Assembly: GCA_965249275.1 (NCBI GenBank)
Contig: CBDFLQ010000007.1
Coordinates: 704,001-768,000 of the forward strand
DNA: 64,000 nt
Direction of reading: 5' to 3'
Source: Dehalococcoidia bacterium
GTDB taxonomy: Bacteria > Chloroflexota > Dehalococcoidia > Plut-88900
In this document: piece after piece, positions 1-64,000 of the stretch
Numbering within the stretch: position 1 is the first letter of the stretch
How the letters are laid out: each line of letters opens with the position of its first letter
Notes under the pieces: generated by a model
Databases searched by the model: none
What the model was told of the DNA's origin: nothing
What the model saw: only the letters and a program-made list of their open reading frames with translations
Program-made: the position numbers and the translations under genes

Positions 1-938
1 GATATCGGTTTGATAGCCACCCGTACCACGATGTCCTCACCATTGCTCATCCCTCCCTCGATACCCCCCGCCCGATTCGACATCCGCTTCCACTTCCGCT
101 CCCGTAACCCGTCGAAAGGTTCTATAACATCGTGCACCAGCGACCCCACCATCTGCGCCTGCTCGAACCCCGGCCCAATCTCGACGCCCTTCACCGCATT
201 GATGCTCATCATGGCCTGCGCCAGGTTGGCATCAAGCTTCCTGTCCCAGTGCACGTGGCTGCCCAGTCCTATCGGCGCCCCCGACGCCACCACCTGAAAC
301 ACCCCACCCACCGTGTCCCCCGACTCTTTTGCATCATCTATCGCCCCTATCATCCTCTGTTCAACATTCGGCTCATGGCACCGCACCACCGACTCCTCCA
401 CCACCCCCCAGTCCTCCGGCATCGGGTTCTTCACCCCGTGTCCGGCTATGGACAGCGTGTTGCTATGAATCTCAACCGAAAGCTCGCTCAGTAGAGCCCT
501 GCACACTGCGCCCACCGCCACCCGAGCCGCCGTCTCCCTGGCGCTGGCCCGTTCCAGGATGTTACGTACGTCGTTCTGCTTATACTTCAGGATGCCCGGC
601 ATGTCGGCGTGGCCCGGCCTCAGCCGCGTCACCTTCTTCACCTGCCAGTTTACAGCCTCGACCGCCATTACCTCTTGCCAATTCTCCCAGTCCCTGTTTT
701 GGATCCACAACCCTATCGGGCTACCCAGCGTCATCCCGTGCCTCACCCCCGACTTGATCAGCGCCCGATCCTTCTCTATCTTCATCCGACCCCCGCGCCC
801 GTACCCCTTCTGCCGACGCGCCAGGTCCTTCTGGATGTAGTCTTCACTCAGGGAAAGCCCTGCGGGTATCCCCTCAATAATGATCGAGAGTCCCTGTCCG
901 TGGGACTCTCCGCTGGTCAGAAACCTTATTTTGCTCAT
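1..938 (-). CDS. aroC: Chorismate synthase (3' end truncated by window edge)
   Basis: Absent from the ORF track. ATG at 938 overlaps the aroE stop (ATGA). Reads MSKIRFLTSGESHGQG...RRQKGYGRGGRMKIE...RPGHAD...LERASARETAAR, classic AroC motifs. Confidence 0.96.
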   Translation of the reverse strand, partial: MSKIRFLTSGESHGQGLSIIIEGIPAGLSLSEDYIQKDLARRQKGYGRGGRMKIEKDRALIKSGVRHGMTLGSPIGLWIQNRDWENWQEVMAVEAVNWQVKKVTRLRPGHADMPGILKYKQNDVRNILERASARETAARVAVGAVCRALLSELSVEIHSNTLSIAGHGVKNPMPEDWGVVEESVVRCHEPNVEQRMIGAIDDAKESGDTVGGVFQVVASGAPIGLGSHVHWDRKLDANLAQAMMSINAVKGVEIGPGFEQAQMVGSLVHDVIEPFDGLRERKWKRMSNRAGGIEGGMSNGEDIVVRVAIKPI

Positions 939-1777
939 CTATTTGCCATCGCTTCTCGCGCCGCCGAGAACATCACGCCCACCGGGGCCCAACGCCTGAG
1001 CCACAGCTCGAACGCCTCCGCCCCTTGAAATACCAGCATCGGCAGCCCGCCCAATGTCTGCGCCCCGGCCTCCTTGGCCTGCTTCAGCAGCACGGTCTCT
1101 TCAGGATTATATATCAGGTCGTATACCAGGGCTCCGGGCACGAGCCGGTCTTTACTCACCGGCGATGCATCCTCTACCGACGTGTGCCGCATCCCTACCG
1201 ACGTGCCGTTGACCAGTAAGTCGTACTTGTATCCTTCTGGTATCTCTCCCATCACCGACACTTTCACATCTGGATATGCCGCCGAAACCTCTTCCCCCAA
1301 CCTCTCAGCCCGGACAACAGTCCGATTCACCAGCATCATCGATGCAACCGTCTCCCCCGCCAATCCAAAGGCCACGGCCCTGCCCGCTCCCCCCGTCCCC
1401 ACCACTACCACGTCTTTGCCCCGTGGCTCGAATCCGCCGTTCTCCCTCAACCCTCGCAGAAAGCCCGGGGCATCAGTGTTGTGCCCCGTCAGCCTGCCCC
1501 CTCGCGAAACTATAGTGTTTACGCTGCCTATCTTCCTTGCCGTATCGCTTATCTCGTCCAGGAGAGGCATCACCGCCTCCTTGTGAGGGATGGTCACACT
1601 CGACCCGAGCACTCCATCGGAGCGGAAGCTTTCCAACCGCTTCTCTAGGTCCTCTGGTGCAGTCTCCCAACCCTCGTACCGGGCGTCGATTCCCAAGGCG
1701 TCCAGAGCCGCCTGCTGGAACACGGGAGAGATCGAATGCCCAAGTGGATACCCTATGATCCCGAGGGACTTGCTCAT
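935..1777 (-). CDS. aroE: Shikimate dehydrogenase
   Basis: GYPLGHSISP, VTIPHK, SVNT, GHNTD, GTGGAG, DLIYNP, GLPMLVFQG motifs; adjacent to aroC. Confidence 0.96.
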   Translation of the reverse strand: MSKSLGIIGYPLGHSISPVFQQAALDALGIDARYEGWETAPEDLEKRLESFRSDGVLGSSVTIPHKEAVMPLLDEISDTARKIGSVNTIVSRGGRLTGHNTDAPGFLRGLRENGGFEPRGKDVVVVGTGGAGRAVAFGLAGETVASMMLVNRTVVRAERLGEEVSAAYPDVKVSVMGEIPEGYKYDLLVNGTSVGMRHTSVEDASPVSKDRLVPGALVYDLIYNPEETVLLKQAKEAGAQTLGGLPMLVFQGAEAFELWLRRWAPVGVMFSAAREAMANR

Positions 1778-2217
1778 AGGCTATCAACCGGATGGGGGGC
1801 TCCCATGCTCCGTGTCCCCTGAAGATACTCCCGGAGAATTACCGCCGCCGCCACCGAGTCCCGCTTCCCCTTCTTCCGCCCTCGTTTCACACCCGACTCC
1901 CCCATTATCCTATCCGCCGCCGCTGACGAGTAGCTTTCGTCCCACATCCTCACCGGCTTCGATATCCGCTCAGCCAGCAGGTCCGTAAACGTTCGTATCT
2001 TCCGCGCCTGTGGCCCGACCTCCCCATCCAGCGAAACCGGCGTACCCACCACCACCTCCCCAACGCCTTCCAGTTCCACCAACTCCGCTATCTTCTCTAT
2101 CGCCGCTGCACGGGTCCCGGCCCTTATTGTGGTAAGCGGTTCTACTACGGTGCCCGTCGGATCGCTCACTGCCACACCAATCCTGACGTCCCCGACATCA
2201 AGACCCAGCGACCTCAC
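1774..2217 (-). CDS. ruvX: YqgF/RuvX pre-16S rRNA nuclease (Holliday junction resolvase-like)
   Basis: LGLDVGDVRIGVAVSD, WDESYSS, DSVAAAVIL; conserved alaS-yqgF synteny. Confidence 0.94.
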   Translation of the reverse strand: MRSLGLDVGDVRIGVAVSDPTGTVVEPLTTIRAGTRAAAIEKIAELVELEGVGEVVVGTPVSLDGEVGPQARKIRTFTDLLAERISKPVRMWDESYSSAAADRIMGESGVKRGRKKGKRDSVAAAVILREYLQGTRSMGAPHPVDSL

Positions 2218-2219
2218 CC

Positions 2220-4919
2220 TTAGTTCCCACCCTCTCTCACCAACCTCGCCACCTCATCCAACGCCGCCGACACCTTGCTCTTGTCCTTTCCCCCCGCCTG
2301 CGCCATCTCCGGGGTCCCACCCCCACCCCCTCCCGCTACCTTCGCCACCCTCTTCACGATATTCCCGGCGTGTAAACCCTTGGCCGCCAGGTCAGGCGTC
2401 GCCATGGCAACGAACATCGGCCTGTCGTTTATCACCGACGCCAGCACCACGAACACGCTCCCCAGCTTAGCCTTCAGAAAGTCGCCCATCTCCCGCATCG
2501 TCTCGACATTCGGCGCATCCACCCGGGCCGCGACCACCTGCGCCCCGTCCACATCCTGCACCCGGCCCAGCAGTCCCTCTGCCTCCCGACGCGCCGCATC
2601 CCGCTCCAGCCTGTCCGCCCGCCTGCGCTCCGCGTCTCGCTCTTCTACTAAGGCCGCGACCTTATCGACGATCTCTTCCGCCGGTGATTTCAGTTGTGCC
2701 GATAGCTCTTCAACGAGGTCGTAGCGCCGCACCAGCAGGTCCTGCACCGAGCCCCCAGTCACCGCTTCGATCCTCCTCAGCCCTGACCCTATGCTCCCCT
2801 CATCCGTTACCTGGAAGTTCCACACCTCTCCCGTACGGCCGACGTGCGTCCCTCCGCAAACCTCGAAGCTGAATCTGTCATCCCCATCCCCCATCGACAC
2901 CAGCCTGACCACGTCCGGATACTTGTCCCCGAAGAATGCCAGCGCGCCCCTGGAAATCGCCTCCGGATACGGGGCCTCGTCGTTGGTAATCTGAAGGTCG
3001 GAGCTAATCTTTTCATTCACCAGGTTTCGGATGTCGTGGAGGTCGGCTCTCCCCAGCCCGACCGGATGCGTGAAGTCGAACCTCAACCTGTCTGGCGCAA
3101 CCAGCGACCCCGCCTGCCTGACGTGCTGCCCGAGCACTTGCCTCAGAGCAGCGTGAAGCAAGTGCGTCGCCGTGTGGTTCCTCGCCGACTCCCTCCGGTG
3201 TCCCGGGTCCACTGTCATCGTCACCGGGTCCCCGACAACCATCTCTCCATCCACAACCCTCCCCCGATGCACGTAGAACCCCAACATCGTAGCCTGCGTG
3301 TCCTCGACAATAATCCGGCCGGCCGGCCCCGTGATCTCCCCCCTGTCCCCGACCTGCCCCCCACCCTCCGCGTAGAAGGGCGTCTCCATCGTCACCACTT
3401 CCAACTCCTCGCCTCCCCCAACCCTCTGCACCGACACCCCTTCCCTCAGCAGCCCCACCACCACCGACTCCCCAGCCAGCGTCTCATATCCTGTGAACCG
3501 TGTCGCACCTAGCCCCACCGCCGCATACGCCTCCGACATCTTGTCCTTGCGGAACGACTGGGCTGCCCTCCCCCGCTCCCTCTGCGCCTCCATCTCCCTC
3601 TCAAACCCCTCCATATCCACCGCGAACCCCTCTTCGGCCGCCACCTCTTCTGTGAGTTCCGGCGGGAACCCGTATGTGTCGTATAGCCTGAAAACGTCCC
3701 GTCCCCCGATAACTCGCTTCCCAACGTCATGTGGTTCCTCCTCAATCGGTGTCGGCGGGATTATCTCAACTTTGCCAAGTTTGATTTCTAACGTTCCTAC
3801 GTTGATTGTGAGATTCTTTACTTCGATCATCCCCGCGTCCAAAGTGTCGTGGAACCGAGATTCTTCCTGCTCAATCACATTCAAGATGAACTCCCGGTTC
3901 CTCTCCAGGTCCGGGTACGCCTCCCTCATATTCTCGATAACCGTCTCGGCTATAGTCACCAGCACCGGCTCCCGAACCCCGAGTTTCCGCGCAAACGTCA
4001 CGGCCCGACGCAATATCCTCCGTAGCACGTACCCCCGGCCCTCATTCCCCGGCACCACGCCGTCGCTGATCAGGAAAGTCGTCCCTCGGGCGTGCTCCGC
4101 CAGCACCCGCATCGCCGCATCCGTTTCCTTGTCCGACCCATACGTGCGCCCGGTCACCTCCGACACTTTCCCCATGATCGCCTGGAACCCGTCAGTCTCG
4201 TAGACGTTCGTAACGCCCTGCATTATCGCCGCCGTCCGCTCCAGCCCCATCCCCGTGTCGATGTTCCCGCTAGGCAGGGGTGTCCGATTGCCCTCCGTGT
4301 CCTGGTAGTACTCGGTGAGCACAAGGTTGTAGAACTCGGTGAACCGGTTGCAATCGCAGGCCGGGCCGCAGTCCGGCTTGCCGCACGAAAGCTCCTTCCC
4401 GAAATCGTAGTAGATCTCTGTGCACGGCCCGCACGGCCCCGAGTCCCCCGGCGGCCCCCACCAATTCTCGCTCTCGTCGTACCGTACTAGCCGTTCTTCC
4501 GGCACCCCCAGTTCCCGCCACAGCTCGTACGACTCGTCGTCACTCAGAAAAACGCTTACCCATAGCTTTTCCGGCGGCAGTTTCAGCCGCTTGGTCACCA
4601 GTTCCCACGCCCACTCTATCGCCTCCTTCTTGAAATAGTCCGCAACACTGAAGTTGCCCAGCATTTCGAAGAAGGTCAGGTGGTCTGCATCCCCCACGGA
4701 GTCGATGTCCGTGGTCCGGAAGCACTTCTGGCACGAGGCCAGCCGAGGCGCGGGGGCCTTGGCCTCCCCCGTGAAAAATGGCTTGACCTGCACCACCCCG
4801 GCGCTGGTCAACAGCAGAGTCGGGTCTCCAATGGGTATCAGGGACGAGCTTGGTATGACCAGGTGCCCCTTCGATTCATAAAAGGACAGGAATGCTCGCC
4901 TTAGCTCGTCGCTGTTCAA
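2220..4919 (-). CDS. alaS: Alanine--tRNA ligase
   Basis: DPTLLLTSAG, HLTFFEMLGNFS, IDTGMGLER, LYDTYGFP, HTATHLLH, CGGTH editing motif, C-terminal GGGGG...AQAGG; TTG start. Confidence 0.98.
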   Translation of the reverse strand: MNSDELRRAFLSFYESKGHLVIPSSSLIPIGDPTLLLTSAGVVQVKPFFTGEAKAPAPRLASCQKCFRTTDIDSVGDADHLTFFEMLGNFSVADYFKKEAIEWAWELVTKRLKLPPEKLWVSVFLSDDESYELWRELGVPEERLVRYDESENWWGPPGDSGPCGPCTEIYYDFGKELSCGKPDCGPACDCNRFTEFYNLVLTEYYQDTEGNRTPLPSGNIDTGMGLERTAAIMQGVTNVYETDGFQAIMGKVSEVTGRTYGSDKETDAAMRVLAEHARGTTFLISDGVVPGNEGRGYVLRRILRRAVTFARKLGVREPVLVTIAETVIENMREAYPDLERNREFILNVIEQEESRFHDTLDAGMIEVKNLTINVGTLEIKLGKVEIIPPTPIEEEPHDVGKRVIGGRDVFRLYDTYGFPPELTEEVAAEEGFAVDMEGFEREMEAQRERGRAAQSFRKDKMSEAYAAVGLGATRFTGYETLAGESVVVGLLREGVSVQRVGGGEELEVVTMETPFYAEGGGQVGDRGEITGPAGRIIVEDTQATMLGFYVHRGRVVDGEMVVGDPVTMTVDPGHRRESARNHTATHLLHAALRQVLGQHVRQAGSLVAPDRLRFDFTHPVGLGRADLHDIRNLVNEKISSDLQITNDEAPYPEAISRGALAFFGDKYPDVVRLVSMGDGDDRFSFEVCGGTHVGRTGEVWNFQVTDEGSIGSGLRRIEAVTGGSVQDLLVRRYDLVEELSAQLKSPAEEIVDKVAALVEERDAERRRADRLERDAARREAEGLLGRVQDVDGAQVVAARVDAPNVETMREMGDFLKAKLGSVFVVLASVINDRPMFVAMATPDLAAKGLHAGNIVKRVAKVAGGGGGGTPEMAQAGGKDKSKVSAALDEVARLVREGGN

Positions 4920-5082
4920 CTCTGCCCTTTTCCTTGGGTAGGACCCAATCCGACCTTTGTCTCGCCAATTTCAACTGCCTCACGATTGTAGGCAAACCCC
5001 ATACCTCAGTCAACGAACCCTTACATCTGCGTAATTCCCCCAAACCGGATTGCGAAGTACGCCATATCCAAGGGTGGGACAG

Positions 5083-5250
5083 CCCGCTCGTGCTGTCGCA
5101 GGTGGACCATGCGCCTGTAGAGGATCCGCTTCGGCGGGAACCTGCTGAAAGTGGACCATCCGCCTATGGAGGGTCCGCTTATAGAGGATCGAAGTATGAG
5201 CGGGGGGAGTGGGGCCGCTCGTGCTGAGCCCGTCGAAGTATGAGCGGGGA
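5083..5250. repeat. Nested REP-like palindrome cluster (CCGCTCGTGCTGAGC..TCGAAGTATGAGCGG family)
   Basis: Two copies of ccgctcgtgctg...tcgaagtatgagcgg; the first is interrupted by gtggaccat/ccgcc units. Related copies at ~16601, ~20151 and ~48685. Confidence 0.7.
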
Positions 5251-5327
5251 GGGGTACCGCACCCCATAAATACCAATCGACACCCCTAACCGTGTCATGG
5301 GGTAATGCAGCCACTCCCCGCACCCCA

Positions 5328-5336
5328 TGCTATAAT
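5328..5336 (+). promoter_or_regulatory. Extended -10 promoter (TGcTATAAT) of the ureohydrolase operon
   Basis: Perfect TGnTATAAT ~25 nt upstream of the GGAGG RBS and TTG start at 5361. Confidence 0.6.
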
Positions 5337-5360
5337 CCAAACCCTAAAAGGGAGGCGGCT

Positions 5361-6341
5361 TTGCCCTACCAACGAGACCTTCTGCCCTCGTTCGCCGGTA
5401 TCAACACCTTCGCCCGTGCCCCGCAGGCCGGATTCGAGGATGTCGGGCCCGGTTGCGTCGCCGTCTTAGGCGTCCCCCACGACGGCTCCTCCACCTCCCG
5501 CCAGGGCGTTAGGCAGGGCCCCCGGGCTATCCGGGAAGCCAGCGCCGACTTCATCTACGAACTCCAGGCCTCCGAGGCTGGTGCCCTCATCGACGTCATA
5601 TCAGGCCGGGTGCTCCACCTCCCCCAACCCTCGACCCTTCTCGACCTCGGAGACCTCACCCTTTCTCCTCTGGACCTTCCCGGCAACCTGGATGCTTGCC
5701 GATCCGCCTTCTCCCGCATCGCCGAAGCCGGTGCCTGCCCCGTCGCCCTCGGCGGCGACCGCTTTATCACATTCCCCCTCCTTGAGGGCGTGAAGGCCGG
5801 ATCGGGCCGCAGCCTCGGCCTGATACGCATCTCCGCTGAACTCTCCCTCGCCGACCCCGATTCCCAATACGGCCCCGATTGGTCCGGCGCTTCTATCCGC
5901 CGCATCCTGGACGCCGGCGGCGTCGAGGCCCGTAACACAGTATTAGTCGGGACCCAGGGCTATATACCCTACCGGGAGTGGGAGTACGCTCGCTCACAGG
6001 GCGTCACCGTAATAACCGCCGACTCAGTGAAAGCCGAGGGCCTCGAGGCAACAGTGCGCCGGGCGTTGGAAATCGCAGGACAGGACTGCGAAGCCGTCTA
6101 CCTCAGCCTCGACATCGGCGTTGTCGACTCCGGCTATGCATCCGGTACCGCCGAAGTTGTAGTCGGTGGCCTTATTCCCCGCGACCTGCTCGCTATCATG
6201 CGCGAGCTTTCCGCATTCCCCAGGGTCGCCGCCCTTGACGTAGTAGAGGTAGCCCCCGGTCTCGACGTCCGAGGACGCTCCGAACGCCTCGCTGCCCAGG
6301 CCATTATCGAACTTATTGCACCCCCCGTTTTCGGGGCGTAA
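5361..6341 (+). CDS. Ureohydrolase (agmatinase/arginase family) paralog 1; metal ligands degenerate
   Basis: GVPHDG, GPRAIREAS, DLGD, DVVEVAP. GGDH->GGDR, DAHxD->SAELS, DID->DIG. TTG start after GGAGG. Confidence 0.88.
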   Translation: MPYQRDLLPSFAGINTFARAPQAGFEDVGPGCVAVLGVPHDGSSTSRQGVRQGPRAIREASADFIYELQASEAGALIDVISGRVLHLPQPSTLLDLGDLTLSPLDLPGNLDACRSAFSRIAEAGACPVALGGDRFITFPLLEGVKAGSGRSLGLIRISAELSLADPDSQYGPDWSGASIRRILDAGGVEARNTVLVGTQGYIPYREWEYARSQGVTVITADSVKAEGLEATVRRALEIAGQDCEAVYLSLDIGVVDSGYASGTAEVVVGGLIPRDLLAIMRELSAFPRVAALDVVEVAPGLDVRGRSERLAAQAIIELIAPPVFGA

Positions 6342-6354
6342 CCCCGAGACCCTT

Positions 6355-7338
6355 ATGACCACACAGTCGGCCCCCGTATCCACACCCGGCATTTCCACCT
6401 TCATGGACCTGCCCCGAGGCGACTTGGAGCACCTCAAAGAAGGTATGGCTGCAATCTGCGGCGTCTCCTATGACCTGTCCTGCACTACTAAGATTGGGTC
6501 GAGGTTTGGCCCACGAGCCATCCGGGATAGCTCCGGTTATTACGCCGGCGCATTCTCCCGCTCCGACCTCGTTGAAATCACTACCGGCGACCGCATGAGC
6601 GGCGACCGTCGCTCCCAAATTCTTGACCTCGGCGACTTCAACGCCTACCCCCTCGACTGGCCCCGCACAGAAAAAGAGCTCCGACGCTCCCTCTACGAAG
6701 TGTCCGCCACCGGTGCGACCCCCGTGATTCTCGGTGGCGATCACTTCGTCTCCTATCCCCTATGCCTCGGCTACGCCGACGCCATCCGCGAGCGCACCGG
6801 CCGCGGCATCGGCTACGTCCAACTTTCCAGCCGACTTGATCTCGGCACCCGAGACCCGGTCTGGGGAGACGTATGGCGTGGCGCAACCGCCCGGCGCATC
6901 CTGGACTCTGGGGCCGTTGCCCCGAAGAACATGGTCTGGATTGGCGTTAACGGCTACCTCCGCCGAGAGGAGTGGGACTTCGCCCAGGAAAGAGAGTTGT
7001 CCGTATTCACTCTCGAAGACGTGCGCCGCCGAGGCCTGCAGAACGTGGTCGAAAACGCAATGGAAATTGCAGGAGACGGATGCGACTCCGTCTACGTCAG
7101 CATCGACTTTGATGTGATGGACGGCGGTATCGTCGCCGCCACCTCAGACCCGTGCTTCGACGGCCTCACCAACGTCCAGCTTCTCAAAGCCGTCGACATC
7201 CTCCGCCGAAAGAAGGCCGGGGCCCTGGACCTTGTTGGCATGAATCCCACGGTGAATATGATTTCCGCCACCGGCCCCCGACTCGGGGCATGGATCGTCA
7301 TCCGGTTCCTCGCTGGAGAGGCCCTCGCCTATCCCTAG
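6355..7338 (+). CDS. Ureohydrolase paralog 2; DAHxD motif degenerate
   Basis: GSRFGPRAIR, GGDHFVS, QLSSRLDLG in place of DAHxD, SIDFDVMD. Confidence 0.88.
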   Translation: MTTQSAPVSTPGISTFMDLPRGDLEHLKEGMAAICGVSYDLSCTTKIGSRFGPRAIRDSSGYYAGAFSRSDLVEITTGDRMSGDRRSQILDLGDFNAYPLDWPRTEKELRRSLYEVSATGATPVILGGDHFVSYPLCLGYADAIRERTGRGIGYVQLSSRLDLGTRDPVWGDVWRGATARRILDSGAVAPKNMVWIGVNGYLRREEWDFAQERELSVFTLEDVRRRGLQNVVENAMEIAGDGCDSVYVSIDFDVMDGGIVAATSDPCFDGLTNVQLLKAVDILRRKKAGALDLVGMNPTVNMISATGPRLGAWIVIRFLAGEALAYP

Positions 7339-7352
7339 GCCATGACTTAACT

Positions 7353-8324
7353 ATGCAAAACTACGCGTACACATCGTCCCCCACCTTCATGGGCGCCCCC
7401 CTTGTAGGCCTCTCCGATGTCCAGCCGGGCATGACGGTGATCAGCGGCGCTCCGCATAGCCTCCGAGACCGCTTCGGCGAGAGGTACGGCCCCCGAGGCA
7501 TCCGCGAGCACTCCCTGCCCCTTGCCCAGAGTTTCGACCGCGCCGAAGAGGGTTTGATCGACGTGTCCACCGGGCGCACCCTCATCCGCCCCACCCAATC
7601 CCCCCTCGTAGACGTCGGCGACTTCAACAGTTACCCCTCCGACGTCATGAAAGCCACCGAGGGCATTGCCGGCGGCGTTTCGGAGGTGGTGATGAGGGGC
7701 GGATTCTCCGTCTGCCTGGGCGGCGACCACTACGTCGGTTACCCATCCTGCCTCGGATACACACGGGCCCTAAGCCAAATCAGGCCCAACGCCCGGGTCG
7801 GCTACATCCACATCGACGGCCACCTCGACTTCGCCGACTCCTACGGCCCCTACGGCAAGTACATGAATGGCACCAACGCCCGCCGAATCTCGGAGCTGGA
7901 CGCCATGGAACCCGCCAACATGGTTTTCATAGGCATCCAGGGCCCCTGCTACCTGGACCAGGTCGAGCTCATCCGCCGCTACGGAGGCACGATTTTCACC
8001 AGCGAGGACGTGGAGGAGATGGGCCCCGAGACCGTCGGACGCCGCGCCGCCGAGCTGGCCCTCAAGGGCTGTGACTCTATCTACATGAGCTTCGACATCG
8101 ACGTCATAGACGCCGGCTTCTCTGACGGCACAGGCTCAGTCACTATGGGGGCCATGACGGCATCCACCCTATTCCGCATCCTCGGGCCCCTGTCCGAATA
8201 TCCCATCGGCGCAATGGACCTTGTGGAGACCTCCCCACCCCTCGACGCCGGCAGCCGCACCCCCCGGTTCGCCGCCGAGGCCCTCGTCAAGCTAATCGCT
8301 CCAAGAATATTTGATATCTATTGA
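7353..8324 (+). CDS. Ureohydrolase paralog 3; intact binuclear metal site
   Basis: GGDHYVG, HIDGHLD, SFDIDVID, DLVETSP; ATG at 7353. Confidence 0.9.
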   Translation: MQNYAYTSSPTFMGAPLVGLSDVQPGMTVISGAPHSLRDRFGERYGPRGIREHSLPLAQSFDRAEEGLIDVSTGRTLIRPTQSPLVDVGDFNSYPSDVMKATEGIAGGVSEVVMRGGFSVCLGGDHYVGYPSCLGYTRALSQIRPNARVGYIHIDGHLDFADSYGPYGKYMNGTNARRISELDAMEPANMVFIGIQGPCYLDQVELIRRYGGTIFTSEDVEEMGPETVGRRAAELALKGCDSIYMSFDIDVIDAGFSDGTGSVTMGAMTASTLFRILGPLSEYPIGAMDLVETSPPLDAGSRTPRFAAEALVKLIAPRIFDIY

Positions 8325-8342
8325 GAACACGACCGACTCGGC

Positions 8343-8555
8343 ATGAAGAAGAGCGTAATCACTTGGCCCATGCTCCTGACGGGGTTAGTCCTGTTTTTCA
8401 TCGCGGGAATCGCGTTGTGGTTTCTCCACGACCTCTTCCACGACAGCATAGGCATATCCCTGTTATTGCTGTGGGTGGTGGCGGTCGTGGCATTTTGGGC
8501 TACCGTCCTGCTAATTGTGCTCAAGCTATTCAAGCAGATTTGGCAGAGAGTCTGA
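8343..8555 (+). CDS. Small two-TM membrane protein
   Basis: 70 aa with two hydrophobic stretches; fills the gap between paralogs 3 and 4 on the same strand. Confidence 0.65.
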   Translation: MKKSVITWPMLLTGLVLFFIAGIALWFLHDLFHDSIGISLLLLWVVAVVAFWATVLLIVLKLFKQIWQRV

Positions 8556-8577
8556 TGCTTAGAGTGACGAGGCCGTA

Positions 8578-9573
8578 ATGCCAATCCGCAGAGGCCCCAC
8601 ACCCAAGACCGGTGGGTTGCTCACCTTCATCGGTGCCCCGACGGGGACTATCGAGGAGCTGACACCCGGCATGTTCGGCGTATTCGGCGTGCCCTACGAT
8701 GTATCCGCCCCCGACCAGCTCGGCCCCCGACTCGCGCCCAAGGCCTATCGGGAAACCTCCACCTACTTCCAGATGATGACCGCCCAGGACGCGACTCTCG
8801 TCGAGATCAACTCCCGCCTTCCAACCGACACCAACCTCGTCCGCGACCGTGTCCGTGACCTGGGTGACCTCCCCGTATCCCACGTCGATTGGGAGATACT
8901 GTCTTTCACCCTTCGGGACGCAGCAAAACGCATCAGCAGCCAGGGCGCCGTGCCCATTGCCCTGGGCGGCGACCACTTCATCGCCTCCGCCTTGGCCCAG
9001 GGCTACCGGAAAGCAACCGGCGGACATATCGGTTATATCCAGCTCTCCAGCCGCCTGGACCTCGGCCTCCGAGACCCCGCTTGGGGAGACGTATGGCGCG
9101 GAGCCACAGTTCGCCGCCTCCTGGACTCGGGGACCGTCCACCCGAAGAACTTGGTATGGATCGGCGCAAACGGCTACATACCGCTCGACCAGTGGCAGAT
9201 TGCAAACAGACTGCCGGCTACTATGATCGACGCAGAGCAAGTCCGCCGCCGCGGCATCCCCAATGTAATAACCGAAGCCCTGGAACGGGCCTCCGACGGC
9301 TGCTCCGGCGTCTTCGTGGGCGTTGACATAGATGTCATGGACGGCGGTTACGTAGCCATGACCGGAACTCCCCGCTTCGACGGCCTCCGAAACGTGGACC
9401 TCTTCGAAGCTCTCACCCTCCTGGCCCGAGGCCCGGTTGGCGGCGTCAGCCTATGTGGCTTAAACCCTCTCATCGAGACCATGAGCCTGGCCAAAACAGG
9501 TCAGCGCTGCGGTGCAGAGATGCTGGTCCGTTTCATCGACGAGAAAATCAGAGTAGCCGAGGCCGCCAAGTGA
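8578..9573 (+). CDS. Ureohydrolase paralog 4; DAHxD motif degenerate (close to paralog 2)
   Basis: GGDHFIA, QLSSRLDLGLRDPAWGDVWRGAT shared with paralog 2, GVDIDVMD. Confidence 0.88.
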   Translation: MPIRRGPTPKTGGLLTFIGAPTGTIEELTPGMFGVFGVPYDVSAPDQLGPRLAPKAYRETSTYFQMMTAQDATLVEINSRLPTDTNLVRDRVRDLGDLPVSHVDWEILSFTLRDAAKRISSQGAVPIALGGDHFIASALAQGYRKATGGHIGYIQLSSRLDLGLRDPAWGDVWRGATVRRLLDSGTVHPKNLVWIGANGYIPLDQWQIANRLPATMIDAEQVRRRGIPNVITEALERASDGCSGVFVGVDIDVMDGGYVAMTGTPRFDGLRNVDLFEALTLLARGPVGGVSLCGLNPLIETMSLAKTGQRCGAEMLVRFIDEKIRVAEAAK

Positions 9574-10571
9574 GTGAATTGCTGGAACACGTAGAAGACA
9601 TCGGCGCAGCCACCTTCCTTGGCTCGCCCTACGTTGCCCTGGACAAAGTTGAGCGCGGGATGGTCGTCATCGGCGGAGCCCCCCACGACAGCACCCACAC
9701 CAGCCGCTTCGGCACCAGAATGGGCCCCCGAGGCATCAGGGAAGGCTCCCTCGCCATGGCCGACCGCATAAGCAGCGCAGGCCCCGACGGCATCCTTGAA
9801 GTCACATCCGGCAACCGGCTCACCACCCCCGCTTCCAACCGACTCGTAGACGTAGGCGACTACAACGTCTACCCATCCGACGTGATGAAGTCCACCGAGG
9901 GCATAGCCGGTGGAGTGGCAGAGGTGGTGCGTCGGGGCGGCTTTTCCGTCTGCCTGGGCGGCGACCACTACGTCGGCTACCCATCCTGTCTAGGCTACAC
10001 CCGAGCCGTCTCCGAGATGTCTCCGAAACCCAAGATTGGCTACATCCACATCGACGGCCACCTCGACTTCCGAGACGACACCCCCGTCTGGGGCAAGTAC
10101 AACCACGGCACCAACGCCCGCCGCATATCCGAGCTCGACCTCGTCAGCCCTTCCAACATGGTCTGGATCGGCATTCAGGGCTGGTCGGACGAGGAGCCCA
10201 TCAGTGCTATCGACTCCCAGGGAGGCCTCATCTTCACCGCCGCCGACGTTCTAAGGATTGGCCCCGAAGAGGTAGCCCGACGCGCAGGCGAGCGCGCTGC
10301 CGCCGGATGCGACTTCATCTATATGTCCGTCGACATCGACTTTATAGACACTGGCTTCTTCCCAGCCACCGGCTCCGTGGTCAACGACGCCATCACCCCC
10401 GACATCATGGCTACTATCCTTCGCGTCCTCTCTGCCTACCCAATAGGCGCCATGGATCTCGTCGAGGTATCTCCCCGCATCGACCCCTCAGGCCGTTCCA
10501 TGATTATGTCCACCGACCTCCTTCTCGCCCACGTGGCCCCCCGCATCTTCGACATTGCGCCAATGGGCTGA
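9570..10571 (+). CDS. Ureohydrolase paralog 5; intact metal site (close to paralog 3)
   Basis: GTG start overlaps the paralog 4 stop (GTGA); GGDHYVG, HIDGHLD, SVDIDFID, DLVEVSP. Confidence 0.9.
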   Translation: MSELLEHVEDIGAATFLGSPYVALDKVERGMVVIGGAPHDSTHTSRFGTRMGPRGIREGSLAMADRISSAGPDGILEVTSGNRLTTPASNRLVDVGDYNVYPSDVMKSTEGIAGGVAEVVRRGGFSVCLGGDHYVGYPSCLGYTRAVSEMSPKPKIGYIHIDGHLDFRDDTPVWGKYNHGTNARRISELDLVSPSNMVWIGIQGWSDEEPISAIDSQGGLIFTAADVLRIGPEEVARRAGERAAAGCDFIYMSVDIDFIDTGFFPATGSVVNDAITPDIMATILRVLSAYPIGAMDLVEVSPRIDPSGRSMIMSTDLLLAHVAPRIFDIAPMG

Positions 10572-10592
10572 CTCGCGTTAGGCCTCTTTTTT

Positions 10593-11270
10593 ATGGGTAT
10601 CCTTGATAAAATCCGGGGCCTCAGTTGGGTTGTAGGCTCCCGAAAGGGCGAAAAAGCCGTCAAAGAGGGGCGCTGGGAAGATGCCCTGGTTCACCTTGAT
10701 GAAGCCCTCGCCCTTAACTCAAAGGATGCCCACGCCTACTTCTACCGAGGTCTCGCCCACGGCGGGCTCGGCAACCTGAACGCCGCAATCCGGGACCTGA
10801 ACTCGGCCAAAAAGTTCGGCCCGCAAGACAGCGCTCTCCTCAGCAACCTCGGCACCTGCTACCTCAGGAAAGGGCATTTTTCCGCCGCGCTCAAGGAATA
10901 CAAGAAGGCCCTGAAAATAAATCCAAAGGACGCCCGAGCCCTGCTTAACGTAGGAATCGTCTATGCCAAACAGGCGGAAACAGCTCCGCCCAGGTCCGAG
11001 CCAAGGCTCACCGCCCGAGCCCTCGAGTCCCTGGACAAGGCCATTATCAGCGATCCAAATCTCCCGGAGGCCTACCACGAGAGGGCACTGCTCCTCGCCG
11101 ACAAAGACCGTCTGAACGAGGCCATAGAAGACCTAACTCGCGCAATCAACATGGACAATTCCTACACCGAAGCCTACCAAGACCGTGAAAGTCTTTACCG
11201 CCGGCTCGACAAGAGTGAAAAGGCGGGTGCGGACAAATCCACCCCTCGGGAGTTGGACCCCGGAACTTAG
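10593..11270 (+). CDS. Tetratricopeptide repeat protein
   Basis: Repeated AYFYRG/LSNLG/A..Y.KAL.INP TPR patterns. Confidence 0.88.
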   Translation: MGILDKIRGLSWVVGSRKGEKAVKEGRWEDALVHLDEALALNSKDAHAYFYRGLAHGGLGNLNAAIRDLNSAKKFGPQDSALLSNLGTCYLRKGHFSAALKEYKKALKINPKDARALLNVGIVYAKQAETAPPRSEPRLTARALESLDKAIISDPNLPEAYHERALLLADKDRLNEAIEDLTRAINMDNSYTEAYQDRESLYRRLDKSEKAGADKSTPRELDPGT

Positions 11271-11288
11271 CCGAGGCTCACCCGACCC

Positions 11289-12842
11289 CTACGCCTTCCC
11301 GTACTCCTCCCTTAACACACGCTTCAGCACTTTCCCCAATGGGTTACGGGGCAGCGAGTCGACGAAAATCACCGATTCCGGCTTCTTGAAGCTGGCCAGC
11401 TGGCCTCTGCAATGCTCGATTATGTCTGCTTCGGAGGCCTGAGCCCCGGCCTTTAGTGCCACTATCGCACGGACCGTTTCACCCCACTGCGGATCGGGCA
11501 CCCCGATAACCGCCGCCTCGTCGATGGCCGGATGCGAGTGCAGTGTCGCCTCCACCTGCTCCGGTGAGATGTTCTCCCCGGCCCGGATGATGATGTCTTT
11601 CGCCCGACCCGACAAGAAGATATACCCGGCCTCGTCCATGTAACCGATGTCCCCGGTATACAACCAGCCGTTACGGATTGTGTTGTTAGTTGCCTCGTCA
11701 GCCTTCCAGTAGCCCTTCATAACCCTCGGCCCCCGAGCCACGATCTCCCCAACCTCGTCCACCGGCTGCTCGCTCCCGTCCTCGTCGAATATCTTCACTT
11801 CCGTGTCACCCAGTGCTCGCCCTATGGACCCCAGCCTCTTCAGTTTGATCGCCCTCTCCCCCGGCGAACCCTCGATAACGTGGTCCTCCGGAGTCAGCAT
11901 CGTAATCGTAGACGCCGATTCCGTCTGCCCAAAGGCATTGATAAACCTCGTGCCGGGAAACACCTCGATAGCTTTTGTTATCACTTCCACGGGCATGGGG
12001 GCCGCGCCGTAGGTGATGACTTGCAAGCTGCTCAGGTTACGCTCGGGGAATTCTTCGTGTTCCATTAGCTGCTTAAGCATGGTCGGCACCATCATGGCCC
12101 GGGTCACGCTCTCCGACTCCACCAGCGTCATCCAGTCGCTCGGCTCAAACTGTCGCTGTACGACCAGGGTCCGGCCTCCATACACTGCGGCCAGCACCGC
12201 CTGCATTCCTGCTATGTGATACAAGGGCACGGTGAGAATGTTCTTCTCTTCGATATCCGGGTCGGCGGGGCTCACGTTGTTTAGCACGTAGGTCGCCAGG
12301 TTGTCGTGGGTCAACATCACACCTTTGGGCTGACCCGTAGTACCGGCGGTAAACATCAGGATGGAAGTGTCGTTGTCGTCTATGTCCGTGAACACCTCTT
12401 CGGGGTCCGCCTCGGCGATGACCGACTCATAGTCCAGCATTCCTTCCGCCGGCCCCTCCACCGATACCAAATTCTTCATTCCCGGAATCTGTTCTCGCAT
12501 CGAATTAATCATTTTGACGTAGCGCTGCCCCAAAAATAGCGCCGAGGCTTCCGAGAAATTGATCATGAACTCCAGCTCTTCGGCCCTGGCGCGGAAGTTG
12601 AGGGGCACGTAAGTCGCTCCCAGCTTCGCCGTTGCGAAGTAGACCTCAATGCATTCGTTGCAGTTGACCTGCAGCATTCCCACCTTGTCTCCCTGCCCCA
12701 CACCCATCCCCGCAAGCGCATTGGCCAGCCGGTTAGACCGATCAGCCAGGTCTGAGAAACTCCACCTGTTCCCTTCGAATATGATCGCTTCCCGGTCGGG
12801 ACATATGGAACTGGAGATAAGAAGAAATTCAGGCGTGTTCAT
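11289..12842 (-). CDS. Long-chain acyl-CoA ligase (AMP-binding, FadD-like)
   Basis: FTAGTTGQPKG, FGQTE, TGDIG, GRAKD, LPRNPLGKVLK. Confidence 0.93.
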   Translation of the reverse strand: MNTPEFLLISSSICPDREAIIFEGNRWSFSDLADRSNRLANALAGMGVGQGDKVGMLQVNCNECIEVYFATAKLGATYVPLNFRARAEELEFMINFSEASALFLGQRYVKMINSMREQIPGMKNLVSVEGPAEGMLDYESVIAEADPEEVFTDIDDNDTSILMFTAGTTGQPKGVMLTHDNLATYVLNNVSPADPDIEEKNILTVPLYHIAGMQAVLAAVYGGRTLVVQRQFEPSDWMTLVESESVTRAMMVPTMLKQLMEHEEFPERNLSSLQVITYGAAPMPVEVITKAIEVFPGTRFINAFGQTESASTITMLTPEDHVIEGSPGERAIKLKRLGSIGRALGDTEVKIFDEDGSEQPVDEVGEIVARGPRVMKGYWKADEATNNTIRNGWLYTGDIGYMDEAGYIFLSGRAKDIIIRAGENISPEQVEATLHSHPAIDEAAVIGVPDPQWGETVRAIVALKAGAQASEADIIEHCRGQLASFKKPESVIFVDSLPRNPLGKVLKRVLREEYGKA

Positions 12843-12900
12843 TCAAGCGTTCCCCTGTTTTCTAGGCTATGGGCCAATATTCTATCGCGCCCTTCAAGGA

Positions 12901-13647
12901 TTATCTATCGTTGACTCGCAGCAGCTCTCGGGCCAGCCCGACTTCCACCCCCAACCCCTCCCATAACGGCATGTCTAAACCCCGACGCATGGCTGCCTTC
13001 GCCGACCCAAGAGCCTCGGCCCCCGAGTTTAAGAACCCCAGGACCATCTCCTCACATCGCGCCGAAAGCCCGCCCTCCGGCGTAATTTCGCTGATTAGGC
13101 CCATCGAAAGGGCCCGCGTCGCGTTCATCCGCTCCGCTGTTAGTAAGGCCCATAGCGCCGCCCCCGAGCCCACGGTTCTTGGCAGAGTCTGAGTCGCCCC
13201 CGCCGCCGGGATGAACCCCAGCGAAGTCTCGGGCAATCCGAATATCGCATTCGGCGCCGCAATTCTTATGTCGCAGCAAAGAGCAAGCTCCAGCCCGGAC
13301 CCAAAAACGTACCCATGAAGAGCGGCTATCGTCGGTATTGGCAGGTCCATCAGCAACCCCCACACGTCCCGCTCCCACCGCACCTGCCGCGCAATCCTCT
13401 GCGACGGCGCAGTCCCGAACTCCGTGAGGTCCGCCCCCGCACAGAACGCCCTATCCCCCGCCCCCGAGATTACCAGTGCCCTCACATCCGGGTCGAGAGA
13501 GACCGCGGTCAACGCCTCGTACACGTCGTCCCGCATCTGCACATTGTACGCGTTAAGGACCCGTGGCCTGTTCAGCACGATCCGGGCCAAGGGCCCCTGC
13601 CTTTCGTAGATTACAGTCTCGAAGCTGCTCATGGAGTCGCTATTCAC
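12901..13647 (-). CDS. Enoyl-CoA hydratase/isomerase family protein
   Basis: LNRP, AFCAGADL, GSGLELALCCD, PETSLG. Confidence 0.92.
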   Translation of the reverse strand: MNSDSMSSFETVIYERQGPLARIVLNRPRVLNAYNVQMRDDVYEALTAVSLDPDVRALVISGAGDRAFCAGADLTEFGTAPSQRIARQVRWERDVWGLLMDLPIPTIAALHGYVFGSGLELALCCDIRIAAPNAIFGLPETSLGFIPAAGATQTLPRTVGSGAALWALLTAERMNATRALSMGLISEITPEGGLSARCEEMVLGFLNSGAEALGSAKAAMRRGLDMPLWEGLGVEVGLARELLRVNDR

Positions 13648-14404
13648 CGTGGAACTCGGGCTTTCGCTTCTCCAGGAACGACCTTATCCCCTCGGCCCGG
13701 TCCGCCGTCGACTGCAGGATTACCGTCAGGTCCTGCTCCAGCCTGAGGCCTTGGTCCAGAGTCATGTCCATGCCCTTGCCTATGGTTTCCTTGGCATATT
13801 CCAGCGCCACCGGAGCATGTCCCGCTATCTTATGCGCTAGGCCCAGGGCCTCGTCTTGGAGAGTGTCTTTAGCGAACACGGCATGTACCAGTCCCATGCC
13901 GAGGGCCTCCTCGGCTCCCACCGTCATCCCTGTCAAAACCATCGCCGCCCCCCGCCCCCTCCCGACCAGCCTTGGAAGCCGCTGCGTTCCCCCGTCCCAG
14001 GGCATCATCCCAAACCGGATCTGGTCCATTGCAATTACTGCCTCGTCGGATGCCACACGCAGATCGCATGCAAGAGCCAGCTCCAGCCCCAAACCTGATG
14101 CGTCCCCGTTTATCGCCGCGATGACCGGCATCGGCAGCCGAGCAATATGCCCCGAAGCTCCGATCATCCCCTCCCCACCCCCCTCTCGCAACTCCCTCAC
14201 CGCCTCTTCCGTCCCTCCGGAGAACATTGACCCCTCCCCCCTCACCACCACCACCCGAACGCTTCCCCCATCCACAATAGATTCACATGCCGCGCTCAAG
14301 TCCTCGGACATCTGCGCGTTCACGCGGTTCGACGCATCGTCCCCCTTCAATGTAACTAGGGCGACGGAGCCATTTAGTTGGAGGTTTATGTAACGGTATC
14401 GCAT
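13640..14404 (-). CDS. Enoyl-CoA hydratase/isomerase family protein
   Basis: IAAING..GLGLELALACD, GGTQRLPRLVG, EKRKPEF. Confidence 0.9.
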   Translation of the reverse strand: MRYRYINLQLNGSVALVTLKGDDASNRVNAQMSEDLSAACESIVDGGSVRVVVVRGEGSMFSGGTEEAVRELREGGGEGMIGASGHIARLPMPVIAAINGDASGLGLELALACDLRVASDEAVIAMDQIRFGMMPWDGGTQRLPRLVGRGRGAAMVLTGMTVGAEEALGMGLVHAVFAKDTLQDEALGLAHKIAGHAPVALEYAKETIGKGMDMTLDQGLRLEQDLTVILQSTADRAEGIRSFLEKRKPEFHGE

Positions 14405-14559
14405 CCTGAGAGCTCCAGCAGTTCGATGCCGGATGGATTGGGCGATTTTAGCACAGGGCTCGGGCCCAATGGCCTCGTTTCACCATCACTCTTCATTCAT
14501 GGACGCAAATATCCGGCTATGCTAAGCTTGACCTTCCAAAAGACCAGTAAACAGGGGGT

Positions 14560-15720
14560 GTGCCCTTGCAATTCGGATATTTTTCCGTTCTAGATAACCC
14601 TAGACTTGAAATTCCCTATAACCAGATCCTGACCGAGCTTTCCGAACAGACCCAAGCCGTCGAGCAGGCTGGATTCAACGGCGTGTGGCTCGGAGAACAT
14701 CACTTCGGAGGAGAGGGATATGACTGCATCCCCAACCCGCTGATGATTCTCTCCCACCTCGCTGCTCAGACCACCACCATCCGGCTGGGCCTTGCCGCCG
14801 TAATAGTACCCCAGTGGCACCCTCTCCGAATCGCCGAAGATGTCGCCATGCTCGACCAGCTAAGCGGCGGCCGCGTCGAGTGCGGTGTCGGACGAGGCAT
14901 CTTCCCCAGGGAACTCACCAACCTCAACATCGACGCCGACCGCCGCAATGACGCGAAGAACTGGCGTCTCTTCACCGAAACCGTAGAGATCATGAAACGG
15001 GCCTGGACCGAAGACCCCTTCACCTGGGACGGGGAGTTTTACAAGTTCCCCCATACCGGCGTCCAGGACAGCCACTCCTGGCTTCCCAGGGACCCGAGAT
15101 ACCGCTCCAAGACGGGCGAGTACATAGGCATGTCGATTCAGCCCAAACCCCTCCAGACTCCCACCCCTCCACTCTGGAACGTAGTCGACAAGACTCCCGG
15201 TTTTGTCGTCGCCGCCGAGCTCGGACTCAAGCCCATGACCTGGCTCCGCGCCCGCAACGGTCTCCGAGAGGCCTTCTCCACCTACCAGGAGGCCGCGACA
15301 CGCATCAACGGCCGGCCCATGGCTCTCGGTGAAGACTGCGCCCTTCTCCGCACCACCTTCGTCGCCGAGACCATGGAAGAGGCCCGCAGAATCGCCGAAG
15401 GACCTCTCAACCAGCTCTGCAAATATGTAGGGGGCGTCCGTGCCCGTTCCATCTACCTGGACCCGGGCGAAGAGCTTACCGACGAAGACAAAGCCAAGCC
15501 GTGGTTCGACTTCCTGATGGACAAGGACCACATTCTCATCGGCGACCCGGAGTTCGTCGCCGAGAAGATCCGGGGCATTGGGCGGGAGTACCAGCTTGAG
15601 AGCCTGTTAACCCTCATGGCTATGCCCGGCCTGGACCATCGCGACGTGATGCGCTCCATTGAGCTCTTCGCCGAGAAGGTCATTCCCCTCGTCGAGGCTC
15701 CACAGGCCGCCGTAGGTTAG
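14560..15720 (+). CDS. Luciferase-like (LLM class) flavin-dependent monooxygenase
   Basis: WLGEHHF, HPLRIAEDVAMLDQLSGGRVECGVGRG, PKPLQ. Confidence 0.93.
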   Translation: MPLQFGYFSVLDNPRLEIPYNQILTELSEQTQAVEQAGFNGVWLGEHHFGGEGYDCIPNPLMILSHLAAQTTTIRLGLAAVIVPQWHPLRIAEDVAMLDQLSGGRVECGVGRGIFPRELTNLNIDADRRNDAKNWRLFTETVEIMKRAWTEDPFTWDGEFYKFPHTGVQDSHSWLPRDPRYRSKTGEYIGMSIQPKPLQTPTPPLWNVVDKTPGFVVAAELGLKPMTWLRARNGLREAFSTYQEAATRINGRPMALGEDCALLRTTFVAETMEEARRIAEGPLNQLCKYVGGVRARSIYLDPGEELTDEDKAKPWFDFLMDKDHILIGDPEFVAEKIRGIGREYQLESLLTLMAMPGLDHRDVMRSIELFAEKVIPLVEAPQAAVG

Positions 15721-15730
15721 TGCGGCCGCG

Positions 15731-16441
15731 TTAGCCGAGCATCTCCAGCGCTTCCACGTGGCTCATGGATACGCACGTAAAAATAGGCGTGTCGCTAAGG
15801 GTGTAGGAGCTTGCCTCCGTCCCGCGCAGCTCCATCACTAGGTCCAGAAAGTCGGAGGGGCTGTCTGTTTCGAAGGACACCATGAACTCCTGGTCGTCCA
15901 GCCCGAAGGAATAGCTGGTATTTATCTTCACCGAAGGGTACTTGTGTCCCATGGTGATGTGGGAGTCCATCATCCGCTGCCGCGTTGCCTTCTCCAGGGC
16001 GTACCAGGCCCGAGTCTTCACGAACGGATAGACGAACAGGTACTTCGCCTCAGTCGGCCTGATCCTTAGCCTGCTTCCCTCTTGTCCCGGGTGCCGGTGC
16101 TTATCCGAGTATATCGACTTCCGGGTCATCGCAAGGTAGGAATACGGCGTCTCCAGGTGGCAACCCAGGCCCGTCGAAAGTAATGCCGAGGTCAGCTGCT
16201 GAATCGGCTCCAGCTGATCGCATGCGTTCCAGATCAGCAGGTCTGCATCTCCCCTGGTCCCGACGGTGCTGTAGCTCTTCACCATCATCCTGTCCGAAAA
16301 CTCGTCGAGAATCGCCAGGAACTGTCCCCTGCCCTGTGACTTTTCACCATCGGAAAGCCCGCGCCAAGACCTGTCGGCCTTGAAGAACGTGTATTTAACA
16401 TACGATCTGCCGCTATTACTATCGCTCACAATATCTCCCAT
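15731..16441 (-). CDS. Chlorite dismutase / coproheme decarboxylase (HemQ/ChdC) family protein
   Basis: YPFVKTRAWY, proximal His in HITMGH, SFGLDDQEF, DTPIFT. Confidence 0.88.
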   Translation of the reverse strand: MGDIVSDSNSGRSYVKYTFFKADRSWRGLSDGEKSQGRGQFLAILDEFSDRMMVKSYSTVGTRGDADLLIWNACDQLEPIQQLTSALLSTGLGCHLETPYSYLAMTRKSIYSDKHRHPGQEGSRLRIRPTEAKYLFVYPFVKTRAWYALEKATRQRMMDSHITMGHKYPSVKINTSYSFGLDDQEFMVSFETDSPSDFLDLVMELRGTEASSYTLSDTPIFTCVSMSHVEALEMLG

Positions 16442-16465
16442 CTATCTGTGCTGGCCCTCTCCCCC

Positions 16466-16557
16466 GTAGGGGCGGTTCGCGAACCGCCCGATGTCCCGCA
16501 CTGACGCTGCGCGAACCACCCGACTAGCCCCCCGTAGGGGCGGTTCGTGAACCGCCC
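16466..16557. repeat. Pair of GTAG-type REP palindromes (GTAGGGGCGGTTCGyGAACCGCCC)
   Basis: Direct copies at 16466-16489 and 16534-16557, each GTAG plus a hairpin. Confidence 0.8.
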
Positions 16558-16600
16558 GACGCCCCACTCTCACCCTGTCTAAGGGTTGTGTGGCGGTGGG

Positions 16601-16636
16601 GCCGCTCACCCTGAGGCCCTCGAAGGGTCGAGCGGT
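16601..16636. repeat. REP-like palindrome (CCGCTCACCCTGAG..TCGAAGGGTCGAGCGG)
   Basis: Same family as copies at ~20151 and ~48685 (inverted). Confidence 0.7.
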
Positions 16637-16755
16637 GGGGGATCGCTTTGTGTTGAGCGTCGCGCGCCTCACCCGCTGACAACGTTCGCAAAATGCCCTC
16701 ATTACTACCCGCAATTCTACACATCTCACCGCCCCCCGACCAAACCATCCCCGGC

Positions 16756-18972
16756 TCACAAATGCGGCCTCCCCACCCCAAACGCCTCCCCAATCACCCG
16801 TTCCAGCAAAACCCTGTCCCTCGCTCCGGATATTGCCGACACCGCCTCCCGCAACGTCTCCCGGTAGGCGTTCAGAAAGTCCCCGTCGACGTTTCCCATC
16901 AAGACTTCTATCCGGTACTTCTCGATTGCTCCATTCATCATCCTGCTCAATCTCCAGGCCCCATTTCTGCTGAGCAGACCAATAAGAAACTCCCCGTCTT
17001 GCTCTAATGAAATCCTCTGGTTCGGATACTCCCGAGACCTTTCCAGATCGTAGGCGAAGTAGGCCACCGACTCATACACCACCTCGTCCTCCCCCCGAGC
17101 CCTCAGCCCAGATACTATCTCCGCAGCAAGATCGGCATCAAAGTAGGAGATCCAATATATAAGCCGAGCCGGTGGCACCCGCACAGGCCCCGACTCCAAC
17201 ACTAGGTCCAACGTCGTCTCCATGTCTGCGCTCAGAATCTCCAACGCCTCCTCCGGCTTGTACGCTATAAACTCCGACACCCGCGGCTTCACTTCCCTGA
17301 TAATCGCCAGCGTTCCCTCCGGGTCACTTGACCCCCTTGCCGCTACTCTCTCATACGCCTCTTCATTCGCAGCCTTGTCGATTACAAAGTTCCCCGAGCT
17401 GTTTTCAAAAAGCGTCCTGAGTCCATCCGTGAACTCCCCCGACCCCGCGTCTCCCTTAATCCCCAGCGCATCGACAAGCTTCGCGGGCCGCAACCTCTGC
17501 CGAGCCTGGGCCGGGCTCAATTGGAGGAAATCCACCACGGCCTCATCACTTATGTTTTCCAGAATTGCCTCCGCTGCCTGCCTGTCGGTGCTGAAAAGCA
17601 GTTCCAGGATCGTATCCACATTCTGCTGCAATTTTGTCGGGTCGCTCAGCCCCAGCGATCTCACATGCTGCTCCAACGCCCGTGCCCCTGCACCCGGGTC
17701 CCCCTCCCCCGCCTCGAGGATCATCTCAACGTCACCAATATGATGACGCAGCTCCTCCACAAACGCTCCAGCTCCCTTCGGCAGGGCGTGTGATGCGACG
17801 TCTTCCTCCTCCGGTTCCAGAACCGCCAACAGCAGTCGATTGTCCAGGACCGGCAGGAAGTTGTAGAGGAAAGAGTCCTCTTCAAGTTGCTCGGTCAGAT
17901 ACTCAACCGCGTCGCCATGCCCCCGCCCCATCGCCGACTCCAGCGCCTCGAATGCAACCGCTATTGAGTCTTCAGTCCCGGCGCTCTCGTATTCCTCGAC
18001 CAAGCCCGGGTGCCGCTTGTGGATTGCGAACATCTCCCGCAGGTAGCTTCTCCAGAATGGAAAACCCCGGTCCACGTTTACCGCGTCCCTCAGGCTGTCA
18101 TCGTCGCTGAGCACTAAGTCAAACTGCTCTACGAAGTCGATTAGCCGTTGCCTCTCCTCCCCGACAAGTATGTCCCTCACCTTTTCGTCCAACCCCGACC
18201 CCTCACCCCTCCCCACCCCCGAGTATGCGGCCGTAGGTATGTGCGCAATCTGAAGATAGCCATCGGTTAGCCGTTTGTCCTCGGGATCCAGACCTGCGTA
18301 CCATCCCATCAAATCGGCCCATGTCCCATACCCTCCGTCAGACATGTATTGGTCGAAGTACTTCCTTAGAATGGGAGGGACCAAGCCCAGGTCTCCTGTC
18401 GTGAGCCTCGGAATGTCAGCTTCACCCGCGTGGGTCAGGTCCGGCAGCCGACCCTGGTTTAGGTTGGGAAAATTCCTGAATCGCTCCCTCAGGGGCTCGT
18501 ACCTGTCCGGGGGTTGGAGCATGAAGCGCCGCAAATCTTCGTGATACCGCGCCATCGCCGACGGTAAAGTTTCCCCTTCAGCCACTTCCCACGACAGCTC
18601 AGGGTGCCCGGTTACAGGAAATGCTCCCCAATAGGCGTGACCCAACTCATGCGCCACTACATCCGGCCTCGCCTGCCCCACCCCCGTGAAACCCCGGTAC
18701 CCCGTGCTCCCGTACCACGCCGGCTGCCCCTCCATCCGGCGAACGTCCAGGGAAGCAATCACGTCCCGACCCTCGGGTGTGATATTAAACAGCGTGAAGT
18801 ATGCGTCCAGCCGAGCCTGGACCCAGTCCGGCTCGTTATCCGTAGCCGCTACTGGTTGCCCACATGCTATAGACGCGGCCAGCACCAATGCCAGCGCCAG
18901 CAGCGCTGATGCTGTGAGGAGCGTCCTTGGCCCGGACCCCGACTTCGGACCGCGCCCGCGGCCTTTGGTCAA
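16756..18972 (-). CDS. Putative lipoprotein with HExxH zinc-metallopeptidase motif
   Basis: Basic N-terminus, hydrophobic stretch and IAC lipobox-like site; VAHELGHAYW; long acidic helical C-terminal region. Confidence 0.75.
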   Translation of the reverse strand: MTKGRGRGPKSGSGPRTLLTASALLALALVLAASIACGQPVAATDNEPDWVQARLDAYFTLFNITPEGRDVIASLDVRRMEGQPAWYGSTGYRGFTGVGQARPDVVAHELGHAYWGAFPVTGHPELSWEVAEGETLPSAMARYHEDLRRFMLQPPDRYEPLRERFRNFPNLNQGRLPDLTHAGEADIPRLTTGDLGLVPPILRKYFDQYMSDGGYGTWADLMGWYAGLDPEDKRLTDGYLQIAHIPTAAYSGVGRGEGSGLDEKVRDILVGEERQRLIDFVEQFDLVLSDDDSLRDAVNVDRGFPFWRSYLREMFAIHKRHPGLVEEYESAGTEDSIAVAFEALESAMGRGHGDAVEYLTEQLEEDSFLYNFLPVLDNRLLLAVLEPEEEDVASHALPKGAGAFVEELRHHIGDVEMILEAGEGDPGAGARALEQHVRSLGLSDPTKLQQNVDTILELLFSTDRQAAEAILENISDEAVVDFLQLSPAQARQRLRPAKLVDALGIKGDAGSGEFTDGLRTLFENSSGNFVIDKAANEEAYERVAARGSSDPEGTLAIIREVKPRVSEFIAYKPEEALEILSADMETTLDLVLESGPVRVPPARLIYWISYFDADLAAEIVSGLRARGEDEVVYESVAYFAYDLERSREYPNQRISLEQDGEFLIGLLSRNGAWRLSRMMNGAIEKYRIEVLMGNVDGDFLNAYRETLREAVSAISGARDRVLLERVIGEAFGVGRPHL

Positions 18973-18977
18973 CCCAT

Positions 18978-19967
18978 CTACGCCTTTGCGCCCCGGACTT
19001 CGGGGTTGGGCGTGTTCGGCAGCGGCTCCCCATTCAGGCCCGCCATCAAGTTGTCGACGGCCATCAGGGACATTTTGGTGCGCGTCACCACGCTCCCGCT
19101 CGCAATGTGCGGAGCAATGATCACGTTCTCCAGGGTAAGCAGTGGGTCATCCATCGAGATAGGCTCTACCTCCGTCACATCCAGCCCCGCCGCTCCTATC
19201 GTCCCATCCTTCAGCGCATGGTATAGCGCCGTCTGATCGACAACCGGGCCCCTCGAAGTGTTCACCAGCACCGCCGTCGACTTCATCCCCGCAAGGGTGT
19301 CTGCATTTATAAGGTGCCGAGTCTCGGGAGTGAGGTTCACATGAATGCTTACGAAGTCGGACTGAGCAAGGAGTTCCTTAACGTCCGAGCAGTATGTCGC
19401 CCCGTACTCTTTTTCCCTCTCCTCGTTGCGAATCACGTCGTAGTAGACGATGTTCATCCCGAACCCCTTGGCCCGCTTCGCCATCTCCACCCCTATCCGC
19501 CCAAACCCGATTATCCCCAGCGTAGACCCGTGGATGTCCTGCCCCAGCAGCACCATCGGGCCCCAGGTCTTCCAGTTTCCGGCTCTCGTGTACCTGTCTC
19601 CTTCCGACACCCGGCGGCCAGCCGCCATAAGCAACGCAAAGGCGAAGTCCGCAGTCGTCTCGGTCAGAACTCCCGGCGTGTTCCCCACCGGGATACCCCG
19701 CTTGGTCGCCTCAGCTACGTCAATGTTGTCGAATCCGACAGCCATGTTGCTCACAACCCGCAGATTGGGCGCGGCATCAAAAAGCTCTGCGTCAATCTTC
19801 TCGGTCAGCAGGCAGAACAACCCGTCTATGTCCTGGACTTCCCGAAGAAGTTCCTCCCGAGAGGGCGGCATCTCCGAGTCCCAGTATTTCATGTCGGTCG
19901 CCTCTCTTAGACGGTCGACAGCCTCATCGAATATCTGTCTTGTAACGTAAATCTTGGGTTTGGCCAT
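18978..19967 (-). CDS. gyaR: Glyoxylate/hydroxypyruvate reductase (D-glycerate dehydrogenase)
   Basis: [42 protein letters not shown]; ATG at 19967 after GGAGG. Confidence 0.88.
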
Positions 19968-20039
19968 CAATGACCTCCGGCGAAAGTATTGGGCTATTCT
20001 ACCTTTCGCCATTCCCCTTTGCTACCACCCACCCCCGAG

Positions 20040-20380
20040 GGAAGCCTGTCCGCCTTAGGCGGATCATTCCGGCCGCCGAGAGCCGGTCGAAGATGCTGAA
20101 AGTGCGCCTTTGGCGTGCGCCGAGGCGTGAATCCATCCCCCGGCCGATGGCCCGCTCACCCTGAGCCTGCTGTAAGTCCGCTGAGGCGGATCGAAGGGTC
20201 GAGCGGGGGGCGGCCCCCGACTGCCAATCCGTCACCCCCGCCGTCATCCCAACCAAGCCCCCCTACCCTGTCATTCCGAGGCCCCGCGAGGAATCTGGGG
20301 GGCGGAGTCCTATCCCCTCTCCCTTTGACGGGAGAGGGCTAGAGCCTGCCCCGAGTCCCCCCGAGGGGGTGAGGGTGATC
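20040..20380. repeat. Cluster of several REP-like palindrome families
   Basis: ccgccttaggcgg; ccgctcaccctgag..gagcgg; gtcattccgag..gaatct (inverse at 47760-47800); ccctctccc..gggagaggg..gggtgaggg (inverse at ~48535). Confidence 0.75.
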
Positions 20381-20390
20381 CCCCCCAAAA

Positions 20391-20434
20391 GTGACACCAG
20401 CCCCTTGACCCGATATGAACATATGTACTATATT
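20391..20434 (+). promoter_or_regulatory. Sigma70-type promoter with LexA-like box (copy A)
   Basis: GTGACACCAGCCCC-TTGACC-N18-TATATT with GAACATATGTAC (20417-20428) in the spacer; homologous promoters at 32122-32164 and 48473-48516. Confidence 0.7.
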
Positions 20435-20439
20435 CTCCC

Positions 20440-21235
20440 CCAGGCCCCGACACCAAACATCGGGCCCAATCAGGAAAGGACCAAAGGAGTCCCATGAGTC
20501 GCACAAGCCTTCATAGGCCCCGTCGACACCGAGCGGTATGCCACCGCCCGGCCACCGGCACGCGCCTCCTCCCCAGCCCCTTCCCACCCACCATCCTTCA
20601 CATCAACACCCACTACAAGCGCTGCCCAAAGGCCCTACGCCTACGCCTTCGCAGCGATCAGTCACCGTCCCGCCCCCTGTATGGAAGGTCCCCGGACAAA
20701 TCACGGCACGCCCTTTCCAAGGACCACTGCCAAGTGCGCGCCCCACTCACCCGGCGCATCCGTTTCGCCTCCTCAGGCGACGCCCTGGAGCACGGCGTCA
20801 TGTCGCTCCCTCGGGCCATAGCGCCCCCTTGGGCCATAGCGCCCTCTTCGGACTCCCCCGGCGTAGACCTTGCCGGCCAGTCCGAACAGTCGGACAACCC
20901 CCGACTCAAAACAAACGCACCATTTAAGGATTCCACCGTCGTCACAACCGGAGAACACCCGACTACGAACGGCGGTCACGGGTCCCCGCTCCCATCCCAT
21001 AGGGTGGTCGAGCACTTCTGGTGGACGGGACTGCCCCACGCCGAGAATTTCTCGGGTCTCGTTCACATCCCCTCAGAAGTTAGGGGCTGTCGCAGAGCCG
21101 TCCCCGATGTGGAACATCCGCTGGAGCGGACGCCAAGCATCGGTACAGGCGTAGACGCCTTCTCGCGCAACCGTCCGGGACCTTCCATCACCCTCCCATC
21201 CCCCACCCACAACCCCACATATCCCTCACCGACCA
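20440..21235 (+). ncRNA. Candidate large structured ncRNA, copy A (divergent family member)
   Basis: Domain 20681-21188 closed by ATGGAAGGTCC(C)CGGAC / GTCCGGGACCTTCCAT; many internal hairpins; C/A-rich leader and tail as in copies B and C. Confidence 0.5.
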
Positions 21236-21248
21236 TTGGAGGCCGCCC

Positions 21249-21551
21249 ATGCCTAGAGGAGGCCGCCGGCCCGGCGCCGGCGCACCCAAAGGAAACTACA
21301 ACGCTTTCAAGCACGGCAAGAACTCCCGCCGCCTGCGGGAGCTCGCCGCCATCCTTGCCCTCGTACCCCGCACCCGCCGCCCTGCCCAGGGTGACCCCCA
21401 GAAAGCCCGGCTCGCTTCCGCCCTCGCACTCTCCTCCTTTATGGACCGCCTTTCCCTCCACTCTTTGCAACTCACCGACCCCGCCATGCAAAACCTCCAT
21501 CGTGCCGTCAAAGCCCTTCAACCTCCCAAACCTAAGCGCTCAAGGGAATAG
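21249..21551 (+). CDS. Small basic protein with GAPKGNxNAxKHG motif (phage terminase-small-subunit-like motif)
   Basis: GGAGG RBS before the ATG; MPRGGRRPGAGAPKGNYNAFKHG. Confidence 0.65.
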   Translation: MPRGGRRPGAGAPKGNYNAFKHGKNSRRLRELAAILALVPRTRRPAQGDPQKARLASALALSSFMDRLSLHSLQLTDPAMQNLHRAVKALQPPKPKRSRE

Positions 21552-21748
21552 CCCGCTCTTGGCACGGACTAAGCCAAAAACCCCTCGGAATTTAAGGGGA
21601 TTTTCCGAAAACAATCAGAATTTACGCCTGAGTGCGCACATCAATCAAAAACCCCCACCCACCGGCCCCCCTTGCCCCCTCATCCCCCCATCCCCGATAA
21701 TGACCCTCAAGCCGCCGCCTTAATGCATATCTTGGGAGGAGAGACGCT

Positions 21749-23137
21749 ATGAGGGCCACCGACGCCGCAATCGACTTTATCCATCGCACGCAACTTGATG
21801 ACATCCCCGCCGATGTCCAGCATCTCGGCAAGCGGGCGATTCTGGACACCGTGGGAGTCTCTCTAGCAGCAGCCAAGGATGAGGCCGTTGCCATCCTCGC
21901 AGAGACCCTCGCCGGTCGCGAGGGCAATTCGGCCGCCACTGTCATAGGCCGCAGCCACCGTACCGACTCCCTTTCCGCCGCTCTCATCAACGGCGTCCTG
22001 GCCCACGCCCTCGACTTTGATGATGTAAACGACTCCTGTATGGGCCATCCAAGCGCACCCCTGGTCCCCGCCGTTCTGGCTCTTGGCGAGGAACTGGGAG
22101 CATCCGGCGCCCGGGTGCTGGAGGCTTTCCTAATCGGCTTCGAGCTGGAGTGCAAGCTCGGTCTTGCTATCGGCAACGCCCACTACGCCAAGGGCTGGCA
22201 CGCCACCGCAACTACCGGAACAATGGCTGCTGCGGCCGCGTGCGCCAAGCTGCTCGGACTGGACCGTGAGCGCCTAGGCATGGCCCTCGGCATCGCCGCA
22301 TCCTCCTCCGCCGGAATGAGGATCAACTTCGGCACCATGACCAAGCCCTTCCACGTTGGCCAAGCGGCCCGTGGCGGCCTCATGGCTGCCCTCCTGGCCT
22401 CCAACGGCTTTACTGCCACCGCCGACATCCTGGACCACCCTATCGACTACACCCGCGTCTTCGCCGACAAGGGCGAGGCCGATGCCTCCCGTATCGTCGG
22501 TACCCTGGGTAGCCCCTGGGACATCGCATCCCCCGGCCTGGTAGTCAAGAAGTACCCCTGCTGCAACAGCACCCACCGGACCATCGACGCGACCCTGAGC
22601 CTCGTCTCCGAGCACAGTCCCTCGCCCTCCGAGATCGAAAGCATTGTTATAACTATGCCCCCCGGCGAGGACATTCCCCTGATCTACAGCCGAGCCTCCA
22701 CCGGCCTAGAGGGCAAGTTCTCCATGCAGTACTGCATCGCATCCGCCATCCTCGACGGTCGAGTCGACCTCAATACCTTCGACCAGACCAGCGTCGACAG
22801 GCCCGAAGTGCAGCGGCTGACGGGCCTCGTCAAACTGGAGTACGACGACACTCAGGATCCCGTCGTCGTCAATGCCGGCGGCCACGTCGACGTCACTATT
22901 AACATGTCAGCTGGGAGCTCGGTAACTACCCGCATCGAACAGGCCGGCGGCACCCCCGAGTATCCCCTGAGTGACGAGGAACTAAACCAGAAGTTCACCT
23001 CCTGCGCCAGCAGGACCTTGAACTCCTCGCAAGTAGACCAGGCGCTTTCCCAGGTCTACGCCCTCCAGGACATGCCTGACATCGGGGAGCTTATGTCCAC
23101 TATAGCCGCCCCTGTCATGGCTCCGAGCGTGGGCTAA
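21749..23137 (+). CDS. MmgE/PrpD family protein
   Basis: AHALDFDD, HPS, GWHATAT, FGTMTKPFH, KKYPCC, KFSMQY. Confidence 0.93.
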   Translation: MRATDAAIDFIHRTQLDDIPADVQHLGKRAILDTVGVSLAAAKDEAVAILAETLAGREGNSAATVIGRSHRTDSLSAALINGVLAHALDFDDVNDSCMGHPSAPLVPAVLALGEELGASGARVLEAFLIGFELECKLGLAIGNAHYAKGWHATATTGTMAAAAACAKLLGLDRERLGMALGIAASSSAGMRINFGTMTKPFHVGQAARGGLMAALLASNGFTATADILDHPIDYTRVFADKGEADASRIVGTLGSPWDIASPGLVVKKYPCCNSTHRTIDATLSLVSEHSPSPSEIESIVITMPPGEDIPLIYSRASTGLEGKFSMQYCIASAILDGRVDLNTFDQTSVDRPEVQRLTGLVKLEYDDTQDPVVVNAGGHVDVTINMSAGSSVTTRIEQAGGTPEYPLSDEELNQKFTSCASRTLNSSQVDQALSQVYALQDMPDIGELMSTIAAPVMAPSVG

Positions 23138-23236
23138 AGGCCAGCTGTCCTAACCTGGGACTCTAGCCTCCTCCGGTCAGCTTCAGCGTGTCGCAAACTC
23201 GCAAGCGCTGAGGTGAGTTGGCACGGGTACATCGGC

Positions 23237-23265
23237 TTGACTAAGGTAGGTGCCCGTGTTAGATT
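23237..23265 (+). promoter_or_regulatory. rRNA promoter
   Basis: TTGACT-N17-TAGATT, followed by a boxA-like GCACCTTAACAA at ~23281. Confidence 0.7.
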
Positions 23266-23338
23266 ACCCCTTGCACATTTGCACCTTAACAACTGAATAG
23301 TGGAAGGAAGCCAATAGCTAGGTAAGAAAAAGATAAAC

Positions 23339-24939
<1,601 letters not shown>

Positions 24940-25067
24940 GGGAGTATTTCTCACACCCACGTGGTGCGGAGACATCTCCTAGGTCGGTCTCTCCGGTTCG
25001 CCGGGGAGCATTTCCTCCCACTGGGAGGACTCGGCTTCCTTTCACTATTAAGTTGTTAAGGCCTTTT

Positions 25068-25105
25068 AAAGAGGCGGTCCGGTTAATCCGGACCGCCTCT
25101 TTTTT
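25068..25105 (+). terminator. Intrinsic terminator after 16S
   Basis: AAAGAGGCGGTCCGG-TTAAT-CCGGACCGCCTC-TTTTTT. Confidence 0.9.
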
Positions 25106-25149
25106 GATCTAGAGAATCAGTGTGCAAGAATGACCCTAGGGAGGTGAGT

Positions 25150-25362
25150 ATGCGGAATGTTCAAGTGGTACTGTATCGGGAGGGGGACCTGTGGTTCGCC
25201 CATGCATTAAACGTGGACGTGTCGTCATTTGCAGACACTCGAGAAGAGGCGCGGTCCGCCATTCAAGAGGCGTTGATACTGTATTGCGAGGACGCACAGG
25301 ACGGGGAGGTTACAGAAGTCTCCGACGTGATGGTGGAGACGGTCAGCTTTGCAGTTTCATAG
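25150..25362 (+). CDS. HicB-like antitoxin (short form)
   Basis: GGAGGTG RBS; YREGDLWFAHALNVDVSSFADTREEARSAIQEALILY matches the HicB-like N-domain pattern. Confidence 0.8.
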   Translation: MRNVQVVLYREGDLWFAHALNVDVSSFADTREEARSAIQEALILYCEDAQDGEVTEVSDVMVETVSFAVS

Positions 25363-25569
25363 TACTCGCGAGGCATTGCAAACATTAGATCGTCTCGGGT
25401 TTTGGAGCGTGCCCCAGCGTAGGACCAGCCTTAACTGCGACTACAAACGCCGGGAATTACTCGAACTGTTTTAGCCAAGATGGGATCGAGCGAGGCACCC
25501 TCACGGACAATGGCTTGGATCCTTGACGAGGCCAACCTCTACAGCGTCGAGCTTCAGTTAGAAGTGTGA
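25349..25569 (+). pseudogene. Frameshifted HicA-like toxin remnant
   Basis: LQFHSTREALQTLDRLGFWSVPQRRT, then after a frameshift RLQTPGITRTVLAKM...RTMAWILDEANL; the GSH motif is absent. Confidence 0.6.
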
Positions 25570-25603
25570 GGACATTGGCGCATTGAGAGAGGGCTGGGGG
25601 GCC

Positions 25604-27661
25604 TTACTCCTCCAACGACTCCGCCAGAATCTCCACCAGGTCCTTGGCCACGATCTTCCCCTCCTGCTCCTTCACCCGGATCCCGTCTTCGAACATCTGT
25701 AGACAGAACGGGCACGACGTCCCGACCACCTCGGCCCCCGTCTCCAGCGCGTGTTCGGTTCGAACGTGGTTGATCCTCTTCCCCTTGGACGACTCTTCGA
25801 TCCACATGTGACCGCCACCTGCGCCACAGCAGAAGGCTCGGCTCCTGTTCCGAGCCATTTCCAATGTCTTGATCCCGGGGATCTTCTTCAACATCCGTCG
25901 GGGCTCTTCGTAGACGCCGTTGTGCCGACCCAGGTAGCAAGAGTCGTGGTAGGCAACTTTCTTGTCTATGGGCTTCTTCGGCTTAATCTTGCCCTGCTCC
26001 ATGAGCTCGTCGATGAACTGGTTGTGGTGCATCACTTCGAAGTTGCCGCCAAACTGGGGGTACTCGTTCTTCATCGTGTTGAAGCAGTGGGGGCAGGCGG
26101 TAACGATGCGGTTGATACCGTACTTCTTGAGAGTCTCGATGTTCTGCTCGGCCAATAGCTGGAACAAGTACTCGTTGCCCATCCGGCGGGCCGGATCTCC
26201 GTTGCACGTCTCCTCGTCACCGAGAATCGAGAAGTTGACCCCAGCCGTGTTCAGCACCGAGGCCAAAGACTTCGCTATCCCCTGGCTCCTCTCTTCCAGT
26301 GCCGGTGTGCACCCGACCCAGAAAAGCACGTCCGGGTGGGGGTTATCGGCGATCAGTTTAACGTCGACTCCTTCGGTCCAGTCGGTACGTCCAAACTTGG
26401 TGCCCGCCCACGGATGACCTCGCGTCTCCATGCTGCGAAGGGCGTTCTGGCCGCTCTCCGGCATCTTGCCCTCTTCCAGAACCAGGTGTCGGCGCATGTC
26501 TACTATGCTGTCGATATGCTCGATCGCGACGGGGCATTCCTGTTCGCAGGCGCCACAAGTGACACAGTCCCAGATGGCCTCCTCGCTGACGATGTTGCCA
26601 ATGACTGGGAGCGCCGCGCCGTTACCGTTGCCATCCCCGCCTTTGGCCAGCATGGGCCCGACATCCAGGAGGTGGTCCTTGATTCCCTCAATGACGTGCA
26701 TGGGTGACAACACCTTACCGGTAAGGTTCGCTGGGCAGGCGTCGGAGCAGCGGCCGCAGACGGCGCAAGCGTAGCCGTCCAACAGCTCTTTCCAGGTGAA
26801 CTCCTGAACAAAGTTTGCCCCGAAGCTCTCGGCTGTCTCCATGTCCTTAATGGGGTGGAGGGTGCCTCTGGGGTTAATGTCGTGAAGGAAGGCGTTGATT
26901 GGAGCCCCTATCATGTGCATGTGCTTGGAGAAGGGGATGTACATGCTGAACCCAATGATAAGAGCTACGTGGGCCCACCAGAAGATACCGTGAAGCGTGT
27001 TTACAACTTCGAAGCTCGCCCCGTCAAAGAGCTTCCCTAGAGCCGTGCCGACCGGAGAGGCTACGTGAGGACTGGGCTCGGCGAATACGCCCTGACTGGC
27101 CATCGCGTTGTAGAAACCTTCCACCAGGAAGGTGAATATCATCAGGCCGGCAATCGCGCCTACGATGATTACGGCATCGGAGCTGCGGGTTAGGTCGAAG
27201 CTCAGGCGCCGAGGCTTGGCCAGCCATCTCCGTACCAGCGCCCATGTAAGGGAAGTGAGGATGGCAAGCCCGAGGGCATCGAGCACGAAGACGTAGACTT
27301 TAACGCCAGTGTCGGTGAGGATGGTCTCGGATATATTGGGGTTTATCGAGTCCAGAAAGACGAATAGAACATAGCTAAGGGCGAAGCATAGGAATCCCCA
27401 GAAGACGAACACGTGCCCCAACCCAGCCTTGTCTTTCAGGGACACCCGTTGAAGCACCTTCCTTTGAGCCAATACGACCACCAAGGCGTTTAAGCTTCGC
27501 TTCAGAGGTTGATCGAAGCGGTTCTCGCTCTTGCCAAGCATGATCAGACGGAATACCCGGGAATAGACCACATAACCGGCAAATCCGAATCCAAGGACAG
27601 CGAACGCGAACACGCCAATCCAGATGGGAATCACGCCAAAGATTTCGCCTGGTGGGACCAT
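25604..27661 (-). CDS. FadF/HdrF-like membrane Fe-S oxidoreductase (NarI-like TM + 2x[4Fe-4S] + 2 CCG domains)
   Basis: TM N-terminus with His ligands; CAVCGRCSDACP, CVTCGACEQECP, YHDSCYLGR, CCGAGGG, CPFC. Confidence 0.9.
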   Translation of the reverse strand: MVPPGEIFGVIPIWIGVFAFAVLGFGFAGYVVYSRVFRLIMLGKSENRFDQPLKRSLNALVVVLAQRKVLQRVSLKDKAGLGHVFVFWGFLCFALSYVLFVFLDSINPNISETILTDTGVKVYVFVLDALGLAILTSLTWALVRRWLAKPRRLSFDLTRSSDAVIIVGAIAGLMIFTFLVEGFYNAMASQGVFAEPSPHVASPVGTALGKLFDGASFEVVNTLHGIFWWAHVALIIGFSMYIPFSKHMHMIGAPINAFLHDINPRGTLHPIKDMETAESFGANFVQEFTWKELLDGYACAVCGRCSDACPANLTGKVLSPMHVIEGIKDHLLDVGPMLAKGGDGNGNGAALPVIGNIVSEEAIWDCVTCGACEQECPVAIEHIDSIVDMRRHLVLEEGKMPESGQNALRSMETRGHPWAGTKFGRTDWTEGVDVKLIADNPHPDVLFWVGCTPALEERSQGIAKSLASVLNTAGVNFSILGDEETCNGDPARRMGNEYLFQLLAEQNIETLKKYGINRIVTACPHCFNTMKNEYPQFGGNFEVMHHNQFIDELMEQGKIKPKKPIDKKVAYHDSCYLGRHNGVYEEPRRMLKKIPGIKTLEMARNRSRAFCCGAGGGHMWIEESSKGKRINHVRTEHALETGAEVVGTSCPFCLQMFEDGIRVKEQEGKIVAKDLVEILAESLEE

Positions 27662-27742
27662 GTTTCCTGTGTCTCCTGAGGAGTAAAGCTATGGGATAAC
27701 CGGTGCGCGAGTGTAGCATGGGCCTGTCGGCAGCGACAAGCG

Positions 27743-27782
27743 AAGGGGTCGGCCCGCCGATGGCGGAGCCGACCCCTTTTTT
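27743..27782. terminator. Intrinsic terminator-like hairpin
   Basis: AAGGGGTCGGC..CCGCC..GGCGG..GCCGACCCCTTTTTT between the hdrB-like and fadF-like genes; the T-tract is on the + strand. Confidence 0.55.
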
Positions 27783-27811
27783 GGTTCAGCTAGAAGCAAC
27801 AAGACCGAGGG

Positions 27812-28696
27812 TTACACTTTGGCCTTCTTCTTGGCCTTGGCCTCCACCGGCGAGGTGGAAACAAGGTGCCGCTGCATCTCCATCTCCTTGGGGGTGAAGC
27901 CCAAGGCCAGACCCACAAGCTGGGGCAGATGCAGCACTGGCAGGTTGATCTTCCTGCCCTTATGGGCTTCGGCACGACTCTGCGTCCCATCCAATTCTAG
28001 ATGGCAGAGGGGGCAGGGGGTAACCATGGCATCCGCGCCCTTGTCCTTCGCCTCTATGGTGTGGTTGCCGCACATCTCCAGCGAGTTTTCCTCGTTGGGG
28101 TATAGGATGGGAAAACCACAGCACTTGCCCTTGCCCTTCGTCACGACCACTTGCCCACCTAGGGCTGTAATAGTGCCCTCCAGGGCAGTTTTCCTGCTCT
28201 CCTTGCCCTTCGGCACAACGACTTCAGGAGGACGGCGGAGGTAGCATCCGTAGAAGGGAGCGACCTTAAGTTCCTCCAGCGGGTTCACCACCAACTCTTT
28301 CAGCTTGTCCAGCCCAAAGTCCTCCTCCAGCACCCACAGGAAGTGCTTCACGTCCGTGGTGCCCTTGTACTCCAGGCCTTCTTCGTCCAGGTATTCGTGG
28401 TTGATCCTGGCACGGTATTCAGGGTCGGTGGTAAGTCGGTGGTTTGCCTGCATAAGGCACCCTTGGCAAGTGCTGCAGATGGTCATAATGGGGAGGCCCA
28501 TAGCCTCGGCCTTGGCGAGAGTCCGAGCATTGATGGGGTCGGAGACCTCCCGACTAAGGACGCCCGCGCCGGTACAACCGACATCTTCCATCTCCACCAG
28601 CTCAATGCCGAGCCTGTCGGCAACCTTTACGGCGGCGGGGTAAAGCTCGGGGCATCCGCCTTTGGCGACGCAACCCGGATAGAATGCATATCTCAT
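27812..28696 (-). CDS. CCG-domain HdrB/SdhE-like anchor subunit (type-E succinate dehydrogenase)
   Basis: YAFYPGC, GCTGAG, CSTC, PFYGCY, CCGFP, TPCPLC; ATGA overlap with sdhB. Confidence 0.88.
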
Positions 28697-29649
28697 TTGC
28701 CGTCTCCCTCCCATTTTTCAAATATACGCTTGATCCGCTTGGCCCCGGGCCGTTTCTTATGGAGGTATGGCAGGGGCGCTTTGCGGTGTGCCATCGCCTT
28801 GGCAGCCGTAGGCACTAGGTGCATCAGGCCGCCTATATTGGTTAATCCCTCGCTCTCGATGGCGAGACGGGCTTCGTCCAGCCAACCACTGGATTTGATG
28901 GACTTAGCGAAGCTGTCGTTGTGGCGCACCACCCGCGGTGTGCCAATGCCCCGCTTAATTGCCTCATCCCTCAACGATAGTATCCTGTCCGTCGGGTCGA
29001 TCCCCTTTGGGCAATGCTCCGTCGCCTCGAAACAGTGGACGCAGTCCCACATCCCACCTTTTTGGCTAAGCTCGTTTAGCCGCCTCACAGTCACCCGGTC
29101 CCGAGGGTCGGCTACCGACTTAAAAGCCTTGGTGAGAGCCGCAGGCCCCAGGAACGTCTTGTCTATGACCAGCACCGTACAGCCTTCGTCGCACATCCCA
29201 CAGAGGGTGCAACTGGAAGCTTCCTGTAGTTCCCTGGTTTTCTTCTGGGAGACGATGTGCTCTTCCGTCGGGCTGGGCGGTGAGGATTCGATCCAGGGTT
29301 TTACGGCAGCGTACTTGTCTAGCAGAAACTCGTCCTGGTCATATATCAGGTCCTTGACCCCCTTGACCAACCGGGGCGGGCCCAGGGTTATCTCGCCTTT
29401 GACCTGGGCCTTCGCCACCGGCATCCGGCAGGCCCACTTGGCCTTGCCGTTGACACCCATCGTACAGTCGCCACAGAAACCCGTGCGGCAGGAGCCGCGG
29501 AAAGATAGGGTGGCGTCCTGTTCGTCACGGACCTGGATTAAGGCGTCCAATACCGAGCTTTGCTCGTCCACCTCGACGGAGTAAGTCTGGTGGCTGCCGT
29601 TACCGTTGGACACGGGATCGTAGCGGCGTACCTTCAGATTAACCTGCAT
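28693..29649 (-). CDS. sdhB: Succinate dehydrogenase/fumarate reductase iron-sulfur subunit
   Basis: [40 protein letters not shown]; extended C-terminus typical of type-E operons. Confidence 0.9.
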
Positions 29650-31308
29650 CTAGCTGCTCCCTTCCGGTTTCCAGCGAGTTACCGTCACGGGTTCATATTC
29701 CAATTGAGGCCCGTTACCCGAGGCCCGTGCCACGGTATGTTTGAGCCAGTTTTCATCGTCTCTATTGGGGAAGTCCAGGCGGGAGTGAGAACCTCGGCTC
29801 TCTTCTCGGGCTAAGGCGGATGCTACGGTAACCTGGGCTATGTCCAGCATGTTGCCCAGCTCGATTATCGAAGCAACCTCCGTGTTGTAACCTGTTGCAG
29901 GGCCCTGGATTCCGACAGCGTCACACCGCTCGCGCAATTCTGAGAGCTTTTCTACAGCTGCATTGAGGCCGGAGGCGTCCCGGTATATGCCCACGTTGTC
30001 CTGCATCAGAGAGGCTAGTTCCCGTCTTATCACACCGGCAGACTCGACTCCCTTTTCCCTGGCCGATATTCCCGCTATTCTCCTCTCCTCGTCTGCCTGC
30101 TGGACAGACAGGTCGGGCGCGGGACCTGCGATTCCTGCGACACCCGCCGCTGACGCTCCTGCGCGCCGCCCTACGGCCACGCTCTCCAGCAAAGAGTTGC
30201 CTCCAAGCCGGTTGGCGCCGTTCAGGCCCGAGTTCGCACACTCACCCGCGGCGAAAAGTCCGGCAACCTGGGAAGCCCCGGATGCATCTATCTTGATACC
30301 ACCGATGGGGCGATGCATGGCCGGTTGAACTGGTACCGGGTCCTTGGTTATGTCAATGCCTGTTAGGTCTTTGACGAGGAGGCGGGTCTCGGGAAGCCGT
30401 TGGGCCAGCCGATCAGAGTCAAGGCTGCGGAAGTCAAGGAAGATGGCCGCACTGGCAATTTCATCAGCCACGGCTCGGGTGACTACATCATTGGAAGATA
30501 GCGCAATGGCAGCGCCCGCATCGCCGGATGCGATAGGTCCGTCGTCGGAGCGGACCAGAATTGCCCCTTCACCCCTCGCGGCCGCAGTGATCAAGAGGCC
30601 ATTGGGCGCCAGGGCCGTTGGAGCGAACTGGACCATCTCCATGTCCCGCAGGGGGGCGCCAGCCCGGTAAGCCATAGCAGGCCCGTCGGCAGTGGAAGCC
30701 GTCGAGCCCGTGCTGTTGCGGTACATTCGGCCCATCCCTCCGGTTGCCAGTACCACTGCCCCGGAGGAATAGGCAGCCAATGTGCCGTCCTTCAGGTTGC
30801 GGGCAAACACACCCTGGCAGGAACCGTCATCCATAGTAATCAAGGATACGGCGGACCATTCGTAAAAGAGAGGTATCTGCATCCTGAGGACCTGTTCGAA
30901 AAGGGAGTTCAGGATGTTGTGACCCGTGGCGTCGGCACAGTAGCAGGTCCGAGCCTCGGAGGAAGCGGGAAAGCGGGTCTGGTGTATGCGTCCTTCGGCA
31001 TTACGGTCAAATGGGACGCCCATGTGCTCGAGTCCTATGACTCGGGCGGGAGCCTCCTGGCAGACGGCTTCAACCACGTCCTGGTCGGAGAGGTATGCGC
31101 CCGCCTTCACGGTGTCGAGACCATGAGACTCCCAGGCATTGTCACCCCTGAGGCCCGCGTTTATACCGCTATGAGCCCCCGACGAGTGGCTGCGGAGCGG
31201 GTGTTGCTTGGAAAGTATGCAGACGTTGGCTCCATGCTCCCGGGCCGACAGGGCGGCGCTCATTCCGGCGAAGCCTCCGCCAACTACTACTACGTCATAT
31301 CGAGGCAA
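29650..31308 (-). CDS. sdhA: SdhA/FrdA-family flavoprotein with non-canonical active site
   Basis: GGGFAG, RSHS (FAD His), LATGG, GANRLGGNSL, ESRGSH. QFHPT->QFAPT, TE->TA, PRD->SND. Confidence 0.8.
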   Translation of the reverse strand: MPRYDVVVVGGGFAGMSAALSAREHGANVCILSKQHPLRSHSSGAHSGINAGLRGDNAWESHGLDTVKAGAYLSDQDVVEAVCQEAPARVIGLEHMGVPFDRNAEGRIHQTRFPASSEARTCYCADATGHNILNSLFEQVLRMQIPLFYEWSAVSLITMDDGSCQGVFARNLKDGTLAAYSSGAVVLATGGMGRMYRNSTGSTASTADGPAMAYRAGAPLRDMEMVQFAPTALAPNGLLITAAARGEGAILVRSDDGPIASGDAGAAIALSSNDVVTRAVADEIASAAIFLDFRSLDSDRLAQRLPETRLLVKDLTGIDITKDPVPVQPAMHRPIGGIKIDASGASQVAGLFAAGECANSGLNGANRLGGNSLLESVAVGRRAGASAAGVAGIAGPAPDLSVQQADEERRIAGISAREKGVESAGVIRRELASLMQDNVGIYRDASGLNAAVEKLSELRERCDAVGIQGPATGYNTEVASIIELGNMLDIAQVTVASALAREESRGSHSRLDFPNRDDENWLKHTVARASGNGPQLEYEPVTVTRWKPEGSS

Positions 31309-31394
31309 TGGCTCCTCCTGTTTGGAAATAGAACGCGGCTATCAGGGCTGTGGCCGCGGCGCGATTATATTTAATGGCTGGGGCGGGTGTCAAA

Positions 31395-32115
31395 AGGATG
31401 TACTCGTTCGGTAGGTTAGCGACACACCGGCCTTTTCTTCAGTCCTCCAGAGGCGGATCCTCCAGAGGCGGATGTTCCATCTTCGATTGTGGGGTTTCGG
31501 TTTCCGTTCTGTCTGTTGGGTTTTGGGAAGGCGATGGAAGACGCTTGCTGGATTCGGCTCCCTATTTTTAGATAATGCGGGCTTGGAGGCGTCCCGGGAA
31601 CGTGGGGACGGGTCTCCGCCGCCGCCTAGACCTGGAAGTATGGTCGGACGTACGGGTCCGTCATCCGTCATAGGCTCCGATGCAGGGTTGGCTGCGCTGT
31701 CCGCCGCAGGCGGGTGCAGGAAGGGGAAAGTCCAGGGTCAGTTCCCCTCGCAGGAGTACGGGGTATCCAGTTCGCCGCCTGTAGCCCGGAGCCGGGAGAC
31801 GGCGGCAGCCCAGTTTATTTGGTAAGCGGACGGAGAGCCGAGCGGGCCTCGGCTACGGGCTGCCCCGTTCCGCTCCATGGGACGAGAGCTCCGAAAGGAG
31901 CCATAGGGACAATTACGGTCCAGGGCGTCTTCCATCGCCTGATGGTCAGGGAAGGGATAGCCGGGGCCCTGGGTAGAGGAGATGGCGGCGTTCGCTTGTG
32001 CCGTGGGGCGGCGTGTGGGCCGCCCTTTGGGATGGGCTTGGACGTTGAGTCCTCGGGGCCGGGTGGGCTTCCCTAGTTTTTGGTACCTCCTTAAGGTGGG
32101 TGTCGGGTCTAGACT
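31395..32115 (-). ncRNA. Candidate large structured ncRNA, copy B
   Basis: Closely homologous to 47800-48465 over ~530 nt; 16-bp perfect IR AGGCGATGGAAGACGC (31529-31544) / 31925-31940; no ORF conserved between the copies. Confidence 0.6.
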
Positions 32116-32121
32116 GGCCCC

Positions 32122-32164
32122 ATAATAGAACAAATGTCTTAAGCGGTCAAGGGGGTGATGTCAC
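32122..32164 (-). promoter_or_regulatory. Sigma70-type promoter with LexA-like box (copy B)
   Basis: Minus strand GTGACATCACCCCC-TTGACC-N17-TATTAT; box GAACAAATGTCT at 32128-32139. Confidence 0.65.
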
Positions 32165-32271
32165 CCTCTATGTGAACGGGATAAAAGCATGTACGGCCAT
32201 AACCTCGTGATATCATGTCCTAAGTTCCGCACTACATCGTTGCACTCAATTACAAATGGAGGTCTACGCGC

Positions 32272-33552
32272 ATGGTCTTGGGCTGGCTAACGGTGGAGGA
32301 AGCCCTCGAAAAGATTCTTGGTTACGTCGACCTGCTTGAGGTAGAGGAAAAGCCACTTTTGGACTGCCTGGGACAGGTGTTGGTTGAGGACGCGGTCTCC
32401 GAGTTCTCCATCCCGCCAAGGGATAACACCGCCATGGACGGTTACGCTGTCCGATGGGATGACATCCAGCGCGCAAGCCCCGAGTCTCCAATCACTCTGA
32501 AAGTAATCGAGGAACTGCCCGCTGGCAAGATCGCCGAGAAATCTGTTTCCGAGGGTCTTGCCGTCAGGATCATGACCGGCGCCGCCATGCCTGACGGCGC
32601 CGACACCATAGTCCCCTTCGAGGACACTGACGAGGAAGACCAGAAGTCGGCATCCGGGAGGGGAGGCGTAGAGCATATCGATATACGCAAGGCGTGGAGC
32701 ATCGGCTCCAACATCCGGCGTGCAGGGGAGGACGTGGTGCCGGGCACAGTGATAGTCAAGGCCGGCGCAACCCTAAGGCCTGCAGAAATAGGGGTTCTCG
32801 CCTCGTTGGGCAAGCCCACGGCAAAGGTGTATCGAAAGCCGGTGGTCTCCGTCCTGGCCACGGGAGACGAACTGCTGGAAGTCGGAGAGCCCCTTGTCCC
32901 GGGCAAGATCTACAACAGCAACAACTACAGCGTGGCATCTCTGGTGCTGCGCTATGGCGGCGTGCCCAAGGTGCTCGGAATTGCACAGGACAACATGGAG
33001 TCGCTGAAGTCCAAGATAGCCGAGGGCGTGAACGCCGATATGGTGATCACCTCGGCGGGAGTGTCCAAAGGCGACTACGACATCGTAAAGGACGTCCTGG
33101 CACAGGAAGGCGAGATCGCCTTCTGGATGGTGAAGATGAAACCCGCCCGACCCCTGGCCTTTGGCTTGCTAAAGACCCGGGACACGTCGGGGCGGATGCG
33201 GCAGGTGCCTCATCTGGGCCTGCCGGGCAATCCCGTCAGCTCCATGATCGCGTTCGAGCAGTTCGGTAGACCCGCGTTGCTGAAGATGCAGGGCAAGAAG
33301 GACCTCGACAAGCCCACGGTGGACGCTGTCATGGAAGACTCAATCGTAAACACTGACGCACGTCGGATTTTCGCCCGGGCAGTAGTCACCCGGCGGGATG
33401 GGCAATACTACGCCCGGACCACTGGCCCCCAGGGCTCCGGCATCCTGACTTCGATGTCCTTGGCCAACGGCTTGGCCATAGTGCCCGAGGATGTGGAGTC
33501 CGTAGACAAAGGTGACGTAGTTAAAGTGCAGATGCTGGACTGGGGGCTGTAA
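32272..33552 (+). CDS. moeA: Molybdopterin molybdenumtransferase
   Basis: AMDGYAV, RIMTGA, NIRRAGED, ATGDEL, GVSKGDYD, LPGNPVS, QGSGILTS. Confidence 0.96.
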   Translation: MVLGWLTVEEALEKILGYVDLLEVEEKPLLDCLGQVLVEDAVSEFSIPPRDNTAMDGYAVRWDDIQRASPESPITLKVIEELPAGKIAEKSVSEGLAVRIMTGAAMPDGADTIVPFEDTDEEDQKSASGRGGVEHIDIRKAWSIGSNIRRAGEDVVPGTVIVKAGATLRPAEIGVLASLGKPTAKVYRKPVVSVLATGDELLEVGEPLVPGKIYNSNNYSVASLVLRYGGVPKVLGIAQDNMESLKSKIAEGVNADMVITSAGVSKGDYDIVKDVLAQEGEIAFWMVKMKPARPLAFGLLKTRDTSGRMRQVPHLGLPGNPVSSMIAFEQFGRPALLKMQGKKDLDKPTVDAVMEDSIVNTDARRIFARAVVTRRDGQYYARTTGPQGSGILTSMSLANGLAIVPEDVESVDKGDVVKVQMLDWGL

Positions 33553-33564
33553 ATACTCCCGTCG

Positions 33565-33858
33565 TTATCCCACCCGGAACCCATAATAGGTACCCTTGGC
33601 AGGGGACCAGGAGACTTCTACTGCGTCTACCATTGCATCCGGCGGCCCGACGTGAAGTTGGCATAAAAGGACTTCCAAATCAGATCTGGCCCCTTCAGCA
33701 ACGACTTCCACAGATCGACCATCGCCACGATTGTAGGCATATCCGGTCAATCCCAACTCATTAGCCGCCTCTTGAACGAAGTAACGGAAGAACACCCCCT
33801 GCACCCGACCCCTGACAATGGCAGTAAGCCTTGCACTCTCTCCAGGTTTCTCATCCAT
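33565..33858 (-). CDS. acyP: Acylphosphatase
   Basis: VRGRVQGVFFR, GYAYN..DG.SVEVVAEG, GPP. Confidence 0.93.
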   Translation of the reverse strand: MDEKPGESARLTAIVRGRVQGVFFRYFVQEAANELGLTGYAYNRGDGRSVEVVAEGARSDLEVLLCQLHVGPPDAMVDAVEVSWSPAKGTYYGFRVG

Positions 33859-33991
33859 AGAGATAGTCTAGCTGCCAGCGTGCAGGTGCGTGTAGGGGCC
33901 GGGTCAAGTATGGAACACCGCATCCACAAATCGCCTTGCGTGCCTAAAAAGGCCAAGTCTATAATTGGGCTTGTCGGCGGAGGGGGGACAA

Positions 33992-34579
33992 GTGAAGCGA
34001 CAACGCCTTACGGCTGATCGGTTCGAGCGCCTGGGCACCGACAAGCTGGGCGACGACGTACTTCGGAGAAAGGTCCGATCTCATCATCCGCTTAGGCTAA
34101 GACCTAGGCTGCCAGGGGTGCTGAATTTTTGGAAGGTGGTTTTCACCGAGACCCCCTTGCTACTTTCCTTGTCCGTCGTTGCTTTCCTAGCAGGTTTGGT
34201 GGCTACGCTGATTTACTTCCTGGAGAGAGACAGCAACGCCAACGTAGATGGATTCGTGGACGCACTGTGGTGGGCAATCTTCACTATGCAGACCCACGGC
34301 AACAACTGGAGACCCGACACTTTCTGGGGAAGCGTAGTAGGGGGCGCATGGTCGATCATCGGTACCATAATCTTTTACGGAGCAATCATCGCCAGCGTGA
34401 CGGTATTCTTCATGCGCAGGCGGGAGCGCACGGAAGTTGAACTGATAACCACAATCAAGCGAAACTTGGAAGACCTTGACAAACTAAGTATGGAGGAACT
34501 GGAACTCCTCCGGGAGTCAACCAACAACCTGGTGGGGCTGCACATTGAGCAGTTGAAAATGCGCAACCCGAACAGGTGA
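33992..34579 (+). CDS. KcsA-like 2-TM ion channel with atypical selectivity filter
   Basis: TM1, DALWWAIFTMQTHGNN pore helix/filter, P.TFWG, TM2, C-terminal coiled coil; GTG start after GGAGG. Confidence 0.8.
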   Translation: MKRQRLTADRFERLGTDKLGDDVLRRKVRSHHPLRLRPRLPGVLNFWKVVFTETPLLLSLSVVAFLAGLVATLIYFLERDSNANVDGFVDALWWAIFTMQTHGNNWRPDTFWGSVVGGAWSIIGTIIFYGAIIASVTVFFMRRRERTEVELITTIKRNLEDLDKLSMEELELLRESTNNLVGLHIEQLKMRNPNR

Positions 34580-34623
34580 TGAGGGCGCCACCTAAGTGGC
34601 TCTGCGAGTTAAAATAGCAAGCA

Positions 34624-35058
34624 ATGATATATAGACGAATCATGGTAGCGGTGGACGGCAATACCGCCGACGAGGAGGCCATTGCACTGGCGTGCAGCTT
34701 CGCACAGGAGAGCAACGGCGCAGTGTTCGTCCTATACGTCATTGAGGTGCCCTGGTCCTATCCCCTGGACGCCGAGATGGGGCTGGAGGTGCGCAAAGCC
34801 GAGGCCGTACTGGACTATATGGAGAGCGTGGCCAAAAGCCAGCACACCTCCGTCCAGACCGAGGTTGTGCAAGCACGAAACGCCGGGCTGGGGGTGGTCA
34901 AGGCCGCCAGCGACAGGCGAATCGACCTCGTCGTGATGAACACCCTATATGAAAGAAAGTATGGCGAGTTCACACTCGGCAGTGCCGCGCCCTACGTGCT
35001 GGAGAACGCCACGTGCCACGTGTGGCTTTACCGTGGCCCTATGAACGGGGCAGGGTAG
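34624..35058 (+). CDS. Universal stress protein
   Basis: YRRIMVAVDG, DLVVM, LGSAAPYVLENATCHV. Confidence 0.9.
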   Translation: MIYRRIMVAVDGNTADEEAIALACSFAQESNGAVFVLYVIEVPWSYPLDAEMGLEVRKAEAVLDYMESVAKSQHTSVQTEVVQARNAGLGVVKAASDRRIDLVVMNTLYERKYGEFTLGSAAPYVLENATCHVWLYRGPMNGAG

Positions 35059-35115
35059 CAGGGCGCCCGGGTCCTGCCTCAGCCCACAAAGTAGGATCGC
35101 AATGAACCTTGGGAA

Positions 35116-35520
35116 TTGGACATGAATGTAGTTATCGTCGGGTGCGGCAGAGTCGGAGGAAGGCTGGGAACGGTCCTGGATGCCGAGGGGCATAAGGTTA
35201 CGGTCATGGATGTTGACGAGGACAGTTTCCGTTTTCTGGGGCCCGGATTTCGCGGTAACGCTTTAATCGGGGACGGGACCGACGACGACGATCTGGCGCG
35301 GGCAGACATTGATGATACGGATGTTTTCGTCGCCGCCACCCGGGAGGACAATTGCAACCTGCTGGCGTCCCAAAAGGCGAAGACTCAATTCAAAGTCCCC
35401 AAGGTGGTGTGCAGGCTGCATGACCCGATCCAGAAAGACCTGTTCCGGGATTTGGGCCTCGAGACTATCAGCCCGACCACGGTGACCGTGGAACTCCTCA
35501 GAGACGCCATAGAGAGGTAG
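35116..35520 (+). CDS. trkA: TrkA-family RCK-N-only protein
   Basis: IVGCGRVG, GDGTD, T.EDNCNL. Confidence 0.85.
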   Translation: MDMNVVIVGCGRVGGRLGTVLDAEGHKVTVMDVDEDSFRFLGPGFRGNALIGDGTDDDDLARADIDDTDVFVAATREDNCNLLASQKAKTQFKVPKVVCRLHDPIQKDLFRDLGLETISPTTVTVELLRDAIER

Positions 35521-35530
35521 GCCCGTAGAG

Positions 35531-36211
35531 TTGTACATCTTGCTGGTCGGAGGGAGTTCGGTCGCATACCATTTGGCCAAGAACCTGCTCGCACGGTCCC
35601 ATGAGGTGCTGATAATAGAACAGGAACGGGAACGCAGCGCTGAGCTCGGTAGAGATCTGGGGGACGTGGTGTTGCGGGGGGACGGGTGCGAGGCGACTGT
35701 GTTGGAGGCCGCCGGCGCATCTCGTGCAGATACCCTGATCGCCACAACCGGCCAGGACAAGGATAACCTCACGGCTTGTCAGGTTGCCAAGACCAGGTTC
35801 CGGGTATCTCGCACAATTGCGATAGTTAACGACCCGCGTAATGAGTCCCTATTCAAGAAACTGGGCGTGGACGTCACCATCAGCATAACTCGCCTGATAC
35901 TCTCATACATAGAACACCAGCTTCCTGATCAGGCCTCCGTACCGCTGTTGGACTTTGACGCTTCGGGAGCTGCACTTGTGTCTGTAAAGATACCAAGCGA
36001 CCTCGACATCCAAAGTAGACGTATCGGGGATCTCAACCTTCCATCAGGGACGTTCATATCCTTGATCATAAACAAAGAGGGTGTGCCGATGGCGCCGAGT
36101 CCCGATCTGGTGCTCAACGAGCATGACGAGGTTATCGCGGTAACTGCGACGGAAGACGAGGAGATGCTGCGTTCAGCTCTCTTCGGGGATAATTCCTCGG
36201 ATGGCGTATGA
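35531..36211 (+). CDS. trkA: TrkA-family RCK-N + RCK-C protein
   Basis: GDGCE, TTGQDKDNL, VNDPRN..LF.KLGVD; C-terminal RCK-C domain. Confidence 0.85.
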   Translation: MYILLVGGSSVAYHLAKNLLARSHEVLIIEQERERSAELGRDLGDVVLRGDGCEATVLEAAGASRADTLIATTGQDKDNLTACQVAKTRFRVSRTIAIVNDPRNESLFKKLGVDVTISITRLILSYIEHQLPDQASVPLLDFDASGAALVSVKIPSDLDIQSRRIGDLNLPSGTFISLIINKEGVPMAPSPDLVLNEHDEVIAVTATEDEEMLRSALFGDNSSDGV

Positions 36212-37035
36212 GTAAGCGTCTGGGTTACCTGGGCCCCCGAGGCACCTTCACCGAGGAGGCTGCCATCCTATATGACCCTCACGCCAACTTTGTGCCACTG
36301 CCATCGATATCAGCCGTGGGATCGGCTGTGGTATCAGGAATGGTCGAAGAAGGAGTGGTTGCCATCGAGAACAGTATCGAGGGCTCGGTGACCGACACAC
36401 TGGACCTGCTCATTCATGGCTCTCAACTGGCCATAAGATATGAGCTAGTTCTTCCCATACGCCACTGTTTGCTGGTGCTTCCCGGCGCCCAGGCCAACGA
36501 CATCAAGGTGGTCTATTCCCATCCGCAAGCGCTCGGTCAGAGCCGGGGATTCCTGGAGAGGTGCTTTCCCAAAGCCCAGATGGAAGCGGCCCTCAGCACT
36601 GCCGCAGGCGTTGAGGAAGTTAAGAAGAGCGACGGATCTGTGGCTGCTGTAGCCACAAGACGAGCGGCAGACATTTACGGCGTCCACGTGCTTGCTTCGG
36701 ACATTCAGGAGACGATGAACAACGAGACGCGGTTCGTGGTGCTGGCGTCGGGAGATAATTCTCCTACCGGGTCGGACCGCACGTCCCTCTGTTTCTCGTT
36801 CGATGAGGACAGGCCGGGGGCCTTGGTGGAGGTGCTGAGTGAGTTCGCCCAAAGGGACATCAATCTAAGCAAGATCCATTCCCGCCCCTCCAAGGATGCG
36901 CTTGGCCGCTACATCTTCCTGGTGGACCTGTACGGACACAGGGAGGACACGCTGGTGTCCGAGGCGTTAGATCGGGTGGAACGGATAACTTCCCGGTTCA
37001 GAGTGTTCGGCTCTTACCCACGTTTCTCTGAATAG
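36208..37035 (+). CDS. pheA: Prephenate dehydratase
   Basis: YLGPRGTFTE, IENSIEGSV, SHPQALGQ, NETRF, ACT domain INLSKIHSRP. Confidence 0.96.
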   Translation: MSKRLGYLGPRGTFTEEAAILYDPHANFVPLPSISAVGSAVVSGMVEEGVVAIENSIEGSVTDTLDLLIHGSQLAIRYELVLPIRHCLLVLPGAQANDIKVVYSHPQALGQSRGFLERCFPKAQMEAALSTAAGVEEVKKSDGSVAAVATRRAADIYGVHVLASDIQETMNNETRFVVLASGDNSPTGSDRTSLCFSFDEDRPGALVEVLSEFAQRDINLSKIHSRPSKDALGRYIFLVDLYGHREDTLVSEALDRVERITSRFRVFGSYPRFSE

Positions 37036-37093
37036 GCTCGACTTGCCTGCATGCTAGGCAAGTACCGCTATACACCAAAAGGGAAACTCCGGG

Positions 37094-37351
37094 TCATTCC
37101 TGCTCCTCAGGCACTGCTCCCCTGCGACGTTTCACCATCTCATCCAGCTCGGAAACCTTCTCGGCTGCAGCCTTCTTTCCAACAGTGATGGCCCCGTCGA
37201 TGCGCGCCTTGAGCTCCTTCTGGAAGGTTGGGCCCGAGGCCTCGGGGGCCTGACCGTTTTCTCCCTGGTGTTGGAACTGTGGCGCTGTCGCTAAGACAAT
37301 CGTAGCTCCAGCTGCGCCACCCATTAAGAAACCTATGATGAAAGCAAACAT
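37094..37351 (-). CDS. YtxH-like small membrane-anchored protein
   Basis: FIIGFLMGGAAGA..L..AP N-terminus; adjacent to a DUF948-like gene. Confidence 0.65.
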   Translation of the reverse strand: MFAFIIGFLMGGAAGATIVLATAPQFQHQGENGQAPEASGPTFQKELKARIDGAITVGKKAAAEKVSELDEMVKRRRGAVPEEQE

Positions 37352-37447
37352 GACAATAACCTCTTTTGCTTTAGAGAAAATGCCGGGACGCGGTTCCCTG
37401 TGGACCAATTGAAGGCGGCATAGTTCGCCGTAGTCGGTCCAGCGCTA

Positions 37448-37744
37448 TTACCTGGAAAACTTGCTGAGAAAGGACAACGCCTTTTTGGCGCCTGCAGCCA
37501 TGCCCCACGTCTTGATGAGTGGTTTCACCACCGCATCCGTGATCATGGTGGATGTAGCGGCGACGTTTCCCAAGGTGACCCGGGTATTTTCCAAGTTACC
37601 CTTGGCAGACTCTATCAATCCACCCATCTTGCGGTAGAAGAGGAAGGCAATCAGGATCAAGAGAACGACGAGCAAGGTTCCAATACCAAAAAAGACGATT
37701 AAAACTACGTCCCTGATCGCGCCCAGAACTAGCAGGTCCAGCAA
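37448..37744 (-). CDS. Single-TM hypothetical protein (DUF948-like)
   Basis: AGGAGG RBS and TTG start; long TM helix followed by an amphipathic helix. Confidence 0.7.
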   Translation of the reverse strand: MLDLLVLGAIRDVVLIVFFGIGTLLVVLLILIAFLFYRKMGGLIESAKGNLENTRVTLGNVAATSTMITDAVVKPLIKTWGMAAGAKKALSFLSKFSR

Positions 37745-38364
37745 CTATGTCCTCCTTAGATGCTCGGCGAGATGGTAGCACACGCCTATAGGCGCCGCAA
37801 TCTGGGCCTTTTGTCATGGAAAAGATTTATTCTCATTGTTGAGCAATGCAGCACACTGATAGACATTTGAGAGCATCAGATGGGAGGTTTTCCGATCCCC
37901 AATAGCATTTGAGGCGCAGGAAGGCTCGACGGTTGCTATGTCTCCTGTCAAAAGCCGGCTGTACCACATAAACCAATCAAGCCGTTAGAAGCAGGCAACC
38001 AAAATGCGCTACTGCCTTTAGTGCCGCCCCAAAACACCGATAGTGTCAAAAGGGCTACTAATGAACCAGCGCATTGAAGTGTGCATATGAATAACGCAAT
38101 TTATCAGGAGATACACCTGACGAGTCGAATGCGCCGAATCAATTGACGTTACGCTATTGGTTTGCAGGGAGCCCGACTACGAGTTAATAGTCCGCCCGGC
38201 AACCAAGTCAGCAAAACAAGGGCTCCGTGGCGTGCCAGGAGATGCGCCCAAGAGTTAGTGCGCAAGGGCACTGCCTGCTAGGCTTCGATTAACCCGCGTT
38301 TATCAACATTTTGACATCGCGGGTGATCGGGCCAGGTGTGTTTACGGTTGCCGAAGGATAGACC

Positions 38365-38574
38365 CTAGCGGACTCTAGGCATGTGACCTACGCCACTGCC
38401 AATGGGCTCGTTGATGAATACGTCGCCGTTGCGGATCTTCAGGTTATATCCACACTTGGGATTGCTGCATACCCATGCTTTATAGCGTATGGGAGCGCCC
38501 TGTCCACCGAAATCCGAAAGCGGCAACAGGTCGCCGCTATTGCATGCTTGACAAGTAGGAAATGATTCAGACAC
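38365..38574 (-). CDS. Small zinc-ribbon-like protein
   Basis: CQAC...LLPLSD.G..GAPIRYKAWVCSNPKCG; purine-rich RBS and GTG start. Confidence 0.75.
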   Translation of the reverse strand: MSESFPTCQACNSGDLLPLSDFGGQGAPIRYKAWVCSNPKCGYNLKIRNGDVFINEPIGSGVGHMPRVR

Positions 38575-38787
38575 CTCTCTCCCCCTCCACATTGTTAATT
38601 TTTTTACAAAGTGCTGTGACCCAAATATAACACCTGCCTAGGCAGTTTTCAAGCTAGTTAGGGGATGGGCACATCTCCCTCCCATTCAATACTGGAAGAA
38701 GGAATCGGCAACAGACAGTAGAGCGCTCTTATTCAGTACCGAGGGAATAACAGCCGACCAAGCGTTATGGTTAACCCAAGAGAGGCC

Positions 38788-39366
38788 CTAGGCCCGCGGA
38801 GGAGTGCGTGCGATGGCGTCCCGGACTTCGGGGTAAGCGTGCTTGGTCATACGAGCCGGGAGCTTAGGCTTGGGGCCATCGTCATCTACTTTGAGGCAGA
38901 CCAGGGTCGGGCCCGGTTTCTCCAGAATTTCTGGCAGCGCGAGGGAGAACTCCTCCACCCCGTCGAACTCGAAGACGTTAGGGTAGCCCGCAGCCTTCGC
39001 CAAGCCCGTGAAGGAGAATTTCTCTGCACCCGGAAGGGGCTGCGCCCCGCTCAGGCCATAGACGTTGTTCTGGTATACGAAGTGAATAAAGTTCGGGGGG
39101 GCCATGTTGGCTATCGTAACCAGAGACCCGAGATTCATCAAAAGGCTGCCATCCGAGTCAACTACCTGCACCTTAAGGTCCGGCCTCCCCAACGCCACGC
39201 CGAGACCTATGGAGGACGCCTTGCTCATCGAGTTGATCAGGGGCAGGTGGAACTCCCGCCGGTCTGATATCGAGTCCCAGATAGTGAAAGGTGTCTCCGT
39301 AGTGATCATCACGGAGTCGCCCTGGTGACGGGAAATTATTTTGAGGGCCTCTATGCCGGGGATCAT
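38788..39366 (-). CDS. TPP-dependent decarboxylase beta subunit (ComE / sulfo- or phosphonopyruvate decarboxylase-like)
   Basis: SMSKASSIGLGVAL, DSDGSLLMNLG...NN TPP motif. Confidence 0.85.
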   Translation of the reverse strand: MIPGIEALKIISRHQGDSVMITTETPFTIWDSISDRREFHLPLINSMSKASSIGLGVALGRPDLKVQVVDSDGSLLMNLGSLVTIANMAPPNFIHFVYQNNVYGLSGAQPLPGAEKFSFTGLAKAAGYPNVFEFDGVEEFSLALPEILEKPGPTLVCLKVDDDGPKPKLPARMTKHAYPEVRDAIARTPPRA

Positions 39367-39872
39367 CCCTGTTGGTACTCCGCTCCAATGAGCACGGCCA
39401 CGGGCATCGATCTTTCCTGGGTCTCCGCATAGGCCTGGGATATTCGGCTCACGTCTTCGTCCGTCTCGATCAAATGGTAGTCAATACCCCAAGCTCCCAG
39501 TACCGGTTCCAGGTAGGTGGCTGCGGAGTCAACTATGGGACCCTCCCGCTTGAACCCTCGGTAGCCAATGAATATGAGGAGAGGGAGGCCGACGTCCAAG
39601 GCCAGACCACGCACCGCGTCGCCCGACTCGTAGAAGCCGGTGCTCTGGATCATGCACACAGGTTTCTGCCCGCCAAGGATAAGGCCCATAGCAATTGGTA
39701 TCGCCTCGCCCTCTCGACAGACGGGCACTAGCTTGATGTCGGGGTCCGAGGATACGGCATCGTAGAGGAATCGGCTCTCGGTGTCGGGGAGCCAGACTAC
39801 GTGGCTGACACCCAGTTTCTTGAGCTCGCCGAGGATGGCGGCTGGGGTAAGCGTCTTCTCGGTAATAATCAT
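39363..39872 (-). CDS. TPP-dependent decarboxylase alpha subunit (ComD-like)
   Basis: VWLPD, VCREGEAI, MIQSTG, IGYRG; overlaps the beta subunit gene (ATGA). Confidence 0.85.
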   Translation of the reverse strand: MIITEKTLTPAAILGELKKLGVSHVVWLPDTESRFLYDAVSSDPDIKLVPVCREGEAIPIAMGLILGGQKPVCMIQSTGFYESGDAVRGLALDVGLPLLIFIGYRGFKREGPIVDSAATYLEPVLGAWGIDYHLIETDEDVSRISQAYAETQERSMPVAVLIGAEYQQG

Positions 39873-39908
39873 AGCAGCAGAGATGTTAACACACGTAGAA
39901 GTTGGGCC

Positions 39909-40277
39909 CTAGCCCGAGGAAATGATGGCCCGTCTGTGGGAGGCAACCCCGATCTTCTTGTCGCCTTCAGAGGCTTCGATGGAATAGGTAAGCTTATTCT
40001 TATCGACCCCTGTGAGCTCGGCGCGGACAGTGACCTTCCCGCCAATCAACGTGGGTGCGATGTGCCGGAGCCCGTCCACTGCGAAGCCGACGGTAGTGAA
40101 TCCCTTGGGCAGCATGTGGTCAGTGGCCTTGATGCTGGTGTCCTCCATCAAGCCGAGAAGCGCGGGAGTGGAAAGGACATCCGCTCCCTCCTTGCCGGTG
40201 CGGTTGGTAGTCATCTCCTTGTCAACGGTAATGACCTGTTCAGCGCTCAGGCCGGGTTGTAGCATGCTCGTGTCCAT
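39909..40277 (-). CDS. Fluoroacetyl-CoA thioesterase-like hot-dog protein
   Basis: VLSTPALLGLME, TTVG, RHIAPT, H.RAI. Confidence 0.85.
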   Translation of the reverse strand: MDTSMLQPGLSAEQVITVDKEMTTNRTGKEGADVLSTPALLGLMEDTSIKATDHMLPKGFTTVGFAVDGLRHIAPTLIGGKVTVRAELTGVDKNKLTYSIEASEGDKKIGVASHRRAIISSG

Positions 40278-40345
40278 AGTGTTGCTCAGTCTCCCTGGGG
40301 GTTATTTGGCCCGACGGCTATATTACAACACGCGGGCCTCGTTCC

Positions 40346-40546
40346 CTAACCGCCGCTATCCCACCTACGCCGGTAAAACAGGTATGCGGCAATCAATGAC
40401 ACGGGGATGAGCAAAATGATGGCTCCGAGTCCAAGCACCGCCGGCCATCCATCTATGCCGAACATGGTGTCGAGGCGGTGCAAGATGGCTTCCAGGAGGT
40501 CGGGGTCTATGGCGCCTTCGTGATGTGCCAGAATGATCGAGAGCAT
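40346..40546 (-). CDS. Small membrane protein
   Basis: 66 aa with a C-terminal TM helix; co-oriented in the operon. Confidence 0.6.
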   Translation of the reverse strand: MLSIILAHHEGAIDPDLLEAILHRLDTMFGIDGWPAVLGLGAIILLIPVSLIAAYLFYRRRWDSGG

Positions 40547-40559
40547 TGAGAGAGGGTTA

Positions 40560-41885
40560 CTACGGAGGGGATAGCGTGGGGCTCGGGGTCTGATATTTAA
40601 TTGAGTATTTCTTTTCCTGGATGGTTAAGGAAGACAGTGCGGCGGGAATCAGCAACAGGCCGACAATGCTGAAGGGAATAAAGTAATTGCCGGTTATATC
40701 GTGCATTACCCCTGCGAACTGGACACTGGCTGCGCTTCCGATCTGATGGGCCAGGAAGGCGATGCTGCTGATAGTGCCCAGCCTCTTGACGCCGTACACG
40801 TCGGCAGTGAGGGAGGTGGTGAGTGGCGCGGTTGCCCACCATGAAAAGCCTGCTATCCCCACAAAACTCCACAAGCCCCAGCCCCCCGGGACCAGCAAGA
40901 GCACGGCGTATCCGAGTCCCCGACCAGCGTATACCAGGCCCAGCAAGTTCTTTCTTCCCATCTTATCGGAGATAAGGCTTATCCCCACCACGCCCACTAT
41001 GTTCAGCCCATTCATAATTCCGAAGGCCAGGGCGGCGGTTGACTCCGTGAAACCCTTGTCCACGGCGTAAGGGACAAAGTGGGTGCCCATGATCGCGGTG
41101 GTAGCGCCGCATACGAAATAGGCGCCGCACATTTGCCAGATAGGAGCGGAGCGGAAGGCGCTGGCCCAGGACTCCGTTTCCAACGGGCCCTTAGCCGGTT
41201 CTGCAGCCGGTTGGCTGCTCTTCCCCACCTCGCGAATTGGGGTGGCCTCACCGTCGGGTAGGAGACCCATCTTTTCGGGGTTCTCCCTGATAATGAGGAA
41301 GGCCGCCGGCAGGGCAAAGACGAGGACCAAGGCGCCCAGCACTGCCCACGCGGTTCTCCAATTAGTTATTTCTATAAGGTATTGAGTGAAGGGCACCAGC
41401 AGCATTCCACCAATGGATGCACCAGCCATGCTAATGCCCAGGACGGTGGCGCGATGCCGACGGAACCACTTGGCCAGCATCGCCCCGGTTATCGGGTCTC
41501 CTACACCGCTGGTGGCAACAGACGTAACTATGCCGAAAAGGGCGATGAGGAACAGGATGTGGAAGGTCTGCATGAGCAGAACAGTGGCCACACCCAGGAC
41601 GAGAAGGCTGGGGATCACGATTTTCCGGGCGCCGTACCGGTCGTAGAGTCTGCCGACGAAGGGCTGGGTAAGGCCGTTGACCAGCAGACCGATTGACGCA
41701 GCGAGCGAGATTTCGCTTCGGGACCAGCCGAAGTCGTCGCTCATGGGTATAACAAAGACAGTGAAACTGCTGCGCCCACCCAGAGCAACGAAGTTGATGA
41801 ACAGGCACAACCCTACAATCAGCCACCCATAGAACAGAGGACTGCGAGAGGACCGGCCTGCCTGGAGGCCAACTGGATCAGCCAT
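40560..41885 (-). CDS. MFS transporter
   Basis: FYGW N-terminus, GRLYDRYGAR motif A, ~12 TM segments. Confidence 0.93.
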   Translation of the reverse strand: MADPVGLQAGRSSRSPLFYGWLIVGLCLFINFVALGGRSSFTVFVIPMSDDFGWSRSEISLAASIGLLVNGLTQPFVGRLYDRYGARKIVIPSLLVLGVATVLLMQTFHILFLIALFGIVTSVATSGVGDPITGAMLAKWFRRHRATVLGISMAGASIGGMLLVPFTQYLIEITNWRTAWAVLGALVLVFALPAAFLIIRENPEKMGLLPDGEATPIREVGKSSQPAAEPAKGPLETESWASAFRSAPIWQMCGAYFVCGATTAIMGTHFVPYAVDKGFTESTAALAFGIMNGLNIVGVVGISLISDKMGRKNLLGLVYAGRGLGYAVLLLVPGGWGLWSFVGIAGFSWWATAPLTTSLTADVYGVKRLGTISSIAFLAHQIGSAASVQFAGVMHDITGNYFIPFSIVGLLLIPAALSSLTIQEKKYSIKYQTPSPTLSPP

Positions 41886-42043
41886 GATGAGATCCGAGGG
41901 CTGTAGTTCGCGGGGCTAGAGCGTCAGCGTAACACTAATGTGCGAAGGTTGGCAAAGCAGCTTGACACTTGTGCGCCGTGTTAATCTAGCGCTTGGATCA
42001 CCATTCGCCTTTTCTCTACTTATCATGTGACGGAGGCACACCG

Positions 42044-43390
42044 ATGCCAAGTTCAAAAGCGACCTTTCTTACCGAGACCTATTCCGGCTATTTGCACAGA
42101 GACGTACCCACGGAGGATGTGGACCTTACGCACGTCGGGCCCGGGACCCCGACAGGCGAGTATTTGCGGCGGTTCTGGCAACCCGTGGCCCACTCCGACG
42201 AGCTGAGTGACCTGCCTGTCAGAATATGCATTCTCGGGGAGGACCTGGTTGCTTTCCGGGATGAGTCCGGGAGGGCGGGGCTGCTGGAGCTCCACTGCTG
42301 CCATCGAGGCACGTCCCTGGAGTACGGCAAGATCGAAGACGGCGGCATCCGGTGCTGCTACCACGGCTGGCTCTTCGACATCAGCGGCAAGATACTGGAG
42401 ACGCCGGGTGAGCCTGATACCAGCACTCTCAAGGACCGGCTCTACCACGGCGCCTACCCGGTCCACGAGTTCAATGGCCTCGTCTTCGCCTACATGGGCC
42501 CCCCGGACAAAATCTATCCCTTCCCGATGTACGATGCATTCACTGCACCCGGAATGAGCCTCGCCGTCGGGACGAAGAACATCAAGCACTGTAACTGGCT
42601 ACAGGTGATGGACAACGTTGTAGACCCGGTGCACGAGGCATTTCTCCACGCAGGCATAAGCAATGTTCAATTCACGGACTCTGCGGGACAGCCGATCGAG
42701 GCCCTGCTGGATGTGGGTGCGTTTGAGGTGCTGGAGTCGCCGATCGGGTTGATGTGCTGTGTAACCCGGCGGATTGACGGTCACATCTGGTCGCATAACG
42801 TCGAGTACATCGCCCCGAACATCGGCCACATCCCCCTGCCACCCGATTTGCCGCCTCAGTACAACGAGGGGCAGGACCAGGTCTGCTTCTATCCGACCCT
42901 GTTCCGGTGGCGCGTGCCCCAGGACGACACCAATACGCTGGAATTCACCTTCACCCGGACGCCGGAGGGCGAGGAAGACGCCTATACCAACAACCCCGAG
43001 TTCGCAACGATGGCACAACTAGCGGGAACTGCCAGACCCTACGAGGACAGGCAACGCTTCCCCGCCGACTACGACGCGCAGGTCGGGCAGCGGGACATCG
43101 CCGTCCACGACCTGGAGCACCTTGCAACGACAGACCGGGGAGTCATCATGATGCGCCGCATGATCCGAGACGGCATCCAGGCAATGGACTGTGGAGAGGA
43201 CCCGGTCGGCGTCTTCCGTGAGCCGATAACCGACCCCATCCCCACCTACGGCTACGAGACCTCGGCCAAGGTTCCACCTGCCCCAACCCCGGAGGAGGAC
43301 GAGAAACTGGTACGGGACACGGGGCTCCAGTTTGCGAAGGGTTACTTGTCAGAGCCACCGGCACAATCTCCGTATTTGAGGATCAAGTGA
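42044..43390 (+). CDS. Rieske non-heme iron oxygenase alpha subunit (phthalate 4,5-dioxygenase-like)
   Basis: CCHRG...CCYHGW Rieske motif; DNVVDPVHEAFLH; EHLATTDRGV. Confidence 0.92.
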   Translation: MPSSKATFLTETYSGYLHRDVPTEDVDLTHVGPGTPTGEYLRRFWQPVAHSDELSDLPVRICILGEDLVAFRDESGRAGLLELHCCHRGTSLEYGKIEDGGIRCCYHGWLFDISGKILETPGEPDTSTLKDRLYHGAYPVHEFNGLVFAYMGPPDKIYPFPMYDAFTAPGMSLAVGTKNIKHCNWLQVMDNVVDPVHEAFLHAGISNVQFTDSAGQPIEALLDVGAFEVLESPIGLMCCVTRRIDGHIWSHNVEYIAPNIGHIPLPPDLPPQYNEGQDQVCFYPTLFRWRVPQDDTNTLEFTFTRTPEGEEDAYTNNPEFATMAQLAGTARPYEDRQRFPADYDAQVGQRDIAVHDLEHLATTDRGVIMMRRMIRDGIQAMDCGEDPVGVFREPITDPIPTYGYETSAKVPPAPTPEEDEKLVRDTGLQFAKGYLSEPPAQSPYLRIK

Positions 43391-43447
43391 GCGGGCTAGT
43401 TATGAAGGTAGTCGGGAGGAATACTCGAGACCATTCCAGAGGGGCGC

Positions 43448-44668
43448 TTGTCTAGCCACAGGTTCGATATTGCTATCGTGGGGGGAGGGGTGGTTGGGTT
43501 GGCGACTGCCCTGCAGTTGTCACGACGCTTCCCATCGGCGCGGTGTGTAGTCTTGGAGAAGGAGGACGGTCTCGGGAGGCACCAAACCGGGCATAACAAC
43601 TGCGTAATTCACACCGGCATCTACTATCGCACCGGCTCCCTGAAAGCGAGAAACTGCGTGCGCGGCGCCCGGATGCTGAAAGCCTTCTGCGACGAGAACG
43701 GTGTCGAATACGAAGACTGCGGCAAGGTCATCGTGGCTACCAACCCGGAAGAGGTCCCGGCCCTGGAGGAGTTGTACCGCCGTGGAACGGCCAACGGTGT
43801 ATCTGGCCTAGAGGTTATCGGCCCCGAGAGGCTGCGGGAGATCGAGCCCCACACCAACGGGGTGAAGGCGATCCACTCTCCGGAGACGGCAATTGTGGAC
43901 TACAACGCAGTCACGGATGCTTACGCACGGCTGTTCAGGGAGTCGGGTGGGGAGGTGTGGACGGGTGCGCGGGTCAGCGGAATAGGGTCTCGGGTGGAAG
44001 GGCTTGAGATCGACACCGAGCGTGGCTCGGTTTCCACCCGATACCTCGTCAATTGCGCAGGGCTCCATGCAGACCACATCGCAGCGATGGCGGGCGTCAA
44101 GACCAACGTCCGACTCATCCCTTTCCGCGGTGAGTTCTACGCTCTCAAGCCTGCTGCCAAGGGATACGTGCGCAACCTGATCTACCCGGTCCCCGACCCC
44201 CGCTTCCCGTTCCTGGGAGCGACATTCGGGAGGATAAAGGGAGGTGTCATCAGGAGCGGGCCCAACGCCATGGTTGCAGGGTCACGGGAGGGCTACTCCA
44301 TCACCGACTTAGACCCAAAGGAAGCGTGGACTATCCTATCAATGCCGGCGTTCTGGAGGATGGCGATGCGCTACTGGCGGACGGGCCTGCAGGAGATCTA
44401 TTTCTCGCTGAGCAAGAAGGCTTATGTGAAGTCGATGCAGAAGCTAGTGCCAAGCGTTGGTGTGGAGGACCTGGAGAAGTGGGGGAGCGGGGTCCGGGCC
44501 CAGGCAGTGATGCCGGACGGGAACATGGTCGACGACTTCGTGATTAAGGAAACACGGAACGCGGTTCACGTGATCAATGCGCCGTCTCCAGGGGCCACGT
44601 CCTCCCTTTCGATTGGCGAGTACGTCACGGACAGAGCCGCTTCCATTTTTGATCTGCCCACCGCTTGA
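43448..44668 (+). CDS. L-2-hydroxyglutarate oxidase-like FAD oxidoreductase (divergent paralog)
   Basis: GGGVVG, HQTGHNNCVIHTGIYY, IYPVPDP.FPFLG, GVRAQA, NAPSPGAT. Confidence 0.88.
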   Translation: MSSHRFDIAIVGGGVVGLATALQLSRRFPSARCVVLEKEDGLGRHQTGHNNCVIHTGIYYRTGSLKARNCVRGARMLKAFCDENGVEYEDCGKVIVATNPEEVPALEELYRRGTANGVSGLEVIGPERLREIEPHTNGVKAIHSPETAIVDYNAVTDAYARLFRESGGEVWTGARVSGIGSRVEGLEIDTERGSVSTRYLVNCAGLHADHIAAMAGVKTNVRLIPFRGEFYALKPAAKGYVRNLIYPVPDPRFPFLGATFGRIKGGVIRSGPNAMVAGSREGYSITDLDPKEAWTILSMPAFWRMAMRYWRTGLQEIYFSLSKKAYVKSMQKLVPSVGVEDLEKWGSGVRAQAVMPDGNMVDDFVIKETRNAVHVINAPSPGATSSLSIGEYVTDRAASIFDLPTA

Positions 44669-44702
44669 ATGGGATATCAGTCTCCGATTGGGCCTTGCAC
44701 CT

Positions 44703-45464
44703 CTACTTCTTCACCCCCCAGCACCATGCGGCAGGCGTGCCCACACCCCTCACCCCGACTACCCTACCTCCACGAGACTCTACCCACTCCTCAACTTCTT
44801 CGCCGGTGAGAGGAGCGCCATCCCAGGTCTTACCCGCCTCCCGGGTGTCTATCCCGAAGAGGCGCGGGAGCAGAGGAATACGCCACCGATCGAGGATCCC
44901 CCAGATCAGCCGTCCCCTCCACCCGACCTTCCGTCGGGTCTCGCCGTTGTACTGGAATAGGAACCCACCTCCGGGCCTTAGGACTCGGAGCATCTCGGCG
45001 ACGTTGTGGAGGACAATCTCTTCATGCGGCACGTGCTGGAAAACGAGGAAGCTGAAGGCGAAGTGAAGGGCCACGTCCGGGATGGTGGTTAGGTCGAAGC
45101 CGTCAGAGACTTCCCAGGTTACATTGTTCAGCTCGGGGCAAAGGGATTGGCCTTGCTCGACCATCTCGGGGGAGACGTCGGTTGCATAGACGGAGCGGAA
45201 GCGACGGGCGAGCGCCTTGGTCATCCGCCCCACCCCACACCCCAACTCCAGCATTGCCGATTCTCGGGCATCTATTCCAAGATTCTTGAGTATCGGGTCT
45301 ACGAAGAGCTCACAGTCCCTGTCTCCGGAGTTGAAGAACTCGTCGGGGTCCCACTTGTGCCCGACCTTCCAAGTCGAGTAGTAGAAAGCGTCGGCGTGGG
45401 CGCGTTCGTCCCAATCCCGCCTCATTCGCGGGCCCCACGTTTCTCTTATGTTGCGATCATCCAT
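44703..45464 (-). CDS. Class I SAM-dependent methyltransferase
   Basis: MLELGCGVGR, DVSPEM, VFQH, RVLRPGG. Confidence 0.9.
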   Translation of the reverse strand: MDDRNIRETWGPRMRRDWDERAHADAFYYSTWKVGHKWDPDEFFNSGDRDCELFVDPILKNLGIDARESAMLELGCGVGRMTKALARRFRSVYATDVSPEMVEQGQSLCPELNNVTWEVSDGFDLTTIPDVALHFAFSFLVFQHVPHEEIVLHNVAEMLRVLRPGGGFLFQYNGETRRKVGWRGRLIWGILDRWRIPLLPRLFGIDTREAGKTWDGAPLTGEEVEEWVESRGGRVVGVRGVGTPAAWCWGVKK

Positions 45465-45615
45465 CGGAGATGGGCCATAGTAGCGGAAATGCCGGGATGA
45501 TGTGCAAGTCGGGGGAGGGAGGCGGAAAGACGAGGAAGGGAGCCGGGCGGTAGAATGGCCGGTACCGGCTTTGCCAATTGCCGGACTCTCAACACAAGGG
45601 AAAGTGAAAGATCCA

Positions 45616-46473
45616 ATGATTCGACGAGTGGCAATTATCGGCGCGGGTGGGTTCGGGGAGGTTATGTTGGCCGCAATGACCGGGCCCGAGGAACGAGCAC
45701 AGGGAGTCGAGTTGGTCGCCTCCCACAGACGGCCGGAGCGTTGTGCAGAGCTCCGAGAGAAATACGGCATCACCGTCTACTCCGACAACCGGGAGGCATG
45801 CGAAGGAGCCGACGTAATCTACCCGCTTGTCAGGCCCGATCAGATGGGGGTTCTGATGGAGGAGATCGGTCCGGGGATCGGGGACGGGCAGATAGTCGCT
45901 GCGGGCGCTGCATCGCTTCCCCTGTCATTTTACCGCCGGTATCTGTCTTCCAAATGCACCCTCGCCTGGGTCTTTCCGACATCGTATATGTCACTGAGGC
46001 TTGGCTACCTGGCCCTCTGCCCCGAACCGGGTTCGGACCCGGAGCGTATCCGAGACCTGGAATCCTATTGGGGCCGCTTCTGCGAACATGTCATCACCAT
46101 CCGGGAGGAGGCGATGGACACGTTCGTGTTGCTCCACGCGGCGGGTCAAACGTTTATATGGCCGGTGCTCAAGGCCTTCGTAGAGTTCGGGTCGGCCAAC
46201 GGGTTTACCAATGCGGAAGCGCAGGCGATAACGCTAAGCACCCTGGAGTCGATGGCGAGATGCCTGAAGACACAGGACGCCAGCCCCATAGCACTGGAAG
46301 GGATGATGGAAGAATACTCTGTCCCCAGGAGCTTGACGGAATCGGGGATTGCGGTGCTCAGGCGTAACTACGTGGAGTCGATCTACGCCCAAACTTTGGA
46401 GGCGGGGATGACACAGGCGCGGGTCAATCGGGAAGAAGCGACCCGTTCCTACAATCCCCAAAACACTGCCTAA
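45616..46473 (+). CDS. Pyrroline-5-carboxylate reductase-like NAD(P)-dependent reductase (divergent)
   Basis: IIGAGGFG, ADVI...VRP; ProC-like length and organisation but signature motifs are altered. Confidence 0.75.
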   Translation: MIRRVAIIGAGGFGEVMLAAMTGPEERAQGVELVASHRRPERCAELREKYGITVYSDNREACEGADVIYPLVRPDQMGVLMEEIGPGIGDGQIVAAGAASLPLSFYRRYLSSKCTLAWVFPTSYMSLRLGYLALCPEPGSDPERIRDLESYWGRFCEHVITIREEAMDTFVLLHAAGQTFIWPVLKAFVEFGSANGFTNAEAQAITLSTLESMARCLKTQDASPIALEGMMEEYSVPRSLTESGIAVLRRNYVESIYAQTLEAGMTQARVNREEATRSYNPQNTA

Positions 46474-46492
46474 AGACAGGTGAAAGGACCGG

Positions 46493-47746
46493 ATTGAGGG
46501 TGTTCCAATAAATCCTAGACCGAGGCTGTTTTACGGATGGTGGATCGTCATCGGCTCAATTCCGGTGTCGATCATAACGGGGGCATTCTTCTACGGATTC
46601 TCGGCACTGTTCGACCCGATTATCGAGGAGTTCGGGTGGTCGAGAGCCCTGACCTCCGTGGCCTTTGCGTTGCAGCAAGGGGAGAGCGGGGTAGCTGCGC
46701 CGGTGGTGGGCGTGCTGGTCGACAAGCTGGGCCCGAGGCGGGTCATCATGGTGGGTGGGGTTATCTACGGGGTCGGGTTTCTCCTTCTGGGCTACATAGA
46801 TGGGCTTTGGATGTTCTACATGATGTTCCTGGTCATCTCCGTAGGGTCCAGCGGGTGCAACCCAATCGTTACATACATTGCTGCGGCCCAGTGGTTTCGC
46901 CGAAAGAGAGGCCGGAGCATGGGGATAATCTCGCTGGGCTCGGCGTTCAGCGGGATCATGGTGTACCTGCTCGTGGTGCTTATTTCCCAGTTTGGGTGGC
47001 GGACCACGGTACAGGTGTTGGGTATTGCATCATGGGCGGTCATCCTGCCGCTAGCCCTGGTATTCAGGCATCGGCCTGAGCAATATGGACTCCTGCCCGA
47101 CGGCGACGTGGCAGGGACTGATTCCCCCGTCTACTCCAGACGCACGGAGGTCGACTTTCGTTTCAAGGAGGCTGTATCCACGCGGACATTCTGGTACCTG
47201 GGGGCTGTGTTTACGCTGTGGACGCTGGTCCACGGGGCGGTAATCTCCCAGTTGATCTCTGCACTGAAGCTGGATGGAAACGTATCGTTGACCGTGGCGG
47301 GCGCAGCGGCCGCGGGGGTACCGCTATTCAGCGTGATAGGTCGGCTGGGGATGGGATCGCTGTCAGATTTCGTCGACAAAAAGGCTGTAGTGGTGGTCAG
47401 TCTGGCAATCCAAGCGATGGGGTTGGTGCTGTTAGCCAACCTTGCGACACCTTTGCTTGCTATAGCAGGGTCATTTTTCTATGGGGTGGGGTCGGGTGGG
47501 GTGATTCCCGTGCGGTCGGCGCTGCAGGCCGACCTGTTCGGGGCCCGGAACTTCGGCACGATACAGGGCGGGCTCCGGCTTCTGTCCACGGCGGGAGGGG
47601 TAGCCGGCCCGATCATGGCCGGGGGAATAGCCGACGCGCAGGACTCCTACCGGCTGTTCTACTACATATGCGTTGGGGCACTGGTGGCAACGGCGGTATT
47701 TGTGATGCTGCTGAGACAGCCTCGGGTCCCGGGTAGCCGGGGTTAG
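46493..47746 (+). CDS. MFS transporter (start uncertain; first canonical start at 46565)
   Basis: In-frame RPRLFYGWWIV lies upstream of 46565; GVLVDKLGPR motif A. Confidence 0.88.
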   Translation: MEGVPINPRPRLFYGWWIVIGSIPVSIITGAFFYGFSALFDPIIEEFGWSRALTSVAFALQQGESGVAAPVVGVLVDKLGPRRVIMVGGVIYGVGFLLLGYIDGLWMFYMMFLVISVGSSGCNPIVTYIAAAQWFRRKRGRSMGIISLGSAFSGIMVYLLVVLISQFGWRTTVQVLGIASWAVILPLALVFRHRPEQYGLLPDGDVAGTDSPVYSRRTEVDFRFKEAVSTRTFWYLGAVFTLWTLVHGAVISQLISALKLDGNVSLTVAGAAAAGVPLFSVIGRLGMGSLSDFVDKKAVVVVSLAIQAMGLVLLANLATPLLAIAGSFFYGVGSGGVIPVRSALQADLFGARNFGTIQGGLRLLSTAGGVAGPIMAGGIADAQDSYRLFYYICVGALVATAVFVMLLRQPRVPGSRG

Positions 47747-47757
47747 GGGGCAGGGAG

Positions 47758-47800
47758 GGGAGTCCCCGCCCCAGATTCCTCGCGGAGCCTCGGAATGACG
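47758..47800. repeat. REP-like palindrome (AGATTCCTCGCGG..CCTCGGAATGAC)
   Basis: Inverse of 20270-20310; related copy near 48598-48625. Confidence 0.75.
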
Positions 47801-48465
47801 AGGGAGCAGGCGGTGGTTATTCAGTTGGGATTCGAGGGTTTGGTTTCTTGGTTTTGGTTGGTGGGGTGGCGATGGAAGACGCTCGCTGGATTAGGCTCCC
47901 TATATTTAGATAATGCGGGCATGGAGGCGTCCCGGGAACGTGGGACGGGGCTCCGCCGCCGCCTAGACCTGGAAGTATGGTCGGACGTACGGGTCCGTCA
48001 TCCGTCATAGGCTCCAATGAGGGTTGGCTGCGCTGTCCGCCGTAGGCGGGTGCAGGAAGGGGAAAGTCCAGGGTCAGTTCCCCTCGCAGGAGTAGTGGAT
48101 ATCCGGTTCGCCGCCTGTATCCAGGAGCCCGGAGTGGCGGACAGTCCAGTTTTATTTGAGGAAGCGGACGGAGAGCCGAGCGGGCCTCGGCTACGGGCCG
48201 CCCCGTTCCGCTCCATGGGACGGGTTGCTCCGTGAGGAGACTTTTAAGTACGGTCCAGGGCGTCTTCCATCGCGGGGATCAGGGTAAGGGATAGCCGGGG
48301 CCCTTGGTAGAGGAGATGGCGGCGTTCGCTTGAGCCGCGGGACGGCTTGTGGGCCGCCCTTTGGGATGGGCTTAGACGTTGAGTCCTCCATTACGTGGGT
48401 CGGGGCTGGGTTTCCCCCCTGGGTTTTGTTACCTCCTTGGGTTTGGGGTGGGTGACGGATCAGTC
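47800..48465 (-). ncRNA. Candidate large structured ncRNA, copy C
   Basis: Homologous to copy B; 14-bp perfect IR GCGATGGAAGACGC (47869-47882) / 48260-48273. Confidence 0.6.
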
Positions 48466-48472
48466 GTGGGTG

Positions 48473-48516
48473 AATATAGTACATGTGTACTTATTGAGTC
48501 AAGGGGCTGGTGTCAC
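48473..48516 (-). promoter_or_regulatory. Sigma70-type promoter with LexA-like box (copy C)
   Basis: Minus strand GTGACACCAGCCCC-TTGACT-N18-TATATT; palindromic GTAC-N4-GTAC at 48479-48490. Confidence 0.7.
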
Positions 48517-48532
48517 TTTTTGCCAATAAGGA

Positions 48533-48790
48533 TCACCCTCACCCTAGCCCTCTCCCATCAAAGGGAGAGGGGACAGGACCGGTACAGACCCCGCACCGGA
48601 TTCCCCGCGGGACCTCGGGATGACAGGGGGGCTGCGGTGAAGGTGCAGGGTGAGCGCGATATATTGTCAGAACTGGGCCGCCCCCCGCTCGACCCTTCGA
48701 GGGCCTCCCGCCTGAGGCGGATCTTCGACAGGGTGAGCAGCCACTCTCAGGGATGGGTTCCCGTGTCGGGGCACGGGAATGATGGGGGAT
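48533..48790. repeat. Cluster of REP-like palindromes
   Basis: ccctcaccctagccctctccc..gggagaggg; gattccccgcgggacctcgggatgac; ccgctcgacccttcga..gggtgagc; ttcccgtgtcggggcacgggaatga. Confidence 0.75.
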
Positions 48791-48832
48791 AGGTATGGCT
48801 CCTCATGGGAAAGGCGGGTAAAGGAAGAGTCG

Positions 48833-49948
48833 TTAGTCAGAAGGGACAGATGGGAAAACCCTATCAAGTCTGTATTTCCCCACGGCCCCCGACTCCTTCC
48901 CCCGCCCCACCTCCTCCGCCACGGTTCGTCCAACTATCGCAGCTAGTGTTATGCCGCTGTGCATGACCGCGGCATAGACGCCCTCCACTCCGGGGACTGG
49001 GCCGATTAGCGGGAGACCGTCGGAGGGCAAGGGCCGTAGGCCGATGCGGAATTCTTCGATTGGGAGGGAACCGAGCCCGGAGATGTCCTGGGCTGCGACG
49101 TCCCGGAGGCCGTAGAGCCATGAGGGCGGCTTCGAAGTATCACTATCCTGGTCGGCCATGATGTCGAAATCGTCGCTACCAATCATGACCCCGCCTCCCT
49201 CAGTGGGTCGGCAGTGGTATTTGCCGGGGTATACGACGCCGTTAAGCAGTGGGGTCGGGGGACGAAACTTGGCTAAGACGCCAACGGAGCGACCTAATGG
49301 AAGCTGGTAGCCCAAGGGGGCCAGAATCCCCACGCTCGACACCCCAGCCGCCACGACGATCTGGTCTCCAGCCACGAACCCTAGGCTGGTATCAACCCCT
49401 GTGGCCCGTCCACCAGAAGTGACTATCTCGATGACGGAGCATGAGTCCATGAGCCGGGCGCCCATATCGACGGCCCTGTCACATAGAGTGCGGGCCAGGG
49501 TCTCGCCTTCTACCCAACGCTCGTTGGGGAGATAGAGGACAGGACCGGAGTGGTCTTTAACTCGGACGTTGGGCTCAATCTTGGAAGCCTGGTCAGAAGA
49601 AAGGACCTCATGGGGATATTCCCACTCCTCAAGCTCCGCGAGGGTGCGATCAAACGCCCGCAGACCACCGGGCATCGACCCAGGCCAGTGGAGCGCTCCC
49701 CGGGACCCGATTCCGCTGTCGGGCCCCAGCTCTTCTTCCAGTTGTTCGTATGCCTCGACACCCAGACGGCTGAAGCGGTGATAATGCTCGGGCCGCTTTA
49801 GTACGGCGTTCACGTAGGCTGTCGAAGTCCCCGAAGTCCCTCCACCCGGCCTGCCACGCTCGATCACGGTGACGCGTGCGCCCGCCGCGCTGAGATAGTA
49901 AGCTATTGAAGCGCCGATCACGCCGGCGCCTATTACTATTGCGTGCAA
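48833..49948 (-). CDS. FAD-dependent oxidoreductase (DadA/glycine oxidase family)
   Basis: IGAGVIG, GLRPLPSDGLPLIG, MHSGITLA. Confidence 0.9.
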   Translation of the reverse strand: MHAIVIGAGVIGASIAYYLSAAGARVTVIERGRPGGGTSGTSTAYVNAVLKRPEHYHRFSRLGVEAYEQLEEELGPDSGIGSRGALHWPGSMPGGLRAFDRTLAELEEWEYPHEVLSSDQASKIEPNVRVKDHSGPVLYLPNERWVEGETLARTLCDRAVDMGARLMDSCSVIEIVTSGGRATGVDTSLGFVAGDQIVVAAGVSSVGILAPLGYQLPLGRSVGVLAKFRPPTPLLNGVVYPGKYHCRPTEGGGVMIGSDDFDIMADQDSDTSKPPSWLYGLRDVAAQDISGLGSLPIEEFRIGLRPLPSDGLPLIGPVPGVEGVYAAVMHSGITLAAIVGRTVAEEVGRGKESGAVGKYRLDRVFPSVPSD

Positions 49949-50026
49949 AGTTCCACCGGCGGTGATGATACTGAGAGTCGAGTCTATGGGCAACCGAAAC
50001 GAAATCAGGAGCCGAGTCGAATAACT

Positions 50027-50812
50027 ATGAGCAGCGAATCCCTCACTCTACAAGCACTGAATATCGCTCCCGTAAAATCGCTGGGATTGTGCCACCCACA
50101 AACGGTGCACGTTAGTGAGGAAGGAATCATAGAAGACCGGCGGTTCCACGTCATCGACGCGGCTGGACGGCTAATGACTCAGCGTCAGATCAGCAGGATG
50201 GTGCAGGTCAAAGCCGAGTACCAGCTCGACCCTGAGCGGTTGTCCCTGACCTTTCCCGACGGCTCCATCATCGAAGGTAAGCCCGAGCCGGAGGACACGG
50301 TGAAGACGTTCATATTCGGACGCATGGTCGGGGGCCGGGTGGTGGGGGGCGGGTTCGGCGAGGCTCTGTCACACTTTTGCGGCGCCGACCTCCGGCTGAT
50401 AAAGTCCGACAAGCCCGGCCAATGCCAGGACACATACCCGATTTCCATACTGTCTCAGGCATCGCTGGACTTCCTGGGAGGGCAGGAAGGGGTGTCGAAG
50501 CCCATGGACAACCGGAGATTCCGCCCGAACTTCCTCATCGAGAACTCGATGCCCCACGAGGAAGATTTGTGGGTGGGGGAAGAGGTGGCTGTCGGGCCGG
50601 AGGTGCTTGTAAAGGTCGTGGCCAGGGACCCGAGGTGCGCCATAACCACCCATGACCCTGACACGGGGGAGCGTGACATGAACACCCTACGCGTAATCCT
50701 AAGCTACCGCCCCGACCCGCAAGCCGCCTACTTCGGTGTCTACGGTACCGTTTCGAGAACCGGAATGGTCAGTGTCGGGGATGGGGTGGGGGTGGTCAAC
50801 CTTGGCGGCTAA
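50027..50812 (+). CDS. MOSC domain protein (Moco-dependent, YcbX/mARC-like)
   Basis: PVKSLG, DRRF, RFRPNF, RCAITT.DP, FGVYG. Confidence 0.92.
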   Translation: MSSESLTLQALNIAPVKSLGLCHPQTVHVSEEGIIEDRRFHVIDAAGRLMTQRQISRMVQVKAEYQLDPERLSLTFPDGSIIEGKPEPEDTVKTFIFGRMVGGRVVGGGFGEALSHFCGADLRLIKSDKPGQCQDTYPISILSQASLDFLGGQEGVSKPMDNRRFRPNFLIENSMPHEEDLWVGEEVAVGPEVLVKVVARDPRCAITTHDPDTGERDMNTLRVILSYRPDPQAAYFGVYGTVSRTGMVSVGDGVGVVNLGG

Positions 50813-51557
50813 AGCAAGCTAGGCAAGAACAGAGCGAGTCCGTAGTCAAATGGGCTAGCCCGTGCAGCACGCCGGAGTCTCTATCGAATTTATGAGCTAT
50901 TCGTTGAAAGTCTCTTGAGAGTCCGCTGTTGTAGTTCCCATAAATGGCATTAGCGCAGAAATCCGCATACTGCAAGAGCCTGGTATCCCGTGCAGGCGCG
51001 AACAGCGGAATGTCAGCGATATTGTGAAGAGCACCCCATCGAGTTCCTTGCTGTCTCACTCGTTGGGCCAAAAGGGCTATAGTTCGTTGATAGTTCGAAT
51101 CGGCTAAGACAACCAAACCTCTTTGTTGCTCTCGATCATCGAGACTAGCCTGACGGTTTACGCGACCTAGAAACATGTCGAACCTACTACTCAGATCCTC
51201 AAAAGCCAGTTCATACGGATCTTCATTGCGTATTGATGCTAGTCTCTTCTCCACAGCACAGGCAAACAAAACTGCTTTGCGGTTACGGATAATTTCATAT
51301 ACGCGGTCCTTTAGATTACGACGCTGGTCCACAGTCAACTGTTTCCAGGGTTCTGGCAAATGAGCGCGGTTGCCTCCCCTAAGTGCGGAAGCATGGAAGA
51401 AAATAGGATCGCGCTCGCCGGGAAGGAATTCCTTTTGCAAGGAATCCAAGTCTTGGCTGAACCAATGAATTTCTCGCTCGAAAACTGCAAGGCCAGCAAG
51501 AATGAAATAGTTAGCCTCGCCATGATTTCCAGATTCGTCAAGGTAGAGAATGTACAT
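50796..51557 (-). CDS. DUF3800 family protein (RNase H-like fold)
   Basis: MYILYLDESG...FHAS...LQYADFCA signature; lower GC than its neighbours. Confidence 0.88.
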   Translation of the reverse strand: MYILYLDESGNHGEANYFILAGLAVFEREIHWFSQDLDSLQKEFLPGERDPIFFHASALRGGNRAHLPEPWKQLTVDQRRNLKDRVYEIIRNRKAVLFACAVEKRLASIRNEDPYELAFEDLSSRFDMFLGRVNRQASLDDREQQRGLVVLADSNYQRTIALLAQRVRQQGTRWGALHNIADIPLFAPARDTRLLQYADFCANAIYGNYNSGLSRDFQRIAHKFDRDSGVLHGLAHLTTDSLCSCLACFSRQG

Positions 51558-51568
51558 ACAAAAAGAGA

Positions 51569-51617
51569 AGTCGGCTGAAGAAAACTTCAACGGGCTTAGC
51601 TAGTAGCCCTGCCGACT
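51569..51617 (-). ncRNA. Three-way-junction RNA in the DUF3800 5' leader (DUF3800-motif-like)
   Basis: Minus strand AGTCGGC-A-GGGCT(N8)AGCCC-GT-TGAAG(TTTT)CTTCA-GCCGACT, then TCTCTTTTT. Confidence 0.65.
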
Positions 51618-51623
51618 AACAGA

Positions 51624-51652
51624 ATCGTATCAATTCTCTAAATAGATGTCAA
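51624..51652 (-). promoter_or_regulatory. Sigma70 promoter for the DUF3800 RNA and gene
   Basis: TTGACA-N17-TACGAT; predicted TSS ~51617 coincides with the 5' end of the RNA stem. Confidence 0.75.
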
Positions 51653-51721
51653 ATCAACATACGAGGCCCTACTCCCCACGCAGGCGTCGGGGATGGGGTG
51701 GGGGTGGTGGGGTAGAGAGGC

Positions 51722-52357
51722 CTACTCCTGCCCCGGGACCCAGAGGCCCTGCTTGCGGCGGTCCTGGTCTATGCGCTGCATGACCTGCTGAAACACTTTG
51801 TAGGGCTGGGCGCCCGAGATCAGATGGCGGTCCAGGATGAAGGCGGGTACGCCTGAAATGCCGTAGGCCCGGGCCTGCATCAGTTGGTTTGCCACTGTGG
51901 GCCGGTACTGCTCTCCACCTCCCGACGCCTCGTATTCATCCCAGTCCATGCCGCACTCTTCGAAGATTTCCTTGAGGACATCATCAACACCGATGTTGCG
52001 GCCCTCTTCCCAGAAGGCTTTGAACACTGCCTTGTGGAAGTCGTCGAAGCGGTCCTGTTCCTTGGCAAACTCGCTGGCCTCAAAGGCGGGGATAGTGTAG
52101 GGAGTGACCTGTTGTCGGCGCATCTTGGTAAGGCCCGCCTCCTCGGCGGAGTCCTTCATGTGGCCTCGGAGGTCGGAAGTCTCACCTTCCTTGAAGGGTC
52201 GAGGTGTGCCCTCGGGCGGGGTGCCGGGCACCAGTTCGAAGGCCAGCCACTCGACATCAACGTCGTATTCCTCAGCCAATCTTTCGGTCCGTTCCAGGCC
52301 GATGTAGCACCAGGGTCAGATGTAGTCCGAAAAGATCTGTACTTTAACGGGTTCCAT
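51722..52357 (-). CDS. DsbA/FrnE-family thiol-disulfide oxidoreductase, probable selenoprotein (UxxC)
   Basis: MEPVKVQIFSDYI-U(TGA 52316-52318)-PWCYIG, in frame with the downstream ...GISGVPAF...ISGAQP; AGGTG RBS. Confidence 0.85.
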
Positions 52358-52455
52358 GTCTATTCACCTGCCTGTTACCGGGTCAATGATGTCCGAAGGC
52401 CGTCCAGAGACGAGTGTAAGAGTGAGAGAGCGAGGGTGTCAACGACGGACCATGG

Positions 52456-53439
52456 TCAAAGCTTAGGCAGCACGTCCTCGGCTAGGATGTGACTATGCTC
52501 TGTAGGGTCGTATACGGGGTTGAGCATGAGCATGTCCAGGTCCTCCTCTACCACGCTAGCAAGCTCTTCAATCACCTGCTCAACGGGCCCATACACTGCC
52601 ACCCGATCCGCAAGCTCGGAGTTGTGGTAATACTCTCCGAACCACTGGCGCATCTTCCGGCCCACCGACTCCCTGTCTGGTCCAATGCCGATGAATATCC
52701 GCTTCGATATCGGGAAATGGGCTGGGTCCCGACCCTCCTTTTCCAAGAGCCCGCGCACGAAGACGATTTGGTCTTTGAAATCGGCGATAGTAGACGCTCC
52801 CGCACCCATCCATGCATCGGCGTACTTCACGGCTCGTACCAATGCCAGCCTGGCGTGGCCTCCGATCCATATCGGGGCGCGGGGCTGTTGGAGAGGCTTC
52901 GGGGCGATAGTTACCCCGTCCAGGTCCAGGAACCTACCTTTAAAAGTAACCTCCGGCTGGGTCCAGAGTGCCTTGATCACCTCGATTTGTTCCTCGAAGC
53001 GGGTGGCACGGGCCTCGGGGGTGATGCCAAATGCGGGGTAGACCTCGGTATCGCTGCCGATTCCAAGGCCCATGATGAACCGCCCACCGCTGATCTGGTC
53101 AAGGCTCGCGCCGCTCTTTGCGAGATGTACGGGACTGCGGTAGGGGGTCACGATAACCGATATCCCGAGCTTTACTTTGGTCGTGTGCCGGGCGGCGTAG
53201 GCAAGCAGGACGAATGGGTCAAGAGTCTGGATGGTGCCTATGGCCTGGTCGTGGGTCCACACGCTGTCGAAGCCCAGGGACTCGACCAGCCTGAGATTTT
53301 CCCCGATTACGGATATGTCGAAAGGACCATCGGGGAAGGTCTGGGGGACTGCTATTCCGACCTTGGTCCGTTTCCCAATGACTATGCTAATGGTGCAACT
53401 CCAAGTGCAGTATGGAGTCATTTTAGCAGGGGGAGCCAC
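52456..53439 (-). CDS. LLM class flavin/F420-dependent oxidoreductase (true start probably ~53391)
   Basis: GFDSVWTHD, LDPFVLL, LDQISGGRF, PKPLQQP..PIWIGG. Confidence 0.9.
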   Translation of the reverse strand: MAPPAKMTPYCTWSCTISIVIGKRTKVGIAVPQTFPDGPFDISVIGENLRLVESLGFDSVWTHDQAIGTIQTLDPFVLLAYAARHTTKVKLGISVIVTPYRSPVHLAKSGASLDQISGGRFIMGLGIGSDTEVYPAFGITPEARATRFEEQIEVIKALWTQPEVTFKGRFLDLDGVTIAPKPLQQPRAPIWIGGHARLALVRAVKYADAWMGAGASTIADFKDQIVFVRGLLEKEGRDPAHFPISKRIFIGIGPDRESVGRKMRQWFGEYYHNSELADRVAVYGPVEQVIEELASVVEEDLDMLMLNPVYDPTEHSHILAEDVLPKL

Positions 53440-53498
53440 GGATGGGGAAAGCGGCCCGCATGTGGACTAGCCCCGATGTTGGAGTTAACCTTACTACC

Positions 53499-54941
53499 AT
53501 GGCCGAGACCTCTGCAGAAAGCCAAGAGCCAGGGCTTCTCCCAGGCCCGGGCCCCTCACTGGCAAAAGGGGCAGGTCCGGGGGCCGAAACAGCAATCAGA
53601 AGACCAAGAATCTTCTATGGCTGGTACATGGTCGTCTGCGGATGGGTCTCACTTACCCTCGGCTACGGTATCCTCTTCTCTGCACCCCTCATTTTCTTCG
53701 AGTCCTGGTCCGACACCTTTGGCTGGGGCCGCGGCACCATCTCCAACGCGTTTTCACTTAGCCTTCTGGCTGTGGCTCTAGCCTCGCCGGGTGCAGGCAA
53801 GATTACCGACAAGTACGGCTCGCAGCCCGTTATGTTGTTCGGGGGAGTAATGTTGGGGGTGGGGGTGTTCCTGCTCCGCTGGATCTCTGAGCCCTGGGAA
53901 CTGTATGCGGCGCTGATGATCGCTGCCCTGGGGTTCGCGTTTTCCGTGGCCGTACCGGTCAACGTACTCATAGCCCGATGGTTCGAGCGTAGGCGTAGTC
54001 TTGCGATAGCGATTACGTATACGGGCATCGGAGCCGGGGGACTGATCACCATTCCTTTGGCCACAGCCTTCATAGAACTGTACGGGTGGCAGACTACCAC
54101 CACCATATTGGCCATTACAGTGTTGGCTCTGCAAATTCCCCTGAGCATATTCGTAGTCCGCAGAGATCCGCAGTCCATGGGTCTGCGCCCCGACGGCGAC
54201 CCGGAAGTTAGTGCCCCGAGCGAAGGAAGACCTTCACGATCGGGTACCCTTTCATCCACCTCGATCCCCGGGGTTACGTTGAGCCAGGCAGCCAAAACGC
54301 TGAAGTTCTGGGTAATCGGTGTGCTGTTCTTCGTGGCGTTATGCAGCTCCTTCGGGACCTTCACCCAGACCCAGCCTTTCCTGGGAGACCTCGGCTATGT
54401 ACCTGAGGTGGCATCGGCTCTTCTTGCGGCCAACGGTGGGATGGTGATCTTCAGCAAGTTCTTGTACGCGTACCTTAGCGACAAGGTCCCCATCAAGGCT
54501 ATCCTGGGCACGGCCACCATCGGAGCTATGATGGCCCCGACTGTGATGTTCAGTGTGGTCTTCCTGGATGCGCCGAGATTCATGGGATTATTGATACCCC
54601 TTATCCTGGCCAGTGCGGGAACGGCGTTCAGCGCCATAGTTCCGATAGTGGCAGCCTCGAATTTCGGAATAAGGAACGTGGGAGCGATATCGGGTGCATT
54701 GGGCAGCTTTGCGCTTTTCGGGATGGCAGCGGGTCCGACCATAATCGGCAATATGTATGAATTGAACGATAGCTATGCTTTGCCTTCCGGGATGTTTATG
54801 GTCTGCATGTTCGGGGCCTTTCTGATGCTCATGAGGGGGCCGGCGCTGGGGGGAGGCAGCGGGCAATTCGCACGCCGATTTTTGCGAAGGCGGGGCTCCG
54901 GTGAGAGGGAACTGGGTGCACAGTCGGGAGACAACGGTTGA
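53499..54941 (+). CDS. MFS transporter
   Basis: RPRIFYGWY, GKITDKYGS motif A, ~12 TM segments. Confidence 0.92.
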   Translation: MAETSAESQEPGLLPGPGPSLAKGAGPGAETAIRRPRIFYGWYMVVCGWVSLTLGYGILFSAPLIFFESWSDTFGWGRGTISNAFSLSLLAVALASPGAGKITDKYGSQPVMLFGGVMLGVGVFLLRWISEPWELYAALMIAALGFAFSVAVPVNVLIARWFERRRSLAIAITYTGIGAGGLITIPLATAFIELYGWQTTTTILAITVLALQIPLSIFVVRRDPQSMGLRPDGDPEVSAPSEGRPSRSGTLSSTSIPGVTLSQAAKTLKFWVIGVLFFVALCSSFGTFTQTQPFLGDLGYVPEVASALLAANGGMVIFSKFLYAYLSDKVPIKAILGTATIGAMMAPTVMFSVVFLDAPRFMGLLIPLILASAGTAFSAIVPIVAASNFGIRNVGAISGALGSFALFGMAAGPTIIGNMYELNDSYALPSGMFMVCMFGAFLMLMRGPALGGGSGQFARRFLRRRGSGERELGAQSGDNG

Positions 54942-56155
54942 GCTTCGACTTTGACGTGGGGGTGATAGGCGGGGGGATACTCGGGCTCTCAGCGGCGCGG
55001 GAGTTGGGGCTCAGGTTCCCGGGTCTCGGCATTGTTGTCATCGAGAAAGAGAAAGAATTAGCCCGGCACCAGACGGGACACAACAGCGGCGTTATCCACT
55101 CCGGCATCTACTATAAGCCCGGCTCATTGAAGGCGCACAACTGCGTTACCGGGGCCCGGATGCTTACCCAGTTCTGCGACGACCACGGCATACCCTACGA
55201 AAAATGCGGCAAGGTAATCGTCGCGGTGAACGATTCGGAGATTCCGGCCCTGGAGGAACTACACCGTCGGGGAACGGCGAACGGAGTCCCGGGCCTTCGA
55301 AGGGTCGGGCCGGCTGAGCTAAAGGAGCTTGAACCCCACGCCCGAGGCGTCGCCGCCCTACACTCCCCCGAGACCGGGATAATCGACTACACCCAGGTGG
55401 CCAAGGCCTACGCCTCAGATTTCAAAGAGTCGGGGGGCCGAGTCTCCTTGGGGACAGCGTTGCTGAGCATCAATCCCTTACCCAGAGGAATGGAACTTAT
55501 CACGTCAGGCGGCAGCCTGCGCGTGAAGCATCTTATCAACTGTGCGGGGCTCTACGCTGACGTCGTCTCCGAAATGACGTCGCCCGACCGCGACGTTCGC
55601 ATAGTCCCCTTTCGCGGGGACTATTACACACTATCACCACGGGCCGAGGGTCTTGTGCGCGGCCTCATCTATCCCGTCCCCGATCCCGCTTTCCCCTTTC
55701 TGGGCGTACACTTCACCAAGACCGTGCGGGGGTACACTGAAGCGGGACCCAATGCAGTTCTAGCTTTCGCCAGAGAGGGATACACTATCGGGAAGGTCAA
55801 CGGAGGTGAGCTTCTGAGGACCCTGTACTTTCCGGGGTTCTGGCTGCTGACTCGGCAATATTGGCGCATGGGAATGCAGGAATTCTTTAGGTCGGTGAGT
55901 AAGCAGGCGTTTCTCAAGGCAGCGCGCAGACTGGTACCCGAAATCCAGAAGGAAGACCTGGTGGAGCGAGGGGCAGGGGTGAGGGCACAGGCGGTCGACC
56001 GTAAGGGCCGGTTGCTGGATGACTTTCTGATAAGCAGCAGTAATAATGCGGTACACGTGAGGAATGCGCCTTCTCCGGGGGCAACGGCATCAATTGCCAT
56101 AGGTCGGCATGTCGTAGACGCAGCAGAGAAGGCCTTCGGATTGGACATGGGCTAG
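54938..56155 (+). CDS. lhgO: L-2-hydroxyglutarate oxidase
   Basis: HQTGHNSGVIHSGIYY.PGSLKA, FPFLGVHFT, GPNAV, GVRAQA, NAPSPGAT. Confidence 0.88.
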   Translation: MSFDFDVGVIGGGILGLSAARELGLRFPGLGIVVIEKEKELARHQTGHNSGVIHSGIYYKPGSLKAHNCVTGARMLTQFCDDHGIPYEKCGKVIVAVNDSEIPALEELHRRGTANGVPGLRRVGPAELKELEPHARGVAALHSPETGIIDYTQVAKAYASDFKESGGRVSLGTALLSINPLPRGMELITSGGSLRVKHLINCAGLYADVVSEMTSPDRDVRIVPFRGDYYTLSPRAEGLVRGLIYPVPDPAFPFLGVHFTKTVRGYTEAGPNAVLAFAREGYTIGKVNGGELLRTLYFPGFWLLTRQYWRMGMQEFFRSVSKQAFLKAARRLVPEIQKEDLVERGAGVRAQAVDRKGRLLDDFLISSSNNAVHVRNAPSPGATASIAIGRHVVDAAEKAFGLDMG

Positions 56156-56169
56156 AAAGGGATGACAAG

Positions 56170-57117
56170 ATGGCAAACCCTCTATTGGTGGACACGCACC
56201 TGCACATATACAGGTCCCGTGAGTGGGGCATCAGACGCCTGGCCACCTACAGCATTGGCGAATACGGAGAGAAGGAAAACGTAACCTCCCCCTCCTCCAA
56301 CGGCAGCGCTGAGGAGGCTATCCAGGACATAGCCAACGCCGGCTTCTACCGTGCAGTCGTCGCCAACATGTTCGTCGAGGACCAGGCCCGGGACTATGCC
56401 ATATTCAACCTCGACACTAACCTGACCGAGCCCCAGCGCGCCGCAGCCATAACCGAGATCGAGTCATCCTCTCCAGCCATGCTCCGGGAGTTTAACTACT
56501 GGGCCTGCGACCTTGCGGCTGAAAACGAGAGCCTCGTCCCCTTCGTAGCCGTGGACCCCAATGCCCTGCCCGGTGAGGAAGGTGCGGCGCATCTAAGAGA
56601 GTTGGTGGAGGGGCGGGGGGCCAAGGGGGTAAAGGTCCATCCGGCACTTCAAAAGTTCGAGATGACGGACCCGCGAATGTGGCCCATCTACCGAGTTTGC
56701 CAGGAGTTGGGTGTGACTTTTCTCAGCCATTCCGGGCCGTCGTCCGACGGGATGCCCTATGCCGAGCCCCGGTCATTTGCACCAGTGCTGGAAGCATTCC
56801 CGAATCTCAAGTTCATCATCGCCCATATGGGCGGGGCTACGTGGGAACAAGCCCTCGATATCGGCAAGGCCTTTCCCAACGCCTACTTCGACAGCTGCGA
56901 GGTAATAGAGTGGACAGGCGCCCCCAAGGCCCCGACGGACGAGCAACTAGCGCAGCTCATCCGTGACATAGGCCCGAGTCGCATCATGATGGGCTCAGAC
57001 TACCCGTGGTACGGCCTAACCCGCAGCGTGGAGCGGATAATGGAGTTGCCCATCCTCACGGACGGCGAAAAAGAAGCGATACTGGGGGCCAATGCCATTG
57101 AAATACTGGGGCTTTAG
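56170..57117 (+). CDS. Amidohydrolase_2 family protein
   Basis: DTHLH, GVKVHP, HSG, IAHMGG, MGSDYP. Confidence 0.9.
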   Translation: MANPLLVDTHLHIYRSREWGIRRLATYSIGEYGEKENVTSPSSNGSAEEAIQDIANAGFYRAVVANMFVEDQARDYAIFNLDTNLTEPQRAAAITEIESSSPAMLREFNYWACDLAAENESLVPFVAVDPNALPGEEGAAHLRELVEGRGAKGVKVHPALQKFEMTDPRMWPIYRVCQELGVTFLSHSGPSSDGMPYAEPRSFAPVLEAFPNLKFIIAHMGGATWEQALDIGKAFPNAYFDSCEVIEWTGAPKAPTDEQLAQLIRDIGPSRIMMGSDYPWYGLTRSVERIMELPILTDGEKEAILGANAIEILGL

Positions 57118-57155
57118 GCCTGCCGTTCAATCGGGTTGAAGGAGATTCGGAGAGT

Positions 57156-57806
57156 TTGAACGGGGTAGATAAGAAGTCGGGGCCAGTGGTGCTGGTAATC
57201 GACTACGGGGCGAGCAATCTGAGGAGCGTGCAGAAAGCATTCGCCAAACTGGGCTACGAGGCCCGGGTGTCGGGGGAGGCGGGGGATATCGCTGCAGCGG
57301 ATGCGCTGGTACTGCCCGGTCAGGGAGCGGCAAAGCCTACGATGGAGGGGCTAAGGGAACGAGGACTTATCGAGCCAGTTTTGCACTCAATTTCCGAAGG
57401 CCGACCCTTCTTCGGAGTATGTATGGGGTTGCAGGTCCTGTTCGACTTCTCGGCAGAGGGAGACCAGGAGTGCCTCGGGGTCCTGCCGGGGTCAGTCGAG
57501 CGGCTGCCCAAAGGAGTCAAGCAGCCCCACATGGGTTGGAACAATGTGGAACAGAGCCACTCAAGTCCCCTCTTCAACGGCATTCCGGACCGCTCCTACT
57601 TCTATTTCGTTCACAGCTATCACCCCGTGCCACGGGACCCGGACCTGATGCTGGCCACCACCGACTACGGCCGCACGTTCTGCTGTGCCGCATCCCGGGA
57701 CAACGTGGTAGCAACGCTATTCCACCCGGAGAAGAGCGGTACCCTGGGTCTCAGGATGTACGAAAATTTCATGCAGAACTGGGTTCTGGACCAGACATGG
57801 AAGTAA
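57156..57806 (+). CDS. hisH: Imidazole glycerol phosphate synthase glutaminase subunit
   Basis: IDYGASNLRSV, LPGQG, GVCMG, PHMGWN, YFVHSY, FHPEKSG. Confidence 0.96.
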   Translation: MNGVDKKSGPVVLVIDYGASNLRSVQKAFAKLGYEARVSGEAGDIAAADALVLPGQGAAKPTMEGLRERGLIEPVLHSISEGRPFFGVCMGLQVLFDFSAEGDQECLGVLPGSVERLPKGVKQPHMGWNNVEQSHSSPLFNGIPDRSYFYFVHSYHPVPRDPDLMLATTDYGRTFCCAASRDNVVATLFHPEKSGTLGLRMYENFMQNWVLDQTWK

Positions 57807-58510
57807 TCCCGGCTATCGACCTGAAAGGCGGGCGCTGCGTCCGTCTTCTCCAGGGTGATTTCGATAAGGAGACCGTATTCTCGACGGACCCGGGAGCCGT
57901 GGCTCGGGGTTGGGAGCAGGCCGGCGCGCCGAGAATCCACGTAGTCGATCTGGAGGGGGCTGCCTCAGGCCGACCCGAAAACGCAGAGGCCGTGGCCCGC
58001 ATCCTTGAAAGTGTGGATATCCCCGTCCAGCTCGGCGGTGGGGTCCGAAACATGGAAACGCTGGAAAGCTGGTTGGACAAAGGCGTCCAGAGGGTGGTGT
58101 TAGGCACTGCGGCGGTGGAAGACCCGGACTTCCTGCAAGAGGCGTTGCGAAGATTTGGGGGGAGTGTAGTAGTTGGCATAGACGCAAGGGATGGACGAGT
58201 GGCAGCCTCGGGGTGGAAGAGGACAACGGAGGTCGACGCAATCGAACTGATCGAACGGATGAAGGGATTTGGGGTCCGGCGCATCATCTACACGGACATA
58301 TCACGAGACGGGATGCTATCAGGGCCGAACCTGGAGTCCGTGCGCCAGGTGGTGTCGAAAACTAAGGTGCCGGTTATCGCGTCGGGAGGCGTCTCGACCA
58401 TCGAACATTTGAAGTCACTGAAAGAGCTGGGCGTTGAGGGTGTGATAGTCGGCAGAGCCCTTTACACAGGTGATGTGAATCTGAGAGAAGCTATACAGAC
58501 AGTGGGCTAG
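57797..58510 (+). CDS. hisA: ProFAR isomerase
   Basis: IPAIDLKGGRCVRLLQGD, QLGGGVR, YTDISRDGML, IASGGV; ATG at 57797. Confidence 0.97.
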   Translation: MEVIPAIDLKGGRCVRLLQGDFDKETVFSTDPGAVARGWEQAGAPRIHVVDLEGAASGRPENAEAVARILESVDIPVQLGGGVRNMETLESWLDKGVQRVVLGTAAVEDPDFLQEALRRFGGSVVVGIDARDGRVAASGWKRTTEVDAIELIERMKGFGVRRIIYTDISRDGMLSGPNLESVRQVVSKTKVPVIASGGVSTIEHLKSLKELGVEGVIVGRALYTGDVNLREAIQTVG

Positions 58511-58525
58511 GCAGGAGTCTTATAC

Positions 58526-58810
58526 ATGACTGCAGAACGAGCCAAATCAACCATATTCATCGACAACGATAGGGTGAGGGTCCTGGAGTGGCGCTTCGCG
58601 CCGGGGGCGGAGGTGGGGCATCACGTCCACGGGCTGGACTACGTTGTGGTCCCGATCATGGACGGGAACCTCAGGGCGGTGACCTCCAAGGGGGAGTCGG
58701 TCAATCAACTCAAGGTCGGCCAGCCTTACTTCAGAAACGCCGGCGTAGAGCACAACGTCATAAATGCGAACGAGGGTGAGTTCGCGTTTATCGAGGTGGA
58801 GATAAAATAG
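58526..58810 (+). CDS. Cupin domain protein
   Basis: HVHGLDYVVVP...GVEHNVIN. Confidence 0.88.
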   Translation: MTAERAKSTIFIDNDRVRVLEWRFAPGAEVGHHVHGLDYVVVPIMDGNLRAVTSKGESVNQLKVGQPYFRNAGVEHNVINANEGEFAFIEVEIK

Positions 58811-58830
58811 AGGCCAGCAGGCCTATTCTT

Positions 58831-59142
58831 CTATCGCCAGTTTTCGTCTGAGGGGTAGATGTTGGTGCCGAGGGTGCGGGAGTAGGGCTTGGCAAGCCAG
58901 TTCTTGGTGGTGTCCCGCCACTTGACGAAGTGGGGGGCTTCCCTGTGAGCCGCAATCGCAGCGTCGTCTTTGTAGACTTCATACAGGTGGACTCGGTTGG
59001 GGTCTTCATTGTCCTGGAGGACGTCGAACCGCAGGCAGCCGGGCTCGTCATCATTGGCGCCCTTCGCGTCCAGAAGCAGCTCTTCCATGAATCGTTCCTT
59101 GAACTCGGACTGGATGTCGATGGTAACCAGCAGCGCTATCAT
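58831..59142 (-). CDS. Antibiotic biosynthesis monooxygenase / LsrG-like protein
   Basis: EPGCLRFDV, YEVY, AHREAPHF. Confidence 0.9.
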   Translation of the reverse strand: MIALLVTIDIQSEFKERFMEELLLDAKGANDDEPGCLRFDVLQDNEDPNRVHLYEVYKDDAAIAAHREAPHFVKWRDTTKNWLAKPYSRTLGTNIYPSDENWR

Positions 59143-59180
59143 AAGTTTCTCCTAAATCTAAGCTGTATTGGAGCCTTGCC

Positions 59181-60221
59181 CTAGAGAGGCAGGGTCACGG
59201 CCTTCCGCATCTGTGCACTTCGGGTGACGGCCTCAGTGAACTCCATGTACTTGACCCCGTCTTCGAACGAGGTCAGTTTGATCTTCTCCTGCCCTCGTAT
59301 GGCGCCGATGAACTCGTCTTCCACCCGCCAGCTCCCGCGCTTTTCCGGGGCTATGGCTATCTCCTTCAACTCGGAATCGCCCTTACGACCTCCCATGAGA
59401 GTCTGCCCTGTCTTGTCGATGAACAGGCTCCCCTCCGAGCCGTTTATCCAGATGCCCGACTCCTGCCCTAGCCCGATAACCGAGCTAATCCTTATCCGGG
59501 CCTGGCCCCCGATGGCCATGCGGCAAAGCACGTCCGCATGATCGGGTACGGTGATGAAGGCTGGGTTGCCGTCTTCGTCATGGCGCACGGGAACGTTCAC
59601 GGAGGTCATCGCGATGACTTCCGAGGCTGGGCCGACCCACCGCAAAAGGGCCTCGTACCAGATACCCATGTGCATTATGTTGAGCCCGCTGAGCCCCATG
59701 TCCTGCCTCCAGGATATGGGAGCTTCCCGTTCCAGGAACTGGTTGCCGTTCACGTTCATGTCGATGGCCACTAAATCCCCGAGATAACCATCTGCCACCA
59801 GGGAACTAATGGTCTCATCAAGAGCAAAGGTGAAGGGAGAGGGAACGATCTGGGTCACGAGTCCGGGGCTGGCGTTGGCAGCATCCAGCATGTCATGGGC
59901 CTCGCCGGCATTCATGGCCATGCGCGCCTCAGTCATAACATGTTTTTCGTTGTCCAAAGAGGCCAAGGTCATTGGACAGTGCAGGTACGGCCAGGTGCCG
60001 ATGCAGACGGCGTCAATATCGTCGTCCGCAACGAGGTCTTGCCAGTTCTCAATGACTTTGGGGATGCCGAACTGGTCGGCTACCCTCTGGCTGGATTCCA
60101 GGGACTGGTTGCAAACACTGACCACCTCGACGCCGTCGATGGCCTGGAAGCCGGGGATGTGTCGGTCCCTCGTGTTCTTCCCTGCCCCGATCAGGCCGAT
60201 TCTTATCGAACTCGCTGCCAT
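59181..60221 (-). CDS. Gfo/Idh/MocA family oxidoreductase
   Basis: IGLIGAG, IDAVCIGTWPYLH, KHVMTEARMA. Confidence 0.9.
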   Translation of the reverse strand: MAASSIRIGLIGAGKNTRDRHIPGFQAIDGVEVVSVCNQSLESSQRVADQFGIPKVIENWQDLVADDDIDAVCIGTWPYLHCPMTLASLDNEKHVMTEARMAMNAGEAHDMLDAANASPGLVTQIVPSPFTFALDETISSLVADGYLGDLVAIDMNVNGNQFLEREAPISWRQDMGLSGLNIMHMGIWYEALLRWVGPASEVIAMTSVNVPVRHDEDGNPAFITVPDHADVLCRMAIGGQARIRISSVIGLGQESGIWINGSEGSLFIDKTGQTLMGGRKGDSELKEIAIAPEKRGSWRVEDEFIGAIRGQEKIKLTSFEDGVKYMEFTEAVTRSAQMRKAVTLPL

Positions 60222-60416
60222 AATAGGTTTCCTCCAGGGGACAAATAGACGGGTTTGCCCGCTAGCGCAGGCGGGCCGATTATAGCACGGGCCCTACTCT
60301 GTTTTACCTGTGTAGGTACATGTGTATGAATGGTCTTTGGCATGAGGGATTGTTAGACTGTGAGGACTTCGTGGCCGGCAAACTTTAGGCCGCTGAAGCA
60401 AAGGTGGAAAGCACAC

Positions 60417-60878
60417 ATGAGTTTGCAATTCGCAACGAAGAACGTCGAGGCTCAGCCCATTTTGGGGATACGCACATCGGTGAAGATGGAAGAGATCGGC
60501 CAAGTGTTGGGCTCTCTTTTCGGGGAAGTGTATGGATATATAAAAGAGAAAGGTCAGGAACCGGCCGGCATGCCCCATTCGATCTATTATTCGATGGATG
60601 GCGACAGCATTGACCTCCAATGCGGTATGCCGGTGCAGTCTCCGATAGAGAGAGGGGACCGCATCCAAGCCGGCGAACTTCCAGCGGGTACCGTTGCGAC
60701 AGTCACACATGCGGGCCCCTACGAGGGACTTCCCAAAACATGGCAAGCGCTCGTGGAGTGGATAGGCTCGCAGGGGCTCCAGCCTACGGGTGCACCATGG
60801 GAAGTGTACGTAACCGATCCCGGGGCAGAGCCAGATCAGTCCAAATGGCGAACCGACCTCTACTTTCCAGTGAGCTGA
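60417..60878 (+). CDS. GyrI-like small-molecule-binding protein
   Basis: HAGPYEGL, PWEVYVTDP, WRTDLYFP. Confidence 0.88.
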   Translation: MSLQFATKNVEAQPILGIRTSVKMEEIGQVLGSLFGEVYGYIKEKGQEPAGMPHSIYYSMDGDSIDLQCGMPVQSPIERGDRIQAGELPAGTVATVTHAGPYEGLPKTWQALVEWIGSQGLQPTGAPWEVYVTDPGAEPDQSKWRTDLYFPVS

Positions 60879-60991
60879 TCAGCGTTAAGCCAAGACTGCC
60901 AGGGGTGAACTCAACTTCTTTTGCTGGTATCCACCCACACCTGATGGCCTCTTCACGCAAGGAATAAGACAACCCGAAGCACCTTATTGCA

Positions 60992-61192
60992 ATGGAAATT
61001 TCCAGGGGAGCAGTAGCTCTCTTTGTCTTACTAGTCGCCTGGGTCCTGTGCGGAATACTCTGGACTATTGGAGTAGCCGTGGTTATCTACGGCGTGCTTT
61101 GGTGGGGAATCGGGTACCTCGGCCTGGGACTGCTCTTAGCAGTGGCTGGTTCGATATGGGCCTACAGGATCAACAGAGGGCCCAGTAAGTAA
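60992..61192 (+). CDS. Small membrane protein
   Basis: 66 aa, almost entirely hydrophobic (two TM segments). Confidence 0.65.
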   Translation: MEISRGAVALFVLLVAWVLCGILWTIGVAVVIYGVLWWGIGYLGLGLLLAVAGSIWAYRINRGPSK

Positions 61193-61280
61193 GTCTTGCA
61201 AGGGATCGAAGCGTGCCTACATTCCCCATTTTGTTAGAATATACATAAGGCGTCCCATCCATGAATTAGGAGGAATCTCA

Positions 61281-61400
61281 ATGGCTACTACACAATGTGC
61301 GGCTTGCAATAGAAAGTTTGAAGCGCAATTGATGCAGTTGAACAACCAGATGTATTGCGTCGACTGCTTCAACGCGGTTAAGGCCAAGGAGAAATCGTAG
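61281..61400 (+). CDS. 39-aa CxxC-x16-CxxC zinc-finger microprotein
   Basis: AGGAGG RBS; MATTQCAACNRKFEAQLMQLNNQMYCVDCFNAVKAKEKS; followed by its own terminator; below the ORF-track cutoff. Confidence 0.8.
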   Translation: MATTQCAACNRKFEAQLMQLNNQMYCVDCFNAVKAKEKS

Positions 61401-61436
61401 TAAAACAATAGAACGGAAACGTTCTACAAGCCCATT

Positions 61437-61477
61437 ATCAGCCGGTGGTTGTCAATGACAACCACCGGCTGATTTGT
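61437..61477 (+). terminator. Intrinsic terminator
   Basis: ATCAGCCGGTGGTTGTCA-A-TGACAACCACCGGCTGAT, followed by TTG. Confidence 0.75.
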
Positions 61478-61589
61478 ATTTGCAAATATTAGGTTTTCAT
61501 CCTAGTTTTTGACAGATTATTGACGAATTCTTGAACCGAATCTAAAATTGCCATAGGTATTCTTTCTTTTATCAGTCTCGTAAAGGGGG

Positions 61590-63077
61590 TTGCAGGTGGA
61601 AAAGATAGTAGATGTCCAAATCAACAAGACCAATGCCCTTATCACCCTTGGCTCCATGTACCGGAGCGCTGCGGATGCCATAAAGGAGTACGTCAGCAAC
61701 GCCTTGGACGAATGGGCAATAGCCCGCTCCGAGGGCCGTGGCGAGGAGCAGTGCCGGGTCGTCTTCACACTCGAAAAGAAGGCCATCACCATCGACTACA
61801 ACGCTCCCGGCATGGACGCCGAAGGCTTTGAGAATGCTCTGAGACATGTGGTCGACTCGGCGAAAAGGGGCTCCAGCATCCCGCAAATCGGGCGGCTTGG
61901 CATAGGGCTTTGGGCTTTCAACCAGGTCGGGACCAAGGCAACGTTCCTGAGCAAGCGTTCAGCGGAATCTCCAACCCTCAAGGTCATCCTGTCCCGAGAT
62001 TCAGCCGAGGCTCAAATCGCCGACCCGGGCCCCGGTGAACAACGCTCCAGGCCCGGCATGACAATCGAAATCACCGGCCTTTTCCAAGACCCGACCCGCC
62101 GCTACGGACCACTTTCCCAAGCCCGGCTCAAGCACGTTTTGGCAGACAGGTTTGACGTGTACCTCAGGACCGGGCATCTAACGATCACCATCAAGACGGC
62201 CAAGGGAGACTCAGAGGTGACTCCGGTTCAACTGGACTTACCGGAGATCGGGAATAAGTTCCAGGAGATGCACCTTCCCGGCGAGCCCGACAAGGTCTTC
62301 AGGACCCGCTTCTGGTTCGACCCTTCGGGTCAGGGGCGGGTGGCCATGCGCCACACGGGTGTCGTAATCATCGAAGACATACGGGAACTGTACGAGTATG
62401 AGATGAAAGGCAGCATCCTGGTAAGCGGCCTGATCAAGGGCTTCGTGGACGCCGAGTTCCTGTCTCCCCTCCCCGCTCGGGCCCAGTTCTTCGAAGATGA
62501 TAGCCTGACCAAGTTGTTGGACTCCCTCCAGGGGATCGGCGCCGAGCTGGACAAGGAGATCACGGGATTCCGGGACGAAGCGGACAACGCACGGGTCCAG
62601 GCCCTTTTCGGTCGGGCGACGCGCCTGGCCCGGGAGATCTTTAGCCAGGAAGAGTTCCTGGATCTCGAGCTTATCGATGGCCTGCGCAGAGTCAGCAATC
62701 CGAAGGGAGATGACCACGTAGTGAATGGGGACGCAGCCAAGGAGGCTGAAGCCAACGGAAACGGGACCAATGGTCACAAGGGGCACGGCGGCAACGGGCA
62801 CAGCCGCAGGGCCGCTCGGGCCATAATCCGCCGCTCCGATTTCGGCGGGGACGTTCGACACCGCAGCCGGCTCAACGACGGCGCCATCGAGATCAATATC
62901 AACAACCCCGACTTCCTGGCCCTCTCCCGGGTGCCTCGTTCCCACCAAATAGCCTACGTAGCCATGCTCCTGGGCAAGGAGATAATCGCCTACAACGACT
63001 CCAGCCGCGCCAGTGACGAGGCCCTGGAGAAAATGGCAGCCTACGGGACTCGGGTCCTGTCCAAGGTGTGGAAGTAG
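61590..63077 (+). CDS. GHKL (MORC/HATPase_c_3-like) ATPase
   Basis: AIKEYVSNALD, APGM, IGRLGIG, GMTIEI motifs, plus a C-terminal IEINxNNPDF domain. Confidence 0.8.
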   Translation: MQVEKIVDVQINKTNALITLGSMYRSAADAIKEYVSNALDEWAIARSEGRGEEQCRVVFTLEKKAITIDYNAPGMDAEGFENALRHVVDSAKRGSSIPQIGRLGIGLWAFNQVGTKATFLSKRSAESPTLKVILSRDSAEAQIADPGPGEQRSRPGMTIEITGLFQDPTRRYGPLSQARLKHVLADRFDVYLRTGHLTITIKTAKGDSEVTPVQLDLPEIGNKFQEMHLPGEPDKVFRTRFWFDPSGQGRVAMRHTGVVIIEDIRELYEYEMKGSILVSGLIKGFVDAEFLSPLPARAQFFEDDSLTKLLDSLQGIGAELDKEITGFRDEADNARVQALFGRATRLAREIFSQEEFLDLELIDGLRRVSNPKGDDHVVNGDAAKEAEANGNGTNGHKGHGGNGHSRRAARAIIRRSDFGGDVRHRSRLNDGAIEININNPDFLALSRVPRSHQIAYVAMLLGKEIIAYNDSSRASDEALEKMAAYGTRVLSKVWK

Positions 63078-63167
63078 CGCCCTGGACGGGGCTGCCCTAT
63101 CGCCCCAAAAAGAAAACATCGCTGCGGTTAGATTAGCCGACCGCAGCGATGTTAGTTTAAGTCCCCT

Positions 63168-63620
63168 TTACTTGCCTTTGGTCTGGGAAAGGCTTGAAGC
63201 CCAGGACTCGACCAGGTCCAGTCTGGACTGGACGAGATCGTGGTCCAGGTCTCGGGCGACGTTGGAATATCCGGCGCGGACGAGCATAGGCACCATGCGG
63301 CTGCGCAGCTTATTGAGGGCCCAGGGTATGGGCGCACCGTCAGCCGTGCAGTCGAGAAAAAGGCGTTCGTCCCGGCCGTCGGGGCCGTAGTGGTAGTGGG
63401 GCGCATCGACGAAACAGTCGAACCTGAGCAACTCGGTGCGCTTGCCTTCCAGGTCGGCGTAGACGTGGATGGCGACGCCCTCGTCCCCTGCAAAGTGCCG
63501 GTAGTCGAGTCCGAAGTCTATGCTCCCCGCGGTGATGGTCTCCATCTCACCGACTACAAATTCCTGGTCCATGTGTTGGTCTGCTACTTCTTGCATCGGC
63601 CCTACCTCCATCGGAATCAT
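63168..63620 (-). CDS. Conserved hypothetical protein
   Basis: 150-aa ORF with ELLRFDCF...PHYHY; normal codon usage. Confidence 0.75.
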   Translation of the reverse strand: MIPMEVGPMQEVADQHMDQEFVVGEMETITAGSIDFGLDYRHFAGDEGVAIHVYADLEGKRTELLRFDCFVDAPHYHYGPDGRDERLFLDCTADGAPIPWALNKLRSRMVPMLVRAGYSNVARDLDHDLVQSRLDLVESWASSLSQTKGK

Positions 63621-63692
63621 GATTGCCTGGGACGCCCAGTCAAATGATGCACCAGCATAATTTCTCAGTCAAGGAAAAGAAAGAGGACGGGA

Positions 63693-64000
63693 CTAGAACC
63701 CCTTGCGTTTGTCTATAACTCCCGTGAGCGATCGACCTTCCAGATACCGGGTCAAATTATCGCAAAAGACGTCCACTATGCGTGCAACTCGGACCGGAGA
63801 CCCGCCCGCTGTGTGGGGAGTGACCACCACGTTCTCCATGTTCCACAGAGGATGGTCGTCGGAGAGGGGTTCGCCGGGGGACGTGTCGAGGCCCGCGCCC
63901 CCTATTGCACCATTCTCCAGCGCTTCCAGCAACGACGGCCCATCGACTATGTTGCCCCGGGTCACGTTTATAAGCAGGGCATGATTGCGCATGTGAGAAA
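63693..64000 (-). CDS. D-2-hydroxyacid dehydrogenase (5' end truncated by window edge)
   Basis: INVTRG, GAGLD..EPL..HPLW, VTPHTAG. Confidence 0.9.
   Translation of the reverse strand, partial: SHMRNHALLINVTRGNIVDGPSLLEALENGAIGGAGLDTSPGEPLSDDHPLWNMENVVVTPHTAGGSPVRVARIVDVFCDNLTRYLEGRSLTGVIDKRKGF

What the first reader, a model, noticed from the sequence alone, without database searches (positions are those of the whole stretch)
5361..10571. Five tandem ureohydrolases alternating pseudo-enzyme and catalytic subunits: candidate heteromeric guanidino hydrolases
Seen in sequence: paralogs 3 and 5 keep all binuclear-metal motifs (GGDH, DGHLD, DID). Paralogs 2 and 4 replace DxH with SSR (QLSSRLDLG). 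Paralog 1 has lost nearly all ligands (GGDR, SAELS, DIG). Paralog 2 resembles 4 and paralog 3 resembles 5, so an inactive+active module appears duplicated; 4 and 5 are translationally coupled (GTGA). The degenerate copies are full-length with conserved segments, so they do not look like decaying pseudogenes. Established: metformin hydrolase MfmAB is a heteromer of one catalytic and one metal-site-deficient ureohydrolase subunit. Inference: two or more novel heteromeric enzymes, or one multi-subunit complex, for unknown guanidino/ureido compounds in dissolved organic nitrogen.
Basis: partly seen in the sequence, partly recalled or inferred. Interest (0 to 1): 0.8.

Follow-up and report, generated by a model that had tools for sequence, protein, structure and literature searches.

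The report
Five-gene ureohydrolase cluster with pseudo-subunits
A marine-type Dehalococcoidia bacterium carries a conserved block of five related guanidine-cleaving-type enzyme genes, two with an intact metal centre and three with a ruined one that evolution has nevertheless kept, which suggests a multi-subunit enzyme of a kind known so far only from metformin breakdown.

Summary
Window 5361-10571 holds five tandem, same-strand arginase-family (PF00491) genes. P3 and P5 keep all six metal ligands. P2 and P4 carry SSRLD in place of DxHxD. P1 keeps one ligand of six.

The block occurs in the same order in 12 of 12 species genomes of the organism's order (4 genera). All five genes are under purifying selection (dN/dS 0.05-0.14).

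The three degenerate genes form one clade, separate from the P3/P5 clade. Their altered residues are themselves conserved: Ser for the first Asp, Gly for the substrate-binding Glu, and an invariant Arg.

None of the five reaches an agmatinase, arginase or HutG equivalog cut-off. The nearest solved structures are guanidine hydrolases at about 26-35% identity, not metformin hydrolase. No HypA or HypB/UreG-type nickel chaperone was found in this genome.

Best reading (about 0.5): one or more heteromeric ureohydrolases with P3/P5 catalytic and P1/P2/P4 as non-catalytic partner subunits. This would be analogous to MefH/DmgH but independently evolved, with substrate unknown. Physical association is not shown; the one complex prediction gave no verdict.

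No description of this cluster turned up in four literature searches. Verdict: a real, selected, undescribed variant of a recently discovered enzyme architecture, still awaiting biochemistry.

The parts
5361..6341 (+). P1: ureohydrolase paralog of the degenerate (beta-type) clade. Keeps 1 of 6 metal ligands (R-S-E-S-D-G). Fastest evolving of the five.
   Evidence: PF00491 at 5e-58. Motifs. TTG start with AAAGGGAGG upstream. dN/dS 0.14. Sits in one clade with the P2/P4 families.
6355..7338 (+). P2: degenerate (beta-type) paralog with ligand pattern H-S-R-D-D-D. Also Gly in place of the conserved Glu, and an invariant Arg in WRGAT.
   Evidence: Model pLDDT 91.4, full ureohydrolase fold. dN/dS 0.067.
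7353..8324 (+). P3: paralog with all six ligands (H-D-H-D-D-D); presumed catalytic (alpha-type).
   Evidence: 66 of 68 family members are HDHDDD. dN/dS 0.047.
8343..8555 (+). Small 70-aa ORF, hydrophobic (two hydrophobic stretches by eye), in the P3-P4 gap. Specific to this genus; whether it belongs to the system is unknown.
   Evidence: Intact and 57-84% identical in L003-L006. Not recognisable in L001 or L002. The gap is only 9-89 nt in the three other genera.
8578..9573 (+). P4: degenerate (beta-type) paralog, H-S-R-D-D-D, sister of P2.
   Evidence: dN/dS 0.10.
9570..10571 (+). P5: paralog with all six ligands, sister of P3; presumed catalytic. Its GTG start overlaps the P4 stop (GTGA).
   Evidence: (62 of 62 family members HDHDDD). 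dN/dS 0.077.
10593..11270 (+). TPR-repeat protein directly downstream. It follows the cluster in some relatives only; membership doubtful.
   Evidence: Pfam TPR families. Next to the cluster in L001-L004 and L040. On the other side of the cluster and on the opposite strand in L006. Not found in L005, L038 or L039.

Best explanation
The five genes are one functional unit that encodes a heteromeric ureohydrolase, or two related ones.

P3 and P5 are the catalytic subunits, with a normal binuclear metal centre. They would hydrolyse a guanidino (amidino) compound to urea plus an amine.

P1, P2 and P4 descend from one ancestor that lost the binuclear centre. They serve as non-catalytic partner subunits that co-assemble with P3/P5 in the trimer/hexamer typical of the fold. 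They would stabilise the catalytic subunit and perhaps shape its substrate channel, as MefH-beta/MetCb does for metformin and dimethylguanidine hydrolase.

Shown: the gene anatomy, the ligand states, selection, conservation of the block, the separate origin from MefH, and the lack of nickel chaperone genes.

Inferred: physical assembly, the roles of the subunits, the metal (more likely Mn than Ni) and the substrate (unknown; not a canonical agmatinase, arginase or HutG by the curated models).
For: **1. Conserved block.** The order P1-P2-P3-P4-P5 is intact in 6 congeners and in 3 other genera. By coordinates it is present in 12 of 12 species genomes of the order. The flanking genes differ between genera.

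**2. Tight packing.** Gaps are 13-14 nt for P1-P2 and 6-14 nt for P2-P3. P4 and P5 overlap by 4 bases in the window and 5 of 6 congeners. The P3-P4 gap is 9-89 nt in the other genera.

**3. Purifying selection on all five.** Median NG86 dN/dS over 21 within-genus pairs: P1 0.144, P2 0.067, P3 0.047, P4 0.103, P5 0.077.

**4. The degenerate state is itself conserved.**
- 100 of 113 full-length P2 homologs, down to 43% identity, have Ser at the first Asp of DxHxD.
- In the P2 and P4 families the conserved Glu is Gly in 142 of 144 and 20 of 21 members.
- A nearby position is Arg in 144 of 144 and 20 of 21.

**5. Single origin of the degenerate paralogs.** The P1, P2 and P4 families form one clade (SH-aLRT 96) and P3+P5 another (95). 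A tree that forces P2 together with P3 is rejected (delta lnL 313.6, p-AU 1.4e-7).

**6. Co-occurrence.**
- P2-type and P3-type genes occur in the same 12 genomes of a 401-genome class sample and in none of the 388 others above weak similarity.
- Among database homologs, 50 contig lengths are shared by two or more hits. These include short contigs of 5270, 6533 and 9497 bp that hold P1-, P2- and P3-type proteins together.

**7. Precedent.** MefH/DmgH is active only as an alpha/beta heteromer with a degenerate beta subunit; alpha alone is inactive and largely insoluble (PMC11399263, passages; PMC11271267, passages).

**8. Fold.** P2 folds as a complete ureohydrolase (pLDDT 91.4). Its structural neighbours are guanidinases, guanidinopropionase and both metformin hydrolase chains at TM about 0.8.

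**9. Weak evidence of expression.** Contigs from 4 metatranscriptome libraries (2 studies), at 90-95% identity, cover parts of all five genes and bridge the P1/P2, P3/P4 and P4/P5 junctions. DNA carry-over in those libraries cannot be excluded.
Against: - No result here shows that any two of these proteins bind.
- P2 and P4 keep four of the six ligands (His, Asp, Asp, Asp). Three are invariant or nearly so across the family. This could mean a retained single-metal or ligand site rather than a dead one.
- Tandem canonical ureohydrolase pairs without a degenerate partner also exist in this genome (C7:807675 and C7:808747), so tandem paralogy alone does not imply a complex.
- Three beta-type genes to two alpha-type genes does not map simply onto the alpha2beta4 stoichiometry of MefH.
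- All genomes with the block that I could inspect directly belong to one order, so the co-occurrence counts are not independent.
- The contig-length matching assumes that equal lengths mean the same contig.
- The clade for the AU test was named after the tree had been seen.
Confidence: 0.5

Rival explanations
1. Five separate homo-oligomeric enzymes arose by tandem duplication and diverged in substrate. P2 and P4 would use a remodelled site (one metal held by His/Asp/Asp, or metal-free with the invariant Arg) for a different reaction. P1 would be a further variant.
For: - P2/P4 retain His101-, Asp128-, Asp232- and Asp234-equivalents (numbering recalled). S158, D162 and D251 are invariant and H130 is nearly invariant in 103 sequences.
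- The genome holds 15 PF00491 genes, including canonical tandem pairs, so paralog expansion for many substrates is this lineage's habit.
- P2's dN/dS (0.067) is as low as that of an enzyme.
Against: - The residue replacing the second-metal His is not fixed: Q, R, G, N, K, H or S.
- The Glu that binds the guanidinium group in this family (role recalled) is Gly in 162 of 165 P2/P4-type proteins.
- In the P1 lineage the remaining ligands decay stepwise, HSQDDD to HSQADG to RSQSDG to RSESDG, while the gene stays under selection. That fits a role that does not need the site.
- Strict conservation of order and tight spacing across four genera is unusual for independent enzymes.
Confidence: 0.22
2. 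P3 and P5 are ordinary self-sufficient enzymes. P1, P2 and P4 are non-catalytic proteins that act apart from them, for example as binding proteins or sensors for a guanidino compound, or as transient folding or metal-loading helpers. They would not be stable subunits.
For: - The same selection and conservation evidence applies.
- The conserved Arg/Ser/Gly set in the former pocket could form a binding site.
- No nickel chaperones are encoded, so some other helper function is conceivable.
Against: - No DNA-binding or signalling domain is attached: each protein has a single PF00491 domain.
- No regulator or transporter is conserved next to the block.
- The only characterised role of a degenerate ureohydrolase paralog encoded beside an active one is as a stable subunit (PMC11399263, PMC11271267, passages).
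Confidence: 0.15
3. P1, P2 and P4 are decaying duplicates with no function.
For: Metal ligands are lost. P1 and P4 evolve about twice as fast as P3 at non-synonymous sites.
Against: - All are intact in 10 of 10 loci inspected.
- dN/dS is 0.07-0.14.
- The families persist down to about 45-50% identity with conserved signature residues.
- The fold is predicted with confidence.
Confidence: 0.03

Closest known systems
Metformin hydrolase MefH / MfmAB / MetCaCb and dimethylguanidine hydrolase DmgH (heteromeric ureohydrolases; PDB 8ryi, 8snf, 8x3g)
   Same: - Adjacent ureohydrolase paralogs, one with an intact and one with a degenerate binuclear site.
- The degenerate one is conserved and full-length.
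- The alignment to MefH-beta shows a shared Gln at the second-metal His position and a retained third residue of DxHxD: GAQLD in MefH-beta against SSQLD here.
- P1's GGDR also matches MefH-beta's GGDR.
   Different: - Not orthologous. The P2-family profile scores 143.7 bits to a guanidine hydrolase and 104.6 to MefH-beta (rank 7). P5 scores 121.9 to guanidine hydrolase against 65.7-70.8 to the alpha chains.
- Five genes (three beta-type, two alpha-type) instead of two.
- P2/P4 lost 2 of 6 ligands plus the Glu. MefH-beta lost 4 of 6 and, in the alignment, keeps the Glu.
- No hypA/hypB-type genes in the genome, whereas MefH-like pairs usually sit beside them (PMC11271267, passage).
- Li et al. 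listed 56 such pairs in four phyla, none of them Chloroflexota (passage).
Guanidine hydrolase GdmH of Synechocystis (7esr/7oi1) and guanidinase of Nitrospira inopinata (9fek)
   Same: Best PDB sequence match for all five paralogs and best structural match of the P2 model.
   Different: - Identity is only about 26% in the structural alignment of P2; about a third for P5 by my reading of the alignment.
- The 55-65-residue N-terminal extension of those chains is missing: the alignments start at chain residue 66-74.
- These enzymes are homomeric and nickel-dependent with dedicated chaperones (PMC11271267, passage). No such chaperone genes were found here.
[quoted passage not shown] 2024
   Same: An independently evolved tandem of ureohydrolase genes in the phylum Chloroflexota, noted in one sentence of PMC11399263 (passage).
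   Different: A different class, and a pair rather than five genes as far as that sentence says. I could not see the supplementary tree, so I cannot tell whether any member of the present family is in it. A Limnocylindrales protein in my searches (P0529) is only 32% identical to P1.
Metal-free arginase-fold pseudoenzymes that stand alone (eukaryotic and prokaryotic examples cited in PMC11271267)
   Same: Arginase fold with a lost binuclear centre, kept by selection.
   Different: Those are single genes with unknown function (passage). Here the degenerate paralogs are always encoded together with intact ones.

Membership tests
Arginase/ureohydrolase family (Pfam PF00491) | Significant full-length match to the family profile | tested here: met
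   All five score 135.6-197.2 bits against a cut-off of 22.
Arginase/ureohydrolase family (Pfam PF00491) | Six-residue binuclear metal site (H, D, H, D, D, D) | tested here: met
   Met for P3 and P5 only. P2 and P4 have 4 of 6 and P1 has 1 of 6.
Agmatinase SpeB (TIGR01230), arginase RocF (TIGR01229), formimidoylglutamase HutG (TIGR01227) | Score at or above the curated equivalog cut-off | tested here: not met
   The best scores of the five are far below the cut-offs: for example P5 scores 93.3 against 174.3, and P1 scores 122.4 against 229.15. Three other paralogs of the genome do pass TIGR01230, at 182.5, 198.7 and 193.1.
MefH/DmgH-type heteromeric ureohydrolase | Adjacent genes for an intact and a degenerate ureohydrolase paralog | tested here: met
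   P2 next to P3 and P4 next to P5; conserved in 12 of 12 genomes of the order.
MefH/DmgH-type heteromeric ureohydrolase | Orthology to the MefH-alpha and MefH-beta clades | tested here: not met
   All five, and the P2-family profile, score higher to guanidine hydrolases and guanidino-acid hydrolases than to either MefH chain.
MefH/DmgH-type heteromeric ureohydrolase | Nickel dependence with hypA/hypB-type chaperone genes nearby | tested here: not met
   No PF01155 (HypA) and no PF02492 (HypB/UreG/CobW) match in the 87%-complete genome. Strong PF02492 matches occur in only 2 of 12 genomes of the order, on ORFs of about 335 aa. The metal itself is not testable here.
MefH/DmgH-type heteromeric ureohydrolase | Stable alpha/beta hetero-oligomer; alpha inactive alone | not testable with these tools
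   Needs co-expression and purification. The single complex prediction gave no verdict (see Tried and rejected).
Guanidine hydrolase (GdmH / guanidinase) | Close sequence relationship to characterised members | tested here: inconclusive
   They are the best PDB hits, but at E 3.5e-34 and 122 bits for P5 and 26% identity in the structural alignment of P2. No curated model for this family matched in NCBIfam.
Guanidine hydrolase (GdmH / guanidinase) | Nickel chaperones (GhaA/GhaB, HypA/HypB homologs) required for activation | tested here: not met
   None found in the genome. The requirement is as stated in PMC11271267 (passage).

The most novel reading that the evidence does not exclude
All five paralogs assemble into a single hetero-hexamer of the MefH type. 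P3 and P5 would take the two catalytic positions, and P1, P2 and P4 (one of them twice) the four non-catalytic positions. That would be a ureohydrolase built from five different paralogous chains. In the beta-type chains the metal cluster would be replaced by an invariant Arg salt-bridged to the retained Asp residues. The enzyme would act on a natural guanidino compound not yet known as a microbial substrate.
Probability: 0.12. Interest if true: 0.85.

Novelty: new variant of a known kind. Interest (0 to 1): 0.62.

Why it matters
Heteromeric ureohydrolases with a pseudo-enzyme subunit were first described in 2024. They are known only from metformin and dimethylguanidine hydrolases of Proteobacteria and a few other phyla, and were called unprecedented in the family.

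This cluster would show three things:
- The architecture arose a second time, in Chloroflexota.
- It is old enough to have diversified into three distinct non-catalytic and two catalytic paralog families.
- It works without the nickel chaperone genes that accompany the known cases.

It also gives a clean natural series of how a binuclear metal site decays under continued selection (HDHDDD to HSQDDD to RSQSDG to RSESDG).

It marks an uncharacterised guanidino-compound hydrolase in a lineage that carries 15 ureohydrolase genes in 2.9 Mb. Nine of the 12 genomes of the order have a urease alpha subunit that could use the urea released.

Tried and rejected
**Complex prediction.** Complex prediction with P3 (alignment A4) and P2 (alignment A3) scored 0.02 against a mark of 0.32 and gave no verdict. 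It is not used for or against binding.

**Metagenome scan.** The search for related loci on metagenome contigs with the P2-family alignment used patterns that were too general. Of 79 loci, only L041, L042 and L044 carry close relatives (P3-P4, P4-P5 and P3-P4 pairs). L043 is a distant, apparently fragmented cluster. The rest are ordinary ureohydrolases at 23-33% identity.

**Genome samples.** A phylum sample found no P2-type gene (400 other genomes; best hit 34% identity). A class sample found none outside the organism's own order (388 others; G434 has only 39-42% hits). So I could not inspect the gene neighbourhood of the 45-65%-identity relatives seen in the protein databases. I used equal contig lengths as a proxy.

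**Plasmid search.** The search meant to fetch mfmAB as tree references returned only agmatinase-like genes at 30-33% identity. The tree therefore contains no characterised enzymes. The relation to known enzymes rests on PDB scores.

**Fusion search.** Four longer hits were scanned. None has two arginase domains; P0235 is an arginase domain plus an amidohydrolase domain. No 'longer' homolog search was left to run, so fused forms are not excluded.

**Other checks with nothing to add.**
- Rfam found no riboswitch in the window.
- ESM Atlas gave only generic agmatinase-family clusters.
- The promoter/terminator scan gave nothing above the shuffled expectation that helps.
- Parts of the region without cover in single RNA runs are not interpreted.

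**Literature.** Four searches found no paper on this cluster. Supplementary trees and tables of the two metformin hydrolase papers were not opened and might include relatives.

Full report
**What is there**

The window is part of contig 7 of a 2.9-Mb, 87%-complete genome. Its nearest named relatives are metagenome-assembled Dehalococcoidia.

Between alaS (minus strand, 2220-4919) and a TPR protein gene lie five same-strand ORFs:
- P1: 5361-6341
- P2: 6355-7338
- P3: 7353-8324
- P4: 8578-9573
- P5: 9570-10571

P1 begins at a TTG seven bases after AAAGGGAGG. Each protein is a single full-length PF00491 domain.

P3 and P5 have GGDH, DGHLD and DID. P2 and P4 have GGDH, SSRLD and D(F/I)D. P1 has GGDR, SAELS and DIG.

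Written as the six metal ligands, in the order His101, Asp124, His126, Asp128, Asp232, Asp234 (rat arginase numbering, recalled, not from a call), the patterns are:
- P3 and P5: HDHDDD
- P2 and P4: HSRDDD
- P1: RSESDG

P2 and P4 are 46% identical, P3 and P5 59%, and P1 is 31-36% identical to the rest. The P4 stop and the P5 start overlap as GTGA.

**Not decaying**

The same five genes, full length and in the same order, are present in six other species of the genus (L001-L006). They are also present in three further genera of the same family (L038-L040). By the coordinates, all 12 species genomes held for the order have all five.

Amino-acid identity to the window falls to these ranges in the other genera:
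- P3: 72-79%
- P5: 74-80%
- P2: 66-70%
- P1: 57-63%
- P4: 48-62%

Within the genus, Nei-Gojobori dN/dS over 21 pairs has these medians: P3 0.047, P2 0.067, P5 0.077, P4 0.103, P1 0.144. The neighbouring TPR gene gives 0.163 over 15 pairs. So the degenerate copies evolve faster but are clearly constrained.

An AlphaFold2 model of P2 built on 103 family members has mean pLDDT 91.4 and pTM 0.92. It superposes on guanidinase, guanidinopropionase, both metformin hydrolase chains and GdmH at TM about 0.8.

**The degenerate state is a conserved character**

Of 113 full-length homologs of P2 from the 5.8-billion-protein collection, the 100 closest (96% down to 43% identity) all have Ser at the Asp124 position. 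Their motif is typically QFSS(Q/R)LDL. The canonical DxHxD returns only among the 13 most distant, in 11 of them.

Homologs were classed by their nearest window paralog, at 40% identity or more:
- P3-type: 66 of 68 are HDHDDD.
- P5-type: 62 of 62 are HDHDDD.
- P2-type: at least 146 of 149 have the Ser.
- P4-type: 21 of 21 have the Ser.

Two further positions set the P2/P4 families apart (members at 45% identity or more):
- The Glu of the C-terminal (V/L)VExxP motif is Gly in 142 of 144 P2-type and 20 of 21 P4-type proteins. I recall this Glu as the guanidinium-binding Glu277 of arginase. It is Glu in 63 of 64 P3-type, 58 of 59 P5-type and 63 of 71 P1-type proteins.
- The position I take to be the His141 equivalent is Arg in 144 of 144 P2-type and 20 of 21 P4-type proteins (motif WRGAT).

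The residue that replaces His126 is not fixed (Q, R, G, N, K, H, S). By contrast, S158, D162 and D251 are invariant and H130 nearly so in the 103-sequence alignment.

My inference, untested, is that the invariant Arg pairs with the retained Asp residues and fills the place of the metals.

**P1 belongs with P2 and P4**

P1's relatives at 55-62% identity carry QLS(S/T)QLDL and all of H, D, D, D. That is the P2-type site. Closer relatives read HSQADG, then RSQSDG, then RSESDG in the window. P1 is therefore the far end of a stepwise decay, not a different kind of protein.

A maximum-likelihood tree of 80 rows (quick search, SH-aLRT only, midpoint root) included:
- the five window paralogs;
- the ten other paralogs of this genome;
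- sampled family members;
- 14 distant canonical hits;
- 9 odd ones.

It puts the P3 and P5 families in one clade (95). It puts the P1, P2 and P4 families in another (96), with P2 and P4 sister groups (99). The best tree that forces the P2 and P3 families together is 313.6 log-likelihood units worse (p-AU 1.4e-7). I chose that test after seeing the tree.

The simplest history is one alpha/beta split and one loss of the binuclear site, followed by duplications to three beta-type and two alpha-type genes.

**A unit, and where it occurs**

Spacing inside the block is tight. Gaps are 13-14 nt for P1-P2 and 6-14 nt for P2-P3, and P4/P5 overlap by 4 bases in the window and 5 of 6 congeners.

The only larger gap, P3-P4, is 253 nt in the window and holds a 70-aa hydrophobic ORF (8343-8555). 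That ORF is conserved in L003-L006 but not in L001 or L002. It is absent in the other genera, where the gap is 9-89 nt.

Flanking genes differ between genera:
- G401: MoxR/DUF58 genes upstream.
- G402: a transposase upstream and RusA downstream.
- G403: the TPR gene downstream.

No transporter, regulator or chaperone gene travels with the block.

In a 401-genome sample of the class, P2-type and P3-type genes were found in the same 12 genomes, all in the order. Neither type was found at comparable similarity in the 388 others; one genome, G434, has 39-42% hits. A 400-genome phylum sample had none. These 12 genomes are kin, so this is one observation, not twelve.

The protein databases hold many P1-, P2-, P3- and P5-type sequences at 45-70% identity. 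They come from 'Chloroflexi/Dehalococcoidia' metagenome bins, and two are labelled Methylomirabilota. I could not fetch their contigs. However, 50 contig lengths are shared by hits of different types. They include contigs of 5270 bp (P1-type, two P2-types, P3-type), 6533 bp (P1, P2, P3) and 9497 bp (P1, P2, P3, P5).

Three metagenome loci show P3-P4 or P4-P5 adjacency directly (L041, L042, L044).

**Relation to known enzymes**

None of the five reaches a curated NCBIfam equivalog cut-off. Three other paralogs of the genome do pass the agmatinase model, so the block is not the housekeeping agmatinase.

The best PDB sequence matches for P1, P2 and P5, and for the P2-family profile, are the Synechocystis guanidinium hydrolase (7esr/7oi1) and the Nitrospira inopinata guanidinase (9fek). 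Guanidinopropionase, guanidinobutyrase and proclavaminate amidinohydrolase follow. Metformin hydrolase chains come lower: for example 143.7 bits against 104.6 for MefH-beta with the profile (entry titles).

The alignment to MefH-beta shows it as GGDR / GAQLD / NFN with the Glu kept, that is R-G-Q-D-N-N. This fits the 'four of six' stated by Sinn et al. The two beta lineages thus share Gln for His126 and a retained Asp128, but otherwise differ. With the score ranking, this points to convergence rather than common descent.

Sinn et al. (PMC11399263; passages read) report the following:
- MefH and DmgH are alpha2beta4 hexamers.
- Alpha alone is inactive and largely insoluble.
- Beta subunits are exchangeable and have little effect on specificity.
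- 'A second tandem arrangement ... in putative Limnocylindrales' evolved independently.

Li et al. (PMC11271267; passages read) found 56 MetCaCb-like pairs in four phyla, not including Chloroflexota. Most sit beside nickel chaperone genes, and the MetCb clade has three to five ligands mutated. I did not open either paper's supplements.

**Metal and fate of the product**

The genome has no HypA match and no match to the HypB/UreG/CobW family (genome 87% complete). In the order, strong matches to that GTPase family occur in only 2 of 12 genomes. A nickel enzyme of the GdmH/MefH type, which depends on such chaperones in vivo (PMC11271267, passage), is therefore less likely than a manganese enzyme. 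This is inference.

A urease alpha subunit at about 650-690 bits is present in 9 of 12 genomes of the order. It was not found in this genome, G402 or G403. No urea or guanidine carboxylase was found.

**Expression**

Four metatranscriptome libraries from two studies hold contigs at 90-95% identity. These cover parts of all five genes and bridge P1/P2 (6045-7207), P3/small ORF/P4 (8320-8963) and P4/P5 (9300-10363).

They come from a relative rather than this strain. Contigs cannot show a single transcript, and DNA carry-over is possible. This is weak support that the degenerate genes are transcribed.

**Verdict**

The interpretation, heteromeric ureohydrolase(s) with pseudo-enzyme subunits, is the best-supported reading (about 0.5). 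It rests on conserved co-location, selection, the conserved nature of the altered site and one well-studied precedent. It does not rest on any evidence of contact: the one complex prediction gave no verdict.

The main rival (about 0.22) is that P2/P4 have a remodelled, still functional site and act on their own.

The system is not a member of the MefH/DmgH lineage, nor of any curated ureohydrolase subfamily. Four literature searches found no description of it.

Noticed in passing
window 23339-24936 (+): A complete bacterial 16S rRNA gene (1512.6 bits; 1598 nt against a 1533-position model). No 23S or 5S match appears anywhere in the 64-kb window, so the rRNA genes seem to be unlinked.
   Followed up: no
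window 8343-8555 (+): A 70-aa hydrophobic ORF (two hydrophobic stretches by eye) sits in the P3-P4 gap. It is conserved at 57-84% identity in L003-L006 and not recognisable in L001 or L002. It is absent in the three other genera, and there is no second copy in the genome.
   Followed up: partly
window 5100-5260, upstream of P1: Short direct repeats lie here. The 16-mer at 5189 recurs at 5233 and has 56 copies in the genome. RNA-library contig depth spikes here, with many loose ends. It looks like a dispersed small repeat element.
   Followed up: partly
G000, whole genome: The 2.9-Mb genome holds 15 PF00491 genes. These include a near-identical canonical tandem pair at C7:807675 and C7:808747, and a divergent pair at C7:288426 (-) and C7:290376 (+). 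Two very divergent paralogs have GQNS in place of GGDH (C7:72458, C7:475099) and sit on a long branch of the tree.
   Followed up: partly
genomes G401, G404-G411 of the same order: A urease alpha subunit is present in 9 of 12 genomes. A strong match to the UreG/HypB/CobW GTPase family is present in only 2 of 12, and on ORFs of about 335 aa, which are longer than I recall UreG to be. How these ureases get their nickel is unclear.
   Followed up: no
L038 6018-7022 (G401): One genus has a sixth ureohydrolase gene directly upstream of P1. It is 38% identical to P3 and has a full PF00491 match.
   Followed up: no
L043 (metagenome contig, 36 kb): A distant version of the cluster: P2-like at 36%, P3-like at 38%, P4-like at 44%, plus pieces of others. 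The ORFs are shortened or split, so it may be decayed or poorly assembled.
   Followed up: no
window 12904-23134 and 41993-57114: The rest of the window is rich in luciferase-like monooxygenases, FAD oxidoreductases (DAO), MFS transporters, a Rieske protein, enoyl-CoA hydratase and an acyl-CoA synthetase. There is also a chlorite-dismutase-family gene at 15734-16441.
   Followed up: no
PDB 8ryi chain C against P2: MefH-beta and the P1/P2/P4 clade, although not each other's closest relatives, share Gln at the second-metal His position and keep the third residue of DxHxD (GAQLD against SSQLD). This is a possible convergent solution for emptying the site.
   Followed up: partly

Follow-up and report, generated by a model that had tools for sequence, protein, structure and literature searches.

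Introduction

Some structured RNAs of mobile elements are known for their many copies: the HEARO/IscB omega RNA, the IS110 bridge RNA and the ORF-less group II introns. Time and again, large folded RNAs that number in the tens per genome have proved to be working components of new machinery, such as the guide RNAs of transposon nucleases and the bridge RNAs. Other large bacterial RNAs (OLE, GOLLD, ROOL and raiA) occur in one or a few copies and in a broad range of taxa. Promoter-bearing dispersed repeats are also known, for instance the Correia elements. The consensus of the Gram-positive-type LexA (SOS) box is GAAC-N4-GTTC. To our knowledge, Chloroflexota have few genetic tools and their regulation is almost unstudied. 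Promoters can also be reused, near-identical ones being located before many unrelated genes ('Promoter reuse in prokaryotes', PMC3575422).

Here we analyzed a 64,000-nt stretch of DNA, called the window, from the 2.9-Mb genome (87% complete) of an uncultured, sponge-associated Dehalococcoidia bacterium. Genomes of the same genus are denoted by G numbers. A sequence-only reading of the window had proposed three copies (A, B and C) of an RNA element, with a small protein gene following copy A. Copy A is the sole site in the genome where this many-copy structured RNA still stands within a small-protein cassette. The presence of the RNA inside a cassette with a common promoter ties an undescribed RNA family to an undescribed and widespread protein family.

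Organization of the copy A locus

The features reported for copy A by the sequence-only reading were all recovered, with slightly shifted coordinates. All are on the forward strand, and the locus is flanked by a gene for a 2-hydroxyacid dehydrogenase and an MmgE/PrpD gene. A GTGACAC element (20391..20397), conserved across 57 promoter copies, lies 5' of the -35 box of a sigma-70-type promoter (20405..20434), with TTGACC (20405-20410) and TATATT (20429-20434) as -35 and -10 boxes separated by an 18-nt spacer. This promoter was recovered by a consensus scan with 10 of 12 matches (2 sites versus 0.2 expected), and its architecture is repeated in 57 copies genome-wide. The sharing of one promoter by the copies in the window was verified: positions 20387-20439 of copy A are 89% complementary to 48468-48520 of copy C, indicating the same promoter on the opposite strand. 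Copy B is more diverged. Copies B (31480..32160) and C (47830..48520), both on the reverse strand, are non-A members of the RNA family.

A candidate operator resembling a LexA box, GAACATATGTAC (20417..20428, forward strand), is located in the spacer and abuts the -10 box. It has one mismatch to GAAC-N4-GTTC. The lexA gene of this genome (G000:C6:159597) carries a perfect GAAC-type box, AGAACGCCCGTTCC, and recA carries TAGAACACATATCC, with one good half-site. At the fixed position in the 57 family promoters, 22 have one mismatch, 32 have two and none is perfect. Control by LexA, as suggested earlier, may be favoured by the resemblance of the operator to the genome's own LexA box, but not one of the 57 promoters has a perfect box. 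Some family promoters contain a perfectly palindromic variant, GTACACATGTAC, which another repressor could use.

The proposed ATGGAAG/CTTCCAT closing helix with a compensatory extension was found as two arms that pair with one bulged C. The 5' arm (20681..20697) consists of ATGGAAG (20681-20687) and GTCCCCGGAC (20688-20697), and the 3' arm (21173..21188) of GTCCGGGAC (21173-21181) and CTTCCAT (21182-21188). Copies B and C have GATGGAAGACGC/GCGTCTTCCATC in place of this extension. When the variants were tallied over the 49 of 59 regex hits whose two arms could be paired by our script, two main extensions emerged, GUCC/GGAC and ACGC/GCGU, which differ at three pairs in a row, each changed in both arms. 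The 475-nt interior of copy A (20698-21172) was indeed different, being unalignable to that of B or C. It comprises the tandem duplication noticed before, two 14-nt units of GGGCCATAGCGCCC (20813..20844; units 20813-20826 and 20831-20844, period 18). The unit occurs exactly twice versus 0.05 expected, none of 100 shuffles reached two, and the unit number differs from one A-type copy to another.

Downstream of the closing helix, a C/A-rich linker (21189..21248), kept in orthologous loci, contains the ribosome-binding site GGAGG (21238-21242). This site, noticed initially, stands six nucleotides ahead of the ATG of a 100-aa ORF (21249..21551), which encodes a basic protein with the N-terminal sequence MPRGGRRPGAGAPKGNxNAxKHG. 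No terminator was predicted on the forward strand from the promoter to the end of this ORF. A CAATCA module (AACAATCAGA...ATCAATCAAAA, 21612..21648) is located 3' of the gene.

Evidence for a structured RNA

The A-type RNA, with a leader domain and a closed domain, would extend over 20441..21199 on the forward strand, both ends being predicted. Its minimum free energy z-score is -4.96 on the promoter strand versus -2.09 on the opposite strand. We aligned 21 A-type copies from five genomes; these sequences are related, and the statistics that follow should be read with this kinship in mind. The alignment has 135 consensus pairs with 96.1% of paired cells, compared with 36-42% when the partners are slid. 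Both-side changes were observed at 18 pairs, versus 6.2 +/- 1.7 in shuffles (none of 500 reached 18) and 3-8 with slid partners. The covariation spans 27 helices and not the ends alone, the closing helix corresponding to helices 9-10. Many G-U pairs would become C-A on the opposite strand; for example, pair 403-1095 is CG in 12 copies and UG in 9. The A-type thus presents what is expected of a structured RNA, i.e. pairs kept through both-side changes above controls, on the transcribed strand. In the non-A copies, the leader hairpins differ in sequence and their pairing is kept. Altogether, the covariation and the G-U pairs confined to one strand speak for a folded RNA.

With Rfam 15 at the gathering threshold, the 16S rRNA was the only match in the whole window, and scanning copies A and C by E-value yielded chance-level matches only (E >= 0.76). 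The RNA is undescribed in the literature that we consulted on RNAs of sponge Dehalococcoidia/SAR202 and on structured RNAs in Chloroflexota. A passage of one report (10.64898/2026.10.21.760802) deals with tandem-repeat arrays and has no relation to our subject. Contigs from sponge metatranscriptomes (four runs of one study) share 92-100% identity with the A-type interior, and may originate from DNA carry-over or from a paralogue. None of these contigs lies on 21221-21664, which covers the ORF and its downstream region; this is uninformative on expression.

Copy number, distribution and insertion sites of the RNA family

The count of three copies proposed initially has to be revised. The promoter regex gave 59 matches in the genome, of which two are false; the 57 real ones comprise 11 A-type, 42 non-A and 4 atypical copies, and the protein gene follows only one of them. 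A covariance model of the non-A leader detected 54 sites. At 600-800 nt per copy, the family is estimated to occupy more than 1% of the 2.9-Mb genome. It was found in all nine genomes of the genus and in none of 146 further genomes searched within the class. G005 and G003 have an element at the copy C locus, and G001 and G007 an empty site, showing that this copy was gained or lost between species; the flanks of the empty site are too diverged for a target-site duplication to be read. Of the 42 non-A copies, 14 have an 8-nt inverted pair, AGTGACAC at the 5' side and GTGTCACT at the end; none of the 11 A-type copies has it.

Searches of this genome (87% complete) for RVT_1, Y1_Tnp and TnpB domains gave no match. 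Readings as a retroelement (group II intron or retron), IS200/IS605 or a TnpB system were rejected on this ground. RVT_1 is present in only three of the nine genus genomes, all of which carry the RNA family.

The genes located 3' of the other copies, named from their first residues, include an aminoacyl-tRNA synthetase, UvrA and GyrB, as well as six mutually similar amidohydrolase-like proteins and three that resemble luciferase-like oxidoreductases. Beyond these last two groups no common theme is apparent, and an interpretation as a regulon was set aside. The downstream gene is co-oriented in 37 of the 57 copies (binomial p 0.03, from crude gene calls).

The 100-aa protein and the Chloroflexota cassette

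The gene of the 100-aa protein is real and under purifying selection, with pN/pS values of 0.16-0.36 in 10 pairwise comparisons of five copies. Its relatives number 149 among metagenome proteins; in species genomes we found 121 loci, almost all of them from Chloroflexota. The family members have approximately 100-170 residues and an invariant Arg/Gly-rich N-terminus of 26 residues; a search for longer or fused forms gave none that has a domain. ORF layouts at 21 loci, judged without family matches, indicate that the homologs are solitary small genes with varied neighbors.

A likeness of the GAPKGNxNAxKHG motif to terminase small subunits had been pointed out. It holds at the motif level, but the whole protein scores far below the cut-off of the NCBIfam model NF040601 (TerS_not_xtmA; 16.7 bits versus 120, E 0.004, residues 5-31 only). 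The Pfam search returned no family, and no terminase family in particular, and PHROG 1889 matched with an E-value of 0.085. There was no tblastn match among 50,697 phage records, a search in which the low-complexity filter may mask the motif. The best profile match among PDB sequences, the coiled-coil-like b subunit of ATP synthase (E 0.14), was rejected. In the ESM Atlas, only unnamed Chloroflexota clusters were found, the nearest named cluster (score 0.77) having Phage_terminase in 14% of its members. The AlphaFold2 model, built from a 26-sequence alignment, has a pLDDT of 60.7 and a pTM of 0.29 and is therefore too poor for a fold search. Pfam, NCBIfam, PHROGs and AlphaFold2 gave no fold or family supporting DNA or RNA binding. 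In the literature that we consulted on the GAPxGN protein motif and on LexA in Dehalococcoides, the motif is undescribed.

The surroundings of the homologs are informative. Of 77 homologs in other genomes, 28 have a GTG[AC]CA[CT] element in the 200 nt ahead of them, compared with 3% of 2956 control windows. At 9 of these 77 loci a LexA-like box directly adjoins the -10 box, versus 0.2% of controls. Downstream, at least two CAATCA motifs occur within 300 nt of 16 of 74 homologous ORFs, versus 0.4% of 830 control windows. An RNA-less paralog (G000:C7:205162) shares the GTGACAC/-35 promoter and is accompanied by a GAAC box and by CAATCA repeats arranged as an array. A 21-nt repeat array is located at G000:C7:204645-204746. 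The GTGACAC/-35 promoter, the LexA-like operator, the protein and the CAATCA repeats constitute an RNA-less cassette across Chloroflexota, often in several copies.

In the genome under study there are 34 CAATCA clusters, 12 of them at most 450 nt downstream of an RNA family element. The module follows 7 of the 11 A-type copies and only 4 of the 42 non-A ones (Fisher p 5e-4), a pattern that fits derivatives lacking the protein. Copies B and C do lack the protein, as had been proposed, but they are of non-A types, which are mostly without the CAATCA module of the cassette. Where an A-type copy has the module and lacks the gene, no ORF remnant was found, so the order of events is deduced from the distribution alone.

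Association of the RNA with the protein across genomes

At the locus syntenic to copy A, the A-type RNA precedes full-length relatives of the protein in G005, G003 and G001. It is also present at this locus in G002, where the match to the protein gene is split into two parts that differ in frame. In all four genomes, CTTCCAT stands 61-67 nt ahead of the ATG. A second, non-syntenic locus of G003 also combines RNA and protein, with CTTCCAT 149 nt upstream. It should be kept in mind that the genus genomes are kin, and counts across them are not independent.

The genome under study has just one other N-terminal paralog by tblastn. In four of the nine genus genomes (G004, G006, G007 and G008), A-type RNAs occur without an ortholog of the protein. 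This means that the RNA is independent of the protein in cis and of this ortholog in trans. The copy A locus itself is not comparable in these four genomes because the flanking genes are far apart there. Searching for the RNA by blastn at 80 protein loci gave three matches, all within the genus and none outside. The expectation that homologs of the protein share the upstream region is borne out for the promoter, which is also found at RNA-less paralogs within the genus and at distant homologs, and for the RNA in G005, G003, G001 and G002, but the RNA is absent outside the genus. Similarly, the view of copy A as the fuller RNA and protein version agrees with the arrangement kept in G001, G002, G003 and G005, but the ortholog is missing in four of nine genomes.

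Discussion

The reading that we prefer, and to which we give about an even chance, is that a genus-specific RNA originated in the 5' leader of a cassette, spread with its promoter and mostly lost the gene, copy A being one transcription unit. Its order would be: promoter with LexA-box-like operator, folded RNA of ~750 nt, 100-aa gene and CAATCA pair. The structured RNA may have arisen, or been inserted, in the leader of one cassette in one Dehalococcoidia genus. RNA and promoter would then have spread to 57 promoter copies with loss of the gene from most of them, copy A and its orthologs retaining the full arrangement.

The main competing view is that there is no functional link, the RNA being part of an independent dispersed and possibly mobile repeat with its own promoter, one copy of which landed before a small gene by chance. 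We consider this rather unlikely. The absence of the protein from 56 of 57 promoter copies, the diversity of the genes 3' of the RNA, the four genus genomes with the RNA and without the ortholog, and the site of copy C that is empty in two species would all be expected of it, and confinement to one genus is typical of selfish repeats. However, the protein family has this type of promoter far beyond the genus, where the RNA is absent, the CAATCA module is concentrated after the A-type copies, and G003 provides a second, non-syntenic RNA and protein locus. The machinery of reverse transcriptases, Y1 transposases or TnpB was also not found in the genome (87% complete). Alternatively, copy A could be the remnant of a prophage or satellite packaging system, in which an SOS-induced relative of the terminase small subunit acts at CAATCA as a pac-like site and the RNA is incidental. 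The motif-level matches to terminase small-subunit models, the Phage_terminase annotation in the nearest named ESM Atlas cluster, the repeated sites adjoining the gene and the LexA-like operator are in line with such a remnant. Nevertheless it seems improbable, since the NF040601 score covers 27 residues only, no Pfam family or phage-record match was obtained, the neighbors are metabolic genes, the homologs are small and solitary, and no longer or fused form having a domain was detected. The prophage or satellite origin put forward by the sequence-only reading is not upheld, given these metabolic neighbors, the lack of a tblastn match in phage records and the far too low terminase score.

Two further interpretations were weighed. 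The closing helix could act as DNA, namely as the inverted repeat of an invertible or excisable segment recognized by a recombinase or transposase. Arms that stay complementary between types, the 14 of 42 non-A copies ending with the inverse of their 5' sequence, and the gain or loss of copies between species would fit. We regard it as very improbable: the G-U pairs, frequent in the closing helix and in others, would fail to match in DNA or on the opposite strand, the covariation extends over 27 helices, the fold signal is stronger on the promoter strand, and no variants in inverted orientation were seen among the aligned copies. The region could also be protein-coding, as there is a 409-aa ORF (20494-21723) starting at a conserved ATGAGTCGCA with an AGGAG site ahead, and each of the genome's 11 A-type copies keeps the frame from this ATG open over 246-409 codons. 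The few stop codons are explained by a strand poor in T and G. The frame runs across the real 100-aa gene in another frame, the copies do not differ preferentially at third codon positions (alignment by eye), and the stems covary. We rejected this reading, which is almost certainly wrong.

In the likely mode of action, a repressor of the LexA type would keep the promoter shut. Upon derepression, the RNA may be produced as the long leader of the mRNA of the protein, provided that both are co-transcribed. The protein, with its Arg/Gly-rich N-terminus, could then bind the CAATCA repeats 3' of its own gene. The other RNA copies would be made alone or as the leader of any downstream gene. The functions that we attribute here to the RNA and to the protein are both inferred. 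On a larger scale, and only tentatively, we propose that the Chloroflexota cassette, with its GTGnCAC promoter, LexA-like operator, 100-170-aa protein and iteron-like CAATCA repeats, may be a minimal, self-contained element responsive to DNA damage. The genus-specific RNA of 600-800 nt, born in its leader and present in ~60 copies per genome, might represent dispersed elements of a new class that carry an RNA. It could spread or function through damage-induced transcription and a small protein acting in trans, without a nuclease, recombinase or reverse transcriptase of known kind.

The RNA family has no known partner enzyme and possesses its own promoter, which is probably regulated. Copy A offers the only handle on it, namely a conserved small protein and the gene cassette from which the promoter comes. 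The invariant 26-residue N-terminus and the adjoining repeats make this cassette open to a direct binding test. Should the operator prove to be a genuine LexA site, DNA damage would turn on dozens of RNAs at once in sponge-associated bacteria.

Comparison with known systems

The family resembles the HEARO/IscB omega RNA, the IS110 bridge RNA and the ORF-less group II introns by a large folded RNA in tens of copies per genome, by copies gained or lost between relatives and by protein-less copies outnumbering complete ones. In contrast to these, it has no attached nuclease, recombinase or reverse transcriptase, and each copy has its own upstream promoter and operator. With OLE, GOLLD, ROOL and raiA it shares a length of 600-800 nt, many helices, a long-range closing stem and a discovery from sequence alone; it differs by its ~60 copies per genome, its mosaic interiors and its restriction to one genus among the genomes searched. 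As for the protein, GAPKGNxNAxKHG aligns to positions 81-107 of the 233-position NF040601 model of terminase small subunits, but the 100-aa protein has less than half this length and no phage context. Like promoters of Gram-positive-type LexA regulons, those of the family have a 12-mer with an AC-N4-GT core that is located in the spacer and abuts the -10 box, a position that would suit repression. Unlike them, all the boxes have one or two mismatches, and 54 sites would be more than a usual SOS regulon has. Finally, as for the Correia elements and the reused promoters (PMC3575422), a near-identical promoter precedes many unrelated genes, but the present family unites promoter, operator and a covarying RNA of 600-800 nt, and its elements are several times larger than repeats of this kind.

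Anatomy of copy A

The anatomy that the sequence-only reading had described for copy A (20391-21551) was confirmed, and the plus strand reads as that reading gave it. The element opens with the GTGACAC word, read from the sequence at 20391-20397, and a consensus scan places a consensus-like promoter at -35 TTGACC (20405-20410) and -10 TATATT (20429-20434), separated by an 18-nt spacer. The final 12 nt of this spacer form the operator-like 12-mer GAACATATGTAC (20417-20428). About 245 nt beyond the promoter lies the 5' arm of a closing helix, ATGGAAGGTCCCCGGAC (20681-20697), which pairs with the 3' arm GTCCGGGACCTTCCAT (21173-21188) and encloses 475 nt, including a tandem pair of GGGCCATAGCGCCC starting at 20813 and 20831. 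A C/A-rich linker runs up to GGAGG (21238-21242) and is followed directly by the 100-aa ORF (21249-21551), with CAATCA repeats 3' of it (21612-21648), all on the plus strand. Copies B (31480..32160) and C (47830..48520), both on the minus strand, have the ATGGAAG/CTTCCAT core of the helix in common with copy A and extend it by ACGC/GCGU. The promoter regions of copy A and of the oppositely oriented copy C are 89% identical.

Short REP-type repeat families crowd the spacers that precede copies A and C (20191-20342 and 48544-48700), for example CCCCTCTCCCTTTGA.GGGAGAGGGCTAG and GTCATTCCGAGGC.CCGCGAGGAATCTGGGG; such families are also present at 16461-16577, and the same repeats are found again upstream of many family copies genome-wide. 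A complete bacterial 16S rRNA gene (23339-24936, plus strand, 1512.6 bits) follows copy A at a distance of 1.8 kb, right after an MmgE/PrpD gene. Elsewhere in the window, repeat families D1, D3, D4, D8 and D10 at 5640-10150, about 1 kb apart and 64-82% identical, point to a series of paralogous genes in tandem, and the stretches 43546-43809 and 55033-55296 (families D2 and D13; 72-78% alike, 11.5 kb apart) are probably paralogous genes. A 737-aa ORF with a TTG start (16756-18972, minus strand) shows, on visual inspection, a hydrophobic stretch close to the N-terminus; Pfam gave it no family at a threshold of E 0.001.

A large family of structured RNAs

The family extends far beyond the three copies A, B and C. 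A promoter regular expression finds 59 sites in the source genome (2.9 Mb), two of them false, and typing by leader gives 11 A-type copies including copy A, 42 of other types and four atypical ones. The copy C RNA matches 46 places in this genome, and 54 sites are recovered with a 178-position covariance model built on the non-A leader. The element is a mosaic of a conserved promoter, a 190-260 nt leader, the closing helix, an interchangeable 350-500 nt interior and a C/A-rich tail. In 14 of the 42 non-A copies this tail terminates with GTGTCACT, which inverts the 5' AGTGACAC. Some A-type copies of two related genomes (G002 and G007; columns 48-90 of alignment A3) carry an inserted small repeat in their leader (GTGGAACATCCGCC...TCCGCCT.TGG.GGA). 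It is also present in the tails of many non-A copies of the source genome and upstream of locus L033, and behaves as a separate mobile module.

The family element is an RNA. The fold z-score of copy A is -4.96 on the sense strand and -2.09 on the antisense strand. We aligned 21 A-type copies, 11 from the source genome and 10 from four relatives (G002, G003, G005 and G007), for which RNAalifold predicts 135 pairs, with standard pairs in 96.1% of cells. Changes on both sides occur at 18 pairs, compared with 6.2 +/- 1.7 in 500 shuffles, none of which reached 18, and 3-8 with slid partners. G-U pairs, which would count as mismatched in DNA and on the opposite strand alike, are common on the sense strand, as at a closing-helix position with CG in 12 and UG in 9 of the 21 copies. 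Pairing is likewise retained in the hairpins of non-A leaders, whose sequences are quite different. No Rfam family matches.

In 11/11 A-type copies a long reading frame stays open from the conserved ATGAGTCGCA onwards. It was rejected as coding because it overlaps the real gene in a different frame, the differences between copies are, by inspection, not concentrated at third codon positions, and the stems covary. At 92-100% identity, the A-type interior (20513-21192) has counterparts among the contigs of four sponge metatranscriptome runs, all belonging to a single study. They speak weakly for expression, since they are contigs and may stem from paralogues or carried-over DNA.

The small protein

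The protein gene is under purifying selection (pN/pS 0.16-0.36; 10 comparisons, 5 copies). Relatives number 149 among metagenome proteins and 121 loci in species-representative genomes, and Chloroflexota account for nearly all of the 80 loci retained; some genomes hold seven or more copies. The relatives have in common the unvarying N-terminal stretch MPRGGRRPGAGAPKGNxN, after which come a G that is nearly invariant and an S that is invariant; the remainder is variable and helical. AlphaFold2 gave a poor model (pLDDT 60.7), in which a coil at the N-terminus leads into helices. The proposed likeness to terminase small subunits comes down to a 27-residue motif, which does match that model but scores 16.7 bits where the cut-off is 120, and the protein belongs to no Pfam family. 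Neither PDB, phage records nor longer proteins gave relatives, and the suggested prophage origin of copy A is not supported.

One Dehalococcoidia record holds at least seven cassettes (L041, L057, L069, L097, L104, L106 and L113), each behind a promoter with GAACCTACGTGC abutting TATAAT or TATCAT. In six of them ATT or ATC stands in place of ATG, and in five of those six the frames are just 55-78 codons, as if these cassettes were decaying.

Linkage of RNA and protein

Within the source genome itself RNA and protein are barely tied, tblastn finding the gene and one N-terminal paralogue. RNA plus protein are kept at the syntenic locus in four relatives (G005, G003, G001 and G002, the G002 gene being split over two frames). 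G003 has a second, non-syntenic locus with both, and G001 an additional truncated copy fused to the promoter. The paralogue, at 205162 of contig C7 of the source genome, is RNA-less: its cassette (204645-205300, minus strand, outside the window) consists of the GTGACAC promoter, with ATGTGACACGAACCCCTTGCC, a -10 and the AGAACATTTATTCG box, then the 100-aa ORF (MPSGGSRPGAGAPRGN...) and, behind it, roughly a dozen CAATC-type motifs arrayed every 21 nt. The orthologues of this paralogue in G004, G006, G007 and G008 have the same build.

The promoter word GTG[AC]CA[CT] is present within 200 nt upstream of 28/77 distant homologues of the protein (3% of control windows), with the promoter about 60-110 nt from the ORF, and a LexA-like box abuts a -10 in 9/77 (0.2% of controls). 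The family RNA was not detected at these distant loci, the blastn hits at 3/80 homologue loci all being from the genus. These comparisons assign the promoter to the protein family. The 3' module also recurs: across the phylum CAATCA motifs behind homologous ORFs average 0.96 per 300 nt versus 0.09 in controls, and at least two lie within 300 nt at 16/74 loci versus 0.4% of 830 control windows. In the source genome a CAATCA cluster lies within 450 nt downstream of 7/11 A-type but only 4/42 non-A copies (p 5e-4). At six of these seven the gap is 56-287 nt, too short for the protein gene, and these six look like the copy A layout minus its ORF. Contig C5 (231933-232142, plus strand), also beyond the window, has a promoter of the family type whose box (GAACATATGTTG) is nearly perfect. 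About 118 nt further on comes a CAATCA array, homologous to that of the RNA-less paralogue, and neither an ORF nor a large RNA lies between promoter and array.

The recurring arrangement, the shared promoter and the travelling 3' module nevertheless tie the RNA to the protein. A-type RNAs lacking a protein orthologue in 4/9 genomes of the genus, and the unrelated genes that follow non-A copies, count against a strict functional tie. For the idea that copy A is the complete RNA-plus-protein version and the others protein-less derivatives, the support covers the A-type subfamily and the origin of the promoter, not copies B and C.

Distribution, gain and loss

By blastn the RNA is present in 8/8 other genomes of the genus and in none from three further genera in its family or from 29 additional families in the class, the latter sampled by one genome each. 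The covariance model likewise finds it in 9/9 genomes of the genus, 0/3 other genera of the order and, in an even sample of the class, 5/151 genomes, all five of the genus, the source genome counted. The copy C site is occupied in G005 and G003 and empty in G001 (30 nt between flanks) and G007 (79 nt), so copies have been gained or lost within the genus. In G002 the convergent genes around this site (L156, G002:C1:650800-652950) are separated by an unrelated insert of some 1.9 kb, which contains long open frames and appears more A+T-rich; insertions seem to have a hot spot in this spacer. No reverse transcriptase, Y1 transposase or TnpB domain was found in the source genome (87% complete), and RVT_1 occurs in only 3/9 genomes of the genus.

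Putative control of the family promoters

A literature search, with supplementary material outside its scope, found no published description of the RNA or of the protein motif, and we infer the functions of both. In the mechanism we prefer, transcription would be induced by DNA damage, the RNA being made as the leader of the protein's mRNA, and the protein would then bind the CAATCA repeats. In 54/57 family promoters a 12-mer near GAAC-N4-GTTC abuts the -10 at a fixed place, with a nearly invariant core nnACAynTGTnC. None is a perfect box (one mismatch in 22 copies, two in 32), and another repressor could use the palindromic GTACACATGTAC variant. Control by LexA fits the family promoters, short of proof: in the source genome the lexA gene has AGAACGCCCGTTCC just after its own -10, and recA has TAGAACACATATCC.

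What the first reader, a model, noticed from the sequence alone, without database searches (positions are those of the whole stretch)
31395..32164. Multi-copy, apparently SOS-controlled large non-coding RNA family (copy B; homologs at 47800-48516 and 20391-21235)
Seen in sequence: three unlinked intergenic regions share one architecture in one orientation. (i) A near-identical promoter, GTGACAyCAsCCCC-TTGACy-N17/18-TATwwT. (ii) A C/A-rich leader with an SD sequence and an AAGC-N4-CCCAAAGG block. (iii) A 405-508-nt hairpin-dense domain closed by a 14-16-bp helix whose core is always ATGGAAG...CTTCCAT, with a central CAAAwAAAC-like linker. (iv) A C/A-rich unstructured tail. Copies B and C align closely over ~530 nt, but no reading frame is conserved between them. 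Homology extends outside the inverted repeat into the leader and promoter, which argues against a simple MITE. Inference: a family of large structured ncRNAs (size class of OLE/ROOL/GOLLD/HEARO) expressed on DNA damage. Alternatives are a structured ssDNA element (ssi/Frpo-like) or a non-autonomous mobile RNA. I recognise no known family. Caveat: one hairpin carries GNRA loops (GAAA in B, GTGA in C) on the opposite strand, so the functional strand is not settled.
Basis: partly seen in the sequence, partly recalled or inferred. Interest (0 to 1): 0.9.

Follow-up and report, generated by a model that had tools for sequence, protein, structure and literature searches.

The report
Mobile element carrying a structured RNA gene
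This stretch is one of about sixty copies of a jumping DNA element that carries its own switchable promoter and a folded, non-coding RNA, and that lands right in front of host gene promoters in one lineage of Dehalococcoidia bacteria.

Summary
Copy B (window 31399-32184, minus strand, 786 bp) belongs to a family with at least 64 copies in this 2.9 Mb genome. The family is in all 8 congeneric genomes and not clearly in 146 other genomes of the class.

B is a transposed insertion. It has 26-bp imperfect terminal inverted repeats and a 5-bp target duplication. Relatives keep the uninterrupted empty site, where the insertion point lies exactly 5' of a host -35 hexamer.

Each copy carries:
- a sigma-70-type promoter with a palindromic operator abutting the -10;
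- a C-rich leader with an SD-like AAGGAGG and no reading frame;
- a long closing helix (GCGATGGAAG/CTTCCATCGC);
- a 340-500 nt core of many exchangeable subfamilies;
- a C/A-rich tail.

Metatranscriptome contigs from 4 runs cover leader, core and tail but not the promoter. One core class keeps a three-way junction plus hairpin with compensatory changes (95.5% paired against 79.5% shuffled), and G-U pairs favour the transcribed strand. Rfam has no match.

SOS (LexA) control is plausible but unproven: no copy has the canonical box. The RNA's function is unknown.

Verdict: a new RNA family carried by a MITE-like transposon.

The parts
31399..32184 (-). Copy B, whole mobile unit (786 bp) from left to right terminal inverted repeat
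   Evidence: Homology among full-length copies starts at TGATCCCGTTCAC (B: TTATCCCG) and ends at CGAACGAGTACA. Exactly this span is missing at the orthologous site of G003, G001 and G008.
32159..32184 (-). Left terminal inverted repeat, TTATCCCGTTCACATAGAGGGTGACA
   Evidence: alignment. It pairs imperfectly with the reverse complement of the right end (TG..C.CGTTC..TAG...GTGACA); this was read.
31399..31424 (-). Right terminal inverted repeat, TGTCGCTAACCTACCGAACGAGTACA
32185..32189 (-). Left copy of the 5-bp target-site duplication (TGCTT)
   Evidence: The empty site in G003 reads ..ACAGGCTT|TTGACA... B's two copies are TGCTT and TCCTT. 10 of 18 end pairs in the genome have identical 5-mers (read).
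31394..31398 (-). Right copy of the target-site duplication (TCCTT)
32122..32150 (-). Element's own promoter, TTGACC-N17-TATTAT, preceded by GTGACAT at 32158-32164
   Evidence: 64 copies keep this layout.
32128..32139 (-). Operator-like imperfect palindrome AGACATTTGTTC abutting the -10
   Evidence: across 64 copies the AC of the left half is kept in 62-63, the GT of the right half in 61 and the final C in 62. It resembles the lexA box GAACGCCCGTTC without matching it.
31941..32115 (-). C-rich leader (start inferred about 7 nt after the -10) with SD-like AAGGAGG at 32086-32092 and no start codon after it
   Evidence: This is the most repeated module: 54 BLAST copies. SD-like in 55 of 64 copies. 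RNA contigs and their loose ends reach the SD.
31925..31940 (-). 5' arm of the closing helix, AGGCGATGGAAGACGC
   Evidence: The core GCGATGGAAG is kept in all subfamilies. The extension covaries (GACGC/GCGTC against GGTCC/GGACC), and so does the outer pair (A-T, C-G, T-A).
31545..31924 (-). Core RNA domain (380 nt), class I, B subfamily
   Evidence: 134 cores fall into 34 clusters at 80% identity. Folded.
31632..31756 (-). Three-way junction (P1 CUGCG/CGCAG; Ha AGGGGAA/UUCCCCU with loop ..CCCUGGA..; Hb), then CAGCCAACCC, GGAGCC and hairpin Hc
   Evidence: Match to covariance model R1, which was built without B-type sequences (E 0.0055). Helices are listed; pair counts are.
31529..31544 (-). 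3' arm of the closing helix, GCGTCTTCCATCGCCT
31425..31528 (-). C/A-rich tail with the repeated ATCCGCCTCTGGAGG unit
   Evidence: RNA contig cover fades between 31459 and 31408.
31364..31393 (-). Host promoter TTGACA-N18-TATAAT of the downstream FAD-type oxidoreductase gene (ORF 31308..29650). It is not part of the element.
   Evidence: 12 of 12. It is present uninterrupted at the empty sites. RNA contigs of the gene end at 31314 and 31347.
47817..48520 (-). Copy C: B-type core, another leader type, short tail ending ..CAACTGAATAA, no terminal inverted repeats
   Evidence: R1 match at 47969-48092.
20387..21235 (+). Copy A: same promoter form and closing-helix core (arms 20681-20692 and 21177-21188), with a different leader and a class II core
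   Evidence: It is not matched by R1 or by BLAST from B.

Best explanation
Copy B is a non-autonomous DNA transposon, MITE-like but 786 bp long. Its cargo is a self-promoted gene for a structured non-coding RNA.

Shown:
- 26-bp imperfect terminal inverted repeats with TG..CA-type ends.
- A 5-bp target duplication.
- Insertion exactly 5' of a host -35 hexamer, co-directional with the host gene.
- Empty sites in relatives.
- No reading frame.
- A conserved sigma-70-type promoter whose -10 is abutted by a conserved imperfect palindrome.
- RNA covering leader, core and tail.
- A covarying three-way junction plus hairpin inside one class of cores, on the transcribed strand.
- Mosaic combinations of leader, core and tail, with cores exchanged at orthologous loci exactly at the closing helix.

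Inferred:
- A DDE (rve, IS481-like) transposase supplied in trans moves it.
- A dimeric repressor sits on the palindrome and blocks the -10. LexA is the leading candidate, which would make the RNA damage-induced.
- The roughly 0.7 kb transcript is clamped by the 14-17 bp closing helix. That helix may be an RNase III site that releases the ~380 nt core.
- Recombination between the conserved leader, arms and tail shuffles the cores.

What the RNA does is not known. My best guess is that it serves the element or the host in trans as a folded RNA with conserved loops (CUGGA, CAGCCAACCC, GGAGCC). I do not think it acts on the neighbouring gene, because contigs show no read-through.
For: Copy number:
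- 61 places match B.
- 64 of 76 promoters of this form are followed by the closing helix.

Mobility:
- 18 left-end/right-end pairs were listed. 10 have identical 5-mers flanking them and 2 more match 4 of 5 (read).
- 11 of 18 have TTG starting 6 nt after the right end.
- The B locus is empty in G003, G001 and G008 with ..GGCTT|TTGACA-N18-TATAAT intact. By match ranges it is also empty in G004, G006 and G007.

Promoter and operator are conserved in 61-63 of 64 copies.

Transcription:
- 4 of 4 RNA runs laid give contigs over 31459-32070 and none over 32071-32223.
- Contigs of the flanking genes stop at 31314 or 31347 and start at 32261.
- Loose ends show other core subfamilies joined to the same leader.

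Structure:
- The junction architecture is found in 27 of 44 distinct sequences by a strict parse, against 12 of 1760 shuffles.
- Model R1 was seeded with 4 subfamilies. It finds 58 matches, all on the promoter's strand, including the B and C6_81013 subfamilies that were not in the seed.
- On that alignment 95.5% of 1053 cells pair, against 79.5 +/- 0.8 in shuffles (0 of 500) and 35-47% with slid partners.
- 14 of 21 pairs have changes on both sides (1 of 500 shuffles reach this).
- Covariation score is 0.370 against 0.133.
- G-U 66 against A-C 20.

Selection:
- Orthologous copies in G002 and G003 are 90-99% identical per 100 nt, like the flanking genes.

Core exchange at orthologous loci.

Enzymes:
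- 22 rve matches from three IS481-like families with TGTA..TACA ends, one of them with a 5-bp duplication.
- RNase III is present.
Against: - No autonomous element with these repeats was found in this genome, and other genomes were not searched for one. None of the three resident IS481-like families has the same ends.
- Only about 18 of 64 copies have both terminal repeats. The others start near AAAAGTGACAC and end near CAACTGAATAA without repeats, so their mode of spread is unexplained.
- Within subfamilies, changes at predicted pairs are mostly disruptive: G-U 326, A-C 255, other 407, double compensatory 44.
- Without the arms the interiors fold only modestly better than shuffles (about -2.1 on average; B type -1.08).
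- The pair counts rest on an alignment fitted to the model, and the sequences are related.
- Class II cores, copy A among them, were not tested for covariation.
- None of the 64 operator boxes listed is GAAC-N4-GTTC.
- The same GTGACAC-N7-TTGAC promoter form stands before uvrC and a tRNA gene, the tRNA one without the palindrome. The promoter may therefore be a general host type.
- Contigs give neither strand nor ends.
Confidence: 0.62

Rival explanations
1. It is a purely selfish MITE. The promoter and the folds are by-products of a G+C-rich repeat, and the RNA has no function.
For: - Terminal repeats, target duplication and empty sites.
- The B-type interior is no better folded than shuffles (z -1.08).
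- Within-subfamily changes do not spare predicted pairs.
- The family is confined to one genus.
Against: - Six subfamilies keep one three-way junction with different helix sequences and conserved loops.
- The promoter and operator are kept in 61-63 of 64 copies across diverged leader types.
- Orthologous copies are as conserved as the flanking genes.
- The interior shows no remnant of a resident transposase (best E 0.07).
Confidence: 0.17
2. It is a host regulon of large SOS-induced ncRNAs. LexA represses about 60 RNA genes that act in the DNA-damage response, and mobility is only how the genes were spread.
For: - The palindrome nAC-N4-GTnC abuts the -10 in 62-63 of 64 copies.
- lexA carries GAACGCCCGTTC, and recA carries a half-site in its promoter.
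- uvrC has the same promoter form with the right half-site.
- The RNA is made.
Against: - No copy has the canonical box. The commonest form is GTAC-N4-GTAC (TACACATGTACT, 8 of 64), which differs from GAAC/GTTC at one base in each half.
- Binding was not tested.
- RNA is present in environmental libraries whose damage state is unknown.
- The palindrome could belong to another repressor.
Confidence: 0.12
3. It is a cassette system acting at the DNA level. The invariant arms GCGATGGAAG/CTTCCATCGC are recombination sites, folded single strands or duplex, at which cores are exchanged by a site-specific enzyme. The RNA is secondary.
For: - Cores differ at orthologous loci while leader and tail stay 87-93% identical, with the breaks at the arms.
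- The same core cluster occurs with three leader types and with or without the right repeat.
- The arms are invariant across 34 core clusters.
Against: - No core is inverted relative to its leader (0 minus-strand matches).
- No leader-to-tail junction without a core was seen in the genome. The one RNA joint is short-sided (24 nt) and is not trusted.
- No recombinase is linked to the copies.
- Ordinary homologous recombination between the 165-nt leader and the tail explains the mosaics.
Confidence: 0.07
4. It is a protein-coding gene family with an unusual start, or a proline/arginine-rich product.
For: - A strong SD-like AAGGAGG in 55 of 64 copies.
- Long open frames on the C-rich strand, for example 409 aa across copy A.
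Against: - No start codon 3-10 nt after the SD in 49 of 55 copies.
- Indels of 1, 2 and 4 nt between close copies in leader and core.
- The frame opened by the ATG in the closing arm ends after 8 codons in C but runs on in B; I translated this by eye.
- Long frames are expected on a strand poor in G and T (composition).
Confidence: 0.02

Closest known systems
Bacterial MITEs that are transcribed or give rise to small RNAs (Correia elements of Neisseria, BOX, RUP and ERIC are recalled; Coxiella MITEs PMC5896051 and the review PMC3184786 were seen only as search listings and abstract starts)
   Same: - Non-autonomous, multi-copy and intergenic.
- Terminal inverted repeats and a short target duplication.
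- Can carry promoters and fold as RNA.
   Different: - 786 bp rather than about 100-400 bp.
- A complete regulated promoter with an operator.
- A ~380 nt interior that is not a collapsed IS and has a covarying junction with conserved loops.
- Interchangeable core subfamilies.
- Insertion exactly 5' of -35 hexamers.
Transposon-borne guide or bridge RNAs (HEARO/omega RNA of IS200/IS605 IscB and TnpB; IS110 bridge RNA) - recalled
   Same: A structured ncRNA that is multi-copy because it rides on a mobile element.
   Different: - No adjacent nuclease or recombinase gene.
- No Y1 transposase in the genome.
- No Rfam HEARO match.
- The ends are inverted repeats with a 5-bp duplication, the mark of DDE transposition.
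Large bacterial ncRNAs of unknown or recently found function (OLE, ROOL, GOLLD, raiA) - recalled
   Same: - Size class.
- Multi-helix architecture with conserved unpaired motifs.
- No coding capacity.
   Different: - Those occur in one to a few copies, are not bounded by transposon ends and are spread over many genera.
- This family has about 60-100 copies per genome and is confined to one genus among those searched.
- No Rfam match at any threshold tried.
IS481-family insertion sequences resident in the same genome (families 1, 3 and 4)
   Same: - Ends beginning TGT/TGA and finishing ACA.
- A 5-bp duplication (family 3: ATTCC).
- Strict target choice: these ISs insert into two REP-like repeats.
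- Subterminal ACATAG..GT(A/G)ACA motifs resemble the element's repeats (read).
   Different: - The repeats are not the same sequence.
- The element has no transposase.
- Its target is the 5' edge of -35 hexamers, not REP sequences.
Processing stems around rRNA precursors (RNase III) - recalled
   Same: A long perfect helix formed by sequences flanking a large structured RNA, downstream of a strong promoter and leader.
   Different: - No cleavage is shown here.
- The helix is 12-17 bp.

Membership tests
Non-autonomous TIR transposon (MITE-like) | Terminal inverted repeats | tested here: met
   26-bp imperfect repeats at 32184-32159 and 31424-31399, shared by about 18 copies. They are absent from the other roughly 46 copies.
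Non-autonomous TIR transposon (MITE-like) | Target-site duplication and empty sites | tested here: met
   10 of 18 end pairs have identical flanking 5-mers and 2 more match 4 of 5 (read). The empty B site was read in G003, G001 and G008.
Non-autonomous TIR transposon (MITE-like) | No transposase gene inside; multi-copy | tested here: met
   tblastn of 4 resident transposases against 64 elements gave a best E of 0.07. 61 places match B.
Non-autonomous TIR transposon (MITE-like) | An autonomous partner with the same ends | tested here: not met
   None in this genome, which is 87% complete. Congeners were not searched for one.
Non-autonomous TIR transposon (MITE-like) | Miniature size (usually under about 500 bp; recalled) | tested here: not met
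   786 bp.
LexA (SOS) regulon | LexA box of the organism's type (GAAC-N4-GTTC, as at its own lexA) overlapping the promoter | tested here: inconclusive
   The lexA box is GAACGCCCGTTC. None of the 64 element boxes listed is canonical, but AC-N4-GT..C is kept in 61-63 of 64.
LexA (SOS) regulon | LexA binding and induction by DNA damage | not testable with these tools
   No binding or induction data. The RNA runs come from environmental samples.
Rfam families, including OLE, ROOL, GOLLD, HEARO, raiA, group I/II introns and RNase P | Covariance-model match | tested here: not met
   - Window at gathering scores: only 16S rRNA.
- E-value scans of B, of A and of six other copies: nothing better than E 0.22.
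IS200/IS605 omega RNA / HEARO | Y1 transposase, or a TnpB/IscB gene beside the RNA | tested here: not met
   No Y1_Tnp in the genome. Recurrent neighbours are ISs and catabolic paralogs only. TnpB itself was not searched.
Retron or other RT-dependent element | Reverse transcriptase gene | tested here: not met
   No RVT_1 match in the genome, which is 87% complete.
Invertible DNA switch (inverton) | The segment between the inverted repeats is found in both orientations | tested here: not met
   0 minus-strand matches among 64 cores.
Structured functional RNA (general) | Compensatory base changes in helices, on the transcribed strand | tested here: met
   Met for the 117-position domain of class I cores only: 14 of 21 pairs; G-U 66 against A-C 20. 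The alignment is fitted to the model. The rest of the core and class II were not tested.
Type I toxin mRNA (hok-like) | Conserved small ORF | tested here: not met
   No frame is kept between B and C or among subfamilies.

The most novel reading that the evidence does not exclude
This is a new kind of mobile RNA-gene system. A promoter-operator-leader-clamp scaffold homes to the 5' edge of host -35 hexamers and carries interchangeable folded RNA modules: at least 34 core subfamilies in at least two structural classes. The RNAs are switched on together by one repressor, possibly LexA on DNA damage. They act in trans, for example as guides, decoys or assemblies, for the element's own transposition or for the symbiont's stress response.
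Probability: 0.2. Interest if true: 0.9.

Novelty: new variant of a known kind. Interest (0 to 1): 0.72.

Why it matters
- If the RNA is functional, this is a large bacterial ncRNA family present at about 60-100 promoter-bearing copies per genome (roughly 1.5-2% of the DNA). That is unlike the single-copy large ncRNAs known so far.
- It is carried by a transposon with an unusually exact target, the base pair 5' of a -35 hexamer.
- That target choice puts a strong, regulated, co-directional transcription unit in front of host genes.
- It also leaves portable promoter pieces behind. A solo left end is fused to the groES promoter, and the same promoter form stands before uvrC and a tRNA gene. The element may therefore be reshaping promoters in an uncultured symbiont lineage.
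- The swappable cores inside a fixed scaffold offer a natural test bed for how RNA modules evolve.
- The closed MAG chromosomes now available make the family directly testable.

Tried and rejected
- Rfam at gathering and at E-value thresholds on B, A and six other copies gave nothing usable.
- Inverton idea: rejected, no core is inverted.
- Decayed transposase inside the element: rejected.
- Retron or group II route: no RVT_1 found.
- IS200/IS605 route: no Y1_Tnp found.
- Rho-dependent terminator in the C-rich tail: Rho_RNA_bind was not found in this 87% complete genome, so the idea is left without support. No intrinsic terminator lies on the minus strand.
- 5' stabiliser (STAB-SD, recalled from Bacillus) for the orphan AAGGAGG: RNase J is present. 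The predicted unpaired probability of the SD (0.35) is below the RNA's mean (0.45), so there is no support from folding.
- Within-subfamily covariation on MFE structures was uninformative.
- RNAalifold on plain MAFFT alignments found only hairpin Hc, because the helices were out of register.
- mafft-qinsi is not functional in the box; the script failed.
- A clean empty site from loci L026 and L028 could not be read, because the region is rearranged next to a tRNA gene.
- The RNA joint 31541>32027 (one contig, 24-nt side) is not trusted.
- Parts of the stretch without RNA cover are noted only together with the contigs that stop beside them.
- Recurrent neighbours (amidohydrolase-like in 13 loci, LLM-type oxidoreductase in 7) may only reflect large paralog families. 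The names are my reading of the N-termini and were not tested.
- Viral contigs: 0 matches to the leader pattern.
- Literature: four searches listed no paper on this family. I read listings and abstract starts only and opened no paper. Supplements are closed and were not asked for.
- Structure prediction, the protein searches and complex prediction were not used, because there is no protein in the finding.
Full report
**What is there**

The region reads on the minus strand. Going 5' to 3', copy B has these parts:
- a left terminal repeat, TTATCCCGTTCACATAGAGGGTGACA (32184-32159);
- a promoter, TTGACC-N17-TATTAT (32150-32122);
- the imperfect palindrome AGACATTTGTTC, which abuts the -10;
- a C-rich leader with AAGGAGG (32092-32086) and no start codon behind it;
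- a 16-bp closing helix (31940-31925 with 31544-31529);
- a 380-nt core;
- a C/A-rich tail;
- a right terminal repeat ending ..CGAACGAGTACA at 31399.

Five bases further on stands a perfect host promoter, TTGACA-N18-TATAAT (31393-31364). It precedes a gene whose product begins with a GGGFAG dinucleotide-binding motif (ORF 31308..29650; the name is my reading and was not tested).

**How many copies, and where**

- A BLAST of B against its own 2.9 Mb assembly gives 61 places.
- Along B, the leader is hit 54 times, the promoter 22, the core 12-21 and the tail 22-31.
- A pattern for the promoter form finds 76 sites. 64 of them are followed by GCGATGGAAG ... CTTCCATCGC at 230-730 nt.
- The other 12 include real gene promoters. 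One precedes a tRNA gene and one precedes uvrC (Pfam UvrC domains).
- All 8 congeneric genomes hold dozens of matches. Of 22 other genomes in that search, 2 gave marginal hits.
- An exact two-word leader pattern hits 77 stretches in six closed chromosomes, all titled 'MAG: Dehalococcoidia bacterium'.
- The same pattern hits no viral contig and six short contigs of one metagenome project.

**It is a transposon**

Full-length copies share sequence from TGATCCCGTTCAC to CGAACGAGTACA, and no further. The two ends are imperfect inverted repeats: TG..C.CGTTC..TAG...GTGACA.

Among 18 left/right end pairs (read by eye):
- 10 are flanked by identical 5-mers, for example CAGGG, GCGGA, GCATT, CACCG, GGGGC, CCCCC, CAGGT and TCAGC;
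- 2 more, B among them, match at 4 of 5;
- 6 do not match, and three of these are nested or mis-paired ends.

In 11 of 18 the host sequence after the right duplication starts with TTG, and a -10-like hexamer follows 17-18 nt later. tRNA genes lie behind two such promoters.

The decisive check is the orthologous site of B:
- In G003 and G001 the two flanks abut.
- In G004, G006, G007 and G008 they lie about 68 nt apart.
- The sequences of G003, G001 and G008 read ..ACAGGCTT|TTGACACCCGGCC..TATAAT.. without the element.
- In G000 the same site reads TGCTT + element + TCCTT + TTGACA.

So the 786-bp unit was inserted with a 5-bp duplication exactly 5' of a pre-existing -35 hexamer, co-directional with the host gene.

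On the enzyme that moves it:
- The genome has 22 rve-type transposase matches in three IS481-like families.
- Their ends are TGTA..TACA. Family 3 makes a 5-bp duplication. They insert into two REP-like repeats.
- None has the element's repeats. The subterminal ACATAG..GT(A/G)ACA motifs are alike, which is suggestive only.
- No autonomous partner was found in this genome.
- No reverse transcriptase and no Y1 transposase were found either (the genome is 87% complete).
- The interior is not a decayed resident transposase.

About 46 of the 64 copies, C and A among them, lack the terminal repeats. They begin near AAAAGTGACAC, often just after REP-like repeats, and end near CAACTGAATAA. How these spread is not explained.

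**Mosaic build**

- The 64 cores fall into 23 clusters at 80% identity. With relatives added, 134 cores fall into 34 clusters.
- One core cluster occurs with different leader types and with or without the right repeat.
- At orthologous loci the core can differ while the rest is conserved:
  - G005 against G000 at C6:293569: promoter and leader are 87-91 of 100 identical, the core 41-62 of 100, the flank 94-99.
  - At B's own locus, G002 and G005 keep tail and leader at 92-93% but hold another core.
- The breaks fall at the closing helix.
- No core is inverted, so this is exchange and not inversion.

**Is it transcribed?**

Four metatranscriptome runs were laid (coded X15-X18, three studies; two are labelled sponge metagenome). 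They are held as contigs.
- All four give contigs at 90% identity or more over 31459-32070.
- None covers 32071-32223.
- Loose ends continue into ..GGTTCCTC (the SD) of other copies, and into the 5' ends of other core subfamilies.
- Contigs of the flanking genes stop at 31314 and 31347, just downstream of the host -10, and start at 32261, 11 nt before the moeA-like ATG (that name is my reading).
- This pattern is what RNA gives and what contaminating DNA would not give. It also argues against read-through into the host gene.
- Contigs show neither strand nor ends, and depths sum over paralogs.

**Is it coding?**

No.
- Close copies differ by 1-, 2- and 4-nt indels in leader and core.
- 49 of 55 SD-bearing copies have no start codon 3-10 nt after the SD.
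- Long open frames such as the 409-aa one over A fit a strand with 12-20% G or T in leader and tail.

**Is it structured?**

Less than it looks, but part of it clearly is.
- With its arms, the B core folds at z = -3.97 on the transcribed strand and -2.68 on the other. Most of that is the closing helix.
- Ten interiors without arms give z from +0.88 to -4.50 on the transcribed strand. The average is about -2.1 from the ten listed values; the B type gives -1.08. The other strand averages about -1.3.
- Within subfamilies, changes at MFE pairs are mostly disruptive.

Across subfamilies one domain is conserved. Six subfamilies ('class I': those of B, C6_81013, C7_119539, C6_663190, C5_715846 and C7_624528) fold independently into the same three-way junction:

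| Helix | Forms seen |
|---|---|
| P1 | CUGCG/CGCAG, CUGC/GCAG, CUGU/ACAG, CUGA/UCAG |
| Ha | AGGGGAA/UUCCCCU, GAGGCUC/GAGCCUC, GAGGCCCG/CGGGCCUC, GGGGCC/GGCCCC, GGGGGCCA/UGGCCCCC |
| Hb | CUGC/GCAG, CUGCAU/AUGCAG, GCCGC/GCGGU, GUGCC/GGCAU, GCUGC/GCAGU, GUGCCC/GGGCAU |

- The Ha loop holds a conserved ..(C)AGCUGGA...
- The junction is followed by CAGCCAACCC, GGAGCC and a hairpin, CGGAC/GUCCG.
- A strict parse finds this architecture in 27 of 44 distinct sequences and in 12 of 1760 shuffles. Most of the 17 misses are B-type sequences whose Hb has an internal loop.

A covariance model tested this formally.
- It was seeded from four of the subfamilies (13 sequences; the structure was given by me).
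- It finds 58 matches in 728 kb, all on the promoter's strand. They include the two subfamilies left out of the seed, with B at 31632-31756 and C at 47969-48092.
- On the resulting alignment 95.5% of 1053 cells pair, against 79.5 +/- 0.8 in shuffles (0 of 500) and 35-47% with partners slid by 1-3 columns.
- 14 of 21 pairs have changes on both sides (10.0 +/- 1.3 in shuffles; 1 of 500 reach 14).
- The covariation score is 0.370 against 0.133 in shuffles and 0.035-0.082 with slid partners.
- G-U cells number 66 and A-C cells 20. The helices therefore pair better on the transcribed strand (95.5%) than on its complement (91.2%).

Caveats: the alignment is fitted to the model, the sequences are related, and only 117 positions of one core class were tested. 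Class II cores, A among them, share other islands (GRCUCCACC, GGUCGAGC, CCCCAC..GUGGGGAU; read) and were not tested.

The closing helix also covaries beyond its invariant core.

The model matches 9 of 12 genomes of the order: all nine of the genus, G000 among them, and none of three other genera. In a class sample of 151 genomes it matches all 5 genomes of the genus and gives only two marginal hits (E 0.002-0.004) among the 146 others.

**SOS control?**

- The organism's lexA has GAACGCCCGTTC just after its -10. recA has GAACACATATCC across its -10.
- The element's box keeps AC-N4-GT..C in 61-63 of 64 copies. The second and eleventh bases vary (A/T/G), and none of the 64 boxes listed is canonical.
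- The commonest box is TACACATGTACT (8 copies). B has GACATTTGTTCT.
- Conservation across diverged leaders shows that a dimeric protein site is under selection. That the protein is LexA is a reasonable guess, which I put at about one in three.

**Verdict**

The part of the interpretation that set it apart from mobile DNA is wrong.

The best-supported account is a non-autonomous, promoter-seeking transposon that carries a regulated gene for a structured RNA with exchangeable cores. The RNA family is new to Rfam. Its function and its regulator remain open.

Noticed in passing
G000:C6:928770-928829 (minus strand), outside the window: A solo left terminal repeat plus GTGACATCAACCCCTTG is fused to the -35 of the groES-groEL promoter. 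A CIRCE-like inverted repeat (TTAGCACTC-N9-GAGTGCTAA) follows it. This looks like an element lost by deletion between its own -35 and the host -35, which leaves a hybrid promoter.
   Followed up: partly
L131 (G000:C7:587700-591700) and G000:C5:117381: The GTGACAC-N7-TTGAC promoter form also stands before uvrC (Pfam UvrC domains) and before a tRNA gene. The uvrC copy keeps the right half of the palindrome and the tRNA copy has none. Either host genes captured element promoters or the element captured a common host promoter type.
   Followed up: partly
window 20200-20385, 47745-47815 and 48520-48700: Several REP-like repeats flank copies A and C: GTCATTCCGAGGCTCCGCGAGGAATCTGG, CCCCTCTCCCATCGAGGGAGAGGGG and GGGTGAGGGTGATCC. 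Two of them are the specific insertion targets of the resident IS481-like families.
   Followed up: partly
G000, many sites (for example C7:459473-460831, C7:249207-250427, C7:452105-453160): Four IS families are present at 97-100% identity:
- family 1: rve, 1356 bp, 8 copies;
- family 2: IS5-like, 1206 bp, 11 copies;
- family 3: rve, 1057 bp, 12 copies;
- family 4: rve, 2 copies.
They often end 13-250 bp upstream of an element promoter.
   Followed up: partly
window 23339-24936 (+): A complete bacterial 16S rRNA gene (Rfam SSU_rRNA_bacteria, 1512.6 bits).
   Followed up: no
window 21249-21551 (+): A 100-aa basic ORF (MPRGGRRPGAGAPKGNYNAFKHG...) lies just after copy A. It has no Pfam match and is not part of other A-type copies.
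   Followed up: partly
window 20780-20860 (copy A core) and G000:C5:169173 copy: Class II cores hold short tandem hairpin units of the form GGGCCATAGCGCCC. There are up to about eight in one copy, so core length varies with the number of these units.
   Followed up: no
Flanks of 64 elements in G000: Genes just downstream and co-directional are often paralogs of two large families. One has an amidohydrolase-like N-terminus (13 loci) and the other is a luciferase-like/FMN oxidoreductase type (7 loci). The names are my reading and were not tested.
   Followed up: no
G000:C4 against C7:583783-592579, and C3 against C6:162650-171632: Small contigs C3 and C4 are 92-94% identical to stretches of C6 and C7 over 6.5-7.6 kb. 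They may be a second strain or a collapsed duplicate in the assembly. One element copy is therefore counted twice (C4:6577 and C7:586287).
   Followed up: no
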